Assembly (NCBI GenBank): GCA_021205185.1
Contig: JAJPYB010000011.1
Coordinates: forward strand, 33,990 to 97,989
Direction of reading: 5' to 3'
Source of the DNA: Ruminococcus sp.
GTDB taxonomy: Bacteria; Bacillota; Clostridia; Oscillospirales; Ruminococcaceae
Length of the DNA stretch: 64,000 nt
Below the pieces are notes generated by a model that searched no databases, had not been told where the DNA came from, and worked only from the letters and a program-made list of their open reading frames with translations. A program made the translations under genes and the position numbers. Shown piece by piece: positions 1 through 64,000 of the stretch; position 1 is the first letter of the stretch; each line of letters starts with the position of its first letter.

Positions 1-1007
1 GTAACGAAAGCCGAAAGAGCTTCTCTTAACGGTGTGTACCACTGACCGTTGTAAACGATGTCAGCAAATTTAATTCCGATATACTGCTTCATTCTTGCAG
101 TTTCCTTGTCGATTGTAATAGTTTCCAGAACTTCATGTGCGTGGTACAGGATAGCTCCGCCAGGAGTTTCGTAAACGCCTCTTGACTTCATACCAACCAA
201 ACGGTTTTCAACAAGGTCAGCAAGTCCGATTCCGTTTTCGCCGCCAAGCTTATTGAGCGTTTCTACAACCTTTACGCCGTCCATCTCAACTCCGTCGATA
301 GCTGTTGGAACGCCCTTTTCAAAGTGAATTGTAACGTAGGTTGGCTTATCAGGCGCCTGAATTGGCGAAACGCCCATTTCCAAGAAGCCTTCCTTCTCAT
401 ATTGAGGCTCGTTTGCAGGGTCTTCAAGATCGAGTCCCTCGTGAGAAAGATGCCATAGGTTTTTATCCTTTGAGTAGTTTGTTTCTCTGTTGATTTTAAG
501 AGGAATGTTGTGAGCTTCTGCGTAGTCAATTTCCTCGTCACGGGATTTAAGATCCCAGATTCTCCAAGGTGCGATAATCTGCATATCAGGAGCGAACGCC
601 TTTATTGCAAGCTCGAATCTTACCTGATCGTTGCCCTTTCCTGTACAGCCGTGGCAAATAGCGTCTGCGCCCTCTTCGAGTGCGATTTCGGCAATTCTCT
701 TAGCTATAATAGGTCTTGCGAACGATGTTCCGAGCATATATCTGTTTTCGTAAATTGCTCCAGCCTGTACGGTTGGGAAAACGTAGTCTTCGATAAATTC
801 CTTCTTGAGGTCGAGAATGTAAAGCTTTGAAGCGCCTGTCTTTTTAGCCTTTTCCTCAAGTCCGTCAAGCTCTGTTCCCTGTCCTACATCTCCTGAAACT
901 GCTATAACCTCGCAGTTGTTGTAATTTTCCTTGAGCCACGCAATGATGATTGACGTGTCAAGTCCGCCTGAGTATGCCAGAACTACCTTTTTGATTTCCT
1001 TTGCCAT
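1..1007 (-). CDS. argG: argininosuccinate synthase; the C-terminal end runs off the window
   Basis: I translated the minus strand from the ATG at 1007-1005: [19 protein letters not shown]...[15 protein letters not shown]. It has the SGGxDTS ATP-pyrophosphatase motif. The frame stays open to position 1. It is absent from the ORF track because there is no stop in the window. Confidence 0.9.
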
Positions 1008-1084
1008 TGTTATTAACTCCTTTATTTCAATAAATAATTAACTGTGATCTTAAAATCTGCGCTTCTTTCAAAACGCTATGGTTT

Positions 1085-1112
1085 ATTATACACTTCTTTT
1101 TACTCTTGTCAA
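1085..1112 (-). promoter_or_regulatory. sigma-A-type promoter candidate for argG (TTGACA-N16-TATAAT on the minus strand)
   Basis: The plus strand reads tgtcaa at 1107-1112 and attata at 1085-1090, about 80 nt upstream of the argG ATG. Confidence 0.5.
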
Positions 1113-1191
1113 GCGTTTATTCAAGAAAATTCATATTTTTTTGCAAATTTCTGGTAATTTAATGAATATTTACTGCATATATTCAGGCGTT

Positions 1192-1209
1192 TATGAATAT
1201 TTATTCATT
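1192..1209. promoter_or_regulatory. ARG-box-like palindrome; possible ArgR/AhrC operator
   Basis: TATGAATATTTATTCATT fits the classical ARG box pattern TNTGAATWWWWATTCANW. A weaker copy, AATGAATATTTACTGCAT, lies at 1161-1178. Both are upstream of the argG promoter. Confidence 0.4.
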
Positions 1210-1492
1210 TCCTGTGCTTCTTACGCTTTTTGTTAAACTCATTTATATCAATTCCTGCGGCTTCATATTCCGCCTTAAGCTTAGCGTTAAGCTTCGCTCG
1301 TGAGGTTGTAACATAGAAGTTCAGCGCAGTAGCGCCGACTCCGCACAAAATTGCAAGAGCTATATACAACGCCTTCGATTCAGCTTGTACCGCTAATGCG
1401 ACAAAAATAAGCGCCGCCACATACAGCACATAATATAGCACCATAAGCCACGACAGCTGTCTTACCTTTTTTATTGGATCTGTCTCCTTCAT
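1205..1492 (-). CDS. small hypothetical membrane protein (95 aa, two predicted TM helices, basic C-terminus)
   Basis: ORF track. It has hydrophobic stretches and abuts the trmB stop (1493), suggesting an operon. Confidence 0.55.
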   Translation of the reverse strand: MKETDPIKKVRQLSWLMVLYYVLYVAALIFVALAVQAESKALYIALAILCGVGATALNFYVTTSRAKLNAKLKAEYEAAGIDINEFNKKRKKHRK

Positions 1493-2173
1493 TTATTCCT
1501 CCGTATTTAAATACGCTTCAAGCCGATAGATGTTAAGCCCCTGATTTAAAAATCGCTCCTCATACTCGGTAGGTATGTTGCCCTCAAAATCTGTTGAATA
1601 AAGGTCGAACGTAACATTTTTCAGCGCAAAGCCCGACTGTGAAAGCTGTTCGATTGAAAACTCAAAGAAGCGTGGGTTGTCGGTCTTTTGGTGAATCTCT
1701 GCTCCCTGCTTCATAATTTCTTTATAGATATTTAAAAAGCTCCGGTGAGTAAGCCTGTGCGAAGCGTAACGCTTTTTAGGAAACGGACAGGAAAAATTAA
1801 GATAAATTCTGTCTACGCTGTCAGGCTTTAAAAACTTTGGTAAAAGCTCCGCCGGGCCAAGCAGGAATTTAAGGTTTTTAAGGTTTTGCTCCTGCGCCAG
1901 TTCAGCCGCACAGACTATGACGTTGCTTTCCTTTTCAACCGCTAAAATATTCTTGTCAGGATTTCTCCTCGCCAGCTCCGCTGCGAACCTTCCCTTACCG
2001 CAGCCGACTTCAAGATATAAGGGATTGTTATTTCCAAACAGCTTTTCAAGGTCTATATATTCCTTCTTTTCAACACCCGTTAAGAAGTTCTTGTCCTCGC
2101 CGTACATAGATATTATAATATCCTCGCAGGCGCAGAGTCGCTCCTCAAGGTGCTTTTTTCTCCTCATTCGCAT
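1493..2173 (-). CDS. trmB: tRNA (guanine-N7)-methyltransferase
   Basis: 226 aa with the EVGCGKGRF SAM-binding motif and TrmB-like length and layout. Confidence 0.85.
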   Translation of the reverse strand: MRMRRKKHLEERLCACEDIIISMYGEDKNFLTGVEKKEYIDLEKLFGNNNPLYLEVGCGKGRFAAELARRNPDKNILAVEKESNVIVCAAELAQEQNLKNLKFLLGPAELLPKFLKPDSVDRIYLNFSCPFPKKRYASHRLTHRSFLNIYKEIMKQGAEIHQKTDNPRFFEFSIEQLSQSGFALKNVTFDLYSTDFEGNIPTEYEERFLNQGLNIYRLEAYLNTEE

Positions 2174-2196
2174 AAAAGCTCCCCTTTGCGCCTTAT

Positions 2197-2763
2197 TTAA
2201 AGATAAACGTCGAGATCGTCGTCCTTAAAGGCGTTGTCAACGGGATTTTCATTTTCTTTCGCTTCAAGCTTATCCAAGCGCTTGTCAATTCGACTTGATA
2301 AATTGTCCCTGCTGTCGCTTGCAGCTTCTGGGGTAACTGATTCCGCTTGCTCAGTTTGCTCGCTCTCGTCAACAGTAGCCGCTTCGCTCTCATTAGAAAC
2401 TTCTGCCGCTTCACTAGGCTGTTCGTCAGAAGTTTTCGTCTCTTGAGCTTCAGTCTTTTCGCTCTTCTTTTTCTTGCGTTTCAGGATAGTATTTATAATC
2501 CAGAAAACTATTATCAGAACGACGAGCACAATTTCTATAATTTCGACCGCAAAGATAAGGTCATCCTTCGACTGGAAGTTGTCAGTCTGAGTGATAAGCG
2601 TCAAAGCTACCGCCGCAGCCATCAGAAGATAATGAACGCCGCCCTTTCTGTAAAACTGAATAAAGAATATCGCCGCCGCTGCTACTACAATAAAAATATG
2701 CAGTCCCAGCGAAAAAGGCGTATAGATATTTTGAATACTTTCTGTTTCTTCTGCAAAAAACAT
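2197..2763 (-). CDS. hypothetical membrane protein with an acidic, low-complexity C-terminal tail
   Basis: 188 aa. The N-terminal half is hydrophobic (3-4 TM helices) and the C-terminal half is rich in E/S/D. Confidence 0.5.
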   Translation of the reverse strand: MFFAEETESIQNIYTPFSLGLHIFIVVAAAAIFFIQFYRKGGVHYLLMAAAVALTLITQTDNFQSKDDLIFAVEIIEIVLVVLIIVFWIINTILKRKKKKSEKTEAQETKTSDEQPSEAAEVSNESEAATVDESEQTEQAESVTPEAASDSRDNLSSRIDKRLDKLEAKENENPVDNAFKDDDLDVYL

Positions 2764-2926
2764 TTATTACACCACCCTGAAAGCTTTGGCAGGAGTATTA
2801 CCCGCCCTTTTATTTTTCCCATAGCTATACAAAAAGCTACGTTAAAATATTGTACCATAAAAGCATACAAAAAGCAAGCAAAAGAATTTTCACAAGCTTT
2901 TCACTCTACTTATTGCAATATAGGGG

Positions 2927-2955
2927 TTGACATTTGAGTGTAAAAGATGTAGAAT
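2927..2955 (+). promoter_or_regulatory. sigma-A promoter candidate (TTGACA-N17-TAGAAT) for the NlpC/P60 gene
   Basis: ttgaca at 2927-2932 and tagaat at 2950-2955, about 65 nt upstream of the start at 3022. Confidence 0.55.
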
Positions 2956-3021
2956 TAAATTGTTACATAACGATTACAAGAGTTACAAATTGGTATTTCA
3001 ATTCCTGCGTAGGAGGGCAAG

Positions 3022-4353
3022 ATGTCTAAAAGATTAAAAATCAAACGAGTGATTTCAGCCTTGACGGCTTTAATAATAGTATGCTCTATATCCCTTACAG
3101 CTACAAGCGGAATTTCATCCTCTGCTGTACCTGAGGACGCATCGTACGAGGAGCAGTTAGCGGAGCTTGAAAGACAGGCTGAGGAAATAGATGAAAAAAT
3201 CAACAGCGCAAATTCCGACATTGAGGACGCAGAAGCTCAAAAGGAAGCTATTGAGGAAAAGATTGAAATCGTTTTACAAAGGATTTCAACTATCGAAGAA
3301 TACAGCGAGCAGCTCGCTATTGAAATTGCGGATACTGACGCTCAGATGAGAGAGGTTCAGCAAGAGGTCGCGGACAAGAAGGAGGAAATCGAAACTGGAG
3401 TTTCTGACTTCAAGCAACGTCTTCGCGCTATGTATATGACCGATTCCAGCTCGTACATATCTATTCTTCTTTCGTCGTCAGACTTTTTTGATATGATGAT
3501 GAGAACAGAGCTTATAACCAGAGTTGCTGAGCACGACGACGCGGCGATTGACGCTTTGGTTGAAACGAAAAACGAGTACGAAGCAGCTCAGGAGGAGCTT
3601 GAGGTTAAGCTCGATGAGCTTAGCGAAAAGTCGAGCGAGTATAAAACTCAGCTGCAGGACCTTCAGGATCAAAACGATGAGCTGGAGGAGCTTCGTGAGC
3701 AAAGCGATATGACAATAGAGGAGTTAAACGCTCTGAAGGAAGAGCTTGAGGAGCAAAGCGAGGATATTGCCGAGCAAAAGAAAACTCTCACAACGACCAC
3801 TACCACAACCACAACTACGACCACAACAACTACAACAACTACTACAACCACAACGACAACTACTACATCAAACGACAGCGACAGCTCTGAGCAGACTACA
3901 GAAGCACAGACAAGCAATTCGGACGAGCAGACAACAACTACCACAACTGCTGAAAGCTCGTCGGACAGCAGCTCAAGCACAGCGACCTCTAGCGATATTG
4001 ATATAGTTGTAGCGACTGCAAAAAGTATGGTCGGCGGCTCTTACGTCTGGGGAGCTTCAAGCCAGTACGCAGCAGACTGTTCGGGACTTACGATGTACTG
4101 CTATTCCAAAATAGGTATATCGCTTCCGCACAAGGCTTCGTCGCAAGCTTCTTACGGATATTCTGTAAGCTACTCTGATATGCAGCCCGGAGATTTGATT
4201 TTCTTTGGAAGTCCTGCATACCACGTTGCGATTTACGTTGGCAACGGAATGATGGTTCACGCAGAAAATTCCTACACGGGAATTGTTTACTCTTACGTCA
4301 GCACATTTGCTACATACAATTCCATTTCAGCAATCAGAAGAATAGTTGGATAG
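3022..4353 (+). CDS. secreted cell-wall hydrolase: coiled-coil N-domain, poly-Thr/Ser linker and C-terminal NlpC/P60 endopeptidase (CwlO-like architecture)
   Basis: 443 aa with a signal/TM segment and a long E/Q/L-rich coiled region. The C-terminus reads YVWGA...DCSGL...H, a typical NlpC/P60 Cys-His core. Confidence 0.85.
   Translation: MSKRLKIKRVISALTALIIVCSISLTATSGISSSAVPEDASYEEQLAELERQAEEIDEKINSANSDIEDAEAQKEAIEEKIEIVLQRISTIEEYSEQLAIEIADTDAQMREVQQEVADKKEEIETGVSDFKQRLRAMYMTDSSSYISILLSSSDFFDMMMRTELITRVAEHDDAAIDALVETKNEYEAAQEELEVKLDELSEKSSEYKTQLQDLQDQNDELEELREQSDMTIEELNALKEELEEQSEDIAEQKKTLTTTTTTTTTTTTTTTTTTTTTTTTTTSNDSDSSEQTTEAQTSNSDEQTTTTTTAESSSDSSSSTATSSDIDIVVATAKSMVGGSYVWGASSQYAADCSGLTMYCYSKIGISLPHKASSQASYGYSVSYSDMQPGDLIFFGSPAYHVAIYVGNGMMVHAENSYTGIVYSYVSTFATYNSISAIRRIVG
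3790..3867 (+). repeat. imperfect (ACN)26 codon repeat encoding a poly-threonine linker
   Basis: 26 consecutive Thr codons (aca/acg/acc/act) read directly within the 3022-4353 CDS. Confidence 0.95.
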
Positions 4354-4376
4354 ATTCCCCTAATTTTTTAAATGCG

Positions 4377-4417
4377 CAGCGTCCCTGAGCCGAAAGGTTC
4401 AGGGACGCTGTTTTATT
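4377..4417. terminator. rho-independent terminator hairpin between convergent genes
   Basis: CAGCGTCCCTGA-gccgaaaggt-TCAGGGACGCTG forms a 12-bp stem, followed by TTTTATT. Confidence 0.8.
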
Positions 4418-4453
4418 AAGGAGAAAATTCTCAAAATGGGGCTGCCCCCAACA

Positions 4454-5557
4454 TTAAATCGTATTATTAGCAAGAAGCTTCTCAACCTGACTCTTTTTTT
4501 CAAATAATACGCAGCCGCCGGTATGGTCCTCCATCAATACATCGCCATCCTGCAAAGCTGTAAATAGCTTTGAATGAAGCGCTTCTCTAACTGATGTGTC
4601 ACGAACATTGATGTCTGAATATGGAGAAAACGGACAAGGCTCTGCGCCGCCATGAGAATTGATATGGAAAAATCCTCTGCCTGCGGCTATGCAACCACCT
4701 GTTGCCTTTTCGTCTCCGGGAAACGAGAGAAATATCATTCCGTTATAGGTTTCACGAAGGTGGGAAATTTTATTGTTGAGAAATTCTCTTTCGGTGTCCT
4801 GCAAAGCAAGCTCTGTGCTGTCCTGAGTAACCGGCACATATTCAACGTAAATTATTACCTTGCAACCACGTTTTTTTAGGTCTTCAACAAAATCGTCTGA
4901 GGTTACCTCTTTTATATTTTCTGTTGTGACTGTAACTGACGCTCCGAAAATCAAATGATTTTCCTGCATTTTGTCCATTACTTTTATCAATCTTTGATAA
5001 ATGCCTTTTCCACGGCGCTCATCGGTTTTGTTCTCATTGCCTTCAATACTAAAAACAGGTAGCAAATTTCTTGCCTTATCGAAGAGCTCTATGTAGCTAT
5101 CTCCTAAAAGTGTTCCATTCGTAAAAATTGGAAATAAAATCTCTGGTATCTCAGAAGCTTTTTGTAGAATATCTTTACGAATCAGCGGCTCACCGCCAGC
5201 TAAAAGAATAAAGCCGACTCCCAAATCCTTAGCTTCCTTGAAAATTTGCTCCCATTCGTCCGCTGAAAGCTGTGCAAAGGCTGCTTCATCTGAACAGCTA
5301 TGATTTTCTCTTGCATAACATCCATCACAATGCAGATTACAGGTGCTGGTAACGCTGGCAATTAAAAACAGAGGAATGTGCTCTCCCTGCTTCTCTAGTT
5401 CAGCTCGTCTTTCAGACGATTTTCGACTTGCAAGCAGGTAACGAGCCATAAAAACGCTTTCCCGTGGATCTGAGATTGTAGCCTTTATAGCGGTTTTGAC
5501 AATTCCTTCAACGCCCTTAGAAAGATATTCTCCAAGATTAAAATTATTATCAGCCAT
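4454..5557 (-). CDS. radical SAM protein (function not assignable)
   Basis: 367 aa with the CNLHCDGCY (CxxxCxxC) cluster motif and C-terminal Cys residues. It is translationally coupled to the flavodoxin gene. Confidence 0.75.
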   Translation of the reverse strand: MADNNFNLGEYLSKGVEGIVKTAIKATISDPRESVFMARYLLASRKSSERRAELEKQGEHIPLFLIASVTSTCNLHCDGCYARENHSCSDEAAFAQLSADEWEQIFKEAKDLGVGFILLAGGEPLIRKDILQKASEIPEILFPIFTNGTLLGDSYIELFDKARNLLPVFSIEGNENKTDERRGKGIYQRLIKVMDKMQENHLIFGASVTVTTENIKEVTSDDFVEDLKKRGCKVIIYVEYVPVTQDSTELALQDTEREFLNNKISHLRETYNGMIFLSFPGDEKATGGCIAAGRGFFHINSHGGAEPCPFSPYSDINVRDTSVREALHSKLFTALQDGDVLMEDHTGGCVLFEKKSQVEKLLANNTI

Positions 5558-6006
5558 TAAGCTCGCTTCCCTTCCAACACGTGTTTAGTGAATTTTGCAG
5601 CTGCTCTTAAATCGTCGCTGTTTGGTCTTCCCTTATGAAGTGCTGTAAACTCACCTCGACAGTAGAAGCTATTGCTGTCAACTTTGATTTTTCGTTCCTG
5701 CAAATATTTTTTGATCTCTGGTAAGGCTCTTTCTGCAAGAGCAGAGGTTGAGAATACCACTACCCTACCAACCTTGCTTCTGTCAAGCGACTTAATGTAC
5801 TTCTTTACCTCTGAGCTGATTCCTCCCCAATAAACGGAAGCACCCAAAAACAGCACGTCAACGTAGTCGTTCAACGGTTCGGGAATTTTTTCCGTTTTAC
5901 AGCCTGATGTTTTTGCAATAACATCAGCAAGCTTTTTTGTGTTGCCTGATTTTGAAAAATAGCGAACAGCTATCTTTAATTCTTCCACAGTAATTCCTCC
6001 ATTCAT
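5557..6006 (-). CDS. flavodoxin-like protein
   Basis: 149 aa with an N-terminal SKSGNTKK FMN-phosphate loop. Its end overlaps the radical SAM start by 1 nt. Confidence 0.7.
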   Translation of the reverse strand: MNGGITVEELKIAVRYFSKSGNTKKLADVIAKTSGCKTEKIPEPLNDYVDVLFLGASVYWGGISSEVKKYIKSLDRSKVGRVVVFSTSALAERALPEIKKYLQERKIKVDSNSFYCRGEFTALHKGRPNSDDLRAAAKFTKHVLEGKRA

Positions 6007-6159
6007 ACCAAAAACTTTACAAATTATATAGTAGCTCCGAAAAAGGCTTTACTCTTAATTCAAAACCTGCTATAATATATTATAGTCACAAAAATACCAA
6101 TGTCAATTACGCAGTTTTTGTTGAGCAGGTACTAAAAAAATTACTATGGAGGAATAATT

Positions 6160-6522
6160 ATGGCTAACGAACATATATGCCCTTGCACAAAAAGCTGTCC
6201 CTTACAGCGAGCTATGGCTTCTATCGGCGGAAGGTGGAAGATGTCAATCCTGTGTTCATTATCTCACGATGGCACAACCAGATTTAACGACCTGAAGAAA
6301 AAGATGAACGGTATTTCAAACACCATGCTTGCAAAATCATTAAAAGAGCTTGAGGATGACGGCCTTGTAAAGCGCTCTGAATTTTTAGAAATTCCAGTTC
6401 GTGTAGAGTACGAAATAACCGATGCGGTTCGCTCTTTGATGCCGATTTTAACAGAGCTTGCTGTATGGGAAAGCAAATTAGAGGCCCAAATAAGCTCAAA
6501 TGACAATGAAACTAAAGAATGA
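6160..6522 (+). CDS. HxlR-family winged-helix transcriptional regulator
   Basis: 120 aa with GGRWKMSIL...LKELEDDGLVKR, typical of HxlR. It is divergent from the flavodoxin/radical SAM pair. Confidence 0.85.
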   Translation: MANEHICPCTKSCPLQRAMASIGGRWKMSILCSLSHDGTTRFNDLKKKMNGISNTMLAKSLKELEDDGLVKRSEFLEIPVRVEYEITDAVRSLMPILTELAVWESKLEAQISSNDNETKE

Positions 6523-6529
6523 AGGAAAA

Positions 6530-6571
6530 CTCACCGCCCGAAACCAAAAGGTTCCGAGCGGTGAGTTTTTT
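6530..6571 (+). terminator. rho-independent terminator after the HxlR gene
   Basis: CTCACCGC...GCGGTGAG stem followed by TTTTTT. Confidence 0.7.
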
Positions 6572-6773
6572 ATTTCTGACTCTTTACGTTTTATTTCCTG
6601 CAAACTGCGCCATATAGAGCGAATAATATGCGCCCTGCTTTTCCAAAAGCTCTTCGTGCGTTCCCGTTTCGACTACTCTTCCCTTTTCCATAACGACTAT
6701 TACGTCTGCGTCCTGAATTGTCGAAAGACGGTGGGCAATAATCAGGCTTGTGCGGTTTTTCATAAGATTTACC
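6559..6773. repeat. copy 1 of a ~215-bp direct repeat (roughly 90% identical by eye to 9048-9262)
   Basis: Base-by-base reading: ggtgagttt..tatttctgactctttacgttttatttcctgc..catatagagcga..cataagatttacc occurs at both places. Confidence 0.9.
6584..6773 (-). pseudogene. orphan 3'-terminal fragment of an ABC exporter gene (duplicate of the 3' end of 9073-10887)
   Basis: It lies within repeat copy 1 and has no upstream remainder of the gene. Confidence 0.8.
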
Positions 6774-7109
6774 GTTCTCGTCCACTAACGTTCTGCCGCG
6801 AATTGCGGGCGACGCTACAACATAACCGTGCAGCAAAGCCTGCCTTATAGTATTGCTTTTTGAAGGCTCCTCTGCGTTTGCAGGGCAATAGCCGCCGACA
6901 GCATTTGGCATAAAAATCGGCGCAGTCTTTAGCGTATATCCGTTTATGCTTTGACCGCTAAAATATGCCAATGGCGCATAGATATTCATTCTGTGAAAAT
7001 TCTGTATCGGCTTGTCGGCAAAAATAACATCTCTGTACGCACGGTAAGGAAGCTTTTCGCCGTCGATTTCTACACTCTCGTCAAAAAAATTATTCTTATT
7101 AAAATTCAT
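6774..7109 (-). pseudogene. N-terminal fragment (~112 aa) of a tannase/feruloyl-esterase-like alpha/beta hydrolase
   Basis: MNFNKNNFF...YRAYRDVIF...INGYTLKTAPIFMPNAVGGY...HGYVVASPAIRGRT resembles the N-termini of bacterial tannase-type esterases. The frame runs straight into the ABC fragment, so ORF-track entry 6591-7157 is a chimera. Confidence 0.6.
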
Positions 7110-7309
7110 AGTTACTTCCCCTGATTGCTTGCTTTCGATTCTTATTGTACCACACATTTATAGATTTTACCAGACAGTTGGTAAAATAAATATTTCTAAG
7201 TGAAAAAGTAGTAGCAAAGCTCGTATTGCAGCAAATTGACATTCATATAAATTTGTGATAAGCTTTAATAAAAAGGTTCAATTTTAACAATCGAGAGGAT
7301 GCAAAACTT

Positions 7310-8983
7310 ATGAAAATCAAAAGGCTTCTCGCTGTTTCCTTAGCAAGCTTATTGCTCTGCTCCTGCTCTGCAAAGGGCAATTCTTCCACCGTTGAAAAGG
7401 AAACTACACAAGCTTCTAGCACTACTGAGCAGACGACTGCCAAAGCCACAACTACTATCACGACCAAGGCAGAAAATTCTTCTGACAATAATGATAAAAA
7501 CGGCTCGCTCACATGCAAAAGCTCAGCTGAGATAGTAGCTGATATGGGATTCGGCTTTAATATTGGCAATTCGCTCGACTCGCAAAGCGGTACCGTATCG
7601 GACGTTTTAGAGCACGAAGCTGCTTGGGGAAATCCTGTAATAACTCAGAAGCTAATAGATTCTATTGCTGCCGCAGGCTTTACAGCCGTTCGTATTCCAA
7701 CCACTTGGCAGGACTTCATTTCAGACGACGAAAGCTACACCATTTCCGCCGAATATTTAGCAAGAGTTAAAGAGGTGGTTGACTATTGCTACGCAAATGA
7801 CATGTATGTAATTTTAAATACTCACCACGAGGATTGGCTTGAAAACGAAAATCTGATCTACAACAAAGAGGAAATTGCACAGGAAATTTTCGCTGTCTGG
7901 ACGCAGATAGCAGATTATTTTGCAGATTACGACCAGCACCTTATTTTCGAGGGACTTAACGAGCCCAGACTTAAAGGCACAGACATTGAATGGACAGGAA
8001 ACGAGGAAAGCTACGAGGTCATAAATTATTACGAGCAGATATTTGTTAATGCTGTCAGGGGAAACAGCAAGGGCTACAACAACGAGCGCTGCCTTATGAT
8101 AACTGGCTATGCGGCGTCAAGCTCTGAAAGCATTATGAGCGCAATTTCTATTCCCACCTACAACGGCGAAGCTGCAAGCAACCTGATAGTTTCAATTCAT
8201 TGCTATTCGCCTTATGACTTTTGTCTGAGTACTGCTCAGCAAACCTTCGACCCCGAAAGCTCTGCAGATACAAGCGCTATAGACAGCGTTTTTGAGGCTA
8301 TCAAGTCTGAATTTTCTGATAATAATATTCCTGTCGTAATTACAGAAACAGGTGCTACAGGTAAGGATGACGAACAATCTCGTACAAGCTGGGCTACATA
8401 TATGGCTACAAAGGCGGCGGAGTACGGCGTACCTATATTTCTTTGGGATAACGGCTCTCAAGGTACGGGAAGCGAAAATCATTGCTACTTTGACAGAAGC
8501 ACAGGTGAGCTTGTAGCAGAAGACTTTGTAAACGCTCTTATGCAGGCAAAAGCAGTCACCGAATGGGGTTGTATGCTTTCAAGCGAGGAAGCAGAGACAG
8601 AATCGCTTATAGGAGGCGAGGTTCTTGCTTCTTACGAAGACGGTCTGACAAGCGACGACGAATGGGACGCTTCTTACATTTGCCTTAGTGCTAAGGAAAG
8701 CTACTATAGCGACGAAAGCAAAATAGCTATTGTTTTTACCGGCAGCGGCGAGCCAAAAATGGTTCTTGACAGCGAACAGCTAAGTCTATGGTGGATGCCG
8801 GTAGACGCTGACAGCATAGAAACAGCAGGAGATAAAAAGGTTGCGTATTTTTCGTCGGACAGCATAAAATCGGTTGTTGAAAGCTACGGAGTGACAAGCT
8901 ACTCGCAGCTCAGAAATATGTCCTTCCTTTCGTCGGGCGGAACAATTACCACATATGAAATTTCGATGATCAACAACAGCTAA
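7310..8983 (+). CDS. lipoprotein GH5 endoglucanase (cellulase) with a Thr/Ser-rich linker and an uncharacterised ~150-aa C-terminal domain
   Basis: 557 aa with an LLLCSCSA lipobox. GH5 hallmarks are present: FEGLNEPR (acid/base Glu) and VVITETG (nucleophile Glu). Confidence 0.85.
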   Translation: MKIKRLLAVSLASLLLCSCSAKGNSSTVEKETTQASSTTEQTTAKATTTITTKAENSSDNNDKNGSLTCKSSAEIVADMGFGFNIGNSLDSQSGTVSDVLEHEAAWGNPVITQKLIDSIAAAGFTAVRIPTTWQDFISDDESYTISAEYLARVKEVVDYCYANDMYVILNTHHEDWLENENLIYNKEEIAQEIFAVWTQIADYFADYDQHLIFEGLNEPRLKGTDIEWTGNEESYEVINYYEQIFVNAVRGNSKGYNNERCLMITGYAASSSESIMSAISIPTYNGEAASNLIVSIHCYSPYDFCLSTAQQTFDPESSADTSAIDSVFEAIKSEFSDNNIPVVITETGATGKDDEQSRTSWATYMATKAAEYGVPIFLWDNGSQGTGSENHCYFDRSTGELVAEDFVNALMQAKAVTEWGCMLSSEEAETESLIGGEVLASYEDGLTSDDEWDASYICLSAKESYYSDESKIAIVFTGSGEPKMVLDSEQLSLWWMPVDADSIETAGDKKVAYFSSDSIKSVVESYGVTSYSQLRNMSFLSSGGTITTYEISMINNS

Positions 8984-9020
8984 GCATTGCCGACTATAGA
9001 AATTGCTGATAAAAAGCTAA

Positions 9021-9060
9021 ACCGCCCTGAGCCTTTCGGTTCAGGGCGGTGAGTTTGTTT
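9021..9060 (+). terminator. rho-independent terminator after the GH5 gene
   Basis: ACCGCCCTGA-gcctttcggt-TCAGGGCGGT stem followed by a T-rich tail. Confidence 0.75.
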
Positions 9061-9262
9061 ATTTCTGACTCTTTACGTTTTATTTCCTGCGAACTGTGCC
9101 ATATAGAGCGAGTAATAAGCGCCCTGCTTTTCCAAAAGCTCTTCGTGCGTTCCGGTTTCAACTACTCTTCCCTTTTCCATAACGACTATTATGTCTGCGT
9201 CCTGAATTGTGGAAAGACGATGCGCAATGATTAGGCTTGTGCGGTTTTTCATAAGATTTACC
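9048..9262. repeat. copy 2 of the ~215-bp direct repeat (the intact 3' end of the ABC gene plus half of the terminator)
   Basis: See the 6559-6773 entry. Confidence 0.9.
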
Positions 9263-10887
9263 AAAGCATCCTGAATGCCCTGCTCGGTTCTCGTGTCGAC
9301 AGAGGATGTAGCTTCGTCGAGAATCAAAATCTTCGGGTCGGCAATTACAGCTCTTGCAATGTTTATAAGCTGCTTCTGACCGTGTGAGAGGTTTTCCCCT
9401 GCCTGCCGCAGGTAGGTCTGGTAGCCGTCTTTAAGCCGATTTATAAACTGTGCGCAGTTGCTCGTTTGTGCCGCTTTAACGACAGCCGCTTCGTCAGCTT
9501 CAGGATTTGAGTATTTTATATTATTTTCAATCGTATCCGAGAACAAAACCGTATCCTGCAAAACTATAGCTGTATTCTTTCTCAGCCAGTCACGATCAAG
9601 ATCTAAAATATTCTTCCCGTCAATCAGAATCTCGCCCGAATCGGCAAGGTAAAATCTCATAAGCAGGTTTACAATAGTTGTCTTGCCGCTTCCCGTTGCG
9701 CCGACAAGCGCAATTTTCTGCCCCGACTTTACGTCCAGACTAAAGTCGTAAAGCACCTGCTTTCCCGGAATATACGAAAAGTCGATATGCCTAAATGAAA
9801 TATTTCCCTGCATATTTTCAATCGTTTCATCACCGCTGTTATTCTCGTTCGGCTGATCCATAAGTCCGAAAACTCTCTCAGCGCCAGCAAGCGCCGTCTG
9901 AAGCGAGCCGTAAAGATTTGCAATTTCATTTATCGGCCGTGAAAACTGTTTAGCGTAGATTATAAAGGCTGAAATTACACCGATTGTTATAAGCTCCTTT
10001 AGTGCAAAATATCCGCCGAAAGCCGCTACTATTACAAAGCTCAGGTTTGAAATACAGTTCATAATAGGGCCCATGCTTCCGCCTAAAATCTCTGCGTGAA
10101 TGCCCTCTTTGGTAAGTCTGTCGGAAATTTCAGCAAACTCGGTTTTTGTCCTTTCCTGTCGGTTGTTCGCCAGAACTGTGCGATAGCCTGTAATCATTTC
10201 CTCAGAATGTCCGTTTAGTTCTCCGAGAGCTTTTGCCCGTCTGCGGAAAACGCTTCGCATTTTCGTAGACATTACCTTTGTGACAAAAACTGTAATGACT
10301 ACAGTTATCATAGTTATAAGGGTCAGCTGCCAGCAGTAATAAAGCATAATAGCAACTGTGCCTATAATTGTCAGAACTCCAGATACGAGCGAGCCTAAGC
10401 TCTGGGAAACGGTATTTGAAATGTTTTCAATATCGTTTGTCATTCTGCTCATTACATCGCCGTTTGAGTGAGTATCAAGATAGGAAATTGAAAGATGGTC
10501 GATCTTGTTAAACAGGTCATATCGCATATTTCTGACAATGCTTTGGCTGAGTCTTGCTGAAAGCAGCGACTGAACGAGCGTAAACAAGGTGTTCAGCAAA
10601 AAGGATATAAGCAGTAATATAAGCAATACCTTAAACGAGCTCCACGAGCGATCCTTGATGCAGTCTATTACCTCTCCTTGTATTGCCGGGGAAATAAGAG
10701 ATGTGATTGTTACCAGTACAACAGCTACGAAAACTCCCAGAAACAGATACTTTGATTTAAGCAGATACTTGGCGAGTCTTCGGAGAGTTTTTCCAGCGTC
10801 CTTTGATTTTTCTACCTCCTGTGACATTGGCGGTCCATGACGACGTAAATCAACCCTTGGAGGATTGTTCGGTTGGTTATTCGGCAT
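9073..10887 (-). CDS. ABC exporter, fused permease/ATPase (multidrug-type heterodimer subunit)
   Basis: 604 aa with an N-terminal 6-TM domain, Walker A GATGSGKTT and signature LSHGQKQ. Confidence 0.9.
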   Translation of the reverse strand: MPNNQPNNPPRVDLRRHGPPMSQEVEKSKDAGKTLRRLAKYLLKSKYLFLGVFVAVVLVTITSLISPAIQGEVIDCIKDRSWSSFKVLLILLLISFLLNTLFTLVQSLLSARLSQSIVRNMRYDLFNKIDHLSISYLDTHSNGDVMSRMTNDIENISNTVSQSLGSLVSGVLTIIGTVAIMLYYCWQLTLITMITVVITVFVTKVMSTKMRSVFRRRAKALGELNGHSEEMITGYRTVLANNRQERTKTEFAEISDRLTKEGIHAEILGGSMGPIMNCISNLSFVIVAAFGGYFALKELITIGVISAFIIYAKQFSRPINEIANLYGSLQTALAGAERVFGLMDQPNENNSGDETIENMQGNISFRHIDFSYIPGKQVLYDFSLDVKSGQKIALVGATGSGKTTIVNLLMRFYLADSGEILIDGKNILDLDRDWLRKNTAIVLQDTVLFSDTIENNIKYSNPEADEAAVVKAAQTSNCAQFINRLKDGYQTYLRQAGENLSHGQKQLINIARAVIADPKILILDEATSSVDTRTEQGIQDALVNLMKNRTSLIIAHRLSTIQDADIIVVMEKGRVVETGTHEELLEKQGAYYSLYMAQFAGNKT

Positions 10888-12607
10888 AGGAAATCTCCCC
10901 CTTCTTTAGCTGCGAACGGCAAATTTCCCGATATACATCCGACGTTTCAAGCAGCTCGGAATGTGTTCCGCTGGCGCAAATTTTTCCATGCTCCAAAACG
11001 TAAATTCTGTCCGCCTGTCTGACGGACGCAATTCTCTGTGCGACAATAATTCTTGTGGTGTCTGAAAACTCCTTGTTCAAAGCCTCATAAAAGGCGCTTT
11101 CGGTCTTTAAGTCAAGAGCGCTTCCGGAATCGTCTAAAATCAGAATTTCAGGCTTTTTAATCATCTCACGAGCGATAGAAATTCTTTGCTTTTGTCCGCC
11201 AGAAAGCGAATGTCCGCTTTCGGTAACGGCAGTTTCATAGCCGTCAGCCATACGAAGTATAAACTCCTCAGCCTGCGCGGTATTTGCCGCCTTGCTTATC
11301 TCCTCTTGAGCTGCGCCCTCGCTTCCCCAGCAGATATTTTCCTTAATACTTCTTGAAAACAGCTCAGCCTTTTGCTGAACTATACCTATCTTGCTGCGAA
11401 GCGCCTGAATATCGTATTCCAGCACGTTATGTCCGTCGACCATAACCTCGCCCTCGGTTGCGTCGTAAAATCTTGGAATGAGGTCTACAAGACTTGACTT
11501 TCCGCAGCCGGTAGAACCGATAATAGCGATGGTTTCGCCCTTTTTGACAGATAATGAAATATCGTCGAGCACTATATTTTCAGGCAGGTTCGGATAGGAA
11601 AATGTTACGTGCTTGAATTCAACCTCGCCGTGTACTTTTGTATCGGCTGTCTGAGTTCCTGACTTTTGCGCGCTTTCGGTATTTAAAACCTCACGGATTC
11701 TTTTCCACGAAGCGGCGGCTCTTGTAAAGGTCTGGAAAATATTTGCCAGAAAGACAATTCTCATAAGAATCAATGAAAGATATGTAATTGCCGCCATAAT
11801 TTGTCCCGGAGTAATGCTGCCATTTGCCTGAACGGTATAGCCGCCAACGTACAAAACTCCCACAACGCACAGATTGAGGACGATATTTACGCACGGATTT
11901 AAAAACGCAAGAATAGTCTGCGCTCTTAAATTTGTACTGCAAAGAGAATCGTTAGCTTTTGAAAAGTTTTCAAGCTCGCTGTCCTCTTTAACATAAGCCT
12001 TTACCACTCTCGCTCCCGCTATGTTTTCCTGAACTACGCAGTTTACCCTATCAAGCTTTTGCTGGATTTTTGTAAAGAGCGGCGACACCTTCTTTAGCGT
12101 GAAAACTACGATCAATGTTACAAACGGCAAGCCGCACGCCGCTACAAGCGCAAATCTCGGTGACTGGCGGTAGAGCATAAAAATTCCGCCGGCAAACATT
12201 ACAACGCACCGAACCAGCGAGCGGATACATTGCATAATCATCTGCTCAACCTGCGATACGTCGTTTGTAATTCTGGTTACAAGCGAGCCTGTTGTAAAGC
12301 GGTCGGTCTGCTCAAAGGAAAAATCCATAATGTGCGAGAACATATCCTTTCTGACGTCGTTCCCGAAATTTTGCGAAGCGATATTTGCAAACACTCCGCA
12401 AAGAACTCCGCAGGCGCCGCCGAACATTACAAGCAGTACCATTTTAATTCCTTCATAAAAAATGAGCTGTATATTTCCGCCCAGTACGCCGTCGTCCACA
12501 ATCGTCGCCATCATATCAGGCTGAATCAAGTCCATTGCAATTTCGCCAAACATAAACAGCGGCGCTAAAATACAGCAGTACCAGTATTTTTTCAAGTACT
12601 TTAGCAT
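10877..12607 (-). CDS. ABC exporter, fused permease/ATPase (partner subunit)
   Basis: 576 aa with Walker A GSTGCGKSS and signature LSGGQKQR. It overlaps the downstream partner by 11 nt. Confidence 0.9.
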   Translation of the reverse strand: MLKYLKKYWYCCILAPLFMFGEIAMDLIQPDMMATIVDDGVLGGNIQLIFYEGIKMVLLVMFGGACGVLCGVFANIASQNFGNDVRKDMFSHIMDFSFEQTDRFTTGSLVTRITNDVSQVEQMIMQCIRSLVRCVVMFAGGIFMLYRQSPRFALVAACGLPFVTLIVVFTLKKVSPLFTKIQQKLDRVNCVVQENIAGARVVKAYVKEDSELENFSKANDSLCSTNLRAQTILAFLNPCVNIVLNLCVVGVLYVGGYTVQANGSITPGQIMAAITYLSLILMRIVFLANIFQTFTRAAASWKRIREVLNTESAQKSGTQTADTKVHGEVEFKHVTFSYPNLPENIVLDDISLSVKKGETIAIIGSTGCGKSSLVDLIPRFYDATEGEVMVDGHNVLEYDIQALRSKIGIVQQKAELFSRSIKENICWGSEGAAQEEISKAANTAQAEEFILRMADGYETAVTESGHSLSGGQKQRISIAREMIKKPEILILDDSGSALDLKTESAFYEALNKEFSDTTRIIVAQRIASVRQADRIYVLEHGKICASGTHSELLETSDVYREICRSQLKKGEISYAE

Positions 12608-13032
12608 TTCGGCAGCTCCTTTTCTATAATTTCAGAAAGCTCACTCAGCATTTCAATCATCGCGCTTTCCTTTTCGGGCGTAAAAAGTCGTGTAATGTCT
12701 TCGTCAGCCCTGGCGATTCGCTTGTGAAGCTCCTCGGCGCAGTCTTCGCCCTTCTGAGTTAAATACAAATTAACATACCGCTGGTCCTTGGCGTCAGTTT
12801 CCTTTCTAAGATACCCTGTAAGCTCCATTTCCTTGACAATCTGGCTTACAGACGCAGTAGTTATATTTCTGAACTCTGCGATTTCCTTTTGACTTGCGCC
12901 CGGATGTCTTAGCAAAAAAGTAAGCACCATTCGGTACGAATCGGGAATGCCTGCCGCATTTGCCAGCAACTTCATATATCCCGTCCATAGCTTATAGGTG
13001 CTTTTGATATTCAGCATCAGTGGTTTACTCAT
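12601..13032 (-). CDS. MarR-family transcriptional regulator
   Basis: 143 aa with a winged-HTH core (ASQKEIAEFRNITTASVSQIVKEME..GYL.R). It overlaps the ABC gene, suggesting an operon. Confidence 0.85.
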   Translation of the reverse strand: MSKPLMLNIKSTYKLWTGYMKLLANAAGIPDSYRMVLTFLLRHPGASQKEIAEFRNITTASVSQIVKEMELTGYLRKETDAKDQRYVNLYLTQKGEDCAEELHKRIARADEDITRLFTPEKESAMIEMLSELSEIIEKELPKC

Positions 13033-13124
13033 ATTCTCACCTCAATTAAATAGTTAGCTACTTAATTATATCGAAACGGCTTGAATTTGTCAAGGCAAAA
13101 TTTAAGCTCCCCTCTTTGCAAGCT

Positions 13125-13940
13125 TTAAGCAAAGAGAGAAGCTATCTGAGTTCGATAATTCATTCCCAGCATCAAAACGCCTATAACCGTTAAAACGGCT
13201 CCTGTGACAAGTCCTACGATGCGGTTGTTCACACGGTTTGCAAATCTTGCGGAAACAACAGACGCCGCAGATTCGGTCACGATACAAAGAACGAGCAGCT
13301 GCCAGTCGTCGAAAATAATAGTCGGGTCTATAAGCGAATGACTGACAAAGGCGATAAGCGCCGTAAAGGTCATAATAAACGTACTTGTGCCAACAGCCGT
13401 TTTTCGGTTCATTCGCAAAAAAGCTGTAAACACTACAAGCATCATCATTCCGCCGCCAGAGCCTACAAAGCCTGTTCCAAAGCCGATAGTAAGTCCGAAA
13501 AAGAGCGAGATTGCAACTGATTTAGCGTCAAGCTTTGCGCCCTGGGAAACGCTGTCCTCGTGAGAGGTGTCAGGCTTCAGCAAAAAGCGAATGCCTATTG
13601 CGACGCACAGAAAAAGTGAAAAGCCGCCTAAAACTACATTGCCGACCTCGAACGCTACAAAGCTTCCTAAAATACACATACTGACAATGCAAACGAGCAT
13701 TATCCAGCCCCGCTTTAAGTCAATGTTTTTATGCCTGATGTATATCGACGTTGTAAATGCCGAGCCTAAAATATCAGAAGCAAGAGCGATAGCCGTCGCA
13801 TGATAAGCTCCCGTTTCGCCGGCAAAGGTTGGGCACAGGACTATCATAATCGGAACCATAACAGTAGCTGCTGAAAGTCCGGCTAATCCTGTTCCCACTC
13901 CTGCGCCAAGCGCCGCTAAAAAGCACCATAAATATTCCAT
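13125..13940 (-). CDS. TauE/SafE-family (DUF81) anion exporter-like membrane protein
   Basis: 271 aa with about 8 TM helices and Gly-rich repeats typical of the family. Confidence 0.65.
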   Translation of the reverse strand: MEYLWCFLAALGAGVGTGLAGLSAATVMVPIMIVLCPTFAGETGAYHATAIALASDILGSAFTTSIYIRHKNIDLKRGWIMLVCIVSMCILGSFVAFEVGNVVLGGFSLFLCVAIGIRFLLKPDTSHEDSVSQGAKLDAKSVAISLFFGLTIGFGTGFVGSGGGMMMLVVFTAFLRMNRKTAVGTSTFIMTFTALIAFVSHSLIDPTIIFDDWQLLVLCIVTESAASVVSARFANRVNNRIVGLVTGAVLTVIGVLMLGMNYRTQIASLFA

Positions 13941-14081
13941 AGTAAAACCTCAATAATGGCAACCGATAAACTAAAACTTATGTGAAAAGCATTCAATTCA
14001 AGCCACAACACCAGCTATGTTTGCCACACTGCGTAAAGAATATCACACAATATATTAAAAGTCAAATGATGGGCAAATTTA

Positions 14082-14117
14082 CAAAAATAAAACGGAGCAA
14101 GCAAAACTTGTTCCGTT
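14082..14117 (-). terminator. hairpin plus T-run immediately 3' of tRNA-Ser
   Basis: Minus-strand sense: ACGGAACAAG-ttttg-CTTGCTCCGT followed by TTTATTTTT. Confidence 0.55.
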
Positions 14118-14119
14118 TC

Positions 14120-14208
14120 TGGCGGAAGCGGTGGGATTCGAACCCACGAGCCCGTGAGAGCTACCTGATTTCGAGTCAGGCCCGTTATGACCACTTCGAT
14201 ACGCTTCC
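14120..14208 (-). tRNA. tRNA-Ser (anticodon CGA), class II with a long variable arm and encoded CCA
   Basis: Reverse complement reads GGAAGCG...CCTGA-CTCGAAA-TCAGG...GTGGGTTCGAATCCCAC-CGCTTCC-GCCA. It has a 7-nt anticodon loop with U33, CGA and A37, plus the T-loop GTTCGAATC. Confidence 0.9.
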
Positions 14209-14390
14209 AAAAAAGTAAGTGAACCTACCTGCATTCAGCATAGCGAGAACACCGTGATTTAGATTATAGCACACTTTTAAAGCGAATGCAAGTGCTTTTT
14301 TACGGATTTTGGCGGTGGCGTTTAATCTGTGTTGCTATCCGCATTTAAGTATAACATATCAAATATGCAAAAGCAAGCTGATTCAGTTTT

Positions 14391-14519
14391 TTAAAAAGCT
14401 ATTGACAAGTCAGCATAGCGAATATGTTTCAGTTTGTCTTCTTGCCCTTCGTTTGCTGCATCAATCTTTTCCTGAACTTGCTTGTACAGTTCATCGCCTA
14501 ACAATTCTTCCAGTTTCAT
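14391..14519 (-). pseudogene. N-terminal fragment of a phage GP20-like scaffolding protein
   Basis: MKLEELLGDELYKQVQEKIDAANEGQEDKLKHIRYADLS matches the familiar N-terminus of phage scaffold proteins, then stops after 42 aa. A GGAGAAAGG RBS is present. Confidence 0.5.
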
Positions 14520-14827
14520 TTTCTTCCTTTCTCCGTCTGCTGTGTGCATTCGGCTGACAGTTTTATCGCCTTGTCCGGGCAAAATTTACGGTTTAGTTTT
14601 ATCGCCATTACCGTTTTTCGGGCAATAAAAAAGGACGTCGCATTTCGCTTCGTCCTTAAATAACTTTATTTTCTCTTGTGATGTGCTATTGCCAGTACAA
14701 TAAACCCGATAATCACTATAGAGACGTAAATGCCAACCGCCACGGTTCGCATTTCAAAATACAGATTTACAAAATCCATTTGCTTTCACCTAATTAAAAA
14801 GCACCCTCAGGTTTATTCTGAAAGTGC

Positions 14828-15022
14828 TTATGTTTTCTTCATTCTCACATCATCTTCGCTACCTTCGATAATTTCAAATATGTGAGGTGGAAACAAATAT
14901 GATTCGTCAAGTTCTGTCATAACACGATACCAGCCTTTTTCAATAGATAAAACTTTACATATTTTACCAGTAGGCATAGCAATACAATCTTTGCCAATAT
15001 ATTTTACAATCAATCTAGCCAC
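14828..15022 (-). CDS. small hypothetical protein (64 aa) overlapping the 3' end of the head-morphogenesis fragment
   Basis: ORF track. It overlaps the upstream ORF by 13 nt. No family was recognised. Confidence 0.4.
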   Translation of the reverse strand: MARLIVKYIGKDCIAMPTGKICKVLSIEKGWYRVMTELDESYLFPPHIFEIIEGSEDDVRMKKT

Positions 15023-15543
15023 TCCTTTATAAAGAAATCAAACTTGCCAATATTTTGGCACTGCACCCAATGTACTTCTGCACGGCGATCACCATCTAAC
15101 GTTTCAACTACACCATAGCCTTTAGCGTGCTGCCAATCTTCCGCTACTCCACCATATTTATTTGCGTATTTTTCAGCTTTTCTGAATTCAGTTTTAGTTC
15201 CTTTTCCTGCAAATACTTCAACATTTTGAATTTTAGTACCTTCAGCAAAATGAAACATTTCGCCTGTTTCAAAATCAATAATTTCATAATTTGCTGCTTT
15301 AGCACCGATGCTACGACCTATTTCAATATCGTCTAAAAGTATTATATCACTATCTTCTGAAGCTTTCAAGTATTTTTGTTTAAAATCTTCAAAATCTTTT
15401 GTCTTATCGAGCCCGAAGTATTCAGCTCGTGATTGCTGGCGCTTTAGTTCATCTTCATCTAACGCCCACCTTGCTCGCTGATTCATACAGCAGCGGCAGT
15501 TGCATACATTACGAGCCGAACCACCAACGCCGGGAGCTTTCAT
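15010..15543 (-). pseudogene. C-terminal fragment of a phage head-morphogenesis protein (SPP1 gp7 / Mu F-like) with an extra C-terminal domain
   Basis: It has the NVCNCRCC motif characteristic of the end of the gp7/MuF domain. The N-terminal several hundred residues expected for the family are missing, and a stop lies about 40 nt upstream in frame. Confidence 0.45.
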
Positions 15544-15764
15544 TTTTTCGCCGCCGACGGTGAGAGGAATTGAGGATTAAATAACAAGCAAGACACGGTA
15601 ATAGAGTACTACACAAAACTCAGTAAAGTAATATATGCTCGCCCGACCCCGCCCTTTGTTGGAAAGGTTTCAAAACACCACTAACGTGGCGTTTTGAGGA
15701 TTCTGAGAATGAGATTAAAATAGAGCTTGAAAAAATCTCAAAATAATTTCCACAACCCCCACAT

Positions 15765-15786
15765 TTCGACAAAAAATTCTGTCAAT
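15765..15786. promoter_or_regulatory. candidate Spo0A boxes upstream of spo0A
   Basis: TTCGACA at 15765-15771 is a perfect reverse complement of the 0A-box TGTCGAA. A near-box TGTCAAT lies at 15780-15786, about 80-95 nt upstream of the start. Confidence 0.45.
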
Positions 15787-15860
15787 AAATGGTAAAATAG
15801 CATTAAGAAAATAGCCTTGCTGATAGCGAGGGTTAAAATATTGACGAAAGGAATGGTTTT

Positions 15861-16616
15861 ATGAGCCAGAAAATCAAGGTTTTAATCGGCGACGACAGCG
15901 CCGAATTTGGGGTGAATCTTGCAAGCAGTTTACGAGGTATGGGGTTTTACGTAATCGCAAGGCAAAAGAATGGCGAGACACTTTTTGAAGCAATAAAAAG
16001 CGAGCAGCCGAATGTTGCAATAATCGACGCCGTTATGCCGAATCTCGACGCTATCGAGCTGCTCAAAAAATTAAACTCTGCAGGTTGCAAAAAACCGAAA
16101 ATTATTGTTGTAAGCTCGTTTGATAACCAGTTTGCAGAACGCTCGGTAATGGAGCTTGGCGCATCGTACTATATGCGAAAGCCGATTGATCCGCAAATTC
16201 TGACCGAGCGGATAAATTCGTTGCTTGAAGAATCGCTTGGCGAGGTTTCAATTCACTCGGCTAACTCCCAACTAAGACTTGAAATTAAGATCACAGATAT
16301 GATTCATCAGATTGGTGTTCCGGCTCATATCAAGGGCTACCACTACCTAAGGGAAGCAATTTTGCTTTCAATTAACGATTCGCAGATGCTGGAAAGCGTG
16401 ACGAAAATCTTGTACCCAGCCGTTGCGAAGAAGTTTAACACGACATCATCACGTGTTGAACGAGCGATTCGGCACGCCATAGAAATCGCTTGGGACAGAG
16501 GAGATATTGACACGCTAAATTCGTTCTTCGGCTATACAGTTGACGTTGCAAAAGGCAAGCCCACCAACAGCGAGTTTATTGCTCTGATTGCGGATAGGAT
16601 TAGGTTGAGGACATGA
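15861..16616 (+). CDS. spo0A: sporulation master response regulator Spo0A (receiver plus Spo0A_C DNA-binding domain)
   Basis: 251 aa. The receiver domain has GDDS and the [10 protein letters not shown] acceptor Asp. The C-domain reads [20 protein letters not shown]...[20 protein letters not shown]...[17 protein letters not shown], the Spo0A signature. Confidence 0.9.
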
Positions 16617-16740
16617 GTTAGTGGTGGGAAGGTTGCATAAATCCGTCAAAAAGGAGCAGTCTTTTAAGGGTTGAACTTAGGAATTTTCTGAGACAAACTA
16701 ATTTTTGAGAACGAGCTTTAAGCTGGCAAAGAAAATGCGG

Positions 16741-16968
16741 TCAGGCGAAAGCAGAAACGCTTTTGCTTGGCCGTATTTTTTGTTGTAAACATCGCAAATT
16801 CTTTTCAAAACGATTAGTGGTATTGCCCGCTTGATATTCTGTCAAAAGGTTCGCCGCTTCTCCTACGCTTTCCCAGCTTTCAGTCGTCTGCTGTCCTGCT
16901 GTCGCCATTTGACTAAGCTTATCTGACATTTCGTCTATAAGCTTAAACCGTGCGGACAATTCAGCCAT
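16741..16968 (-). CDS. hypothetical short ORF, possibly another phage gene fragment
   Basis: 75 aa (MAELSARFKLIDEMSDKLSQMATAG...). An AAAGGGGG RBS is present. No firm family was recognised. Confidence 0.3.
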   Translation of the reverse strand: MAELSARFKLIDEMSDKLSQMATAGQQTTESWESVGEAANLLTEYQAGNTTNRFEKNLRCLQQKIRPSKSVSAFA

Positions 16969-17044
16969 TTTGCTACCCCCTTTTTGGTAAAATAAAAGGA
17001 GCTACTATTTTTGTAGCTCCTGTTGAGTATTTTATGAAATTTTT

Positions 17045-17440
17045 TTATCTTTTTTCCAAGCCTGCGTCTTCTGCTAGATTGTTTCTGCTTTCAATAACGT
17101 TGTTATATGATTCGCTATCTCCATATATGCGGTCACCAAGCACATCTGACGCTAAGCTCGACACATCAATTTGTATACAAAAATCTGCGGTATGCTGCTT
17201 TCTCTCCTCGTCAGTGTTTTGTGACATACTATCCACATACGACATATCATCGTAATAGCCATCTATAAGGTCATAAGCTGTTTCACCGTCAAGCGTTCCG
17301 TCTAAATACTGGTCGGCTACGTTAACAGCACGAGTAGCTATAGAAATAGCTTTTTCACTAGCATTGGTTTCGTTTTCGGAACAGGCGGTAAAAAACAATA
17401 AGCTCAAAATGCAAACAATCGGTACTAAAAATTTCTTCAT
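17045..17440 (-). CDS. hypothetical lipoprotein
   Basis: 131 aa with the lipobox LLFFTAC. Confidence 0.6.
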   Translation of the reverse strand: MKKFLVPIVCILSLLFFTACSENETNASEKAISIATRAVNVADQYLDGTLDGETAYDLIDGYYDDMSYVDSMSQNTDEERKQHTADFCIQIDVSSLASDVLGDRIYGDSESYNNVIESRNNLAEDAGLEKR

Positions 17441-17607
17441 AGCAAGTCCTCCCTATATGTGTCATTTGTGTGCATTATATCACACTTTATAATGATTTTC
17501 CACAGGGATTTTTGATTGTTTGCAAATTGTTTACAATTAGAATAATCGTTTTCTGACTGCGTGCTTGTCTTCTTCCATTTCTGAGGCAATGTAGAACAGC
17601 TGTTGAC

Positions 17608-18000
17608 TCACCTCGCTGCCTCTTTTTCATACGCTTTTCTTACCGTCCGCATCAGTCCAACAATATATTCTTTATTCGCAATCGTCTTTTCACCAGCCTT
17701 GATTTCAGCTGCAATCTGTTTGCCAAAAATACAAGCGAAGATTTCTTTGTTTCCTCTCTTACAAGATGTTCTAATAGCGGTCGCAAATGCCCTTTCGATG
17801 CAAGCAATAGTTACACCGTGATTTTGAGCAATCGCAGTATAGATTTTGCCAGAAATATTGTCAAGCACTTCAGGCTCGCAAGCACTCATCACTACGGCCT
17901 CACGGATGTAATAATAGCCTTTTAGATTTGCAGGAATACCAAGTTGAAGAATGACGTTGGTTGTTAAGTTTTTTAGATCTGCAAGGTCGTGGTGGGGCAT
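17608..18000 (-). CDS. stand-alone Spo0A C-terminal (DNA-binding) domain protein with no receiver domain; divergent paralog A
   Basis: 130 aa: MPHHD...LQLGIPANLKGYYYIREAV...HGVTIACIERAFATAIR...KTIANKEYIVGLMRTV aligns with Spo0A residues ~150-250. It starts directly at the Spo0A_C domain. Confidence 0.75.
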   Translation of the reverse strand: MPHHDLADLKNLTTNVILQLGIPANLKGYYYIREAVVMSACEPEVLDNISGKIYTAIAQNHGVTIACIERAFATAIRTSCKRGNKEIFACIFGKQIAAEIKAGEKTIANKEYIVGLMRTVRKAYEKEAAR

Positions 18001-18051
18001 ATTATTTCCTCCTGTCTGTGCTGTGTTTCAGATTGTTAGCTCTTCAATGAA

Positions 18052-18081
18052 ATTGTATCATAGTGGGGTGAGGATTGTCAA
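18052..18081 (-). promoter_or_regulatory. promoter candidate for paralog A (TTGACA-N18-TACAAT with a TGn extension)
   Basis: Plus strand reads tgtcaa at 18076-18081 and attgta at 18052-18057. Confidence 0.5.
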
Positions 18082-18201
18082 GTGGTGGGGTGATAAAAAA
18101 TGGAGCAGTCTGAGAAGGCTGCTCCTTATTGATTTACTTTTGCAAATTATGCGGCATCCCCCGTCGCTAGCTTCTACTCTCTCATTTCAAGCTTAACTCT
18201 A

Positions 18202-18543
18202 TCAGCTACCAACGCTATAAACTCGCTGTTGGTCGGTTTTACCCTTTTCATCATCAATCGTGTAACCAAAGAAGGAGTTTTGTACATTGAAATCGCCCTC
18301 GTTCCAAGCAATTTCTATTGCGTAGCGAATCGAACGTTCCACCCTCGAAGAAGTTGTATTGAACTTTTTGGCAACCGCTGGGTACAAGATTTTTGTTACG
18401 CTTTCGAGCATCTGCGAGTCGTTAATTAAAAGAAGAATTGCTTCACGCAGATAGTGGTAGCCTTTCAATTTTTCTGGTACGCCTAGCTTAAGGATGAAAT
18501 TGGTGGTTAAAAGTTCTAACCGGTGAGTGTCGTGGTGGGGCAT
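18202..18543 (-). CDS. stand-alone Spo0A C-terminal domain protein; paralog B (core identical to Spo0A, C-terminal tail frameshifted)
   Basis: 113 aa. [51 protein letters not shown] is identical in protein to spo0A. The last ~12 residues are out of frame relative to a Spo0A-like tail (NSEFIALVADRVKLEMRE) that is still readable in another frame. Confidence 0.7.
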   Translation of the reverse strand: MPHHDTHRLELLTTNFILKLGVPEKLKGYHYLREAILLLINDSQMLESVTKILYPAVAKKFNTTSSRVERSIRYAIEIAWNEGDFNVQNSFFGYTIDDEKGKTDQQRVYSVGS

Positions 18544-18597
18544 ATTATTTTCTCCTGTCTGTGCTGTATTTTAGATTGTTAGCTTTTCAATAAAATT

Positions 18598-18627
18598 ATT
18601 TTAACATAAAAGTTTGTGGGTTGTCAA
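18598..18627 (-). promoter_or_regulatory. promoter candidate for paralog B (TTGACA-N18-TAAAAT with a TGn extension)
   Basis: Plus strand reads tgtcaa at 18622-18627 and atttta at 18598-18603. The 5' UTR is homologous to that of paralog A. Confidence 0.5.
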
Positions 18628-18782
18628 GAGATGTGGCAAAAAATAGAGCTATCTATAAAGGCTTTCATAATCCAAAATCCATACTATTTTGCAAAAGCGT
18701 AAAGGACTGTAGGGATGCGAGGACACAGTTTCCTTTTGAGAAACTTTCTCCACCTTGCCTTAAATTTTAGAGATAGAAGCCT

Positions 18783-19016
18783 AATATGCCTTTGTCTTCT
18801 TTGTAAGTTTTAGACTTTGTAGTGCTTCCAGGATTCTAAGAACGCCAAAAGCGTCAACGTCTTCGGAACATTATAATACATCAAAAGGCATTTGAACTTA
18901 GCTCTAGCTGACAAATTATAAATTTCATCCGGCTGCACAATTGAAATAATGCGAATAAGTGACGACAAATCAAACAGATCACCGTTTGAATTGACAACAT
19001 GGACTAATATTAACAC
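18783..19016 (-). pseudogene. gmd: internal remnant of GDP-mannose 4,6-dehydratase
   Basis: GDLFDLSSLIRIISIVQPDEIYNLSA compares with GMD GDLSD.SNL.RIL.EVQPDEVYNLGA. After a frameshift and a stop, ..EDVDAFGVLRILEAL..LKLTKKTKAY compares with ADVDAMGTLRLLEAIR..KKTRFY. Both ends are missing. Confidence 0.55.
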
Positions 19017-19043
19017 AATGTTGACTTTTAATCAGGAAAGCAC

Positions 19044-19688
19044 TTACATACTGATTACACCCAACCTGACAAACACGGGATACAGGTAACTTGCCCCAAA
19101 CACTCCCATTTTCTTAGGACCTGTAACGCCACCCTCCAAAGCCCTCTTATGTGCCATCTCGACGCTGCTTCTCGTCACAGCTTTTTCCTTCCGACTTATC
19201 TTCATCTCACCGCCGTGGACTGTATATGTAAACTTTAATCCCTTACTTATTTGGAATGGATATCCCTCGAATAAAATGATTGCATCCCACAGGTTCTCAA
19301 ATGTTGTCGTCTTAGTTAACTTTTCAACTGCGGCCCTTCGCTTTCTGTACAACTGAATTCGTTCAGCATTGACAGACAATTCTTCCGCCTTGTATGGCGG
19401 CTTTGCGTACGGCAGATAACTGTTAACGGAGGATTTTGATAAGCCTGTAATTGTCATGATTTCCGACACTGACTTCTCCTCCAGGAGTCTCTGCACATTA
19501 TCTGCTATTTCAGACCGGTAGCAGTTTGCAGTAATGAGTAGCTTGCGGATTTTTATTGGGTTCAGGTCAAGCTCATTTGCTGTCTTTTGGAGTGATTTTG
19601 TTTTGCTGTATATTTCAACCGCCGCAGTCATCATATCAGATAATATTTGCTGTGAATCATAGGTTGGCTTTTTCTTGTTTCTACTCAT
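19044..19688 (-). CDS. hypothetical protein with predicted helix-turn-helix segments
   Basis: ATG at 19688 with the SD AAAGGGGGG. 214 aa with HTH-like stretches (SLQKTANELDLNPIKIRKLL; SVSEIMTITGLSKSSVNSYL). No family was recognised. Confidence 0.5.
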   Translation of the reverse strand: MSRNKKKPTYDSQQILSDMMTAAVEIYSKTKSLQKTANELDLNPIKIRKLLITANCYRSEIADNVQRLLEEKSVSEIMTITGLSKSSVNSYLPYAKPPYKAEELSVNAERIQLYRKRRAAVEKLTKTTTFENLWDAIILFEGYPFQISKGLKFTYTVHGGEMKISRKEKAVTRSSVEMAHKRALEGGVTGPKKMGVFGASYLYPVFVRLGVISM

Positions 19689-19744
19689 AAAGGACACCCC
19701 CCTTTTTCCATTTCAATCTATATAAAATCCAAGGGGACAAGAAA

Positions 19745-19997
19745 TCACACCTTGCCGTTGTTGCTCATCCAATTTCTTCTGAATTTTGAAGGTGAGCATT
19801 CTTCTACCTTTTTAAACGTCCTGCTGAAATAGTTCTGGTCAACGTATCCACATTCGGTTCCAATCAACTCAACGCTCATCTCAGTGAATCTAAGCATTCC
19901 TTTGCAAGCTGGTCATAGGAACCGACAGAAAACTCATATGCAGATTTGAATAGCCGTGATGAGGATACACTGTCATTGACAAAGAGGCTTTTGACCG
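19745..19997 (-). pseudogene. C-terminal remnant of an AraC-family regulator
   Basis: My translation: ...MSVELIGTECGYVDQNYFSRTFKKVEECSPSKFRRN...*. This is the second HTH of the AraC domain. There is no N-terminal part or start codon. Confidence 0.5.
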
Positions 19998-20008
19998 TTG
20001 AAGGATTC

Positions 20009-20605
20009 TTATTTTCCATCTGCTCCGTTACCATTTAGCGTCCTTATCACTCTTCCCGGATTCCCTACAATCACAGAATTCTCTGGAAACTTCCCGCTTA
20101 CCACTGCGCCGGCTCCGACCACACAGCCATCGCCAAGAACTGTACCTTTCAGGATGATACTATTGCATCCAATGAAGCAGTTCTTTCCAATACTTATCTC
20201 TTTACTCGGCACAGCTTCTGACTCTCCACCGTTCGGATCGTTCAGTAACTTCAAACGCTCCTCCGCCTCAATTGGGTGGAAGTCATTATCTAATATCTTA
20301 CAGTTCCCGCCAACCGCTGTATTGTCGCCGATCGTAATTCCTTTTCTTGCATAGATAGTTGCACCGCTTATTCCTACGTTATTACCGATATGAATATACG
20401 CAGACTCGTGGCGGGTTACTATGATGGTGCGAGAATAGAGACCGACCAGGTTGGAGAGGAAGGAGGATTTTATGGTTACGTTGTCTCCTATGGTGAGGGT
20501 TGAGCCTTTCTTCGCATAGATAAAGGGACCGCCTTTTAACAGGAGATTTTTGCCATAATCGATATGTAAGAGTTTTAGGATTATTTTATAGTAGTTACTG
20601 TTCAT
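20009..20605 (-). CDS. hexapeptide-repeat (left-handed beta-helix) O-acetyltransferase
   Basis: 198 aa with repeated [LIV]G-x4 hexapeptides (IGNNVGISGATIYA, IGDNTAVGGNCKI, IGCNSIILKGTVLGDGCVVGAGAVV). It is the last gene of the glycan locus. Confidence 0.8.
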   Translation of the reverse strand: MNSNYYKIILKLLHIDYGKNLLLKGGPFIYAKKGSTLTIGDNVTIKSSFLSNLVGLYSRTIIVTRHESAYIHIGNNVGISGATIYARKGITIGDNTAVGGNCKILDNDFHPIEAEERLKLLNDPNGGESEAVPSKEISIGKNCFIGCNSIILKGTVLGDGCVVGAGAVVSGKFPENSVIVGNPGRVIRTLNGNGADGK

Positions 20606-20620
20606 GTTCTATTCACTCCA

Positions 20621-20896
20621 TTACACCCAATGCAAAAACTTATACTTACCGCCATTATACGAGATACAGCCCTCTTCGATCAAGTCATTCAATTCGCTAT
20701 CAAAAGACACTCTGATACCCAAACCAACTCCCGGCTGTTTAGGTGGCAGATATACTTTCTCCAAATCCTCTCTGGTAATTTTTCCGGCTTCTTTTATTGC
20801 TTTCAATAAATCCATATTGCAGACTCTTGATATTCTCATTTTCTGTCTCTCCTTTACATAAACCACATTAACAACCGTACTTTCTCTTTCTTTCAT
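20621..20896 (-). CDS. small hypothetical protein (possibly winged-helix)
   Basis: 91 aa. Its start overlaps the stop of the SGNH gene (ATGA). Confidence 0.4.
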   Translation of the reverse strand: MKERESTVVNVVYVKERQKMRISRVCNMDLLKAIKEAGKITREDLEKVYLPPKQPGVGLGIRVSFDSELNDLIEEGCISYNGGKYKFLHWV

Positions 20897-22069
20897 TTCT
20901 CCCAGCTGAATATCAACCCCTGAAAAGCATCCGCCTGTTCCTTACTGGAAAACACTATCTCGATTTGATCCTCCACAGTGCAGTCATCTGAAACAATCAG
21001 TATATGCCGCTGTGAGAAATCATAATTGAATGTAACCGTCGGAGCTTCGAACAGTTCTCCATCCACATATATTTCCGTCACATTATCGCCGCTCTGCCAG
21101 CTGTAATCAATTCCAAGAATACCAGAAATGGAAAGGCCTGCGATTGTGTAGGTGGTGTCATCTATGCGTTCAAACTCATCTGCTGCAATATAGCGAAAGT
21201 TTTCAAACTTCACAACATTAGCATTCACAGGCTCTATATCATAATCCGGGAAGCCTTCAATGTCATACACTCCCTGGTCTATTACCTTTTCAACCACTTC
21301 TGCGTAGATCGCCTGACCAGCATCATTCGGATGAACACCATCATCAGTATAAGAATCGTAATCCTCAGAGAACGGCTCAATCGTGTCAGCAACTGGGATG
21401 CCATAATAATCACAGATCTCCTGTATTGTTACCATCTTCTCGGTGTAATCCTTCTGTGAGGATTCGAGTATGGAAATGATGGAGCAGTTTTCATACTTGC
21501 TGCTTATTGCCCTTATTATCGTTTCATAATAAAGGGGGAAGTCTGTCGTGGAATCGTTCTGGCCGTAACATATCACAGCCAAGTCATAATCAATGTCATC
21601 GTCCAGCTTCATAACCCTGCTGTAACCGGCATAGGAAGCGTTACCACCCATGGAAACATTGGTAAGACTAACAGTCCCTCCGTATTGTTCTGCAAGGTAT
21701 GAGTTGAGCAGGGTCGTCCATCTGTGTGATTCATCGCTTGCACCGGATGTTGCCCCAATGGAATCCCCGACTATCAGGATATTTACATCATAACCCTTGT
21801 CGAGTTTCTCATAAAAGCTTGAATTAACGATATCCTCTTGTCTTGCAGCTTCTTCTGCCTCAGATGCTTCCTCTTGAGCTTTCCGTTCGGCATCCAGTTC
21901 CTCTTGGAGGCTTCGCAGATAAGCTGATTGTTCTTCCTGCTGGATGTGGTCATAGTAGAGCATTCCTGCAAGACCAACAGCAAGAACAATAATTACAATT
22001 GTTATAATGATGTTAAATGTACGGCTAGAGGAATACCCCCCGCCTATGGTGGTGATGACTATGCGACAT
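20893..22069 (-). CDS. SGNH/GDSL esterase 1; the N-terminal leader and TM anchor are out of frame at a G6 tract (uninterrupted ORF 20893-21963)
   Basis: GDSIG and DDGVHPN motifs are present. The ATG at 22069 has an AAGGAG SD and encodes MSHSHHHHRRG, then the G tract. The TM segment NIIITIVIIVLAVGLAG lies in the catalytic-domain frame and is joined only if the tract is G5 or G8. Confidence 0.7.
22036..22041 (-). repeat. homopolymeric G6 tract (C6 on the plus strand); candidate slipped-strand switch
   Basis: Read directly: gaata-cccccc-gcc. Confidence 0.9.
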
Positions 22070-22198
22070 TTTCCTCGTCTCCTTCATTACATTGTTACTC
22101 TATTTCAAGCTGCTGCATCAGCAGCCGTACTTTCTCCTTCTTCTCGTCCGAGACTACTTTCTCAAGCATCTCTTTTCTTCTGCTCAGCCCTCTGAACT

Positions 22199-23202
22199 TT
22201 ATGTTTTCTTCTTTCCGTACAACCACGGTGCATATTTGTTGCTGAACAGTACAATTGGAACGATAATAAACAAAACTGCAATTGTCGCGGAAAGAAACCA
22301 GAACAATTCAGATCTGCCAGGCAAAATTAATACTGTTAAACGCATCATGGCAGCCCTACAAATCTTGCATATAGCAAACTGCCACACATATATTACAATT
22401 GAATTTCTTCCGCACCAATTCAAGTATGAGGAGTCTCTTAACCATCCTGCAATGCCCCACACGCCTGCAATTCCAAGAAGAGCTGTAACCGCAAACAAAA
22501 GGAGATTACCATACTCATTGTCATACATTGCCACAGGCGAATTTAAATCAACAACACAGAAGAAAACGATAACCAATATGGTACCAATAAAACCATTAAT
22601 ATACGAATTTCTGAATCCGAGCTTTTCCTTAAAAGTCTTTATCTTCTCTCTTCGGCTGCCGAAAACATACCCGCATATGTAAAAGAAGAACGCCATCGGT
22701 ACAATACTAATATAGGTAATTTCAATCCCATTTTGACTGAACAGCAGCAAAACAATAATCGCTACAATATCAACAGCAACAGTAATGATAAGTCCTTTGG
22801 ATTTGGTCAAATCAAGCACCATCGTTAATGCAAGATACAGCACAGACACGAGAAACAAAACTGGCAAAAACCAATAGTCGAAAATAAAGCTAAGAGGATT
22901 TGGCAAACTTCCACCAGCTGATAAGTTATCAACAACAGTTACAATATATTGCACAACCAGCAACGTTACCTGCGGAATCAAAAGAGAGCGAGCTTTCTTT
23001 ATGTACTGCGAATACCCCCCCGATATGGCTTAGCCGTCATTCCGGACAGAAAGAAAAACAACGGCATATGAAATGCAAGAATAATCTTGTTAAGATAAAA
23101 ATCAAGATTACCACAGCAGTGTCCTGTAATAACCAAAAGAATTGCTATGCCTCTGGCTACATCTATTTGTTTATCTCGATTCATAAAATTGCCTCCAATC
23201 AA
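22199..23202 (-). CDS. acyltransferase family 3 (AT3) O-acyltransferase 1, split into two ORFs (22999-23202 and 22199-22981) at a G7 tract
   Basis: The N-terminal piece reads RDKQIDVARGIAILLVITGHC...FHMPLFFFLSG, an AT3 signature. The downstream 260-aa piece is polytopic membrane. G8 or G5 fuses them (..KPYRGG-YSQYIKKARSLLIPQV..). Confidence 0.75.
23015..23021 (-). repeat. homopolymeric G7 tract (C7 on the plus strand)
   Basis: Read directly: aata-ccccccc-gat. It coincides with the AT3-1 frame break. Confidence 0.95.
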
Positions 23203-23261
23203 TACATGATTTCAGATCTCAATTCATTATTATCATTGTAAAAATATATGAATTTATTATC

Positions 23262-24785
23262 TCAGTGTTTACCAATCAGTTGGCAAACTTTCTTAATCAT
23301 CCATTTAAACTCATCCGTCCAAAAGCCTAACAAAAGGAACAGCACATTAATCACAATAAATACAATTATGGCCGCTACAATCCATGAAAGCCACCCATTT
23401 ATACTAAAAAGACATACAGTAATATGAGTAAAATATCCAAGAGCGGATACAATCATAAATCTTAATAAATATGTTATATAATAATTTTTAGGCGACCTTT
23501 TAAACCCGTACTTGAATACAATATAAGGATCATACCAAACTGTGGTAATTAACCTGGCAACCAAAGTGGCAAATACAACACCAAATACACCCATTCTGTT
23601 AACAAGGATAAAATCAAGTGCCAGATTAATTATTGCCATTACAACTGGCCTGAGTTTGCCGTACCAAAAAAGTCCATACGTGTTCCGAAAAGCAGAATTC
23701 ACACTAAGCATACCAAGCGTATAAAAATTCATTGATATAGCCCAAACACAAATTTCGCTTAACTGATACTCTGTTCCTATCCAGACATCAATAAATGGAT
23801 TCATCAGCGCCCACAAACAAATCGTACAAACCCCGTAAATCCAGAAATTAAAAAAGTCTAGCCTTTTAAACAGGGTATGATTGAAACTATCACTTTCCGT
23901 TGCCGTTGCATTTCCTACACTGGCAGTGAAACCTGAAACAATCTGTGACAAGAGACTGTTCAGGGCATTCGTTATCATAGTATAGTTGGAATAATAACCA
24001 TTTATAATTACCCCCAAAAATCTGGAAATAATTATACCATCGGTACTGTTGAGAAGCGTTGTCCCGACCTTGTAAAGCGATACTGCAAAAACATTTTTCT
24101 TTATACCGTTTTTTTCCTCTGCGTCAAGTTTGTAATCATACTTCTTCTTTATATAAGGATATCGTTTGTTACATTCATGCGATACATAAAGATTTTTTAC
24201 CAGTGTAATTACTGTATTAACCAAAAGATAAAGGATGAAATTATGTGTAACTGACAGCATAATACACTGAAATAGAGCTAAAGCGATTGAGCAATAATTA
24301 TTAATTTTCGTAAGCACATATGCTTTTTGATCGCTTGTAATCAACAAACTCTTATACGACCAAAAATAGCTTATCCCAGAATTCAGGACAAATAAAAGGT
24401 ATATAATTCTTATTGATGAAATATCCGGCATTTCACTTACCAGATATTGCAGGAAAGGTGTAAGACACGCACCAACAACAAGAACCACGGTTCCAATGAT
24501 GTAGTATATTTTTGAATACAAGCGCATCAGTGCGTTAATTTTCTTCTTATCACCGTTTGCCAATGGTTCATATAAACTAAAAGGGATTGCTAGACCAATT
24601 CCAAGTTCAGCCAAAGAAAGCATGGAAATGATATTTGTAAACAGACCATTTACACCTACATATTCCGCACCTAATTGCTTGACCAGAACCGTTCTTGTAA
24701 TGAAAGTTAAGACCGTTACTAATCCCTGGTTTATAAAAGCGTATATTATATTTCTCGTTGAATTCTTTGTCCTTGAATTTTCCAT
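23262..24785 (-). CDS. wzx: Wzx-type oligosaccharide flippase (MOP superfamily)
   Basis: 507 aa with about 12-14 TM helices. The N-terminus KNSTRNIIYAFINQGL..L..F..R..L...LG.EY.G is typical of polysaccharide biosynthesis/flippase proteins. Confidence 0.8.
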   Translation of the reverse strand: MENSRTKNSTRNIIYAFINQGLVTVLTFITRTVLVKQLGAEYVGVNGLFTNIISMLSLAELGIGLAIPFSLYEPLANGDKKKINALMRLYSKIYYIIGTVVLVVGACLTPFLQYLVSEMPDISSIRIIYLLFVLNSGISYFWSYKSLLITSDQKAYVLTKINNYCSIALALFQCIMLSVTHNFILYLLVNTVITLVKNLYVSHECNKRYPYIKKKYDYKLDAEEKNGIKKNVFAVSLYKVGTTLLNSTDGIIISRFLGVIINGYYSNYTMITNALNSLLSQIVSGFTASVGNATATESDSFNHTLFKRLDFFNFWIYGVCTICLWALMNPFIDVWIGTEYQLSEICVWAISMNFYTLGMLSVNSAFRNTYGLFWYGKLRPVVMAIINLALDFILVNRMGVFGVVFATLVARLITTVWYDPYIVFKYGFKRSPKNYYITYLLRFMIVSALGYFTHITVCLFSINGWLSWIVAAIIVFIVINVLFLLLGFWTDEFKWMIKKVCQLIGKH

Positions 24786-24812
24786 AATACGTTTCGCTCC
24801 AAAGTCACATGC

Positions 24813-25980
24813 TTAATGCATTATTATGTGGTAAATATGTCTAATAGCTCTATACAAATAGTTTCCTCGCATTTCGCGATTAATCATACTCCAGCTTTTA
24901 TTTTCAATGTTTTTCATCAGCCTCATCCTCTTCGGATTCTCTTCAGGATGTATCCATACATGTCTGCTTCTGTCTTTTAGGTAATCCAATTCAACTGTAT
25001 GATAATTCAGTTCTTGCTTGATTTCGTTCCAGACTTTCTGCCCTTGTAAACTTGAAACAATCACTGCACTAATTCCCATATTTTCATTCTTTTCAAGAAG
25101 TTCTCCAGTATATCCCCAAAAATCAGCTAATGTAATATCCGCTATCCGCGGAAGTTTTGCATATTTGCAATGATAGCACGATTCCCTCAAATAAAAATTT
25201 CTAAGGAATCCAAATTGAAAATCATTCTTTTCACTAGTAGTGCAAATTCTTTTATTATTTTTAAGCTCAAATGAAATATGGTTGGGATTCCACCCAAATC
25301 CACCTCTCTTATCTCGCCAGCATGTACTAATAATACGGGAATTGTATTTTTTTTCCAAGTATTCAATATATTTTTTATATACCAATTGCGATGGTACACC
25401 ATGACAAACCACCTCGGTTGTTACCAAATTAGGAGAACGCTGTGTCCCTATACATTTATATAGTGCTGCAACTTGACATGGGGTTCCAGAAAAGAGAACA
25501 TATTTTCCATTCGCCAGATCTTCTTTTACTGCATTATAACATTCGCCCATTTGACTCTGTAAGTATTTTGATTTTCGAAAAGCTTCGCACTTATCTAAAG
25601 TATCAGCCCTGCCATGGAAAACGTCGAAAGGTTTTTCATACATAGCACCATATACAATACCACCCTTTGATATAATACATTTAGCAATTGGCCAAAATAC
25701 TCCGCCACTAGAACTATTCATACAGATTGTATTGTCGTTATTATATGCTGCATATACACCTAATGTTTTGTTTGTGTTATTCACTTCATTTTTCATGCAG
25801 CAAACGCTAACACACTTCCCACACCTTATACATTTCTGTCTATCAATGATTGGATAACGAAAACCGCTTTCATCGGAAGCCATTCTAATGCACTTAACTG
25901 GACACACATTTACGCATCCCTCACATCCTCAGCACATTTCTTTTTCAATTACAAATTTTTCATCCGTCATTTCTTTTCTC
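24813..25980 (-). CDS. FrhB-like (coenzyme F420 hydrogenase/dehydrogenase beta-like) Fe-S protein 1, with an in-frame TGA at codon 14
   Basis: The ATG at 25980 has a GAGGAG SD: MTDEKFVIEKEMC-TGA-GCEGCVNVCPVKC. A second cluster, CIRCGKCVSVC, follows. It is paralogous to 26034-27221 and 42004-43166. The track ORF starts at a GTG after the stop. Confidence 0.65.
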
Positions 25981-26033
25981 CTCGACTATAAAACTTATCA
26001 TCGTGGAAATCAGAAATTCGTGGCAAAACTATA

Positions 26034-27221
26034 TCAGTTGAACTTAAGCCTATTTTTATACTTGTTCCATTCTGAATATAATTTCTTCAAGAACAGCTTT
26101 GCCTTAGATGCCTCGGACTCTTTCCTGCCTGTAATCTCATGAATCAACACACAGAAGTCCTCTTTTTGGTACCTGCTCATAAATTCATCTCGATTGGCTT
26201 GAAATGTTTTACATCCTGACAGCCAGCCAAAAACAGCTCTTCCTTTCATTTGATATTCACTGAATACCAAATGCTCCTTGATTGCGTCAAATAGTTTACA
26301 TCCCTTCTCGGAATTAAGCGCAATCATGGACAGTCCTTCTCGCTGATCTTCAGTTGATGCATGATGAGCCTCGATAAAATTGTCAGAAAGCGTCATATCT
26401 CCCATTCTCGGCAGATAGGCGAATTGACAATTGTAGCATGAAGGCCGCAGTCCGTATGATTTAATAAAGCAAAGATTGAACTCATCATCATATGCTTCTT
26501 TCGAGATTTTTCTTCCATCAGATAGCACTGTAGTAAAGACTACAGGATTCCACCCATGGCTCTTATCCCGATAGTAATCAACAACTTCTGATCCTTCGGT
26601 TTCTTTTATAGAAGAGCAAAACTTATCAAAAGCCGCTGTTGATGGCACACCATGACATTTCAAATCACAGGTATAAAGATTATCAAAGTCTTTTCCCAAA
26701 AACGAGTAAAGACCGGCAACCTGACAAGGAGTTCCTACGAATAATACTGGTTTCCCTGTTTTTAATTTTTTTAAACATTCTTTATATGAATTTCCAATTG
26801 CACTTTGGAAATACTTTGAAAAACGCAACTTATCTACATCTTCGTAGTCATCTATACAGGTGTGTCTGATATCAGAAATATAATATTTTTCTGCTCCAAA
26901 TACATACCCCCCCCCAGATAAAATTTTATCTGCAAGTAAACTGAAAACTCCTCCGGAAGAACTCTCTCTTCTAACGCTAATATCACTGTTATAGCAGTTT
27001 ATCGCCCTCACAGTGGAGAATCTTCGCCCTATATTCGTTCTGACCCAGTTGGCAGAAGGACAAACTTTTTCGCACTTGTGGCATTCAACACATTTATCCT
27101 GGTCTACCACCGGATACCGAAAGCCATGCTCATCTGCTATCATTGCAATTGCACCTACTGGGCAAGCATTAGAGCAGGCCTCACATCCATAGCATTTACT
27201 TTTTCGAGTAATTCTAATCAT
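26034..27221 (-). CDS. FrhB-like Fe-S protein 2 (intact; contains an in-frame G9 tract)
   Basis: 395 aa with an N-terminal 2x CxxCxxCxxxCP ferredoxin motif (CYGCEACSNACP, CVECHKCEKVCP). It lies next to a pyruvyl transferase gene, a commonly seen pairing. Confidence 0.75.
   Translation of the reverse strand: MIRITRKSKCYGCEACSNACPVGAIAMIADEHGFRYPVVDQDKCVECHKCEKVCPSANWVRTNIGRRFSTVRAINCYNSDISVRRESSSGGVFSLLADKILSGGGYVFGAEKYYISDIRHTCIDDYEDVDKLRFSKYFQSAIGNSYKECLKKLKTGKPVLFVGTPCQVAGLYSFLGKDFDNLYTCDLKCHGVPSTAAFDKFCSSIKETEGSEVVDYYRDKSHGWNPVVFTTVLSDGRKISKEAYDDEFNLCFIKSYGLRPSCYNCQFAYLPRMGDMTLSDNFIEAHHASTEDQREGLSMIALNSEKGCKLFDAIKEHLVFSEYQMKGRAVFGWLSGCKTFQANRDEFMSRYQKEDFCVLIHEITGRKESEASKAKLFLKKLYSEWNKYKNRLKFN
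26907..26915 (-). repeat. homopolymeric G9 tract (C9 on the plus strand), in frame, encoding Gly-Gly-Gly
   Basis: Read directly: tacata-ccccccccc-agata. It codes SGGGYVFGAE. Confidence 0.95.
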
Positions 27222-27228
27222 AATTTTG

Positions 27229-28416
27229 TCACCTCTTTATAATAGAATAGCTGTTGTATGCTTCTTTAATATATTCTGGCATAACGGCATTCAAATGAGT
27301 GCGGATATCATTCTGGTTTTCATTCAACCATAAAAAAGCGTTAGCTATTTGCTCTTTATCGTCTACTTTGTCCACCTTAAGCACATAATTTTCATCTGTA
27401 CCAAACAAATCCCTTGCGATTCCGACTGATTTAACGGAATAACCGATAACCAGCGTTGGAACACAACTGGAATAAGCCGCAATAGTAGAATGAGTTCTTG
27501 CACCAATAAACATCTGACATTGCGAAATGATATATTTAAGTTGAGCCGCATTGTAGTCTTCCCCAAGCAAAAGCATATCCCCATAAGACTCGCAGGCTTG
27601 ATACAGCTTTTCCAAAGGCTTATAATCCGAGCCTCCCATTACATGAGGAACAAAGATTGGAGTATAACCCTTTTCAATTATCTTCTTAACCATATTTTGA
27701 TATGCTGCAAAAGTGACCTCGGCACTTCCTCCATACTGCGGATCAAGGATTAAAGAACTAAGATTAACTCCCACCATTTTACCTTTTTTCCACCCTTGGG
27801 GAAAATCAACCACCTCTAAAGGCATTGCAAAAGCCGGATCGGGATAGTATCTTATATCTTTTTTAGAATACTTAGTGGTCAAATTTTGTTTACTTGTTCT
27901 CTCCCTCACAGTTATAGCATCGAATTGAGAAATATCGCTTATCACTTCATCAGTAATATCATTTTCACCAAATGAGCAATCATACATAATCATCCTGGCA
28001 TTCGCCTTTATTCTTATCACCGAATGAAGCTCATGCAAATTTTCAAACATATTATAATGGATATCATAATTGTCTCCACCCACACATATGACCACATCGC
28101 TCTTTTTACATATGTCAATCAGTTTCGAGTATCGAATACTGGCAGCAGCAGTCCGGAGCTTTAGAACTTTTTTAAAAAACGTATAAATTGCTCCCATAAT
28201 AAGATTTTTCTTGGTCACAGTTGACTTTCTAATAAATCCCTTTGTATTAGGTAGTGGTGGCAGTTCTTCTATGTCAGCATCATTTGAGACAATCCACACC
28301 TCTGCATTGGATTCATTGTGGCATATGATTTCCGATATCCCTCTGGCTAATGCCTCTGAACCGCGATTGTTTTTTACTGTATTCAAGATAACTATGTATT
28401 TACTCATGTATAACAC
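27229..28416 (-). CDS. polysaccharide pyruvyl transferase 1 (WcaK/CsaB-like)
   Basis: 395 aa with N-terminal VILNTVKNNRGSEA, VICVGGDNYD and C-terminal IGARTHSTI motifs typical of the family. Confidence 0.8.
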   Translation of the reverse strand: MLYMSKYIVILNTVKNNRGSEALARGISEIICHNESNAEVWIVSNDADIEELPPLPNTKGFIRKSTVTKKNLIMGAIYTFFKKVLKLRTAAASIRYSKLIDICKKSDVVICVGGDNYDIHYNMFENLHELHSVIRIKANARMIMYDCSFGENDITDEVISDISQFDAITVRERTSKQNLTTKYSKKDIRYYPDPAFAMPLEVVDFPQGWKKGKMVGVNLSSLILDPQYGGSAEVTFAAYQNMVKKIIEKGYTPIFVPHVMGGSDYKPLEKLYQACESYGDMLLLGEDYNAAQLKYIISQCQMFIGARTHSTIAAYSSCVPTLVIGYSVKSVGIARDLFGTDENYVLKVDKVDDKEQIANAFLWLNENQNDIRTHLNAVMPEYIKEAYNSYSIIKR

Positions 28417-29465
28417 TCTTTTCTGTTTTTAATAATGTTTTCACTTTTGAATAAAGAAGATATATCAATAATGGGACAACAATCCCGACTATAGTGTAGC
28501 AAATCCACCAGCCGCCATTTGAGTATAAATACCCATGTGTTTCTAAGGCTTCAATAGGCTCTTTATATATCAATATCTGTAACACAGTAACAAGTTTAAA
28601 AGCTGCGAAGTGAAACATTACAATTGGAAGAGTGTGCTTACCCATATATGAAAGTCCCGAAGCTAACGGTGTTCTGCCAAGAAGACATCCGACCGCATAA
28701 CACATAGCTGTTCCTGAAATAGAGCATATGATAAAGTACAACGGATTAACCAGCCTATTCATATTGATCGATAAGTCTCCAAACATATGCATTATACTAA
28801 TTATAATCGCACCAACAAGCATAATGATAACAGAATTACGTACTGACAAGTTTCTCTGCACTCCACTCTTCTTTGCAACAAATCCAATCTGAAATAGAAT
28901 CAATACCGAGAATATATTTCCGTACTTTCCAATTGGACTATAATACAATAACCATCCAACGAGTAAGCATATGAAGCAAATAAACGTCTTCATAACTTCC
29001 TTCTTTTTGAAACACTTCGTGCAAAACCAATCAATTACAGCATATAAAATCGTGGCACAGAACATTGTTCTTAAAAACCACATTGCTCCACTTAAACTTT
29101 CTCCACCTGAAAAGAAAAAACACTTGAGCAAACCGGTTAAAATCTGCTTTACACTGTACCCCCCCCCCGCCGGTAATATGCAGCATATTAAGCGGATTAT
29201 GTAGAAGAACAACCGCCGAATTAAATAGCACGCAAGGGACATATAGCGACTTAATTCTCGATATAACTAACCCTTTCAAAGATGCAAAATCTTTAGAGTG
29301 CCTTTCGCTATAGCAAAATCCTGCTATAACAAAGAATACAGCCATATGAAACTGGTAAATCCACCTTGTATATACAAACCCGCTGTGCCCGATCACCATT
29401 AGAATTATTCCAACAGCTTTAGTAATATCAATTGTTCTATTTCTTTCCATCTTTTGTTTCCTCAC
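28400..29465 (-). CDS. acyltransferase family 3 (AT3) O-acyltransferase 2, frameshifted at a G10 tract
   Basis: The N-terminal piece reads RNRTIDITKAVGIILMVIGHS...FHMAVFFVIAGF. The membrane-domain frame continues (GGGYSVKQILTGLL...) if the tract is G9 or G12. Confidence 0.75.
29159..29168 (-). repeat. homopolymeric G10 tract (C10 on the plus strand)
   Basis: Read directly: ctgta-cccccccccc-gccgg. It coincides with the AT3-2 frame break. Confidence 0.95.
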
Positions 29466-30547
29466 ACCTCATCTAATCTTGAAAGGGCCATAACTAACCA
29501 ATCCCTTGATTCATCACGATGTGTTGCAATCTTATTGTTAATGACCTCATAATCCAGTGTATCAAAATCCTCGTTATTATATATACCGCTCTTAATTTCT
29601 CTACCCTTAATGCAAAAACGACTAAGCATATCCTCCACGCGAAGATTGCGTCCTTTTTTATCATGATCCAATTCAACAAAGAATTCTTTTGCAAAAATGA
29701 GCGACATTGCAGTTCCGTGAAACGAGTTAGTAACTACATAATCTGCATTCATAAAATAACCTACCGCAGCGTCTGGTGCTAAAGCATCCAGATAAATTCC
29801 ACGACCCTTTTTTTTAAATCCAGAATTGAGAAAAGCAACCTGCTTTCCTGTCTTAGCGGCAAGACTATGGGCAAAGTCAGACAATCTCTCAGAATATCCT
29901 ACGGAAAACACTAATATGTAATTCTCCTGTCCAACTGTACCCGCAAACTCTTTCCACTGCCTCTCTGCAAGCAAGAATGTTGGATCTAACACGATTGCGG
30001 GTTCCCTGCCAGAAATTTTCTTAACAAAATGCGCTGTTTGTTCATCTCTGACGGATATTTCATCAAAACGCAAAAGATCCTCCCTAACGTTATCTAATTG
30101 CGCTTCTGAAGGGAAAAATTTATCAGAGCAGGCGGCATATGATATTCGTCTGTTAGTACCATCTACAAAGTCAAGATAATATCTCCTATCATTTCCTGTT
30201 ATTGAATAATTCCATATCTGATCACTCCCAGTAATAAATATATCATATTCTTTATTTACTCGGTTTACATCAAAGTCAGCCGGTTGAAGCTTATCATCAA
30301 CGCAATCTTTAAATGAATCCCATTTTTTTCTCCGTGAGGAATACAAAAGTAAATCGAGCGGGAAATATTTTAGTGGTTTTATGCGTATAGTTGGATAATA
30401 AACACCCTCGATTTTATTGCTTCTGTAATCTATAATATCTACAGTGTATCCCAAAGATTTCAGCGCCTCCTTTAAGGCATATGCTTGGAAAAAGGCACCG
30501 TAATTAACTGCTCTATGAAAAGTTATAATTCCTATATGTTTCATCAA
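29462..30547 (-). CDS. polysaccharide pyruvyl transferase 2
   Basis: 361 aa with an N-terminus IGIITFHRAVNYGAFFQAYAL typical of the family. Confidence 0.8.
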   Translation of the reverse strand: MMKHIGIITFHRAVNYGAFFQAYALKEALKSLGYTVDIIDYRSNKIEGVYYPTIRIKPLKYFPLDLLLYSSRRKKWDSFKDCVDDKLQPADFDVNRVNKEYDIFITGSDQIWNYSITGNDRRYYLDFVDGTNRRISYAACSDKFFPSEAQLDNVREDLLRFDEISVRDEQTAHFVKKISGREPAIVLDPTFLLAERQWKEFAGTVGQENYILVFSVGYSERLSDFAHSLAAKTGKQVAFLNSGFKKKGRGIYLDALAPDAAVGYFMNADYVVTNSFHGTAMSLIFAKEFFVELDHDKKGRNLRVEDMLSRFCIKGREIKSGIYNNEDFDTLDYEVINNKIATHRDESRDWLVMALSRLDEV

Positions 30548-30562
30548 TCCTCAACCTCGTGA

Positions 30563-31540
30563 TTATTTAAACCTGAACAATATTCTACAGACAATCACCG
30601 TCAATGCAGGTATGCGCAGTATAAATAGGAGATTGTAAATATAGTCTATCTTACTGTTGCACATATAATTAATGCTATACGGCTTAGTGGATGAATCGCT
30701 ATATATGCGTCCAACGTACTCACACTGGTCATTAAAGTCTTTTATCGGGCTTCCTTTTCTGAAAATATTTCTTATCCTCATTCTAGCAGCAGATAAATTT
30801 GGATTGGGACACCATTGCATATAACGCTTCTTATATGTTGGGAATCGATAAAACACTTCTTTTCGCATTTCTTGTTTTTTCTTAATGGCATCATCTAAGT
30901 CTTTAACAAATTTTCTCGAAAGTGATGATTCATCATCAATAGAGTATAAATACACAAACTTATTTGTAGCCAGACAGCTTTTTATGTATCTGCAATAACT
31001 CAAGACAAATAACGAATCCTCGCCATAACATAAATCAGTATCAAAAATAATGTCGTGTTCTTTTATAATACTCTTTCTGAAAAATTTACCCCAAACATAA
31101 GCTAAATTACATACCGCTAATAATTCTCCTATTTCTCCATTTTGATTACTAAAGCCTTCTCGACTATATAAATGTTCTTTTATATCCATATTATGGATGT
31201 CATTATATCTGCAAATAATAATATCAGGAGTTTCTTTGCAATTTAATGCATTCATAAATCCCGGTTCTACCTTATCATCTGCATCGACAAACAAAATATA
31301 TTCTCCTCGTGCATTCTGCACACCGATATTTCGTGCCGCGGATACGCCTTTATTCTGCTGGTTAATAAGAAACACGCATTCATTCTCTGCGGAAAGCTTT
31401 TCACAAATATTCCTGGAGTTGTCTAAACTACCGTCATTAACAAGAATTATTTCAATGTCGCTAGCACCCAAAAGGCTATTTACGCAGGCTTCTATTGTTT
31501 TATCTGCATTGTACACAGGAATAACAACACTACATTTCAT
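30563..31540 (-). CDS. glycosyltransferase family 2
   Basis: 325 aa with VVIPVYN...NDGS.D.S...DADD motifs. Confidence 0.85.
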   Translation of the reverse strand: MKCSVVIPVYNADKTIEACVNSLLGASDIEIILVNDGSLDNSRNICEKLSAENECVFLINQQNKGVSAARNIGVQNARGEYILFVDADDKVEPGFMNALNCKETPDIIICRYNDIHNMDIKEHLYSREGFSNQNGEIGELLAVCNLAYVWGKFFRKSIIKEHDIIFDTDLCYGEDSLFVLSYCRYIKSCLATNKFVYLYSIDDESSLSRKFVKDLDDAIKKKQEMRKEVFYRFPTYKKRYMQWCPNPNLSAARMRIRNIFRKGSPIKDFNDQCEYVGRIYSDSSTKPYSINYMCNSKIDYIYNLLFILRIPALTVIVCRILFRFK

Positions 31541-31571
31541 ATATTGCTCACCAAAATTTTATCAATTTATC

Positions 31572-32510
31572 CTAAACATCCAACTTTATCCACGCATCAG
31601 GAAGTGAAAACTCCCATTTTCCTATATTATTAATCCTGCAGTAGCGTGGTGCTATAACTATCCTGTTTGTCTGATTTCCCAAAAAAGCTCCCCAAAAAGA
31701 GAATGTACTATTAGAAATAATATTGTGTGAGCATAGAGACATCATAATCATGTCAATATTGCTTTGTGTTTTGTCATGAATAACGACTTCTTTATTATTT
31801 AGAAATTCAAATTCTCTCTTCATAAACTCAGGTTCATCAGAAAAAATAAAATATTTTACGTCTGTTCCTATGATCGATTCCATTCTTTTGATGGCTTCGA
31901 TATAATACTCTTTGTGGCATATATTAAACTGCGAATTGTCGTATATAAAGTCTCCTCTTCTAACATGTATACTGACCGATTTTTCACTTTTAATTTTTTC
32001 GATAAGTCTGTAGTCAGTATCTTTCAAATGAGGTTCTCTGAAAACAAAAGAACCTCTAACAATATCCTCATACCCTCTAAAATATGATATGTCCTGCCAC
32101 ATTCCGCGAAAATACCAGTCAAATTCCGTATTAAGATGGAAGATCACCCCCCCATATCCGCGATCTGTTATGGTTCTTTGCCTTTTTTTACGTGAAAATA
32201 ATGTTTTAAAGTCTTTATACACAAACTGCCATCTGTGAGCCACTGAATTTCTAATCTTAAAAGGCAATCTGTTAAAATTGTTTCCCGGAACAAAACCACA
32301 GCTAATCTTTTTTATCTCTTTATTTGTTGCGTATTCAAGTGTAGTATCAAATACAGATTCAATTTCAAAGCCATTGTGTTCTTCTATCATTGAATAATGC
32401 GTTATATCTGCTTTGATTTCAGTATTGGGATACAACTCACGCAAAAGACTCTGCAAAGCATACTGATACATTTGGTTACCCAATCCTCCACTATATTTTA
32501 CAATAAACAT
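31572..32510 (-). CDS. glycosyltransferase family 11 (alpha-1,2-fucosyltransferase-like), intact, containing an in-frame G7 tract
   Basis: 312 aa with GGLGNQMYQYA and HVRRGDF motifs. Confidence 0.8.
   Translation of the reverse strand: MFIVKYSGGLGNQMYQYALQSLLRELYPNTEIKADITHYSMIEEHNGFEIESVFDTTLEYATNKEIKKISCGFVPGNNFNRLPFKIRNSVAHRWQFVYKDFKTLFSRKKRQRTITDRGYGGVIFHLNTEFDWYFRGMWQDISYFRGYEDIVRGSFVFREPHLKDTDYRLIEKIKSEKSVSIHVRRGDFIYDNSQFNICHKEYYIEAIKRMESIIGTDVKYFIFSDEPEFMKREFEFLNNKEVVIHDKTQSNIDMIMMSLCSHNIISNSTFSFWGAFLGNQTNRIVIAPRYCRINNIGKWEFSLPDAWIKLDV
32147..32153 (-). repeat. homopolymeric G7 tract (C7 on the plus strand), in frame (..GYGGVIF..)
   Basis: Read directly: gatca-ccccccc-atatc. Confidence 0.95.
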
Positions 32511-32526
32511 AGTTAATGCTCCTATT

Positions 32527-33348
32527 CTAAATGAAAATTCTACTAATGCAGATTGGCAAAACGCAGCAAAGCCATTGATTAAAGCAATTTTTAAACTTCA
32601 TTCTCCCGCTTCTGTGCAAAACTATCATAGGCTTATAGTCATCAGCTACGTTAGCAAAACGATAAATATACTTTCCTTTTCCATATTTCTCCGGCAGTAC
32701 ACCATACTGTGTAGGATCTTTATGGGACTTTATGTTTTCTTTTTTTACAAGAAGGCTTAATATTGACTGATCCTCTCTATGGGCAACAAATGTAACATCA
32801 ATACCTTCCCCGATTATATCGGAAGCTATGTTGTCAACATCGCAGCAATAGCTTAAAAATTTATTCATTAGTTCAACCGACCTTCTTGATTTTTTCAATC
32901 CAATTATTGATGCTTGTATCTGACTGCTTTCTGTATATTTATCGTCAAAGCAATCCATAATCTCGAACGTCCGCTTCTTAGTAAACTGTTTTTCCACTAA
33001 CGGATTGGAAACAACATAAATGTCTTCTTTATTAAGCACTTCAAATATTGGATTAGCCGAGCGACACCAAAAAGCTCCGGAATCCAGATATACCAATATG
33101 TCTCCGTCCTGCATCTTATTCAATGTTTTAAGAATCAGATACGGCTTCCACAACCAAAGACCATTCCCTCTTTTGTAGGCAAAAATATCCTTGTATTTAT
33201 TTCTGAATTCTTCATCAACATCGTCTGGTCCGTATTCTATCACTTCATCAAAACCTGCGATATGCTTGCTTGTCCATGTATTTGCTTTCTGAGCCTTTCT
33301 AAATGCCTCATTAGCATAGTTTATTAAAACTTTTCTGGGTGTAGCCAT
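32527..33348 (-). CDS. hypothetical protein; possible uncharacterised glycosyltransferase
   Basis: The ATG at 33348 has an AAAGGAG SD. 273 aa and soluble. The assignment rests only on its position in the glycan locus. Confidence 0.4.
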   Translation of the reverse strand: MATPRKVLINYANEAFRKAQKANTWTSKHIAGFDEVIEYGPDDVDEEFRNKYKDIFAYKRGNGLWLWKPYLILKTLNKMQDGDILVYLDSGAFWCRSANPIFEVLNKEDIYVVSNPLVEKQFTKKRTFEIMDCFDDKYTESSQIQASIIGLKKSRRSVELMNKFLSYCCDVDNIASDIIGEGIDVTFVAHREDQSILSLLVKKENIKSHKDPTQYGVLPEKYGKGKYIYRFANVADDYKPMIVLHRSGRMKFKNCFNQWLCCVLPICISRIFI

Positions 33349-33474
33349 AATCAATCTCCTTTTACTCCGCATATTTCAGCGATATTATGCTTGATTGGCT
33401 TCAAGGTTCTGGTATAAGCACAGAAACGAATGAATATTAAAGAATGTAGTCTTTCAGAGAATTCTACTTATCCC

Positions 33475-34024
33475 TCATAACTCCCGAATAAATCTTGCAG
33501 GATTTCCTGCCCATATTTCATTATCCGGTACATTCTTCGTGACTACTGAACCTGCACCAATTACAGAATGTTTCCCAATGTTTACCCCTTTTAGAATAAT
33601 GCTTCTTGCTCCTATAAAAGCTCCTTCGCCAATAAATATAGGTGCAGTCTTTACATGAGAATCTGGTTTCTCAATACGATAAGCATATTCAATAGAGTGA
33701 AAATCTGTATCACATATCATGCAGTTTGAGCCAATCAAAACATTATCTTCAATTACAATATTTTCAAATGCAGTAATTGCACTGTGGCTGATTCCTACAT
33801 GATTGCCAATTTCGATACCCCCCCCCACGCTCTGCTCGAAGGTGGGTACGGTTGCAGCCCGCTACAGGATTCACATTGGGTGATGAGTGAATTGACACAT
33901 CATCTCCAAGTGTAATTTTGCCAGAGCCATGAATAGCTATAAGCCCTGTAATTGACAGGTTACTTCCGTATGTTACTCTTTTTCTTTTCAACATTAGATT
34001 GTTGTAAATTCTGCTTAAAATCAT
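33475..34024 (-). CDS. hexapeptide-repeat acetyltransferase, split (33764-34024 and 33475-33828) at a G9 tract
   Basis: Both halves carry LbH repeats (ITGLIAIHGSGKITLGDDVSI; IEIGNHVGISHSAI..IGSNCMI..IGARSIILKGVNIGKHSVIGAGSVV). G8 or G11 joins them (..RAERGG-GIEIGNHVG..). Confidence 0.75.
33818..33826 (-). repeat. homopolymeric G9 tract (C9 on the plus strand)
   Basis: Read directly: cgata-ccccccccc-acgc. It coincides with the frame break. Confidence 0.95.
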
Positions 34025-34068
34025 TGCTATTTTCTCCCATTATTGTCATTGTGTACCTACTCAAAGGC

Positions 34069-34265
34069 TTACTTCTTCACAATTTTCCTAACCGCATGCT
34101 TATGTAATGCACGGATTAAGTCAGAAGCGTAGTCACACGCTTCATAGGCGCAAAAACCGTCAACAAGATATAACGGAAACGGATATAGCGATCTCCTAAT
34201 TCAAGTTGATGAAATCCAATACCGTAATCGCAGATATTGAAGTCCGGAGCCAAGTTTTCTGCCAT
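34069..34265 (-). pseudogene. remnant of a GT10 (alpha-1,3/4-fucosyltransferase-like) gene
   Basis: My translation ENLAPDFNICDYGIGFHQLELGDRYIRF(frameshift)PLYLVDGF resembles the Helicobacter FutA segment NFNLFDYAIGFDELDFNDRYLRMPLYY. It is only ~65 aa, frameshifted, and has no catalytic C-domain. Confidence 0.45.
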
Positions 34266-34438
34266 ATAAAATTCTAGGTCAAGAATACACAAAGTATTCT
34301 TTAGACAATACCGAATACAAGAGGGAATCTAGGTTGTTTGAATTCTCGATCTTGTATTTTTTCTCAATATATTAACTATAAATTATCATCCAGGGTCAAA
34401 TCTGCTACCCATACCTGAAAACTTAATTCTTATTTGTC

Positions 34439-35710
34439 TCATTTTGGCTTTATACTCCATTTAAAATTCAGATTGCTCTCACTGGTAGAACTATGATTAC
34501 CTAAACAGTTAAATGCCACATAAATTAATATCACCACAGGCACAAACTTATATTGCCCATAACAAACTCCAGAATAAATGTTATATGTTATTCCTATAAT
34601 GGCGAAATATTGTGCGTATTTTAGTGATAAACTGTCTGTTCTCCTAAGTATGATCCTCACGGGTATAATCAACTGGACTATTAAATACCATATACCACCA
34701 AATATCCCAAGGTCGATGAAAGCCTCAAGGTATGGCACATCCATCCAATAGTAAGCATAACCATGTCCAAAAAGTTGCTGAAACAATGTACCGCTATTAA
34801 AAATCTCAGGAAATTCGCTAATCATTGCATTTCTACTGCTCGCGGCAGCATCTGTTCCACTACTCGTATTTCCAAAATAAGTATTCACGCCAAGAGTTAG
34901 CTTATCCAAATAATTCTCAATAAGTTCTCCGAAACCGGGTATTAATCTCATCGCTATCCATAGAGCAAGAATCGCTAATAATAGACTCCCAATTACCCTG
35001 AAAAGCATCTGCGAACTAATCTTCAAGGAAGCGCTCTGCCATAAATGATAAAAAAAGATTATTATCAAGGCTACCATTAATCCACGTCTGGTGCACGCCA
35101 TCACATCATAAAATGCAACAATCGCAAATACTATCTTAAGGAACTGCAAAAAGTAATTTTTAGTATGGAAGAGCAACATTGAACACAAGTAGTAAAAAGC
35201 AATTACTGAAAGGCTCAGTCTATCAGCGCCAGAAGATAAATATTGTATTGTTCCTCCAAAATTAGTGAATTTATCAGTAACTAAATAAAACAAAAATACT
35301 GAAAATATACCTGTCGACGCCCACGTAAATGCTACGATGAATTCCCCATCTATTTCCCTGGTGTTTGTCATCAAGGCCAAAATAAATACAATTGTATACA
35401 GCGTGTAGATTGTACCTGTGCCTGAAGCCCACATGCTTGCGCCTGAAACTACAGCGAGTATTGCTACATATACATTATATCCTAATGTTATATTCATCTG
35501 CCAGCCATGCAGTGGCAAGCACCCCGATAATAATTTTGAATAATCTGGAATCAACACGAGACTCAGGAAAAAAATAACATTTGTCAAATCAATAGTTAAG
35601 CCCGTCATTGATTTAATAATTATGGAGAACTGTATCCCTGCCAAAGCAAGAACTAACCCAATTTCTAGCCTATGTTCTTTCAGACTGCTTATCATATCGA
35701 TTCTCCTCAA
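34439..35710 (-). CDS. wzy: Wzy-type polymerase / O-antigen-ligase-like polytopic membrane protein
   Basis: 423 aa with about 10-12 TM helices and a larger loop late in the protein. The call rests on context with Wzx and the priming transferase. Confidence 0.6.
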   Translation of the reverse strand: MRRIDMISSLKEHRLEIGLVLALAGIQFSIIIKSMTGLTIDLTNVIFFLSLVLIPDYSKLLSGCLPLHGWQMNITLGYNVYVAILAVVSGASMWASGTGTIYTLYTIVFILALMTNTREIDGEFIVAFTWASTGIFSVFLFYLVTDKFTNFGGTIQYLSSGADRLSLSVIAFYYLCSMLLFHTKNYFLQFLKIVFAIVAFYDVMACTRRGLMVALIIIFFYHLWQSASLKISSQMLFRVIGSLLLAILALWIAMRLIPGFGELIENYLDKLTLGVNTYFGNTSSGTDAAASSRNAMISEFPEIFNSGTLFQQLFGHGYAYYWMDVPYLEAFIDLGIFGGIWYLIVQLIIPVRIILRRTDSLSLKYAQYFAIIGITYNIYSGVCYGQYKFVPVVILIYVAFNCLGNHSSTSESNLNFKWSIKPK

Positions 35711-35725
35711 TCCCAGACATAATCA

Positions 35726-35992
35726 TCATTCAATATATTTCTCAGCTATCTTCTTATATGAAAAGGTCTCCATACCTTTCTCTTCTGCAACACGTTTCAT
35801 TTCTTCGTACTCGCCTGATTCCTTTAAAATACTTAATATTTTCTCATGTATCTCATACACACTATCCTTATAAAGGAACTCAACACTTCCTCCAAGAACA
35901 ACATATGTGGTTCCTTCCCAACATTTACATAACATTGGAATACCTTGTCCCGCAACCTGCTCCCTCAACAACCAGTTTGTCATAATTGAATG
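35726..35992 (-). pseudogene. orphan C-terminal fragment of a GT4 glycosyltransferase (duplicate of the 3' end of 38335-39492)
   Basis: REQVAGQGIPMLCKCWEGTTYVVLGGSVEFLYKDS...AEEKGMETFSYKKIAEKYIE compares with WEQVAGLGIPMICKYWEGTTHIDLGGNVEFLHKDS...AEEKGMETFSYRKIAERCIE. The upstream part of track ORF 35726-36205 is antisense read-through into the epimerase gene. Confidence 0.75.
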
Positions 35993-36020
35993 AGAGAGCA
36001 ATGATGTTATCAGACCCACT

Positions 36021-37019
36021 TTACTTCTGATTATTAATTTGTTTCTCAATCCAATTGTACGATTCCAGCAATCCTTGCTCCAAAGAAACAGTTGGCTCCC
36101 ACCCAAGAACAGCTTTTGCTTTGCTGTAATCTGCACAACGAGCTTTATCGCCCTCTGGCTTAGAAGTATCAAAGAACGGCTTAATGTCCTTACCAGAGAT
36201 TTCAATCACCTTATATGCAATTTCCTTGATTGAAGTACAATAAGATGGCCCTATCTGGATGATTCCCTGACCCCATCCTTTTTCCAGAGCAAGCACAAGA
36301 GCATTGACAATATCATTCACATGGATAAAAGCACGACCCTGTTCGCCACTACCCCAAACATTAAACGGCTCAGCTGGGTGATTAACAGCTTTGCGAATGA
36401 GTGCAGGGATAACCTGGCTTCTCTCGCCAAAGTCAGTAGGTGTCCCATAGACATTGTGTAACATTAGTATGCTGCACGGGATTTCAGTTTCCTTCTCCAA
36501 GTATCCCATTTCCAACTGTCCCATCAGCTTGCTCCAGCCATAAGCAGATTCAGGCATTGCAGGGAAAAGTTCATCTTCACGCAACGGCTCAGGATTCAGC
36601 GTATTCTGACGTGTCAATGGAAAGCTACACACCGTACCAACATACAACAGACCCTTTATTTTTTCCCTTCCTGCCTTTCTGCAGCAGTCAAAAACATTTG
36701 AATTAATCAAGTTGTTGATGCGAAAGAGTTCTCCCTGATTCTTAAACACATAATCAATTCCAGCAACGACATCTGCCAGATGAACGACATAATCTGTCAT
36801 CCCGATCACTTCTTTGGTTTCCTCATAATTTGTGAGGTCATTCTTAAAAAAATGGGTATCAATATCAATTACAGGTCGTCCATTGTCGTCGTAAAGATTC
36901 TCAACCTTTCCACGCCAGAGATTATCTGCCACGTAGACATCCCAACCCTCTTTTACAAGGCGCTTTACAAGATTAGAACCAATCATGCCACATCCGCCTG
37001 TTACCATTATGCTTTTCAT
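36021..37019 (-). CDS. NAD-dependent nucleotide-sugar epimerase/dehydratase (extended SDR)
   Basis: 332 aa with TGGCGMIGSNL (GxxGxxG) and catalytic YGWSK (YxxxK). Confidence 0.8.
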   Translation of the reverse strand: MKSIMVTGGCGMIGSNLVKRLVKEGWDVYVADNLWRGKVENLYDDNGRPVIDIDTHFFKNDLTNYEETKEVIGMTDYVVHLADVVAGIDYVFKNQGELFRINNLINSNVFDCCRKAGREKIKGLLYVGTVCSFPLTRQNTLNPEPLREDELFPAMPESAYGWSKLMGQLEMGYLEKETEIPCSILMLHNVYGTPTDFGERSQVIPALIRKAVNHPAEPFNVWGSGEQGRAFIHVNDIVNALVLALEKGWGQGIIQIGPSYCTSIKEIAYKVIEISGKDIKPFFDTSKPEGDKARCADYSKAKAVLGWEPTVSLEQGLLESYNWIEKQINNQK

Positions 37020-37079
37020 CGTTAAAGTCCTCCTATATTTGAACTCAATTTATAATAAATGCACAATATGGAAGCGCAT

Positions 37080-38147
37080 TTAATGACAGTTAATGTCTAA
37101 CACACTCCTGTAAATTTCTATGTTCCTTTCTGTGAAGACATCCGGATCAATCTCTCTTCTGAAGTTTTCTGCCTTGTCGCTGATTTTCAAATCAGAAGCC
37201 AGTACTTCGTCAAGAACTCTGGCAAGGTCGTCTGTGTCTTCAGTTACAAATGTCCTACCAAGTTCGTGCTCTCTAATAGCGTTTCCTAACGTTCCGTGCT
37301 CTGAACCAACAACATATTTATGATTCCACACAGCCTCCATCATCGGGCCACTAGCGGCATCAAATCCTTTTCTGTATGGCAACACAACAATATCTGTTGC
37401 TGCCAGCGCCAACATATAGTCCTCGTCTGGTAGCATTCCAGCTCTAAATTTTACACAGTCAGAATAATTTTTCGTGTGTTCGTCAATATAGTCAAGATTA
37501 ACATCTTCGCCAGCTCTGGTTATATATAAATAGAAAGGTTGTGATACTTTACTAAGCGCATCAATGAGTAAGTCTGTTCCTTTAGCCTTAGATGCAGCAC
37601 CAAAAACAGTAATCAGTTTTTTATCAAGCGGAACGCCTATCTTCTTTTTTGCATCAGATTGACTAATGTTAACACTTGGAAAAAAACATGGATATTGAAG
37701 ATTGCTCACGTTCTTAATCTTCATCTTTCTAAGATGATTCTCTATCAATTCAGTATGTACAAAACCGAAATCAATCTTTTTGAAAATGCGATTAATGGAT
37801 ACTTCTCGGATAAAACTGAACGGCATACGATGAAATGTAACAACAATAGGCTTTTCTATCCGTGAAAGGTACATTCCAAAAAAACGATAAAGCACATCAC
37901 CACACAAAAAATGTACTACATCTACATTCTCTTTTTTTGCAATTTGACTAATTTCATTGATCCAAAGCTTATATCGTCCAAGCGTATCCTTAGCATGCAT
38001 CTGAATTTCTGAAACAAATTGTTTGTTTTGAATACCATCATCTATAGAAGGGCACAGTATTATATTTTCGGCATTTACACTAGACAATTGTTCTAAGTAT
38101 TTTTTTCTATGACCGCCCCACGAAATCTCAACATACAGTATTTTCAC
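37080..38147 (-). CDS. glycosyltransferase family 4 (GT-B, group 1)
   Basis: 355 aa. The C-terminal half has the typical GT4 nucleotide-binding region (VVLPYRKGFDAASGPMMEAV..VVGSEHG). Confidence 0.7.
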   Translation of the reverse strand: MKILYVEISWGGHRKKYLEQLSSVNAENIILCPSIDDGIQNKQFVSEIQMHAKDTLGRYKLWINEISQIAKKENVDVVHFLCGDVLYRFFGMYLSRIEKPIVVTFHRMPFSFIREVSINRIFKKIDFGFVHTELIENHLRKMKIKNVSNLQYPCFFPSVNISQSDAKKKIGVPLDKKLITVFGAASKAKGTDLLIDALSKVSQPFYLYITRAGEDVNLDYIDEHTKNYSDCVKFRAGMLPDEDYMLALAATDIVVLPYRKGFDAASGPMMEAVWNHKYVVGSEHGTLGNAIREHELGRTFVTEDTDDLARVLDEVLASDLKISDKAENFRREIDPDVFTERNIEIYRSVLDINCH

Positions 38148-38334
38148 AACAACTACCTCGCCTTCATTCTAACTAATTTTCTTGCTTAGCTGTAAAATTC
38201 TCTTCGTTATCTAAGTTGTCAAAATTTCCTGAAAAAATAGTTCCAAATAATATCCACATAAACATTGGGAATAAGTTTGTTATATTACGCAAGTAGACCT
38301 CGCCTAGTGATCTAATTAAAAAGGCACATAATCA

Positions 38335-39492
38335 TCATTCAATGCATCTTTCCGCTATCTTCCTATACGAAAAGGTCTCCATCCCTTTTTCTTCAGCAAC
38401 ACACTTCATCTTTTTATATTTCCCCGGTTCTTCTACTACACTCATGATTTTCTCATATATCTCATCAGCACTGTCCTTATGGAGAAACTCAACATTTCCG
38501 CCAAGATCAATATGTGTGGTTCCTTCCCAATATTTACATATCATTGGAATACCAAGCCCGGCAACCTGCTCCCAGAAGACAGAGTGACGACCAGGAAAAA
38601 CCACAAGATCGGCTGCTCCAAAATACTTATCAGATTGATCTGACTGCACCCAACCAATATACTGAACTCTATCTGGAACAACTAAGGAGGCTACTTCATC
38701 CTTCATTTCTGGCACTACTGATCCAAAAACAATCAATTTAACTTTTGGATTCTGAATCTTAGCAACAGCTTGCATGAGCAGCAGGGTTTGTCTCTTCGCC
38801 ATATCTATTTTTCCGCCAGTCATAATCAAGAAATCATCCGAGTGTATACCATACTTCTCACGAATTTCTTGGCGAATTCCAGGTTGCTTAGCTTCCATAA
38901 CTTTTTCATCGTCAGCACCCATAACTAAAAGTTCACATTTTTCTGGAGGAAGCTTGTAAACATCTTTCAAGAAGTCAACCCTTGCTGGCAAGACACCGTA
39001 AAATTTGGTTGTGTACGGTTCTATTAAATGTGCGGCTCTTTTCCAGACAATTCTGTGCAGAATATTTCTCGATACCCAATTCGTTGCACTGTTAGAGAAA
39101 TCTGCATGGTTATCCACATAAACTCGAACATTCGGATGCTGATTTATATACTTTACTACCTTATCAATGTCTCTGAACTGGCAGCCGTGGATAAATAAAA
39201 CATCTGGGCTGCTCTTTACTATGGCATCATAAGTCCCTACATACCTCTTCAATGTGCGATACAACTTCTCTGGTCTTTTATAATCCAAACGGGTTACTTT
39301 TATATCATACTCGTTTTGATAAGTACTGGCTTTTTCTATATATGCCGCCTTTCCATTCTTATCAAACGTAACAAGTGATGCAATCACTTCCACACTATAT
39401 CCAAGTTCTTTATGGAATTTGGGGAGCATATTTTCCTGATAAGAATAGTTGTCTGGAAAAAAACAAGCTAAACAAAGATGGACTATTTTCAT
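38335..39492 (-). CDS. glycosyltransferase family 4 (GT-B, group 1)
   Basis: 385 aa with a GT4-like C-terminal domain. It is the source copy of the 35726-35992 fragment. Confidence 0.75.
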   Translation of the reverse strand: MKIVHLCLACFFPDNYSYQENMLPKFHKELGYSVEVIASLVTFDKNGKAAYIEKASTYQNEYDIKVTRLDYKRPEKLYRTLKRYVGTYDAIVKSSPDVLFIHGCQFRDIDKVVKYINQHPNVRVYVDNHADFSNSATNWVSRNILHRIVWKRAAHLIEPYTTKFYGVLPARVDFLKDVYKLPPEKCELLVMGADDEKVMEAKQPGIRQEIREKYGIHSDDFLIMTGGKIDMAKRQTLLLMQAVAKIQNPKVKLIVFGSVVPEMKDEVASLVVPDRVQYIGWVQSDQSDKYFGAADLVVFPGRHSVFWEQVAGLGIPMICKYWEGTTHIDLGGNVEFLHKDSADEIYEKIMSVVEEPGKYKKMKCVAEEKGMETFSYRKIAERCIE

Positions 39493-40121
39493 ACAGATTT
39501 CTCCTTAAATAAATCCACAGAATTAAATGCCTCTGCTTCCTGTTGTATCTTTTCATCTGGCCAATTCCACCATTGAGATTTGCTTATAATTTCTACAGTT
39601 TCATCATCAAATCTCTTTCTGATCATCCTTGCTGGGTTTCCTGCCCAAATTTCATATGCACCTATATTCTTTGTTACAATGGAACCCATGCCAATAACAG
39701 CACCATCACCGATTGTAACACCAGCCTTTATCATCACACGATTTCCAATCCACACATCATTACCTATTGTCGTTCTTTGAAAAATGTCAAACTCATGTCG
39801 GGAGAAATTCTTCTTCATAATATTTTCCCATTTATGAAAAACAGGGGAAGTTGAAACCCAATCTGTAGGGTGAGATGTACCTCCAATATAACAATCTGTA
39901 GATATTGACGTAAAATTGCCAATGTCAGTATCTGATACAAAGCTGTTATTGCCAATATAAGAATATTTTCCAATTCTGCCTCTATAGAAGCGAACTCCTG
40001 AACAAATTGCCGCTGTCTTATCGACCTCTGCTTCCTGTAATACGGCAAATAAAGCGATATGAGAAAATAATCTTTTTGGAATTGATAGAATATTTTTTAT
40101 AAGCACCAGTAATCTACGCAT
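39489..40121 (-). CDS. hexapeptide-repeat acetyltransferase of the xenobiotic/CatB-Vat-like type
   Basis: 210 aa with IGNDVWIGNRVMIKAGVTIGDGAVIGMGSIVTKNIGAYEIWAGNPARMIRKRF. Confidence 0.75.
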   Translation of the reverse strand: MRRLLVLIKNILSIPKRLFSHIALFAVLQEAEVDKTAAICSGVRFYRGRIGKYSYIGNNSFVSDTDIGNFTSISTDCYIGGTSHPTDWVSTSPVFHKWENIMKKNFSRHEFDIFQRTTIGNDVWIGNRVMIKAGVTIGDGAVIGMGSIVTKNIGAYEIWAGNPARMIRKRFDDETVEIISKSQWWNWPDEKIQQEAEAFNSVDLFKEKSV

Positions 40122-40138
40122 TTATCATCACCCACTGT

Positions 40139-41044
40139 TTACGCTTTCAAATCTCCCTGCGGCTTCATCTTGATTCCCTTCTTCTCGCATTCCAGTAGTT
40201 TTGCATCAACAAGGAATCGATACCAGTACGCCTGTAGGAAGTGAAATACCTTTCCCTCTGGTCCGTCTAAGAAACCGAATTTTATATAGTATCTGTATAT
40301 GAAATAGATATGCGCCCGCCAGAACTTCGGCAGCCTGTAATAACCGCTGTTCTTGACCACACGCTTCATCTTTGCCTGTCCAGAGGATGTTCCTTCTTCT
40401 TCGAGGGCTGTGTCCATCTGATTCTCCAAAGTCATCTGATGATCAAGCACCTCCCTGTTGCTGTACTAGTTGTGTTTAGCTGTCCACCATTCCAGATCCT
40501 TTTGGTTGTTATCAATCAGGTCATGCTGGAAGGTCACAGTCGTTCCTTCCGAGAGGATCATATGCTCATCCATGAGCTTCTGCTCACAGGAGGCTTTACC
40601 TGTCCGGAAGATACGGAGAAGCAGCTCCGGATATCTGCCGCCGTGCTTAATCCAGCGACCCATAAAGTAGACCCTGCGGCGGAGAATAATGCCGTTGACC
40701 GGCTCTTTGATGGTCGGCAGCTTTTCTTCAATCTCTGCTGCCAAGTCCTCCATCAGCTCTTCATCCGAATCGAACCGCATCGACCACTCTGTGGTGATGT
40801 TTGTATTCTGTAATCCCCAGTTCAACTGATCGGCATAGCTAATCCATGTGTTTTGATAGAAATTAAGCTGTGAGCCAATCTTCCTTAGTTCTGCATCCAA
40901 ATCATGACAAAGTGCCTCAGTGCCGTCTGTAGAGTAACTGTCCACAATGACGAACCGCTTCACAATTCCTCGGAAAGATTCAATGCACTTTCTTAAATTC
41001 TTTTCTTCATTTTTCGTAAGTATTACTACTGTCAGGTCAACCAT
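40139..41044 (-). pseudogene. glycosyltransferase family 2, tandem paralog of 41106-41999, interrupted by an in-frame TAG (40466-40468)
   Basis: ..EWWTAKHN-TAG-YSNREVLDHQ.. compares with the intact paralog ..EWWIGKHNWYSNKEVLDQQ.. A Trp codon TGG in the paralog aligns to the TAG here. The frame is otherwise continuous. Confidence 0.75.
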
Positions 41045-41105
41045 TATGCTGCCACCTCCTCACGAGATGTCACATAACAGTTCGGAATGAATACCCTATG
41101 GGGTA

Positions 41106-41999
41106 TTACCCCCCCGACCTTCTGGCCGGTTCTATCTTAAGTTCTCCTTGCTTTTCCATCTTTGTCCCCAGCTTCTCACATTCGTAAAGCTTGGCATCCA
41201 CAAGATACCGATACCAGTACGCCTGCAGGAATGTGTATATCTTTCCTTCTTTACCGTCAAGAAAACCGAGCCGTATGTAATACCGATATATGAAGTAAAG
41301 ATGTGCCCTAAAGAATTTCGGCAAGCTGTAATAGCCATGGTTTTTGATGAACCGCTTCATCTTTGCCTGCGTGGATGTCGCTGTGTCCTCCACAGATTCT
41401 GCACTCTCGGCTTTCATCTGCTGGTCAAGTACTTCCTTATTACTATACCAGTTATGCTTTCCAATCCACCACTCTAAAGACTTCTGGTTGTTGTCACTGA
41501 AATCATGATTGAACGTAACTACATCTCCGTCTGTAACGATGAGATGCTCGTCCATCATCTTCGTCTCGGACATGCCGTGACCTACACGGAATATCCGCAG
41601 AAGAAGCTCCGGATACTTACCTCCGTGCTTCAACCAGCGACCCATGAAGTACACACGCCGCCGGAGGATAACTCCATTCACACTTTCAGGAAGGCTATCT
41701 AACTTCTCATCTATCTCCTGAGCAAGTTCCGACGTGAACTCCTCATCAGCATCCACTTTCGCAACCCACGCTGTGGAGAGATTTATATTATCAAGTGCCC
41801 AGTTAAACTGAGCAGCATGATTTTCAAATTTATGCTCATACACATCAGTTCCCAGCTCTTTGGCAAGAGTCACAGTATTGTCCGTGCTGAAGCTGTCCAC
41901 CACAACAATCCTCTTAGCCACACCGTAAAAGGAATCGATGCACTTTTTTAAGTTCTGTTCCTCATTTTTAGTGAGGATGATTATTGTCAGATCAGCCAC
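41106..41999 (-). CDS. glycosyltransferase family 2; a G7 tract occupies its last three codons
   Basis: 297 aa with IIILTKNEE.NL..C..S......VVVDS.STD...DADE motifs. It ends ..RRSGG-TAA. Confidence 0.8.
   Translation of the reverse strand: MADLTIIILTKNEEQNLKKCIDSFYGVAKRIVVVDSFSTDNTVTLAKELGTDVYEHKFENHAAQFNWALDNINLSTAWVAKVDADEEFTSELAQEIDEKLDSLPESVNGVILRRRVYFMGRWLKHGGKYPELLLRIFRVGHGMSETKMMDEHLIVTDGDVVTFNHDFSDNNQKSLEWWIGKHNWYSNKEVLDQQMKAESAESVEDTATSTQAKMKRFIKNHGYYSLPKFFRAHLYFIYRYYIRLGFLDGKEGKIYTFLQAYWYRYLVDAKLYECEKLGTKMEKQGELKIEPARRSGG
41109..41115 (-). repeat. homopolymeric G7 tract (C7 on the plus strand) at the stop codon of the GT2 gene, abutting a 7-bp hairpin
   Basis: Read directly: ggtatta-ccccccc-gacc. 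The adjacent AATACCC-tatg-GGGTATT hairpin lies at 41086-41103. Confidence 0.9.
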
Positions 42000-42003
42000 G
42001 TTT

Positions 42004-43166
42004 TCATCTCCTAATCTTATATAGATTTAAGGCAACGAGGATTTGTTTAATCCTATATTTCAAGTATGTCCTTCTGGAGTGCGGCGCATATTTTCTTATG
42101 ATCCCGTCAAAATCCAGCTTGTCATAATCCTGCCAAAACGCTGCCCTGCTTTCTGGGCATTTAAATGATTCCTTAAGGGGAGGCTGCATGCTCTTTTCTA
42201 TATCAGTTTCCTGATAATCAATATTTCCGGCATTCACCGTCTTTAAAAAAAATTTTTGCCTTCATCACTGTTGATCAAAACAAGCGAGACACCTTTATCG
42301 TCATTGAATCCAGGAGCCGCATTATCAATTCCCCAATAATCTGCAATTGTTATGTCTCCCGGATGATTAATGTCCTTATATGGGCATGAATAACAGGATG
42401 GGCGCATGTATTGTGGCCATAGAACAACTCTGTGTATACACATGAATCTTTTCTGACATCGTCAAAATATACTGATTCAATATGGGTAGACCATCCGAAA
42501 TTTCTCTTATTTCTGAAATCAATTCCAGTTGCTGTCTTTTCAATGCGTTTCTCCCACCATTCCTTATAGTCACGATACACACGTGGGCTGGGAACTCCAT
42601 GACAAACTATATCCATAAGAAGCAGATTATCTGGAACTTCCCCTAAATAACCTATAACAGCTGCTACTTGGCATGATGTCCCGCTGAACAGAACGGCGCG
42701 GCCACTTTCGACATCCTGTTTTATTTGTGTATAAATCGAGCTATCCATTCGAGACTGTACATATTTGGATCCACGCATACGGTCTCTTCCTGACGCATTT
42801 TCCGTCCTAATATGAACCACTTCCAATGATGGTTGTAAAACCGAACCATAAATTACCCCCCCGCACAAGAATAAGATCGCAAACAGCCGTGAAAATTCCA
42901 CCTGACCGGCTTGCCATTCGTGTATCTATATCTTTGTGTTTTACTGCAAGACAACGAATGAATTTATTCTTAATGGTTTCAACATGATTGGCGTTTTGAA
43001 AAACACAAGCAGTCTTACAAAGACCGCATTCGATGCACTTCCCTTTATCAATTAAGGGATAGAGAAACCCCTCATTATCATCAACCATACTGATTGCTGA
43101 CTTAGGACACCTTGCTATACACGCCTGACATCCACAGCATTTTTCTTTATCTGAATATAAGTTCAT
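42004..43166 (-). pseudogene. FrhB-like Fe-S protein 3, broken into four ORFs (G7-tract frameshift plus two further frameshifts)
   Basis: The pieces at 42807-43166, 42350-42901, 42243-42443 and 42004-42237 are collinear with paralogs 1 and 2. The breaks are at the G7 tract, near 42425 (..FYGHN / MRPSCYSCPYK..) and at the T8 run (A8 on the plus strand, 42246-42253). Confidence 0.75.
42856..42862 (-). repeat. homopolymeric G7 tract (C7 on the plus strand)
   Basis: Read directly: aatta-ccccccc-gcaca. It coincides with the first frame break, and G6 or G9 would join the frames (..LILVRGG-VIYGSV..). Confidence 0.95.
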
Positions 43167-43239
43167 GCAAAATTATTCCCTTCATGAATTTTCCAATATA
43201 CAGTTATTCTTTGAAACTACGAAAAGAATTCAAAGAATT

Positions 43240-43976
43240 TTATCCATACACATACTCACTAATCGCTTCCGCCCATCTCTCATATGCCTCATCATAAAGA
43301 TGGATACCATCCTTTGTCAGTTCTTCCGGCATTACCCCATCTACTGCATACAATTCATATAAATCAATAAATATTATGCCCTTCTGTTCCGCCATTTCTT
43401 TTATTAACCCATTCAGTTCGCAGATATTTTCATTAGATATAGAATTCCCTCTCATATCTGTGTTCACTGGAAGAATGCTTTGAATGTAAATCTCAACATT
43501 GGGGCATTCTTCCTTAATTTCAGCAAGCAGTACCTCATACCTCTCAACTATTACATTCAAGTCCCCTTGGTAGTTGTTCAAATCATTGACTCCGGCCATA
43601 ATGAATATTTTCTCTGGATTGACTGCTGAAATCATTCCGACACGTGTCTGCATTTTTGTGATCGTGTCACCAGTCAGTCCTAAATTAACTATGGTCAAGT
43701 CCTCGAAGTAATCCTGAAAGGACGAACCCCTAGTGATTGAATCCCCAAAGAAAACAACATCTGAATCTATATCCAGCTTTTCTAAACAAGATTCCCATGA
43801 AACAGCTGTCCAGTCTGTGGAAACGGTTGGCTCTGCCAGTCCAAGATGTGATAGAATTTTATTGTCGTATCCTGATGTGTGCAAAAGGAAGCCAAAAGCA
43901 CATAGCCATACGATATTAGTAATTACCAATAGAGGAAGAAGAATACCCCCCCACGCCAAATTTTCTTATTTTTCAT
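43240..43976 (-). CDS. SGNH/GDSL esterase 2 with an N-terminal TM anchor; the ATG start is out of frame at a G7 tract (track ORF 43240-43959 uses a TTG)
   Basis: FFGDSITRGS and DGIHL motifs are present. The ATG at 43976 has a GGAGG SD and encodes MKNKKIWRGG, then hits a stop after 17 codons unless the tract is G8 or G5. Confidence 0.75.
43946..43952 (-). repeat. homopolymeric G7 tract (C7 on the plus strand)
   Basis: Read directly: gaata-ccccccc-acgcc. Confidence 0.95.
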
Positions 43977-44017
43977 TTTGAAAATTCCTCCTTTTTCTGT
44001 AGCTTTTTAGTACAGAA

Positions 44018-45259
44018 TCAGTCTCTCCTGTACAAATCCCTCGTATACACCTTATCTTTCACATCATCCAAGTCAGAACTGTATCTATTAGCAATAATAG
44101 CCTGCGACTGCTCTTTAAACTTATCCAAATCATTAACGACCTTACTTCCGAAGAAGGTGGAGCCATCTTCGAGAGTTGGTTCGTAAACAATTACGGTTGC
44201 TCCCTTTGCTTTGATTCGCTTCATAACACCCTGAATACTGCTCTGCCGGAAGTTGTCGGAATTGCTCTTCATTGTAAGTCTGTACACGCCAACAATGACT
44301 TCCTTTTCCTTTGCTGCGTTATAGCTCTCCGACCCAACATAAGCACCGGCAATTTCCAACACACGGTCAGCAATAAAGTCCTTCCTGGTTCTGTTGCTCT
44401 CCACAATCGCCTGGATAAGGTTCTCAGGCACGTCTTCATAATTCGCCAATAACTGCTTAGTATCTTTCGGCAGGCAATACCCGCCATAGCCGAAGCTCGG
44501 ATTGTTATAATGACTCCCTATACGCGGATCGAGGCAGACGCCTTCAATAATCTGCTGAGTGTTTAGCCCCTTCATTTCTGCATATGTGTCTAGCTCATTG
44601 AAGTAGGAAACACGCAGTGCTAAATAGGTATTAGCAAACAGCTTTACAGCCTCTGCCTCGGTAAAGCCCATAATAAGGGTATCTATATTCTCTTTTATTG
44701 CCCCTTCCTGTAGGAGAGATGCAAATGTGTTTGCTGCCTTTACTAATCGTGCGTTCTCTACATCTGTTCCTACAATAATGCGGGACGGGTAGAGGTTATC
44801 ATAAAGTGCCTTGGACTCTCTTAAGAATTCAGGGCTAAAGATGATATTATCGCAATGGAACTTTTCTCTGACACTCGCTGTATATCCCACGGGAATAGTG
44901 GACTTGATGACCATGATGGCATCAGGATTATTCTCGATTACAAGTTTGATGACTGTCTCCACAGCGGATGTGTCAAAGAAATTCTTCTTAGAGTCATAAT
45001 TTGTAGGCGCGGCGATAACAACGAAGTCGGCGGTTTTGTATGCCTCAGCTGCGTCAAGTGTGGCTGTTAAATCCAGTTCCTTCTCCGCCAAATATTTCTC
45101 AATATATTCATCCTGTATAGGACTCTTCCTCTGGTTGATGAGTTCAACCTTTTCAGGAATAATGTCCACAGCAGTTACTTTGTTGTGCTGTGCCAATAAT
45201 ACTGCCAAAGACAGCCCAACGTATCCAGTACCAGCAACTGCTATATTGTAGTTACTCAT
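44018..45259 (-). CDS. ugd: UDP-glucose 6-dehydrogenase
   Basis: 413 aa with N-terminal AGTGYVGLS and the catalytic-Cys motif [10 protein letters not shown]. Confidence 0.9.
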
Positions 45260-45312
45260 TTATCTCTTACTCCTCGAATTTAATGCAGTCAGTTCTATGT
45301 AATCTGTGTTCA

Positions 45313-46623
45313 TCACAGCTCCAAAATAGCTTTCTTATACTTCTCCACAGAAACCTGTTCTGTCAGGTTCTCCACGAGATAAGCCCTACTCTTCTCGCCC
45401 ATCTCACGCAGCTCCTCACTATTACTATTCTCAATGAACCACTGAATCTCGTCTTCCACACCTGCATAGTCGCCTGGTTCAACCACAAGTCCGCACCCAA
45501 TCTCTTCAATCAGGCACCGTACCTCTGAACCTTTCTCTAAAACGCCAAGCACAGGCTTTCCTGCGGCGGCGAGACCATAGAATTTGCTGGGACAGCTCAC
45601 ACCCTTAATGCCCTTCGCATTCACGCAAAAGTGAACATCTCCGGCGTTAAGACTATAGTTAAGGTCTGCCTTGTCCTGATATGGGATAAACACAACATTT
45701 TTCATCTTGTGTTGCCGTGTGTACAACACCAGCTTGTCCAGCACCGAACCGGCTCCTACGAAAGCGAACATAACTTCTTTTCCGTCAGGCGTTTTGGCAC
45801 CGCCAAACTTCTCAACGACCTTGATGATTCCCTCTAAGTCGTAATACAATCCAATGTTCCCGGAATACATGAAGACGAACTTATCTTCAAGCTCGTTCTT
45901 CTTTCGGAAAGCCACAACACGTTCATCACTACTCTCAAGCGGATAGATTTCCTTTTCATTGATCCAGTTATTGATGATGGTGTATTTTGGTACCTGTTTG
46001 CCCTTGAATCTTTTCTCTATCGTCTCCCCAAGGTCACGACCTACCGTGATGATCATATTGCTCCTCTTGCAGGAGAACTTATCGAACCACATCATAGCTC
46101 CCAGAAGCAATTTGTTCTTTGTATATGAAACAGATTCTACCTGTTCGGGATTAAAGTCCTGCACGTTATATATGTACTTGGCGCGCTTTACCCACTTACC
46201 CCACACTCCGAGCAATCCGCCCAGAATTGGTGGCTGTGAGATGCTGAACACATAATCCATTTTGCCAACTTTAAACGTGACTCTCATTGCCCCGAAAAAA
46301 TAGGACAGTATGTTATTCACCCGGCTGCCGACCTTCGTCTTATCAAACTCAGGGATCCGAACACGGATGACTTTCACACCGTTCAGTTCTTCGTAGTAAA
46401 ATTTCTTTGTTTTGTATTTATCTTCAATCGTTCCAAGATAACTCGGAACAACGCAGATCACAGTTATGTTAAAAGTATCTGTCATGCCCTCTGCAAGTTC
46501 CTGAAGTATTTGCCCTGTAGAGGCTACGTCTTTTTTTTCGTAGTAGTGTGCATACAGAAGAAGATTTTTCTTATTGTTCGCCTTGTTGCCTTTCCCGTAA
46601 GTTTTCCTCTTTTTTCTGTCCAC
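45313..46623 (-). CDS. glycosyltransferase family 4 (WcaI-like)
   Basis: 436 aa with GT-B architecture and a basic N-terminal extension. Confidence 0.75.
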   Translation of the reverse strand: MDRKKRKTYGKGNKANNKKNLLLYAHYYEKKDVASTGQILQELAEGMTDTFNITVICVVPSYLGTIEDKYKTKKFYYEELNGVKVIRVRIPEFDKTKVGSRVNNILSYFFGAMRVTFKVGKMDYVFSISQPPILGGLLGVWGKWVKRAKYIYNVQDFNPEQVESVSYTKNKLLLGAMMWFDKFSCKRSNMIITVGRDLGETIEKRFKGKQVPKYTIINNWINEKEIYPLESSDERVVAFRKKNELEDKFVFMYSGNIGLYYDLEGIIKVVEKFGGAKTPDGKEVMFAFVGAGSVLDKLVLYTRQHKMKNVVFIPYQDKADLNYSLNAGDVHFCVNAKGIKGVSCPSKFYGLAAAGKPVLGVLEKGSEVRCLIEEIGCGLVVEPGDYAGVEDEIQWFIENSNSEELREMGEKSRAYLVENLTEQVSVEKYKKAILEL

Positions 46624-46746
46624 TAATTATCCTCCCTGGATCCTTCTCTTTGCTCTAAACAATCTTATCTATTATCAATATTCGTAATTTCCACACCTAT
46701 ATTTTAAACTTCATCTGCACTCACGCACAAATCTTGAACCCCTCAT

Positions 46747-47415
46747 CTACACATTTCTTCCTTTAAACATAACGCCTATCGTCTTGAAAATGATTTTTAA
46801 ATCCGTTTTGAAGGATCTTTCGTTTATGTACTTGAAGTCCAGCTCTATCCAATAGTCAAAATCCTTCTTCGTTTGCATATCAAGTGCTGCGTAGCACGAA
46901 AGCCCAGGCTTTACAATCAGCCGCTGCTGCTGATAGTCGCTGCATTCATCCTGCTCGAAAACGACGAACGGTCTGGGCCCGATTACTGACATATCGCCCT
47001 TTAAAACGTTTACCAGCTGTGGCAGCTCATCGAGTGATGTCCGCCTTATAAAATGTCCGACCTTTGTTATACGAGGGTCATGTTCAAGCTTGAATAACGG
47101 ACCGTCTGCTTCATTGATTTCGGAAAGATCAATTCTTTCAAGCTCTGCGTTTTTGTGCATACTTCTGAACTTGTACATCTTAAATTTCTTGCCGTCTTTT
47201 CCAGTTCTTTCCTGACTGAAAAACGGGTTGCCGAAATCACCCAAAAAAACAAGCACGCTTAAAACCAGAAAAAGTGGAGAAAGCACCACCAACGCACACA
47301 GAGAAACTACAATATCAAATATTCGCTTGACTGCATCGTATACTGGCTTTTTCTTATATTGCAATTCTGGTTGCTGCTTTTCAGCAACAGCTAAATTACT
47401 GCTTTCCATACTCAC
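46747..47415 (-). CDS. undecaprenyl-phosphate sugar phosphotransferase (bacterial sugar transferase family; initiating enzyme)
   Basis: 222 aa with one TM helix followed by KRIFD...PFFSQERTGKDGKKFKMYKFRSM...PRITKVGHFIRRTSLDELPQL.NVLKGDMSVIGPRP. Confidence 0.9.
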   Translation of the reverse strand: MSMESSNLAVAEKQQPELQYKKKPVYDAVKRIFDIVVSLCALVVLSPLFLVLSVLVFLGDFGNPFFSQERTGKDGKKFKMYKFRSMHKNAELERIDLSEINEADGPLFKLEHDPRITKVGHFIRRTSLDELPQLVNVLKGDMSVIGPRPFVVFEQDECSDYQQQRLIVKPGLSCYAALDMQTKKDFDYWIELDFKYINERSFKTDLKIIFKTIGVMFKGRNV

Positions 47416-47521
47416 TTCTCCCCGCTCAATTTGTTGCGGCTCTTTTCCTCATAAATTCAAGGGATTAAAAGAGCTTTTGATGATTGGCGCTTTCATAATT
47501 GCGCACAAAATCAACACATAA

Positions 47522-47550
47522 ATTTTATCATTTTAAGACGGCTATGTCAA
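47522..47550 (-). promoter_or_regulatory. proximal promoter candidate for the glycan locus (TTGACA-N17-TAAAAT, TGn-extended)
   Basis: Plus strand reads tgtcaa at 47545-47550 and atttta at 47522-47527, about 105 nt upstream of the start at 47415. Confidence 0.5.
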
Positions 47551-47770
47551 CGCAAAAAGCGACCTGTTGGCTATTTTCTACACAATCGATAAACGACGTG
47601 CATTTTTGGCAACTTTTTCGTACAAATTTGCAATCTGAATGTCAAAATATACAAACAAAAAGTCTGAAATTTCCAAAAGATAATAGCAAAAAATGCATAA
47701 TGCCGCTTTGTAGAAATTTTTCTTCTATGTTCCTGAGTGAACGGAAGAACAGCGTAAAGTATATGTATCA

Positions 47771-47799
47771 ATTATACACGATTTTGCCGCTATGGTCAA
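47771..47799 (-). promoter_or_regulatory. distal promoter candidate for the glycan locus (TTGACC-N17-TATAAT)
   Basis: Plus strand reads ggtcaa at 47794-47799 and attata at 47771-47776. It would give a leader of about 350 nt. Confidence 0.5.
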
Positions 47800-47854
47800 T
47801 ATTAAACTTAAAATTTCGAAGCGTGTTGTTTTGGTACGTTTTTAAAAATATGCT

Positions 47855-47902
47855 AAAATACAAAGAACACAGCAAAGAAGAGTTTTTCCCCCTTGCTGTG
47901 TT
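47855..47902 (-). terminator. rho-independent terminator after ilvC
   Basis: AACACAGCAA...TTGCTGTGTT forms a 10-bp stem with a 17-nt loop, followed on the minus strand by CTTTGTATTTT. Confidence 0.6.
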
Positions 47903-47919
47903 TATATATTAACAATTAT

Positions 47920-48960
<1,041 letters not shown>

Positions 48961-49047
48961 CTAAATGTTTATCATAGAGATTGTATAATCTCACACCAAC
49001 AAAATATTTTACTAGAATTATATTAACGCTCTGTTAATAAAATTTGC

Positions 49048-49554
49048 TTATTTTTTGAACGTCATTGTTTCTGCGCCCTTTTGTATTGCAATAGTACCAG
49101 TTCGTACCTCTTCAATCACTCCATAAGGCTTTGTAATCTCCTCAAATCTCAAAACGTGAGCGTATGTATCCGCTAAAAGAAGCGTCATTGTCGTTTGAGA
49201 AATATCAATTACCTTAGCGCCGGTTATATCCGCAATAGTCAGAATTTCGCTTCTCTTTTCCAAAGGAACCGCAAGCTTTAGCAGCACGAGCTGCCTTTCA
49301 AGCTTTTCTTCCTTTTTAAGCGTTTTTACCTTTATTACGTCCACAAGCTTGTTAAGCTGCTTTTCAACCTGCTCAACTGTATGGTCGTCGCCCGAAACGA
49401 TTATAGTTATTCTTGAAATCTCCGGGTCGTCGGTAACTCCGACTGCCAAGCTGTCAATATTAAAGCCTCTTCTTGAAAACAAGCCTGATATTCTCGACAG
49501 CACTCCTGCATGATTTTCAACCAGAACTGAAATAGTATGCTTCATTGCACTCAT
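49048..49554 (-). CDS. ilvN: acetolactate synthase small (regulatory) subunit
   Basis: 168 aa with an ACT-domain N-terminus HTISVLVENHAGVLSRISGLFSRRGFNI. Confidence 0.9.
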   Translation of the reverse strand: MSAMKHTISVLVENHAGVLSRISGLFSRRGFNIDSLAVGVTDDPEISRITIIVSGDDHTVEQVEKQLNKLVDVIKVKTLKKEEKLERQLVLLKLAVPLEKRSEILTIADITGAKVIDISQTTMTLLLADTYAHVLRFEEITKPYGVIEEVRTGTIAIQKGAETMTFKK

Positions 49555-49580
49555 TTAACTTTCCCTTCCTTTCAAAATTC

Positions 49581-51191
49581 TTAAAGCGTGCTTTCGTCGT
49601 CGTCAACGACGCATTCTACAACGCAAAGTCCTTTTTTGTTTAACTCGTCAAACGCTCTTTCCATACTTGTCTTATCGTTTACCCGAACTCCCCTTATACC
49701 GTAAGCTTCGGCAAGCTTTATAAAGTCGGGCGAGCCGTCAAGCGATACTGCCGAGCGTCTTCCTCCGTAGCCCTTATCCTGAAGCTCTCGCACCATTCCG
49801 AGGTAGTTGTTTTTCATAACGATAATCTTTATGTCAACTCCGTGCTGAACGGCGGTTGCGAGCTCCATAAACGACATCTGAAAGCTTCCGTCACCGCAAA
49901 TAGCTACAACCTCAGACTGCTCGTCCGCCATTTTAGCGCCAATTGCCGCAGGAACTGCATACCCCATAGTACCCATTCCGCCGCTTGTCAGAAATCTTCC
50001 ATCATACATCTTGCAGTTCCGTGCCGCCCATATCTGGTTTTGCCCAACGTCTGCAACTATGTGAGTGTTTCTTGGCAGGTGATCGCTTAAAAGGCTTAAA
50101 AACTCCTTCGGATTTACAGTTCCCTCTTTTGGCTTGGAAAATGGTGGAGCTGTTAAGTAGCCTCTTATCTGTTCTATCCACTCTGTGTGGTCAAGCTGTT
50201 CAGAGTGCTTTAAAATTTGTCCTAAAACAGTTTTCACATCGCCAACCAGCGGAATATCGGCTCGAAGATTTTTTCCAATCTCCGCCGGGTCAATATCTAT
50301 GTGAATTACTCGTGTACTCTTTTCAACCTCGGAAGGGCAGCCTATCGCTCTGTCGCCTACTCTTGCGCCGACTAAAATCAAAACATCGCATTCGCTTACA
50401 GCCCTGTTCGCTACCTTTGAGCCGTGCATACCGAGCATTCCGAAAAAGCGTTTACTGTCGCTCTCGAACGCTGAAATTCCCATCATTGTAGTAATGACTG
50501 GCAAGTCAAACACCTCAGCTAGCCTTCTGGCCTCAGACTTTGCGTTTGACGAGAAAACTCCGCCGCCAACGCAAAGAAGCGGTTTTTTTGCGCTCTTTAT
50601 TTCGCTTACAACTCTTTTAACCTGCAGAGCGTTTCCCTTTTGGGTAGGCTTATAGCTTCTAATTTCAACGCTTTTCGGGTAGGAGAAATCTATAAGCTCG
50701 TTCTGAACGTCCATTGGAACGTCGATAAGCACCGGTCCCGGTCTTCCTGAACCTGCGAGATAAAACGCTTCCTTGAAAATTTTGCCAATCTGACTGCCGT
50801 CCTTTACAAGATACGAATGCTTGATAAAGGGCTCCGCCGCTCCGGTTATATCAGCTTCCTGAAAAGCGTCTGAGCCTATCTGTTCGGAATTTACCTGTCC
50901 TGTAATGCAAATAATAGGTACGCTGTCAGCATAAGCCGTTGCAATAGCAGTTAAAAGGTTTGTAGCTCCCGGACCGCTTGTAGCGATACAAACGGCAGGA
51001 TTGCCTGTAATTCTAGCGTAGCCGTTAGCTATATGACCTCCGTTTACCTCGTGACGAACCAGAACGCTTCTTATATCGCTCTTGTAAATTTCGTCGTAAA
51101 ACGGACATATCGCAGCGCCCGGATATCCAAAGACGACCTTAATTCCCTCTTTTTTCAAACATTCTACCATTGCTTCGCAAACCTTAATCAT
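49581..51191 (-). CDS. ilvB: acetolactate synthase large subunit (ThDP-dependent)
   Basis: The likely start is the ATG at 51191 (SD AAGGAGG): MIKVCEAMVECLKKEGIKVVFGYPG... The track ORF extends to 51242. Confidence 0.9.
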   Translation of the reverse strand: MIKVCEAMVECLKKEGIKVVFGYPGAAICPFYDEIYKSDIRSVLVRHEVNGGHIANGYARITGNPAVCIATSGPGATNLLTAIATAYADSVPIICITGQVNSEQIGSDAFQEADITGAAEPFIKHSYLVKDGSQIGKIFKEAFYLAGSGRPGPVLIDVPMDVQNELIDFSYPKSVEIRSYKPTQKGNALQVKRVVSEIKSAKKPLLCVGGGVFSSNAKSEARRLAEVFDLPVITTMMGISAFESDSKRFFGMLGMHGSKVANRAVSECDVLILVGARVGDRAIGCPSEVEKSTRVIHIDIDPAEIGKNLRADIPLVGDVKTVLGQILKHSEQLDHTEWIEQIRGYLTAPPFSKPKEGTVNPKEFLSLLSDHLPRNTHIVADVGQNQIWAARNCKMYDGRFLTSGGMGTMGYAVPAAIGAKMADEQSEVVAICGDGSFQMSFMELATAVQHGVDIKIIVMKNNYLGMVRELQDKGYGGRRSAVSLDGSPDFIKLAEAYGIRGVRVNDKTSMERAFDELNKKGLCVVECVVDDDESTL

Positions 51192-51282
51192 TAAATGCCG
51201 CCTCCTTAAAGCTAAACGCTTGAAATTCATTAAAAAATGCACAATGGACCTTCGTCAGTCGGGCGAAGGAACATTTCATACA

Positions 51283-51311
51283 ATTATACATCATTTACCG
51301 ATTTATGTCAA
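51283..51311 (-). promoter_or_regulatory. consensus sigma-A promoter for ilvBNC (TTGACA-N17-TATAAT)
   Basis: Plus strand reads tgtcaa at 51306-51311 and attata at 51283-51288. Confidence 0.65.
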
Positions 51312-51313
51312 TT

Positions 51314-51344
51314 AAAAAAAGAAGTCGTGCATAAAGCCGACCTC
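51314..51344 (-). terminator. terminator of the upstream small ORF
   Basis: Minus-strand sense: GAGGTCG-gctttatgca-CGACTTC followed by TTTTTTT. Confidence 0.55.
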
Positions 51345-51362
51345 AAAAAGTTAGAAACCAAA

Positions 51363-51512
51363 TTACATCAAACCGCACTCGTCGTAATCCTTCCACTTTT
51401 CATAATAAGCTTTATTGCTCATAAGCCTATATACAAACAAAGTGACAGACGCCACGACTAATACCAGCGCGCCCATTATTGTCCAAAAGCCTTTGTCAAA
51501 TTTGCCGTTCAT
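51363..51512 (-). CDS. small membrane protein (49 aa), below the ORF-track cutoff
   Basis: My translation: MNGKFDKGFWTIMGALVLVVASVTLFVYRLMSNKAYYEKWKDYDECGLM. It has a strong AAGGAG SD 8 nt upstream and its own terminator. Confidence 0.5.
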   Translation of the reverse strand: MNGKFDKGFWTIMGALVLVVASVTLFVYRLMSNKAYYEKWKDYDECGLM

Positions 51513-51648
51513 AAAAAATCTCCTTTCGGTATACTTCGCACATATTTATCTATTAACATTCTACCACATAATTTAAAAGCTGTCAATGAATACTTTTCCC
51601 TGAAGGGGCATATGTATTTAACATCTTATCAAAAGGAGCTAAAAATTT

Positions 51649-52836
51649 ATGGACAACCTGAAAAAGTATGCGCTAAGAGCCTGCGGGGTAATAACGGCAG
51701 CTGTCTGCGTTCCGATGATACTGCTAGGCGGAATAAATATTTTTCCAAGCGTTATTGACGCCGTTTCAAACGCCTGTAAGTCCTCAGCAGCTTTAAGCTT
51801 TGGCGACAATACGGCGGTTTTTAAAAGTATAGGCAACGCAATAAACGCAACAATTATAGATACGCCCTCTACCGATTACGGAAACATAACTATTAACAAC
51901 AACTCAAAAATTGCTATTGATATGGCGCCGAACGAAACGCAAGCAGGCACAAACAGCAGCAACGCATCGACAATTATAAAAACCGACGAGCTTGCAAAGG
52001 AAAATCCGCTTCCTTATGTTGAAGACCAGGAGGAAAACTGCGGTGCGATAGAACGAGCTACTTATGGCGTATACGACGATACTCAGTTTATAACGCTTGA
52101 CAGCAGCGGACAGGTAAGAAACTGCACCACGCTTTCAAACGAATATCTTCTGGAGGAAAGCAGAGAGTCGCCCGATTTTACCATTGATACAAATTCCGAC
52201 GAACCGCAGGTTTTGATTTACCACACTCACACAACAGAAAGCTTTGAGCCTTACACTCGTGATTTTTACGACACGTCGTTTACATCAAAGACAACCGACG
52301 AAACAAAAAATATGGTTGAAGTCGGCGAGAGAATTTGCGAGCAGCTAAACGCAAACGGCATAGGCTACGTTCACGCAAAAACCATTCACGACTATCCCGA
52401 CTACAACAGCGCTTATGATTTAAGCTATGCAACAGTTGCGTCAATTTTAGAGGAATATCCAACCATCAAGGTAGTGCTTGACATTCACCGTGACGCTATC
52501 GAGCGAAGCGACGGCACAAGAATCGCGCCCGTATGCGAAGTTGACGGAAAGAGCGCCGCACAGCTTATGATTATTTCCTGCGCTGACGACGGTTCGGGCT
52601 ACACGCCTGAATATATGAAAAACTTTCACTTAGCCTGTGCGCTTCAGAATCAGCTTGAGGAGGATTACCCTGAGCTTGCAAGGCCTGTACTTTTCGATTA
52701 CAGAAACTACAACCAGAGTCTTTCAACAGGTGCGCTGCTGATTGAAATAGGTGCGCACGGAAATTCGCTCGAGGAAGCGTTTTATACGGGCGAGCTGCTC
52801 GGAAAATCGCTTTCAAAGCTACTGCTAGGGTTGTGA
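51649..52836 (+). CDS. spoIIP: stage II sporulation protein P
   Basis: 395 aa with an N-terminal TM helix, VLIYHTHTTESF and DIHRDA motifs. Confidence 0.85.
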   Translation: MDNLKKYALRACGVITAAVCVPMILLGGINIFPSVIDAVSNACKSSAALSFGDNTAVFKSIGNAINATIIDTPSTDYGNITINNNSKIAIDMAPNETQAGTNSSNASTIIKTDELAKENPLPYVEDQEENCGAIERATYGVYDDTQFITLDSSGQVRNCTTLSNEYLLEESRESPDFTIDTNSDEPQVLIYHTHTTESFEPYTRDFYDTSFTSKTTDETKNMVEVGERICEQLNANGIGYVHAKTIHDYPDYNSAYDLSYATVASILEEYPTIKVVLDIHRDAIERSDGTRIAPVCEVDGKSAAQLMIISCADDGSGYTPEYMKNFHLACALQNQLEEDYPELARPVLFDYRNYNQSLSTGALLIEIGAHGNSLEEAFYTGELLGKSLSKLLLGL

Positions 52837-52902
52837 GCTGTTAAGTATACTACTTTCCGCATCCTCCATGTTACTAAATTTTTGTAAGTGTCCATAATTG
52901 TT

Positions 52903-52955
52903 GGGGAACATTTTGCCCCTTTTAGAGCGCAAAATGTTCCCCAATTTTTGATTTT
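52903..52955 (+). terminator. rho-independent terminator after spoIIP
   Basis: GGGGAACATTTTGC...GCAAAATGTTCCCC forms a 14-bp stem followed by AATTTTTGATTTTT. Confidence 0.8.
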
Positions 52956-52961
52956 TCTAAA

Positions 52962-52995
52962 CACAAAAAGGCAGCAAGCCTTAAAGCCTGCTGCC
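52962..52995. terminator. hairpin terminator after phoU (usable in both directions)
   Basis: GGCAGCAAGC-cttaaa-GCCTGCTGCC with one mismatch. T-runs follow on both strands. Confidence 0.6.
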
Positions 52996-53008
52996 TTGAA
53001 TTTTACGT

Positions 53009-53677
53009 TTAAAGAACTATTTCATCCTTGCCCTTGCCTGTTATTGAATAGATAACCCACTCTGCCACATTTTGCGCATGGTCGGCAATTCTTTCAAAAT
53101 ACTTAGCTATCATCAAGGTATCAAGAGCGTCGATGCCCTTCGATTCGTTTTCTGACGAAACGATATACTTTACAAGCTGATTCTTTACCTCGTCAAACAT
53201 ATCGTCAACCTCGTCGTCAGCCTTTATAACCTGCTTTGCAATTTCTATATCCTTATCGGTATAGCTTACAACTGACAGCGAAACCATTTTAGCTGCATTT
53301 TCAGCCATTTTTGAAATAAGCTCGATGTTCCAGACGCCTTTCTTGTCGATAAGCTCTAAGTTCAGAACGCTTATATCTCTCGCCTGATCGCCCATTCTTT
53401 CAAGGTCTGTCAGAATCTTAAAGGCTGAGGACACAAATCTCAAATTGTCGGCGAAAATTGGCTGCTGCATAAGCATTATATTTATGCAAAGGCGCTGTAT
53501 TTCGCTTTCCGCTTCGTTGATTTCTTCGTCAAGCGCTATCGCCTGATTGGCAAGCTCTTTATTCTTTTCCTGCAAAGCCTTTGTCGACATTGCAATAATG
53601 CGTTCAACCTTAGTCGCCATTTTAACGACCTTCAAGTTGATGTCGTCCATCTGCATATCAAATTTTTCTCTCATCAC
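53009..53677 (-). CDS. phoU: phosphate signalling complex protein PhoU
   Basis: 222 aa with the two-repeat PhoU helical pattern (..E.E.D.....; ..ERI.DHA.N.AE). Confidence 0.9.
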   Translation of the reverse strand: MMREKFDMQMDDINLKVVKMATKVERIIAMSTKALQEKNKELANQAIALDEEINEAESEIQRLCINIMLMQQPIFADNLRFVSSAFKILTDLERMGDQARDISVLNLELIDKKGVWNIELISKMAENAAKMVSLSVVSYTDKDIEIAKQVIKADDEVDDMFDEVKNQLVKYIVSSENESKGIDALDTLMIAKYFERIADHAQNVAEWVIYSITGKGKDEIVL

Positions 53678-53697
53678 TAAAATCCTTTCTATACAAA

Positions 53698-54462
53698 TTA
53701 ACCGAAATGGCCTGTGATGTAATCTCTTGTTCGACTGTCTGACGGGTCTGAGAAGATTTTCTCAGTAGTATCAAATTCAATAATTTCACCAAGCAGGAAA
53801 AACGCCGTCTTGTCGGCAATTCTCGTTGCCTGCTGCATATTGTGCGTTACAATTATAATTGTGTAGTCCTTCTTTAGCTCCGTGCAAAGCTCCTCGATTT
53901 TAATTGTTGAGATAGGGTCGAGCGCACTTGTCGGCTCGTCCATTAAGATAACCTCAGGCTTTACAGCGAGAGCTCTTGCGATACAAAGTCTTTGCTGCTG
54001 ACCGCCGCTCATTCCGAGAGCTGGCTTTTTAAGTCTGTCCTTGACCTCGTCCCAGATTGAAGCCTGTCTGAGGGACGTTTCTACAATTTCGTCAAGCTTT
54101 GATTTTTTCTTGATACCGTGTGTTCTCGGACCGAAAGCGATATTATCGTAAATGCTCATCGGAAACGGATTTGGCTTCTGAAAAACCATACCTACTCGCT
54201 TTCTGAGCTCGGTAACCTCCATATCCTTGAAAATATCTAATCCGTTAAATTTAATATCTCCGGTTATTTTACAGCCCTCAACCAGATCGTTCATTCTGTT
54301 CAGAGACTTTAGAAGAGTTGATTTTCCGCAGCCTGACGGCCCGATAAAGGCTGTGATTTCGTGTTCTAAAACTGTTAGATTTATATTTTTAAGCGCCTGA
54401 AAATCTCCGTAAAAAAGGTCTACTGAGGACACGTCAAACTTTACATCTGAATTGTTATTCAT
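53698..54462 (-). CDS. pstB: phosphate ABC transporter ATP-binding protein
   Basis: 254 aa with GPSGCGKST and [14 protein letters not shown]. Confidence 0.95.
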
Positions 54463-55308
54463 TTACTTATCTCCCTTTGAAAATTTCTTTGCAACCCACG
54501 TTGCCAAAGCATTTAAAAGTAATACTGCAACCATCAGAACAACTGCTGTTGCTGCCGCTTCGTCCATATAAATTCCTTCGCTTGAAAGAGTATACATATG
54601 AACTGCAAGCGTGCTCTGCGAGCTGAACAGTCCGCCAACCTTTGCAACTGTTCCTGATGTAAATACAAGCGCTGCCGTTTCACCGACTATCCTACCTATT
54701 GCTAAAATAATTCCCGATAAAATACCGCTCATAGCGCTTGGAAGAATAATTACAAATATCGTTCTTAGCTTTCCTGCTCCCAATCCGAAGCTACCCTCTC
54801 GGTAGCTGTCGTCAACCGCCTTCAGAGCCTCCTCTGTTGAGCGGATAATAAGCGGAAGAACCATTATTGCCAGAGTGCAGGCACCTGCTAAAAGCGACCG
54901 TCCCCAGTGAAGCGCAAACACGAAAAACATATTTCCGAAAAGTCCGTAAATGATTGAAGGGATTCCCGAAAGAGTTTCGGTAGTAAGACGTACAAGCTTT
55001 ACTGCCTTGTTGCCTCTTTTTGCGTATTCGACAAGATATATAGCGCAGAAAACGCCAATCGGTGCGGCGATAATCATTGAGATCAGCACCATTTCAAAGG
55101 TCGTTATGATTGACGGGAGCATTGAAACATTTTCGGAGTTGTATTCCCATTCAAAAAGCTTCGGACTTAAATGTGGAATACCACGAGCCAGAATGTAGCC
55201 GACAATCATCACGAAAATAAGTACGGTTACAGCTATTGCAATGACTGACAAAATCATAAACACAAAGGACATTGGATGCGCTTTATAGGTTTTCATTTTT
55301 TCACTCAT
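54463..55308 (-). CDS. pstA: phosphate ABC transporter permease PstA
   Basis: 281 aa permease, immediately upstream of pstB. Confidence 0.9.
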   Translation of the reverse strand: MSEKMKTYKAHPMSFVFMILSVIAIAVTVLIFVMIVGYILARGIPHLSPKLFEWEYNSENVSMLPSIITTFEMVLISMIIAAPIGVFCAIYLVEYAKRGNKAVKLVRLTTETLSGIPSIIYGLFGNMFFVFALHWGRSLLAGACTLAIMVLPLIIRSTEEALKAVDDSYREGSFGLGAGKLRTIFVIILPSAMSGILSGIILAIGRIVGETAALVFTSGTVAKVGGLFSSQSTLAVHMYTLSSEGIYMDEAAATAVVLMVAVLLLNALATWVAKKFSKGDK

Positions 55309-55320
55309 ACCAACATCTCC

Positions 55321-56238
55321 TTATGACTTTTTCTTGTTAGTGAGAATACTGAACAAGACATTGATGATAAGGATAAATACGAATAGTACAACGCCAGTTG
55401 CTATCAAAGCGTCGTAATGAAGTCCTGTTGCGTATCCCATTTCTATAACGATGTTGGATGTAAGCGTCCTTATTCCCTGAAGTGGGCTTGTCGCAAAGGC
55501 AGTTGAGTTTCCTGCTACCATTTGCACCGCCATTGTTTCGCCTATCGCTCTGCCTATTGCCAATACAACCGACGCTGCGATTCCGCTTTTAGCCGCAGGG
55601 AAAACGACCTTCGCTACCGCTCTCTCGTGCGTTGCGCCAAGAGCCAAAGCGCCCTCGTAGTAGCTGTCAGGAACCGCTCTTAAAGCAGATTCGCTCATAC
55701 CAACTACTGTCGGTAAAATCATCATTCCTAAAAGAAGCGAAGCAGTCAGAATGCTGTTTCCGTTTCCGCCGAAGGTATTTCTTACAAACGGAACTATGAT
55801 TACCATTCCGAAAAATCCGAAGATGATTGAAGGGATACCTGCGAGCAGGTTTATTGGCGGCTTTAAGAACTTGTAAAGCTTCTTCGGACAAAACTTAGCC
55901 ATAAATATTGCTGTGAAAAGTCCTATCGGAACGCCGACAATTATTGCTCCTGCGGTTATGTAAATCGAGCCTAAAATCATCGGTGCGATTCCAAAGCTCG
56001 GTATTGTATCGTTAGGCTTCCAGATACTTCCGAACAGGAAGTCGAACACTCCGATTTCCTTCATTGCGGGGATGCCGTTGCAGAACATAAACAAGCATAT
56101 TACAACTACCGCAACTATGGACATACAGGCACAGATGAAAAATACTATGTGCATTGCATTTTCAGCAAAGTTCTTTATTCTGTGCTTTTTTGTCAGCTCT
56201 GCGTCCAGGTCAGTCGCAGACAAATTTTTGTTTTTCAA
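55321..56238 (-). CDS. pstC: phosphate ABC transporter permease PstC
   Basis: 305 aa permease, placed by operon order pstS-C-A-B-phoU. Confidence 0.9.
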   Translation of the reverse strand: MKNKNLSATDLDAELTKKHRIKNFAENAMHIVFFICACMSIVAVVVICLFMFCNGIPAMKEIGVFDFLFGSIWKPNDTIPSFGIAPMILGSIYITAGAIIVGVPIGLFTAIFMAKFCPKKLYKFLKPPINLLAGIPSIIFGFFGMVIIVPFVRNTFGGNGNSILTASLLLGMMILPTVVGMSESALRAVPDSYYEGALALGATHERAVAKVVFPAAKSGIAASVVLAIGRAIGETMAVQMVAGNSTAFATSPLQGIRTLTSNIVIEMGYATGLHYDALIATGVVLFVFILIINVLFSILTNKKKS

Positions 56239-56290
56239 GATTTAACACCTCTGCTATGAAAAATATATTGCTTAAACTTTGAACATTCCT

Positions 56291-56336
56291 AAAATAGGCG
56301 AACGGCCAGTCGGCTTTCACCGACCGACCGTTCGGG
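56291..56336 (-). terminator. intra-operon hairpin between pstS and pstC (possible partial terminator or stabiliser)
   Basis: Minus-strand sense: CGAACGGTCGGTCGG-tgaaag-CCGACTGGCCGTTCG followed by CCTATTTT. Confidence 0.45.
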
Positions 56337-56408
56337 GTTTATTGCGTATAAGTTACCCTACACGCTAAAAGGATTAATGGGGGCTGATTTAATGTGTGGG
56401 GAATTTAA

Positions 56409-57290
56409 TTATGCTACGTCTTCCCACTCTGTGATGTCGCCTACATAAATGCTCTTGATTGTTTCGAGTGAAATGTCCTCAAGGTCGTTATTCTTATTTA
56501 CAATTACTGCAATTCCGTCTCTTGCGATTGTTATGCCATCAAGCTCGCTTGCTTCATCATCCTTAAGGTCACGAGAAGCCATACCGATGTCACAACCCTC
56601 TTCTGCTACTGTCTTCATACCACTTGATGAGTCTGTCTGCTGGATTTCGATTGAAACGTCAGAGTTGATCTCTTCATAAGCTTCCTTGAGCTTTGTCATA
56701 AGCGGTGTAACTGACGAGCTTCCTTCGATTTTAATTTCACCGGAAACATCTGCCGCTTCGTAAGCCTCCGCATCATCGTCAATAGTTACATAGCCTTCGT
56801 CTGAAACGATCTGCTGTCCGTCAGCTGAAAGGATAAATGTGATGAAGTCCTGTGCTTGTGCGCTTATATCTCCCTTTGTTGCGATGTTAAAAGGTCTTGC
56901 GATTGCATATTCGTCAGCCTTGATGTTTTCAGCTGTTACCTCTACGCCCTCTACCTTTAAAGCCTTAACGCTGTCGTTGAGAGAACCGAGCGATATGTAA
57001 CCGATTGCATTAACATCTCCTGAAACCTGTGTTAAAACTGCGTCTGTTGATTTTGAAACAAGTGCTGATGAAGAAGTCATATCCGACTTGTTTCCGTCCT
57101 CATCCTCTTCCTGGATTCCAGTAAGCTCGATAAATGCGCTTCTTGTTCCTGAACCGTCTTCTCTTGAAATTACTGTGATTGCACCTGTAGCTCCGCTTTC
57201 TGAATCGTCGTCACTACAGCCTGCTAACATTGTCGTTGCAACAGCAGCTGCTGCAATGATGCTTACTAATCTCTTTACTGTTGTTTTCAT
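56409..57290 (-). CDS. pstS: phosphate-binding lipoprotein PstS
   Basis: 293 aa with lipobox MLAGCS and SREDGSGTR typical of PstS-family binding proteins. Confidence 0.9.
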   Translation of the reverse strand: MKTTVKRLVSIIAAAAVATTMLAGCSDDDSESGATGAITVISREDGSGTRSAFIELTGIQEEDEDGNKSDMTSSSALVSKSTDAVLTQVSGDVNAIGYISLGSLNDSVKALKVEGVEVTAENIKADEYAIARPFNIATKGDISAQAQDFITFILSADGQQIVSDEGYVTIDDDAEAYEAADVSGEIKIEGSSSVTPLMTKLKEAYEEINSDVSIEIQQTDSSSGMKTVAEEGCDIGMASRDLKDDEASELDGITIARDGIAVIVNKNNDLEDISLETIKSIYVGDITEWEDVA

Positions 57291-57390
57291 TTTTCTTTCT
57301 CCTTGTTACTTTTTGACTTTTAAACCTGTTACTTGTTCATTCGTCATTTCTTATTTTACAGAACGACAGTAAAATCCATAACCACGCAGG

Positions 57391-57407
57391 TGTAAAGTAA
57401 ATGTAAA
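57391..57407 (-). promoter_or_regulatory. Pho-box-like direct repeat upstream of pstS
   Basis: Minus-strand sense: TTTACA-tttac-TTTACA. Two TT(A/T/C)ACA hexamers with a 5-nt spacer match the Bacillus-type PhoP site. A TTTACT -10-like hexamer lies 17 nt downstream. Confidence 0.5.
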
Positions 57408-57424
57408 AACTGAAAAAGTTATTG

Positions 57425-57453
57425 TTGCAATAAATTAGTGGGTATGATATAAT
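57425..57453 (+). promoter_or_regulatory. promoter candidate (TTGCAA-N17-TATAAT, TGn-extended) for the PAP2-M15 gene
   Basis: ttgcaa at 57425-57430 and tataat at 57448-57453, 30 nt upstream of the start. Confidence 0.55.
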
Positions 57454-57483
57454 GTATTCAATACATGATGAAGGGATTTTTTA

Positions 57484-58626
57484 ATGGATATTATAAGCCT
57501 GATAGATATGTTTTTCATAAACATTATGCTTGATATAAGAAACAGCACCCTGAGCTTTTTTATGGGTATTTTTTCTTCCATTGGAAATGCCGGCAGGTGC
57601 TGGATTGTAATTTGCGTGCTACTTCTTTTATTCAGAAGAACCAGAAGGGTTGGATTGCTGGCGCTTGTTTGTCTGCTCGTTGAATGGGTGCTGAACGACT
57701 ATGTGCTAAAGCTTATAATAGCAAGAGAACGTCCCTTTGATGTTTACCCTTGGATTACAACCGTTATATCGCAGCCTACTGACTATTCTTTTCCGTCAGG
57801 GCATTCAGCCTCCTCGTTTGCTTGCGCCACAGCGCTTTATCTTCAAAACAAAAAAATCGGAAGGCCAGCCTTTCTTCTCGCCGCACTTATTGCGTTTTCA
57901 AGGCTGTACTTCTGCGTACATTTCTTTACGGACGTTTTGGCAGGCTGTATATTTGGATTTTTGGTTTCCTATATTCTGCTGAGAGTGGTTTACCCGAAGG
58001 TATTTCAAAGCTACGCTAAAAAGGTATATCAAAGCTCTAAGAGCTTTTCCCTTTGCGAGGGATTTAGCCGTTCGCCTGTTGATGATGAGGTGTTTGAGCG
58101 AATTAACGGCATTTCATTCAAGGCGGATACGGAAACCAAAAGGTATATGCTTCATTACATAAAGGTTTTGTATATTGGCTTTGACGGCAAGACGCATTCA
58201 GGCGAGCTTATTGCAAGCAGACTTATTTCTAAAAGACTGCTCAGGATTTTCAACAAGCTTTATAAAAACGGCTACCAAATAGAAAAAATTCGTCTTATAG
58301 ACGAATACGGCGCAGACGATGAAAAAAGTATGAGCGACAACAATTCGTCAGCCTTCTGCTATCGAACTATTGCAAATACTGAAAAAATATCCAACCACGC
58401 CAAAGGTCTGGCGGTTGACATAAATCCTTTATACAATCCGTACATTCAAAACGGCAAGGTCCTGCCCTCATGCGCTGAAAGATACGCTGACAGGACTAAG
58501 AGCTTTTCACACAAGCTTGACAAAAAGGATCTTTGCGTAAAGACGTTTAAATCATATGGATTCAGTTGGGGCGGCGATTGGAAGAACGGAAGCAAGGACT
58601 ATCAGCATTTTGATATTAGCTTTTAA
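57484..58626 (+). CDS. fusion protein: N-terminal PAP2 lipid-phosphate phosphatase plus C-terminal M15 (LAS-type, VanY/VanX-like) D-Ala-D-Ala peptidase domain
   Basis: PAP2 motifs are [14 protein letters not shown] and [12 protein letters not shown]. The M15 zinc motif is [10 protein letters not shown] (SxHxxGxAxD), with a terminal WGGDW...DYQHF. Confidence 0.75.
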
Positions 58627-58640
58627 AGGAGAGAAAACTT

Positions 58641-60116
58641 ATGAAACAAGCGCAGCTTAAAATTGACAGGGACAAAAAGCTTTCAAGGGTAAGCAAAAAC
58701 ATTTACGGACACTTTTCAGAGCATCTGGGAAGATGTATCTATGACGGAATTTACGTCGGCGAGGATTCAAATATCAAAAACAAAAACGGTATGCGAAGCG
58801 ACGTAGTTGACGCACTCAAGGAAATAGGCACGCCTGTTCTTCGCTGGCCGGGCGGCTGCTTTGCTGACGAATACCATTGGCGGGACGGAATAGGCGAAAA
58901 ATCAAAGCGTCGTAAAATGATAAACACGAACTGGGGCGGTACGGTTGAGGACAATTCCTTCGGCACGCACGAGTTTTTTGAGCTATGCGAGCAAATAGGC
59001 TGTGAGCCGTATATTGCCGGAAATATGGGCAGCGGCACAGTTCGGGAAATGAGTGAATGGATAGAATATATGACCTTTGACGGCGAAAGCGACCTTGCAA
59101 ATCTAAGACGTCAAAACGGCAGAGATAAGGCCTGGAAATTAAAGTATTTCGGAATCGACAACGAAAGCTGGGGCTGTGGCGGAAGTATGTCGCCTGAATA
59201 TTATTCTGACGTTTATCGCCAATACCAGAGCTTTTGCAAAAATTTAAGCGGCAACCAGCTTTACAAGGTTGCCTGCGGACCGAACGCCGACGACTACAAC
59301 TGGACAGACAAGATAATGTCGAGGCTTGATCCGAACTGGCACTTAAACGCTATTTCGCTTCACTACTATACAATTCCAACAGGCGACTGGGGCAAAAAAG
59401 GCTCGGCGACAGAGTTTTCAGACGCTGAATACTACTAGACGATTTCAAAAACTCTTTATATGGACGAGCTGATCACGAAGCACTCTGAGATTATGAAAAA
59501 ATACGACCCGAACGGCAGGGTCAAGCTCTTTGTTGATGAATGGGGAATCTGGTGCGATGTTGAAGAGGGCACTAATCCCGGATTTTTGTACCAGCAAAAC
59601 TCGATGCGTGACGCTATTATCGCCGCTATAAACCTGAACATTTTCAACCTGCACAGCGACGTTGTAGGAATGGCAAACATAGCGCAGGCGGTAAACGTAC
59701 TTCAATCGGTTGTACTGACCGACGGCGAGCAAATGGTAAAAACGCCTACCTTCTATGTTTTCAAAATGTTTAAGCCACACCACGACACAACTCTTATCTC
59801 CAGCGAAATTTCAAACATTTCAACCGGTAACTCTCAAAACGAAATTTCTGCTCTCTCCTGCTCGGTAACGGAAAGCGAGGACGGAATATTCGCAACAATT
59901 TCAAATTGCTCGCTGAGCGACGACATAACGCTCACCATAAATCAAGGTGAGATTGCTTTCGCTCAGATTATATCAGCCCAAAGCGCAAGCTCGTACAACG
60001 ACTTCGGCGAGGACGAAAAGGTAACGCTTAAAGACTACGCAGACTTCAAGCGTAACGGCGACAGCACAGAAATAATAATTCCACGCTGTTCGGTTGTTTC
60101 GGTAAGATTTCAATGA
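58641..60116 (+). pseudogene. abfA: GH51 alpha-L-arabinofuranosidase interrupted by a single in-frame TAG (59436-59438)
   Basis: Track ORFs 58641-59438 and 59460-60116 are in the same frame. [25 protein letters not shown] and ..FVDEWGIW..GFLYQQNSMRDA are GH51 hallmarks. The sequence reads ..DAEYY-TAG-TISKTLYMDELITKH.. Confidence 0.8.
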
Positions 60117-60367
60117 ACAAGGTAAAATGCAGGCGCTGTCTTTTAGAGGATATGGATCAGAATGAGTTTTTCAAGACTCTCTCGGAATACATATCCCACT
60201 ATCCCGAAGAAAAGCGGGTTCAAAGCAGCGTATACAAAGCTCGGCTTGACATCTGCAAAGCCTGCAACGAGCTTATAAACGGAATGTGCCGAAAATGCGG
60301 CTGCTACGTTGAGCTTCGAGCACTAAAGAAAAATAAAAACTGCCCCGATGTACCAAAGAGGTGGTGA
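60113..60367 (+). CDS. small Cys-rich hypothetical protein
   Basis: 84 aa with CRRC...CKAC...CRKCGC..C motifs. Its start overlaps the abfA stop (ATGA). Confidence 0.5.
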   Translation: MNKVKCRRCLLEDMDQNEFFKTLSEYISHYPEEKRVQSSVYKARLDICKACNELINGMCRKCGCYVELRALKKNKNCPDVPKRW

Positions 60368-60372
60368 AGAAA

Positions 60373-60407
60373 GACCGCAGAGGACCAAAATCCTCTGCGG
60401 TCTTTTC
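60373..60407 (+). terminator. rho-independent terminator
   Basis: GACCGCAGAGGA-ccaaaa-TCCTCTGCGGTC forms a 12-bp stem followed by TTTTC. Confidence 0.8.
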
Positions 60408-60668
60408 TATCCCTCACCCACAGTTTATTTGCCTATACACATAGTATACTTCGCATTTTGTGTACTTGGAAATTTCCTGATAAAATGCACAAAAACTGAC
60501 AAACGGCAAAATTCACGGTCAGGTGTAAATTACTACATTGGCAGGCTAAAGAATGCGTATAAAGCTAATATATTTGCTAAACTATTGACGAAAATGGCAA
60601 ATCAAGTAGTGTACAAATATAGTTGTATCTAGTTCTTATTGCATTCTAATTATTAGCCCGCCATTGTA

Positions 60669-60697
60669 TTGACAAAAAATACGAAAACGTGTACAAT
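60669..60697 (+). promoter_or_regulatory. near-consensus sigma-A promoter (TTGACA-N17-TACAAT)
   Basis: ttgaca at 60669-60674 and tacaat at 60692-60697. Confidence 0.6.
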
Positions 60698-60703
60698 GAA
60701 TTA

Positions 60704-60772
60704 AAGCAAAGCAGTTATACCATACACTGTCTACTACCTTTGAAGCTGCCATTTCAAAGGTAGCTTTTGTTA
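60704..60772 (+). ncRNA. candidate ~70-nt small RNA or leader transcript bounded by a promoter and an intrinsic terminator
   Basis: There is no ATG or ORF between the inferred TSS (~60704) and the terminator hairpin at 60734-60763 plus its T-run. No known RNA family was recognised. Confidence 0.35.
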
Positions 60773-60774
60773 TT
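60734..60774 (+). terminator. rho-independent terminator
   Basis: CTACCTTTGAA-gctgccat-TTCAAAGGTAG forms an 11-bp stem followed by CTTTTGTTATT. Confidence 0.7.
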
Positions 60775-60926
60775 GAACTTCGTATCCGCAGATTTGTCTA
60801 CTGTAATTGTAGCACACGTAATACGAATTGTCAACATAAAAGTACACAAAAACCGAATTTTCGTCATTTTTAATCATTGATGTGAAAAGTTTTTGTGTAT
60901 TTGTCACAAATATGAGGTCAATTTTT

Positions 60927-61289
60927 ATGTGTACACTAGATAAGATTTTAATGGAGCTTAAGGCTCGAAATCTTTCCCAAAAGGCGTTGGCGAGCTACCT
61001 CAATATAAGTAAAAACGCTGTTTCCGAATGGAAATCGGGAAGAAATGAAGCTTACAAAAAGTACCTCCCTCAGATTGCAAAATTTCTCGGAGTATCTGTA
61101 TCTTATTTGACTGGCGAAACCGACATTCCTGTAGTATTGGAAGGCTCAAATGTCGATGATATTGCAAAGCAAGCTCTCTTTGGACAAACACAAGACGTCA
61201 CCGACGAAATGTATAATGAAGTCAAGCAATACGCCGAAATGGTAATGCTTCGGGAGCAGGTAAAGCAAAACAAAAAGGACAAGCTTTAG
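60927..61289 (+). CDS. XRE-family (Cro/CI-type HTH) transcriptional regulator
   Basis: The likely start is the ATG at 60927: MCTLDKILMELKARNLSQKALASYLNISKNAVSEWKSGRN. The track ORF starts upstream at 60882. Confidence 0.8.
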   Translation: MCTLDKILMELKARNLSQKALASYLNISKNAVSEWKSGRNEAYKKYLPQIAKFLGVSVSYLTGETDIPVVLEGSNVDDIAKQALFGQTQDVTDEMYNEVKQYAEMVMLREQVKQNKKDKL

Positions 61290-61299
61290 ATGCTTGTCC
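61266..61299 (-). terminator. terminator after the GH42 gene (overlaps the 3' end of the XRE gene)
   Basis: Minus-strand sense: GGACAAGC-atctaaa-GCTTGTCC followed by TTTTTGTTTT. Confidence 0.6.
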
Positions 61300-61315
61300 A
61301 TATACTCAACTCCCC

Positions 61316-63265
61316 TCACCCATCCACTATTTTACATTCAAAAGGGGCGAGGTTAATTCCGTTTACCCTGACGGCGAAGTCGTTGTGATTTATATACATT
61401 GTAACGCTCTGCTCGTTTGAACGGCGCTTTACAATTTCAACGCCGTCGGGAGAAATAAGCGTTTTAATCTTCGCTTTTTCAATAACGGAATTTATGATTT
61501 GCGTTAATATTTGCTCGGTCAGACCGCAGCCTATATAGTAGGCTATTCCTTTTCCGCTTTTCTTTTTCGTTACAGCCGCAAACTCTTTATTAAACTTATC
61601 ACCGTAGCGAAATAAAACCTCGGCGTCTATCGGCTTTATCATATCTCGGAAGGCTCCACCCTTGCCAAATGTACCGTCAAACTCACCGCTGCCTGCAACC
61701 TCAAAGCATTCCTCGTCCTGCAAGCTTTCTGTTTCCTCGACTGTTATGCCTAAAAGCTCGGTGTAGTTTACGGGAATTGCTTTCCCAAAAAACAGGTTGT
61801 TGTTTTCATCCTTGACAGCCGAGCGGTAGGTAAAGATTGCTATTCCGCCGTTATAAACAAAATTTTTCACACGTTGTTCCATATCAGGCTTTGTAATTAT
61901 AAGCTGTGGTAGGACAACTATTTTTTTGTCCGAAAAATCCCTGTCCTCGGGGATTATATCAACTCCGACATTCAGGTCATAGAACAGCTTGTAAAGCTTT
62001 GTCATTTGCTGTGGAACATCTAAAAGTATACTTTGCCGCTGTATGCGAAATGACGCTAAGGAATCATAGTCGTAAACAATCGCTACGTCGTTTTGAATTT
62101 CAGACGACAGGGCGCTTTCATAAGAAGCTATATCGCTAAAAAAGCTTTGAACCTCGTAAAACTTTCGTCCTGGCACATTATCAGCGTCAATTACGCCGTA
62201 GCAAAACTGCTCAGCTCCCTTTGTCGCTCCCCTGTACCGAAAGTACAAAAGCGCTTCGCCGCCGTGCGCCATAGCCTGATACGACCACATTTTCGCCTGA
62301 TTTGGTCTTGGTAAGTACCCTGTCACATCGTGTCCCTGCGCTCCCATTATCGCTTCCGTTATCCAGAAGTTTTCTCCCTTCAATCCTCTTATATAATCCA
62401 GTCCGAACGCTATCTCGTGCGGCAAGATAGGCTCTTTTTGTCCTCCCCAGACGGGATAGTTGTTGCAGCCTGCCTTATCGACAAGCTTTGCTACCTTTGA
62501 ATAGTCGACGTGCTTTGTAAGTCCTCCGCCCGGAAAATCGTGCATCAAGGTAGCATTTGGTGAAATCTCTCTTATAAGTCTTGCCTGAAAAGCTATAAAA
62601 TCAACTATCAGGCGGCTTCTAAAACGCTCCCAATCAAGCCGAAGCGCAGGATTGTGAGTAGTTATTGTTTCTGACGGCAGAGGTATTTCATCGAAGCTGT
62701 TATACTCCTGCGACCAGAAGGTTGTGCCATAAGTGTAGTTAAGTTTATCAATATCGCCGCCGAATTTTTCCTTTAAAAAGCTTTGAAATTTACGATGGCA
62801 GCTTTCACAAAAGCAAATATCGCTCCCCTCGTGTCCTATTTCGTTATCTATCTGCCAAGCGACGATTGCGCTCTCGTTTTTGTAATGAGAAACCAACGCA
62901 CGAACAATTTTCTGTGAATACTCATACAAGCAGTCGCTTGAGAAGCAGTAGTTGTGCCTACCGCCAAAGGTTCTCTTTTGGCCGTTTTCAAATTCCGACA
63001 AAATCTCAGGGTGTTTTCTTGCTAACCACGCAGGAATTGTCGCAGTAGGCGTACCCATTATAACAAAAAGACCTCGCTCTTTTGCCTTCTCTATAACCCT
63101 GTCAAAAAAGGAGAAGTCAAACTCCCCTTCCGTCTTTTCCATTAAATGCCACGAAAATTCCGCTATTCTTATAGTATTGCAGCCAAGCTCTACGATTCTG
63201 TCCAAGTCCTCATCAAGCATATTTTCGTCCCATTGCTCAGGATAATAATCCACTCCCAGATACAT
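61316..63265 (-). CDS. GH42 beta-galactosidase
   Basis: 649 aa with an N-terminus LGVDYYPEQW...IRIAEFSWHLMEKTEGEFDF and length typical of GH42. Confidence 0.9.
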   Translation of the reverse strand: MYLGVDYYPEQWDENMLDEDLDRIVELGCNTIRIAEFSWHLMEKTEGEFDFSFFDRVIEKAKERGLFVIMGTPTATIPAWLARKHPEILSEFENGQKRTFGGRHNYCFSSDCLYEYSQKIVRALVSHYKNESAIVAWQIDNEIGHEGSDICFCESCHRKFQSFLKEKFGGDIDKLNYTYGTTFWSQEYNSFDEIPLPSETITTHNPALRLDWERFRSRLIVDFIAFQARLIREISPNATLMHDFPGGGLTKHVDYSKVAKLVDKAGCNNYPVWGGQKEPILPHEIAFGLDYIRGLKGENFWITEAIMGAQGHDVTGYLPRPNQAKMWSYQAMAHGGEALLYFRYRGATKGAEQFCYGVIDADNVPGRKFYEVQSFFSDIASYESALSSEIQNDVAIVYDYDSLASFRIQRQSILLDVPQQMTKLYKLFYDLNVGVDIIPEDRDFSDKKIVVLPQLIITKPDMEQRVKNFVYNGGIAIFTYRSAVKDENNNLFFGKAIPVNYTELLGITVEETESLQDEECFEVAGSGEFDGTFGKGGAFRDMIKPIDAEVLFRYGDKFNKEFAAVTKKKSGKGIAYYIGCGLTEQILTQIINSVIEKAKIKTLISPDGVEIVKRRSNEQSVTMYINHNDFAVRVNGINLAPFECKIVDG

Positions 63266-63280
63266 ATGCAGCTCTCCCTT

Positions 63281-64000
63281 CTAGCCCTTTCGCCTTGCTT
63301 GAATTTCTTCCCTTACCTTTTTATAAAAGGCAGGTGTCAGCTTATACCACCTAGCGTAAATCAAAAAGCAAAGAGCCGATAAAATCGAAGGAATCAAAAA
63401 CATAATAACTCTCATTCCGTTTTCAGCGCTCGGCGTTTGCTCGCTGTTTTCAACATAGCCTATAAGGGTAAGTCCCACGCCGCTTAAAAATCCGCTGAAC
63501 GCTCCTGCGAACTTAACCACAAACGTTTGCATTGAAAATAAAATGCTTTCGTTTCTTGTGCCCAGCTTATACTCTCCATAGTCTACCACCTCAGAGAGAA
63601 TGACTGTTACAAACACAAGCATAAAGCCTATACCAATATTTACAATTGCGCTGCACACGCCAACTCCAATAATGCTTGTCGGCGCAACGTATCCTAAAAT
63701 CCAAAGTAAGACAAAGCCAAAAACAGGGCAAAAGCTTGCTAAGAAAAAAGACGCCTTCTTGCCAATTTTTTGCGAGATTGCAGGCAGAACTGCCATTGAA
63801 CCCATTTGCGCAAAGCCGGCTACCGACGCGTAAACAGGATACAGCACGCCGCTCGTATCCGTTTCAAAGGTTCGCTCGGATACATATTTAAAATAATATA
63901 AAGCAAAGCTGTTTGAAAGCTGATAGGCGACGTTAAAAAGCAGGGCGATAGCCAAAATCACCTTTACCATATCGTTTTTTAAAAGAACTCTGCCCATACC
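63281..64000 (-). CDS. MFS/GPH-family glycoside-cation symporter; C-terminal part, with the 5' end beyond the window
   Basis: The frame is open to the window edge and polytopic. It lies 15 nt upstream of the GH42 gene, suggesting an operon. Confidence 0.75.
   Translation of the reverse strand, partial: GMGRVLLKNDMVKVILAIALLFNVAYQLSNSFALYYFKYVSERTFETDTSGVLYPVYASVAGFAQMGSMAVLPAISQKIGKKASFFLASFCPVFGFVLLWILGYVAPTSIIGVGVCSAIVNIGIGFMLVFVTVILSEVVDYGEYKLGTRNESILFSMQTFVVKFAGAFSGFLSGVGLTLIGYVENSEQTPSAENGMRVIMFLIPSILSALCFLIYARWYKLTPAFYKKVREEIQARRKG

What the first reader, a model, noticed from the sequence alone, without database searches (positions are those of the whole stretch)
24813..27221. In three FrhB-like paralogs, the same Gly-Gly site is a G-run in two copies and interrupted GGTGGT in the third
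The three proteins align at ..AKCIISKGGIVYGAM.. (paralog 1), ..ADKILSGGGYVFGAE.. (paralog 2) and ..VCDLILVRGG|VIYGSV.. (paralog 3, 42004-43166). The conserved Gly-Gly is encoded as aag-ggt-ggt in paralog 1 (around 25659-25666), which is not slippery. It is encoded as an uninterrupted G9 in paralog 2 (26907-26915, in frame) and as G7 in paralog 3 (42856-42862, out of frame). Using GGG codons to build a homopolymer at a site where a paralog uses GGT is the pattern expected if mutability itself is selected, rather than a chance run.
Basis: partly seen in the sequence, partly recalled or inferred. Interest (0 to 1): 0.7.

Follow-up and report, generated by a model that had tools for sequence, protein, structure and literature searches.

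The report
Slippery G-runs in capsule-decoration genes
The two G-runs belong to a set of eight unstable poly-G tracts that most likely switch sugar-coat decoration genes on and off in an uncultured gut Clostridia bacterium, a trick well known from pathogens such as Campylobacter; one of the two FrhB copies is already a dead gene.

Summary
FrhB paralog 1 codes the Gly-Gly as aag-ggt-ggt. Paralog 2 has an in-frame G9 (26907-26915). Paralog 3 has an out-of-frame G7 (42856-42862).

These two tracts are part of a larger pattern. The window has eight G≥7 runs (15 G7 matches against 1.85 expected). All lie on the coding strand of one 22-kb polysaccharide locus. They sit in two Acyl_transf_3 genes, a hexapeptide acetyltransferase, a GDSL hydrolase, a GT11, a GT2 tail and two FrhB-like genes.

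GGG is the rarest Gly codon outside the locus (6%), and 0 of 53 Gly-Gly pairs there are GGGGGG. Two near-identical metagenome populations differ at 4 of 7 G-tracts, at 0 of 18 A/T runs ≥7, and at only 2 SNPs in about 24.5 kb. A single tract-length change restores each of four broken genes.

So this is a poly-G contingency (phase-variation) locus, which supports the "selected mutability" reading at locus level. The two FrhB tracts themselves did not vary. Paralog 3 carries two further frameshifts, one of them outside any repeat, and is a pseudogene. The "same site" coincidence is weak evidence, because each protein has only two Gly-Gly sites. None of 86 homologs has a tract there. A flank signature, Y-G(n)-TA, remains unexplained.

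The parts
26034..27221 (-). FrhB-like paralog 2 (395 aa: 2x[4Fe-4S] ferredoxin domain plus FrhB_FdhB_C), intact (ON)
   Evidence: ORF. Pfam PF04432 at 61 bits. AlphaFold2 pLDDT 88. Foldseek hits to FrhB-type subunits at E 7e-15.
26907..26915 (-). G9 tract coding Gly103-Gly105 of paralog 2, in frame. G8 gives a stop at codon 123 and G10 a stop at codon 117.
   Evidence: Same length in the window and in both Logan runs. Lies in the turn between helix 92-102 and strand 106-112.
24813..25907 (-). FrhB-like paralog 1, with no tract (aag ggt ggt at 25667-25659)
42004..43166 (-). FrhB-like paralog 3, a pseudogene with three frame changes. Three point repairs give an intact 388-aa protein.
   Evidence: tblastn frames 3>1>3>2. 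Repaired protein hits PF04432 at 76 bits.
42856..42862 (-). G7 tract of paralog 3 at the homologous Gly-Gly site, out of frame (needs G6 or G9)
   Evidence: Also G7 in SRR15221354.
42245..42252 (-). T8 run on the coding strand, third frame change of paralog 3 (needs T9 or T6). The second change is a 1-nt loss near 42410 in non-repeat sequence.
27229..28407 (-). Polysaccharide pyruvyl transferase immediately upstream of paralog 2. A second one lies at 29462-30547.
   Evidence: PF04230. The same pairing is seen in the loci of the closest homologs.
28400..29450 (-). Acyl_transf_3 gene b, split by the G10 tract at 29159-29168 (OFF; G9 or G12 restores 349 aa)
   Evidence: Repaired protein matches profile positions 3-325 of 326. 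At least G12 in SRR15221354, and contigs of both runs end at the tract.
22199..23184 (-). Acyl_transf_3 gene a, split by the G7 tract at 23015-23021 (OFF; G8 restores 328 aa)
33475..34024 (-). Hexapeptide acetyltransferase, split by the G9 tract at 33818-33826 (OFF; G8 restores 182 aa). G7 in SRR15221354.
31572..32510 (-). GT11 glycosyltransferase with an in-frame G7 at 32147-32153 (ON). G6 in SRR15221354, where the gene is split into 121 + 191 aa.
43240..43976 (-). GDSL/SGNH hydrolase with G7 at 43946-43952, nine codons after an ATG with a good Shine-Dalgarno sequence (OFF; G8 restores 245 aa). G9 in SRR15221354.
41109..41115 (-). G7 tract on the last codons and stop of GT2a (41106-41999; tcg ggg ggg taa). 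The orthologous tract in another genome is G10.
   Evidence: L069 ortholog.

Best explanation
The G9 in FrhB paralog 2 and the G7 in paralog 3 are two of eight coding-strand poly-G tracts in the capsule/exopolysaccharide locus of an uncultured spore-forming gut Clostridia bacterium. NCBI names its cluster mates 'Ruminococcus sp.' MAGs. The tracts act as simple-sequence contingency switches. Replication slippage adds or removes a G, the reading frame shifts, and translation stops within about 10-20 codons, so each decoration enzyme toggles ON or OFF independently. The enzymes affected are two membrane acyltransferases, a hexapeptide acetyltransferase, a GDSL hydrolase, a GT11 and the FrhB-like partner of a pyruvyl transferase. 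A clonal population therefore displays many glycan variants.

Shown: the tracts are non-random; GGG is otherwise avoided; four tracts differ in length between near-clonal populations; single-tract repairs restore full genes.

Inferred: reversibility, slippage as the mechanism, and selection by phage or immunity.

For paralog 2 the switch is predicted but was not observed (ON, G9 in both samples). Paralog 3 is a former switch gene that is now a locked-off pseudogene. The shared site reflects constraint. A G-run has to be laid over an existing Gly-Gly, each protein has only two, and this one is a helix-to-strand turn whose preceding residues vary in the family.
For: There are eight G>=7 runs, all on the coding strand and all inside 23.0-44.0 kb. 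G7 occurs 15 times against 1.85 expected, 0/100 shuffles.

GGG makes up 6% of Gly codons, and 0/53 Gly-Gly pairs are GGGGGG outside the locus, against 7/29 inside.

Logan contigs from SRR15221356 are 100% identical to the window. Those from SRR15221354 differ over about 24.5 kb by one ordinary SNP, one SNP at the edge of a G-run, and length changes at four tracts: 43946 G7>G9, 33818 G9>G7, 32147 G7>G6, 29159 G10>=G12. Four of 7 G-tracts changed against 0 of 18 A/T runs >=7 (hypergeometric p = 0.003, computed by hand).

Contigs of both runs break exactly at the longest tract. The left end stops at G10 or G12, and in SRR15221356 the right contig starts with G10. A de Bruijn branch from mixed tract lengths would look like this.

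Changing only the tract length restores full-length Acyl_transf_3 (twice), hexapeptide acetyltransferase and GDSL proteins with proper starts.

Tracts sit in decoration genes, not in the flippase, ugd, the priming transferase or the epimerase.

The same pattern recurs in 80 ugd-linked loci of other gut Clostridia. There are 32 runs >=7, with lengths peaking at 9, and 30 are on the ugd strand. Of 20 host ORFs scanned, 14 are acetyl- or acyltransferases.

An orthologous tract is kept, at a different length (G7 vs G10), across flanks only 72% identical.

For the site itself: 0 of 86 FrhB homologs have G>=7 there and none uses GGG-GGG. The paralogs are 34-35% identical. The GGG lies in a turn with pLDDT about 97.
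Against: Neither FrhB tract differed between the only two populations available. No read-level data could be examined, so heterogeneity within a population is only inferred from contig breaks.

No ON allele of any OFF gene is on record. Five of the seven tract genes that a frameshift can inactivate are OFF in the window, which also fits plain gene loss.

Paralog 3 has a non-repeat frameshift, and the neighbouring GT2b has a nonsense codon. Part of the locus is therefore decaying.

The window and SRR15221356 are probably the same sample, so the comparison rests on n = 2.

The function of the FrhB-like protein in polysaccharide synthesis is unknown, so no phenotype can be named for its switch.
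Confidence: 0.68

Rival explanations
1. Neutral decay. The G-runs are merely mutational hotspots in a horizontally acquired locus under relaxed selection, and the frameshifts are one-way pseudogenisation rather than selected, reversible switching.
For: Five of the seven tract genes that a frameshift can inactivate are OFF. Paralog 3 has three lesions, one of them outside any repeat. GT2b has an in-frame TAG. A GT1 remnant lies at 35726-36020. No ON alleles are on record.
Against: Decay does not explain why the runs exist at all in a locus of 34-40% GC that otherwise avoids GGG. It does not explain why all are on the coding strand. It does not explain why four broken genes carry no second lesion, or why the OFF lengths bracket the ON length (G7 and G9 around G8 at two genes). 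It does not explain why a tract is kept across 28% flank divergence.
Confidence: 0.17
2. Sequencing or assembly artefact. The runs are real, but their lengths, and therefore the frameshifts and the differences between samples, are homopolymer miscalls.
For: Homopolymers are error-prone, and the two assemblies break at the longest run. Only assemblies were available, not reads.
Against: None of 18 A/T runs >=7 differs, while 4 of 7 G-runs do. Two of the differences are 2 nt. An NCBI MAG assembly and a separate Logan assembly give identical lengths at all seven tracts that both cover. The MAG contig also reads through the tract at 29159 as G10, where both Logan contigs break. Tract lengths are far below the assembler's k-mer size (k = 31 is recalled from memory, not from a tool result), so every assembled length should be backed by real k-mers.
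Confidence: 0.08
3. Recoding. The OFF genes are still expressed, because ribosomes (tRNA-Gly re-pairing on GGG GGG) or RNA polymerase slip on the G-run. The tract would then tune dosage rather than switch genes.
For: A poly-G run allows perfect re-pairing in all frames. The conserved T-A after the run (UAA, UAG, UAU or UAC in one phase) resembles stop or 'hungry' codon stimulators of +1 shifting. This is inference only.
Against: TA falls in three different codon phases relative to the ON frame. DNA length does change between populations. No downstream stimulatory structure was looked for.
Confidence: 0.05
4. Chance or ordinary codon usage. Gly-Gly sites happen to be coded GGGGGG.
For: None beyond the fact that the sites are Gly-Gly.
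Against:: 0/100 shuffles reach the observed count. GGG is the rarest Gly codon, and 0/53 Gly-Gly pairs outside the locus are GGGGGG; 0/86 homologs have a tract at the site.
Confidence: 0.01

Closest known systems
Campylobacter jejuni poly-G/C contingency genes in the capsule, LOS and flagellar-glycosylation loci (review PMC8355987; phage evasion through capsule modifications, PMC3417653)
   Same: Several intragenic G-tracts of about 8-10 are clustered in one surface-glycan locus. They sit in modification genes rather than backbone genes. Each gene is independently ON or OFF by frameshift. Tract lengths differ between near-identical populations.
   Different: The host here is a Gram-positive, spore-forming gut commensal (Clostridia), not an epsilonproteobacterial pathogen lacking mismatch repair (the latter from my own knowledge). 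The target genes include an FrhB-like oxidoreductase paired with a pyruvyl transferase. The tracts carry a conserved Y-G(n)-TA flank, which I do not know to have been reported for Campylobacter. Switching has not been shown experimentally here.
Neisseria and Haemophilus SSR 'phasomes' (PMC5084427; review PMC11868660)
   Same: Many SSR loci per genome, over-represented relative to chance, located in genes that modify the cell surface.
   Different: Those phasomes are spread genome-wide and use several repeat types. Here only poly-G was seen, and only inside one locus of the 64-kb window. The review notes that multi-locus phase-variable genomes appear restricted to pathogens.
SSR-switched capsule O-acetyltransferases: E. 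coli K1 neuO (as cited in PMC3090145) and pneumococcal wciZ/wcjE/wciG frameshifts (own knowledge; PMC11934437)
   Same: Capsule O-acetylation is toggled by slippage or frameshift in the acetyltransferase gene. Three of the tract genes here, and 14 of 20 in related loci, are acetyl- or acyltransferases.
   Different: Those cases involve a single gene per locus with a different repeat unit (heptanucleotide, TA, or short runs).
C-terminal sequence switching by homopolymeric tracts in Helicobacter canadensis (PMC2823697)
   Same: The GT2a tract (41109-41115) lies on the last codons and the stop, so length changes alter only the tail. An orthologous tract has a different length.
   Different: No function has been tested here. 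The tract may instead affect the downstream gene.
FrhB/FdhB-type flavin-FeS subunits (F420-reducing hydrogenase beta, Fsr N-terminal half, HCAR)
   Same: The fold and the Pfam domains match.
   Different: The gene sits in a polysaccharide locus next to pyruvyl transferases, in a bacterium not expected to make F420 (own knowledge). Substrate and role are unknown.

Membership tests
SSR contingency (phase-variable) locus | Simple-sequence repeat inside the ORF or promoter, over-represented relative to chance and to codon usage | tested here: met
   Eight G>=7 runs; 15 G7 hits against 1.85 expected; GGG is 6% of Gly codons and 0/53 GGGGGG outside the locus.
SSR contingency (phase-variable) locus | Repeat length is hypermutable: it differs between otherwise identical genomes | tested here: met
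   Met for four sister tracts (43946, 33818, 32147, 29159), against 2 SNPs in about 24.5 kb and 0/18 A/T runs.
SSR contingency (phase-variable) locus | Hypermutability of the two FrhB tracts named in the finding | tested here: not met
   G9 (26907) and G7 (42856) were identical in the window, SRR15221356 and SRR15221354. With only two populations this is a weak test.
SSR contingency (phase-variable) locus | A length change switches expression, and the gene is otherwise intact | tested here: met
   Met for FrhB2 (G8 or G10 give stops at codons 123 and 117), AT3a, AT3b, the hexapeptide acetyltransferase, GDSL and GT11. Not met for FrhB3, which has two further frameshifts.
SSR contingency (phase-variable) locus | Reversible, high-frequency switching within a clonal population | not testable with these tools
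   This needs reads or cultures. The only hint is that contigs break at the G10/G12 tract.
SSR contingency (phase-variable) locus | Affected genes act on surface structures or host and phage interaction | tested here: met
   The locus holds Bac_transf, ugd, GT1/GT2/GT11, a Wzx-type flippase, pyruvyl transferases and acyltransferases.
FrhB/FdhB family (PF04432/PF04422) | FrhB_FdhB_C domain above the gathering score | tested here: met
   73.8, 61.1 and 76.0 bits (repaired paralog 3) against a cut-off of 23.3.
FrhB/FdhB family (PF04432/PF04422) | FrhB_FdhB_N domain above the gathering score | tested here: inconclusive
   Paralog 1 scores 21.3 against 22. Paralogs 2 and 3 are not listed. The fold nevertheless matches over the whole length.
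FrhB/FdhB family (PF04432/PF04422) | Fold of an FrhB-type flavin/FeS subunit | tested here: met
   Foldseek: 8riu_B at E 6.9e-15 (TM 0.59-0.62), 8rja_E, 7np8, 5dqr, 6qii_B, 4ci0_C. Model pLDDT 88.
FrhB/FdhB family (PF04432/PF04422) | Uses coenzyme F420 | not testable with these tools
   No cofactor evidence was obtained. HCAR, a family member, uses FAD and ferredoxin (own knowledge).

The most novel reading that the evidence does not exclude
Long poly-G tracts in the polysaccharide loci of gut Clostridia are a distinct, sequence-defined class, Y-G(>=7)-T-A on the coding strand, with lengths peaking at 9 and mostly in O-acetyl/acyltransferase genes. They are maintained across many genera. The conserved flank holds in three codon phases and biases the synonymous Val codon to GTA in 9 of 11 cases. 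It would then point to a DNA-level requirement of the switching mechanism, such as a flank that tunes slippage or a dedicated factor, rather than plain slippage on any G-run. That would make this a widespread commensal 'phasome' with its own rule.
Probability: 0.2. Interest if true: 0.8.

Novelty: new member of a known kind. Interest (0 to 1): 0.55.

Why it matters
Phase variation by simple repeats is textbook biology for a few pathogens. [quoted passage not shown]

Here an uncultured gut commensal carries at least six independently switchable glycan-decoration genes in one locus, which allows up to 64 surface states. The same kind of tract recurs in capsule loci of many other gut Clostridia.

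If confirmed, three things follow:
- Strain-level surface heterogeneity in Lachnospiraceae and Oscillospiraceae, which bears on phage predation, IgA coating and immune signalling, would be generated by a mechanism that current inverton-centred surveys do not look for.
- Many "pseudogenes" in MAG annotations of these loci would in fact be OFF-state genes.
- The FrhB-like/pyruvyl-transferase pair would become a candidate switchable modification.

Tried and rejected
1. Looked for orthologs of paralog 2 to compare tract lengths. None exist above 58% identity. The two nearest homologs code the site with G6 or with no run.

2. Looked for other assemblies of this locus, or ON alleles of the OFF genes, through exact-protein look-ups and cluster listings. 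Only the source contig and two SRA runs hold it.

3. Looked at other strains of the same species through SpoIIP. Their loci differ in gene content after ugd, and only about 5 kb was in view, so they were uninformative for the coding tracts.

4. Tested whether the two Acyl_transf_3 paralogs also share a tract site. They do not: the tract is 8 residues after the FFxxSG motif in one and about 50 residues after it in the other.

5. Considered whether paralogs 2 and 3 are recent duplicates that inherited the tract. Rejected, because they are 34% identical.

6. Considered long-read homopolymer error as the source of all frameshifts. Rejected as the main explanation.

7. Checked whether the GT2b break is a TGA that could be read as Trp. 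It is TAG.

8. Searched for other repeat types in the locus. None were found.

9. Literature searches for poly-G phase variation in gut Clostridia polysaccharide loci, for the FrhB/pyruvyl-transferase pairing and for the SRA or MAG accessions gave nothing specific.

10. Could not explain the G(n)TA flank. An amino-acid context is rejected because TA occupies three codon phases. Immediate stop codons explain only part of the cases.
Full report
OBSERVATION

On the - strand, paralog 1 (24813-25907) codes SKGGIVYG as tca aag ggt ggt att. Paralog 2 (26034-27221) codes SGGGYVFG as tct ggg ggg ggg tat, with an uninterrupted G9 at 26907-26915 inside an intact 395-aa ORF. Paralog 3 (42004-43166) reads gtg cgg ggg ggt aat, with G7 at 42856-42862, and the frame breaks there. 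All three carry the FrhB_FdhB_C domain and an N-terminal 4Fe-4S ferredoxin domain. The site falls in one alignment column, where the second Gly is invariant in 32 family members.

tblastn with homologs gives frames 3>1>3>2. The second change is a 1-nt loss in non-repetitive sequence near 42410 (ggccacaa|tacatg). The third is at a T8 run (42245-42252). With three point repairs the gene gives an intact 388-aa FrhB-like protein. It is therefore a fairly young but genuinely dead gene.

CONTEXT

The window (41% GC) has ten poly-C runs of 6 or more on the + strand and none of poly-G. In other words, every run is poly-G on the - strand, which is the coding strand. Eight of the runs are 7 or longer. 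G7 occurs 15 times against 1.85 expected, and 0 of 100 dinucleotide shuffles reach that count.

All eight lie between 23.0 and 44.0 kb, inside a polysaccharide biosynthesis locus. The locus contains Bac_transf, GT1, ugd, GT2, an epimerase, GT11, two pyruvyl transferases and a Wzx-type flippase. It sits between ilvBNC and a regulator in a spore-forming Clostridia bacterium. NCBI names the cluster mates 'Ruminococcus sp.' MAGs.

The tract-to-gene map is as follows:
- 23015, G7: splits Acyl_transf_3 gene a. G8 restores 328 aa.
- 26907, G9: FrhB2, in frame.
- 29159, G10: splits Acyl_transf_3 gene b. G9 or G12 restores 349 aa.
- 32147, G7: GT11, in frame.
- 33818, G9: splits a hexapeptide acetyltransferase. 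G8 restores 182 aa.
- 41109, G7: lies on the last codons and stop of GT2a.
- 42856, G7: FrhB3.
- 43946, G7: nine codons after an ATG with a good Shine-Dalgarno sequence in a GDSL hydrolase. G8 restores 245 aa.

The repaired acyltransferases match the whole Pfam profile in one stretch, at 108 and 82 bits against 50 and 44 for the fragments. Backbone genes carry no tract.

CODON USAGE

Outside the locus, GGG is the rarest Gly codon (41/683, 6%) and none of 53 Gly-Gly pairs is GGGGGG. Inside the locus, 7 of 29 are.

HYPERMUTABILITY

Exact-protein look-ups found this locus in only two public short-contig assemblies. Contigs from SRR15221356 are 100% identical to the window, including every tract length they cover. 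This run is probably the source sample.

Contigs from SRR15221354 differ over about 24.5 kb by:
- one ordinary SNP (40853);
- one A/G change at the edge of an intergenic G-run (47887);
- four tract-length changes: 43946 G7>G9, 33818 G9>G7, 32147 G7>G6 (GT11 split into 121 + 191 aa), and 29159 G10>=G12.

None of 18 A/T runs of 7-8 nt in the compared stretch differs. Four of 7 against 0 of 18 gives p = 0.003 (hypergeometric, computed by hand). At two genes the two populations carry lengths on either side of the ON length (G7 and G9 around G8).

Contigs of both runs end exactly at the longest tract. The left contig ends with G10 or G12, and the right contig of SRR15221356 starts with G10. A de Bruijn graph would produce this if several lengths coexist. 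That reading is an inference.

The two FrhB tracts and the GT2a tract were the same in both populations.

IS THE FrhB SITE SPECIAL?

Paralog 2 has no ortholog above 58% identity. Its two nearest homologs code the site cag ggg gga (G6) and cga ggc gga. Among 86 homologs for which DNA was obtained, none has G>=7 at the site (maximum G6, in 4) and none uses GGG-GGG.

The three paralogs are 34-35% identical to each other, so the two tracts arose independently in this lineage.

Each protein has only two Gly-Gly dipeptides: the invariant SSSGG motif and this one. Once each protein has a tract built on a Gly-Gly, a shared site therefore has about a 1-in-2 chance. In the AlphaFold2 model (pLDDT 88), Gly103-105 form the turn between helix 92-102 and strand 106-112, and the residues before the invariant Gly vary in the family. 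The site is simply the tolerant one.

The fold matches FrhB-type flavin/FeS subunits: 8riu_B at E 7e-15, then 8rja_E, Fsr, HCAR and FrhB itself. What the protein does next to a pyruvyl transferase is unknown. The same pairing is seen in the loci of the nearest homologs.

GENERALITY

In 80 ugd-linked loci from other gut Clostridia (1.17 Mb), there are 32 G/C runs of 7 or more. Thirty are G on the ugd strand. Their lengths peak at 9 (7:9, 8:6, 9:11, 10:4, 11:1, 13:1), whereas G5 to G6 falls tenfold. Of 20 host ORFs scanned, 10 are hexapeptide acetyltransferases and 4 are Acyl_transf_3. The rest are two GT1, one Branch, one TupA-like ATP-grasp, one Bac_transf and one Polysacc_synt_2.

The window's density, 8 runs in 22 kb, is about 13 times that background. 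One tract, the GT2a tail, has an ortholog in another genome (L069) with G10 instead of G7. Its flanks are 72% identical, and the tract plus TAA is conserved while neighbouring codons have diverged.

AN UNEXPLAINED SIGNATURE

Runs of G3-G6 are followed by TA in 4-7% of cases. Runs of G>=7 are followed by TA in 23 of 32 cases in the 80 loci and in 7 of 8 in the window. Position -1 is C or T in 34 of 40, and the upstream sequence is T-rich.

The TA falls in three codon phases: GGG TAY, G GTA, and GGT ATH. When Val follows the tract, the codon is GTA in 9 of 11 cases by my reading, against a 28% background (p = 3e-4). The signature is therefore at the DNA level, not the protein level. I have no tested explanation for it.

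INTERPRETATION

The best-supported reading is a poly-G contingency locus of the Campylobacter capsule type (PMC8355987, PMC3417653), here in a Gram-positive gut commensal. Slippage toggles decoration enzymes independently.

Paralog 2 is a predicted member, currently ON. G8 or G10 would truncate it at codon 123 or 117. Its switching was not observed. Paralog 3 is a former member that is now locked off.

Rivals:
- Neutral decay of an acquired locus fits the OFF excess and the true pseudogenes. It does not fit the existence, strand, cleanliness or conservation of the tracts.
- Homopolymer miscalling is contradicted by the stability of the A/T runs, the 2-nt differences and the agreement between two assemblies.
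- Recoding by ribosomal or transcriptional slippage is untested.
- Chance is refuted.

Literature searches found nothing on poly-G switching in polysaccharide loci of gut Clostridia. [quoted passage not shown]

VERDICT

This is a new member of a known kind. The flank signature is the most novel loose end.

Noticed in passing
window tracts at 23015, 26907, 29159, 33818, 41109, 42856, 43946; loci L008-L087: G runs of 7 or more carry a flank signature, Y-G(n)-T-A, upstream T-rich. TA follows 30 of 40 long runs but only 4-7% of G3-G6 runs. It sits in three codon phases, and a following Val is coded GTA in 9 of 11 cases. Unexplained.
   Followed up: partly
window 47887-47892 (intergenic, 28 nt after the ilvC stop, upstream of the polysaccharide operon): This G-run is G5 in the window, G6 in SRR15221354 (through an A>G change at its edge), G7 in strain L089 and G8 followed by TAA in strain L088. 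It may be a promoter or leader tract for the whole locus.
   Followed up: partly
window 41109-41115; L069 12012-12021: The tract on the stop codon of GT2a is conserved, at a different length (G7 vs G10), in an ortholog whose flanks are 72% identical. It can only change the C-terminal tail or affect the next gene, which lies 62 nt downstream.
   Followed up: partly
window 40139-41044: The second GT2 of a tandem pair (59% identical to GT2a) has an in-frame TAG at 40466-40468 where the paralog has Trp. This is a true nonsense pseudogene, present in both samples.
   Followed up: yes
window 35726-36020: An orphan C-terminal remnant of a group-1 glycosyltransferase lies directly after the epimerase gene (36021-37019). 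It is a sign of past rearrangement in the locus.
   Followed up: no
window 29159-29168; L001, L002, L003, L004 ends: Short-read assemblies of two SRA runs both break exactly at the longest tract. This suggests mixed tract lengths within each sample.
   Followed up: partly
window 22036-22041 and 19697-19702: Two G6 runs lie on the same strand. The first (G6 followed by TA) is 73 nt upstream of a second GDSL hydrolase gene (20893-21963). They may be short or decayed members of the same tract class.
   Followed up: no
window 4454-5557 and 9073-12607: A radical SAM/SPASM peptide-maturase homolog lies near two ABC-exporter-sized genes. This may be a RiPP cluster and is unrelated to the finding.
   Followed up: no
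L088 and L089 (other strains of the same species): The polysaccharide locus occupies the same chromosomal site (after ilvC), but its gene content differs completely after ugd. This is typical capsule-locus replacement.
   Followed up: partly
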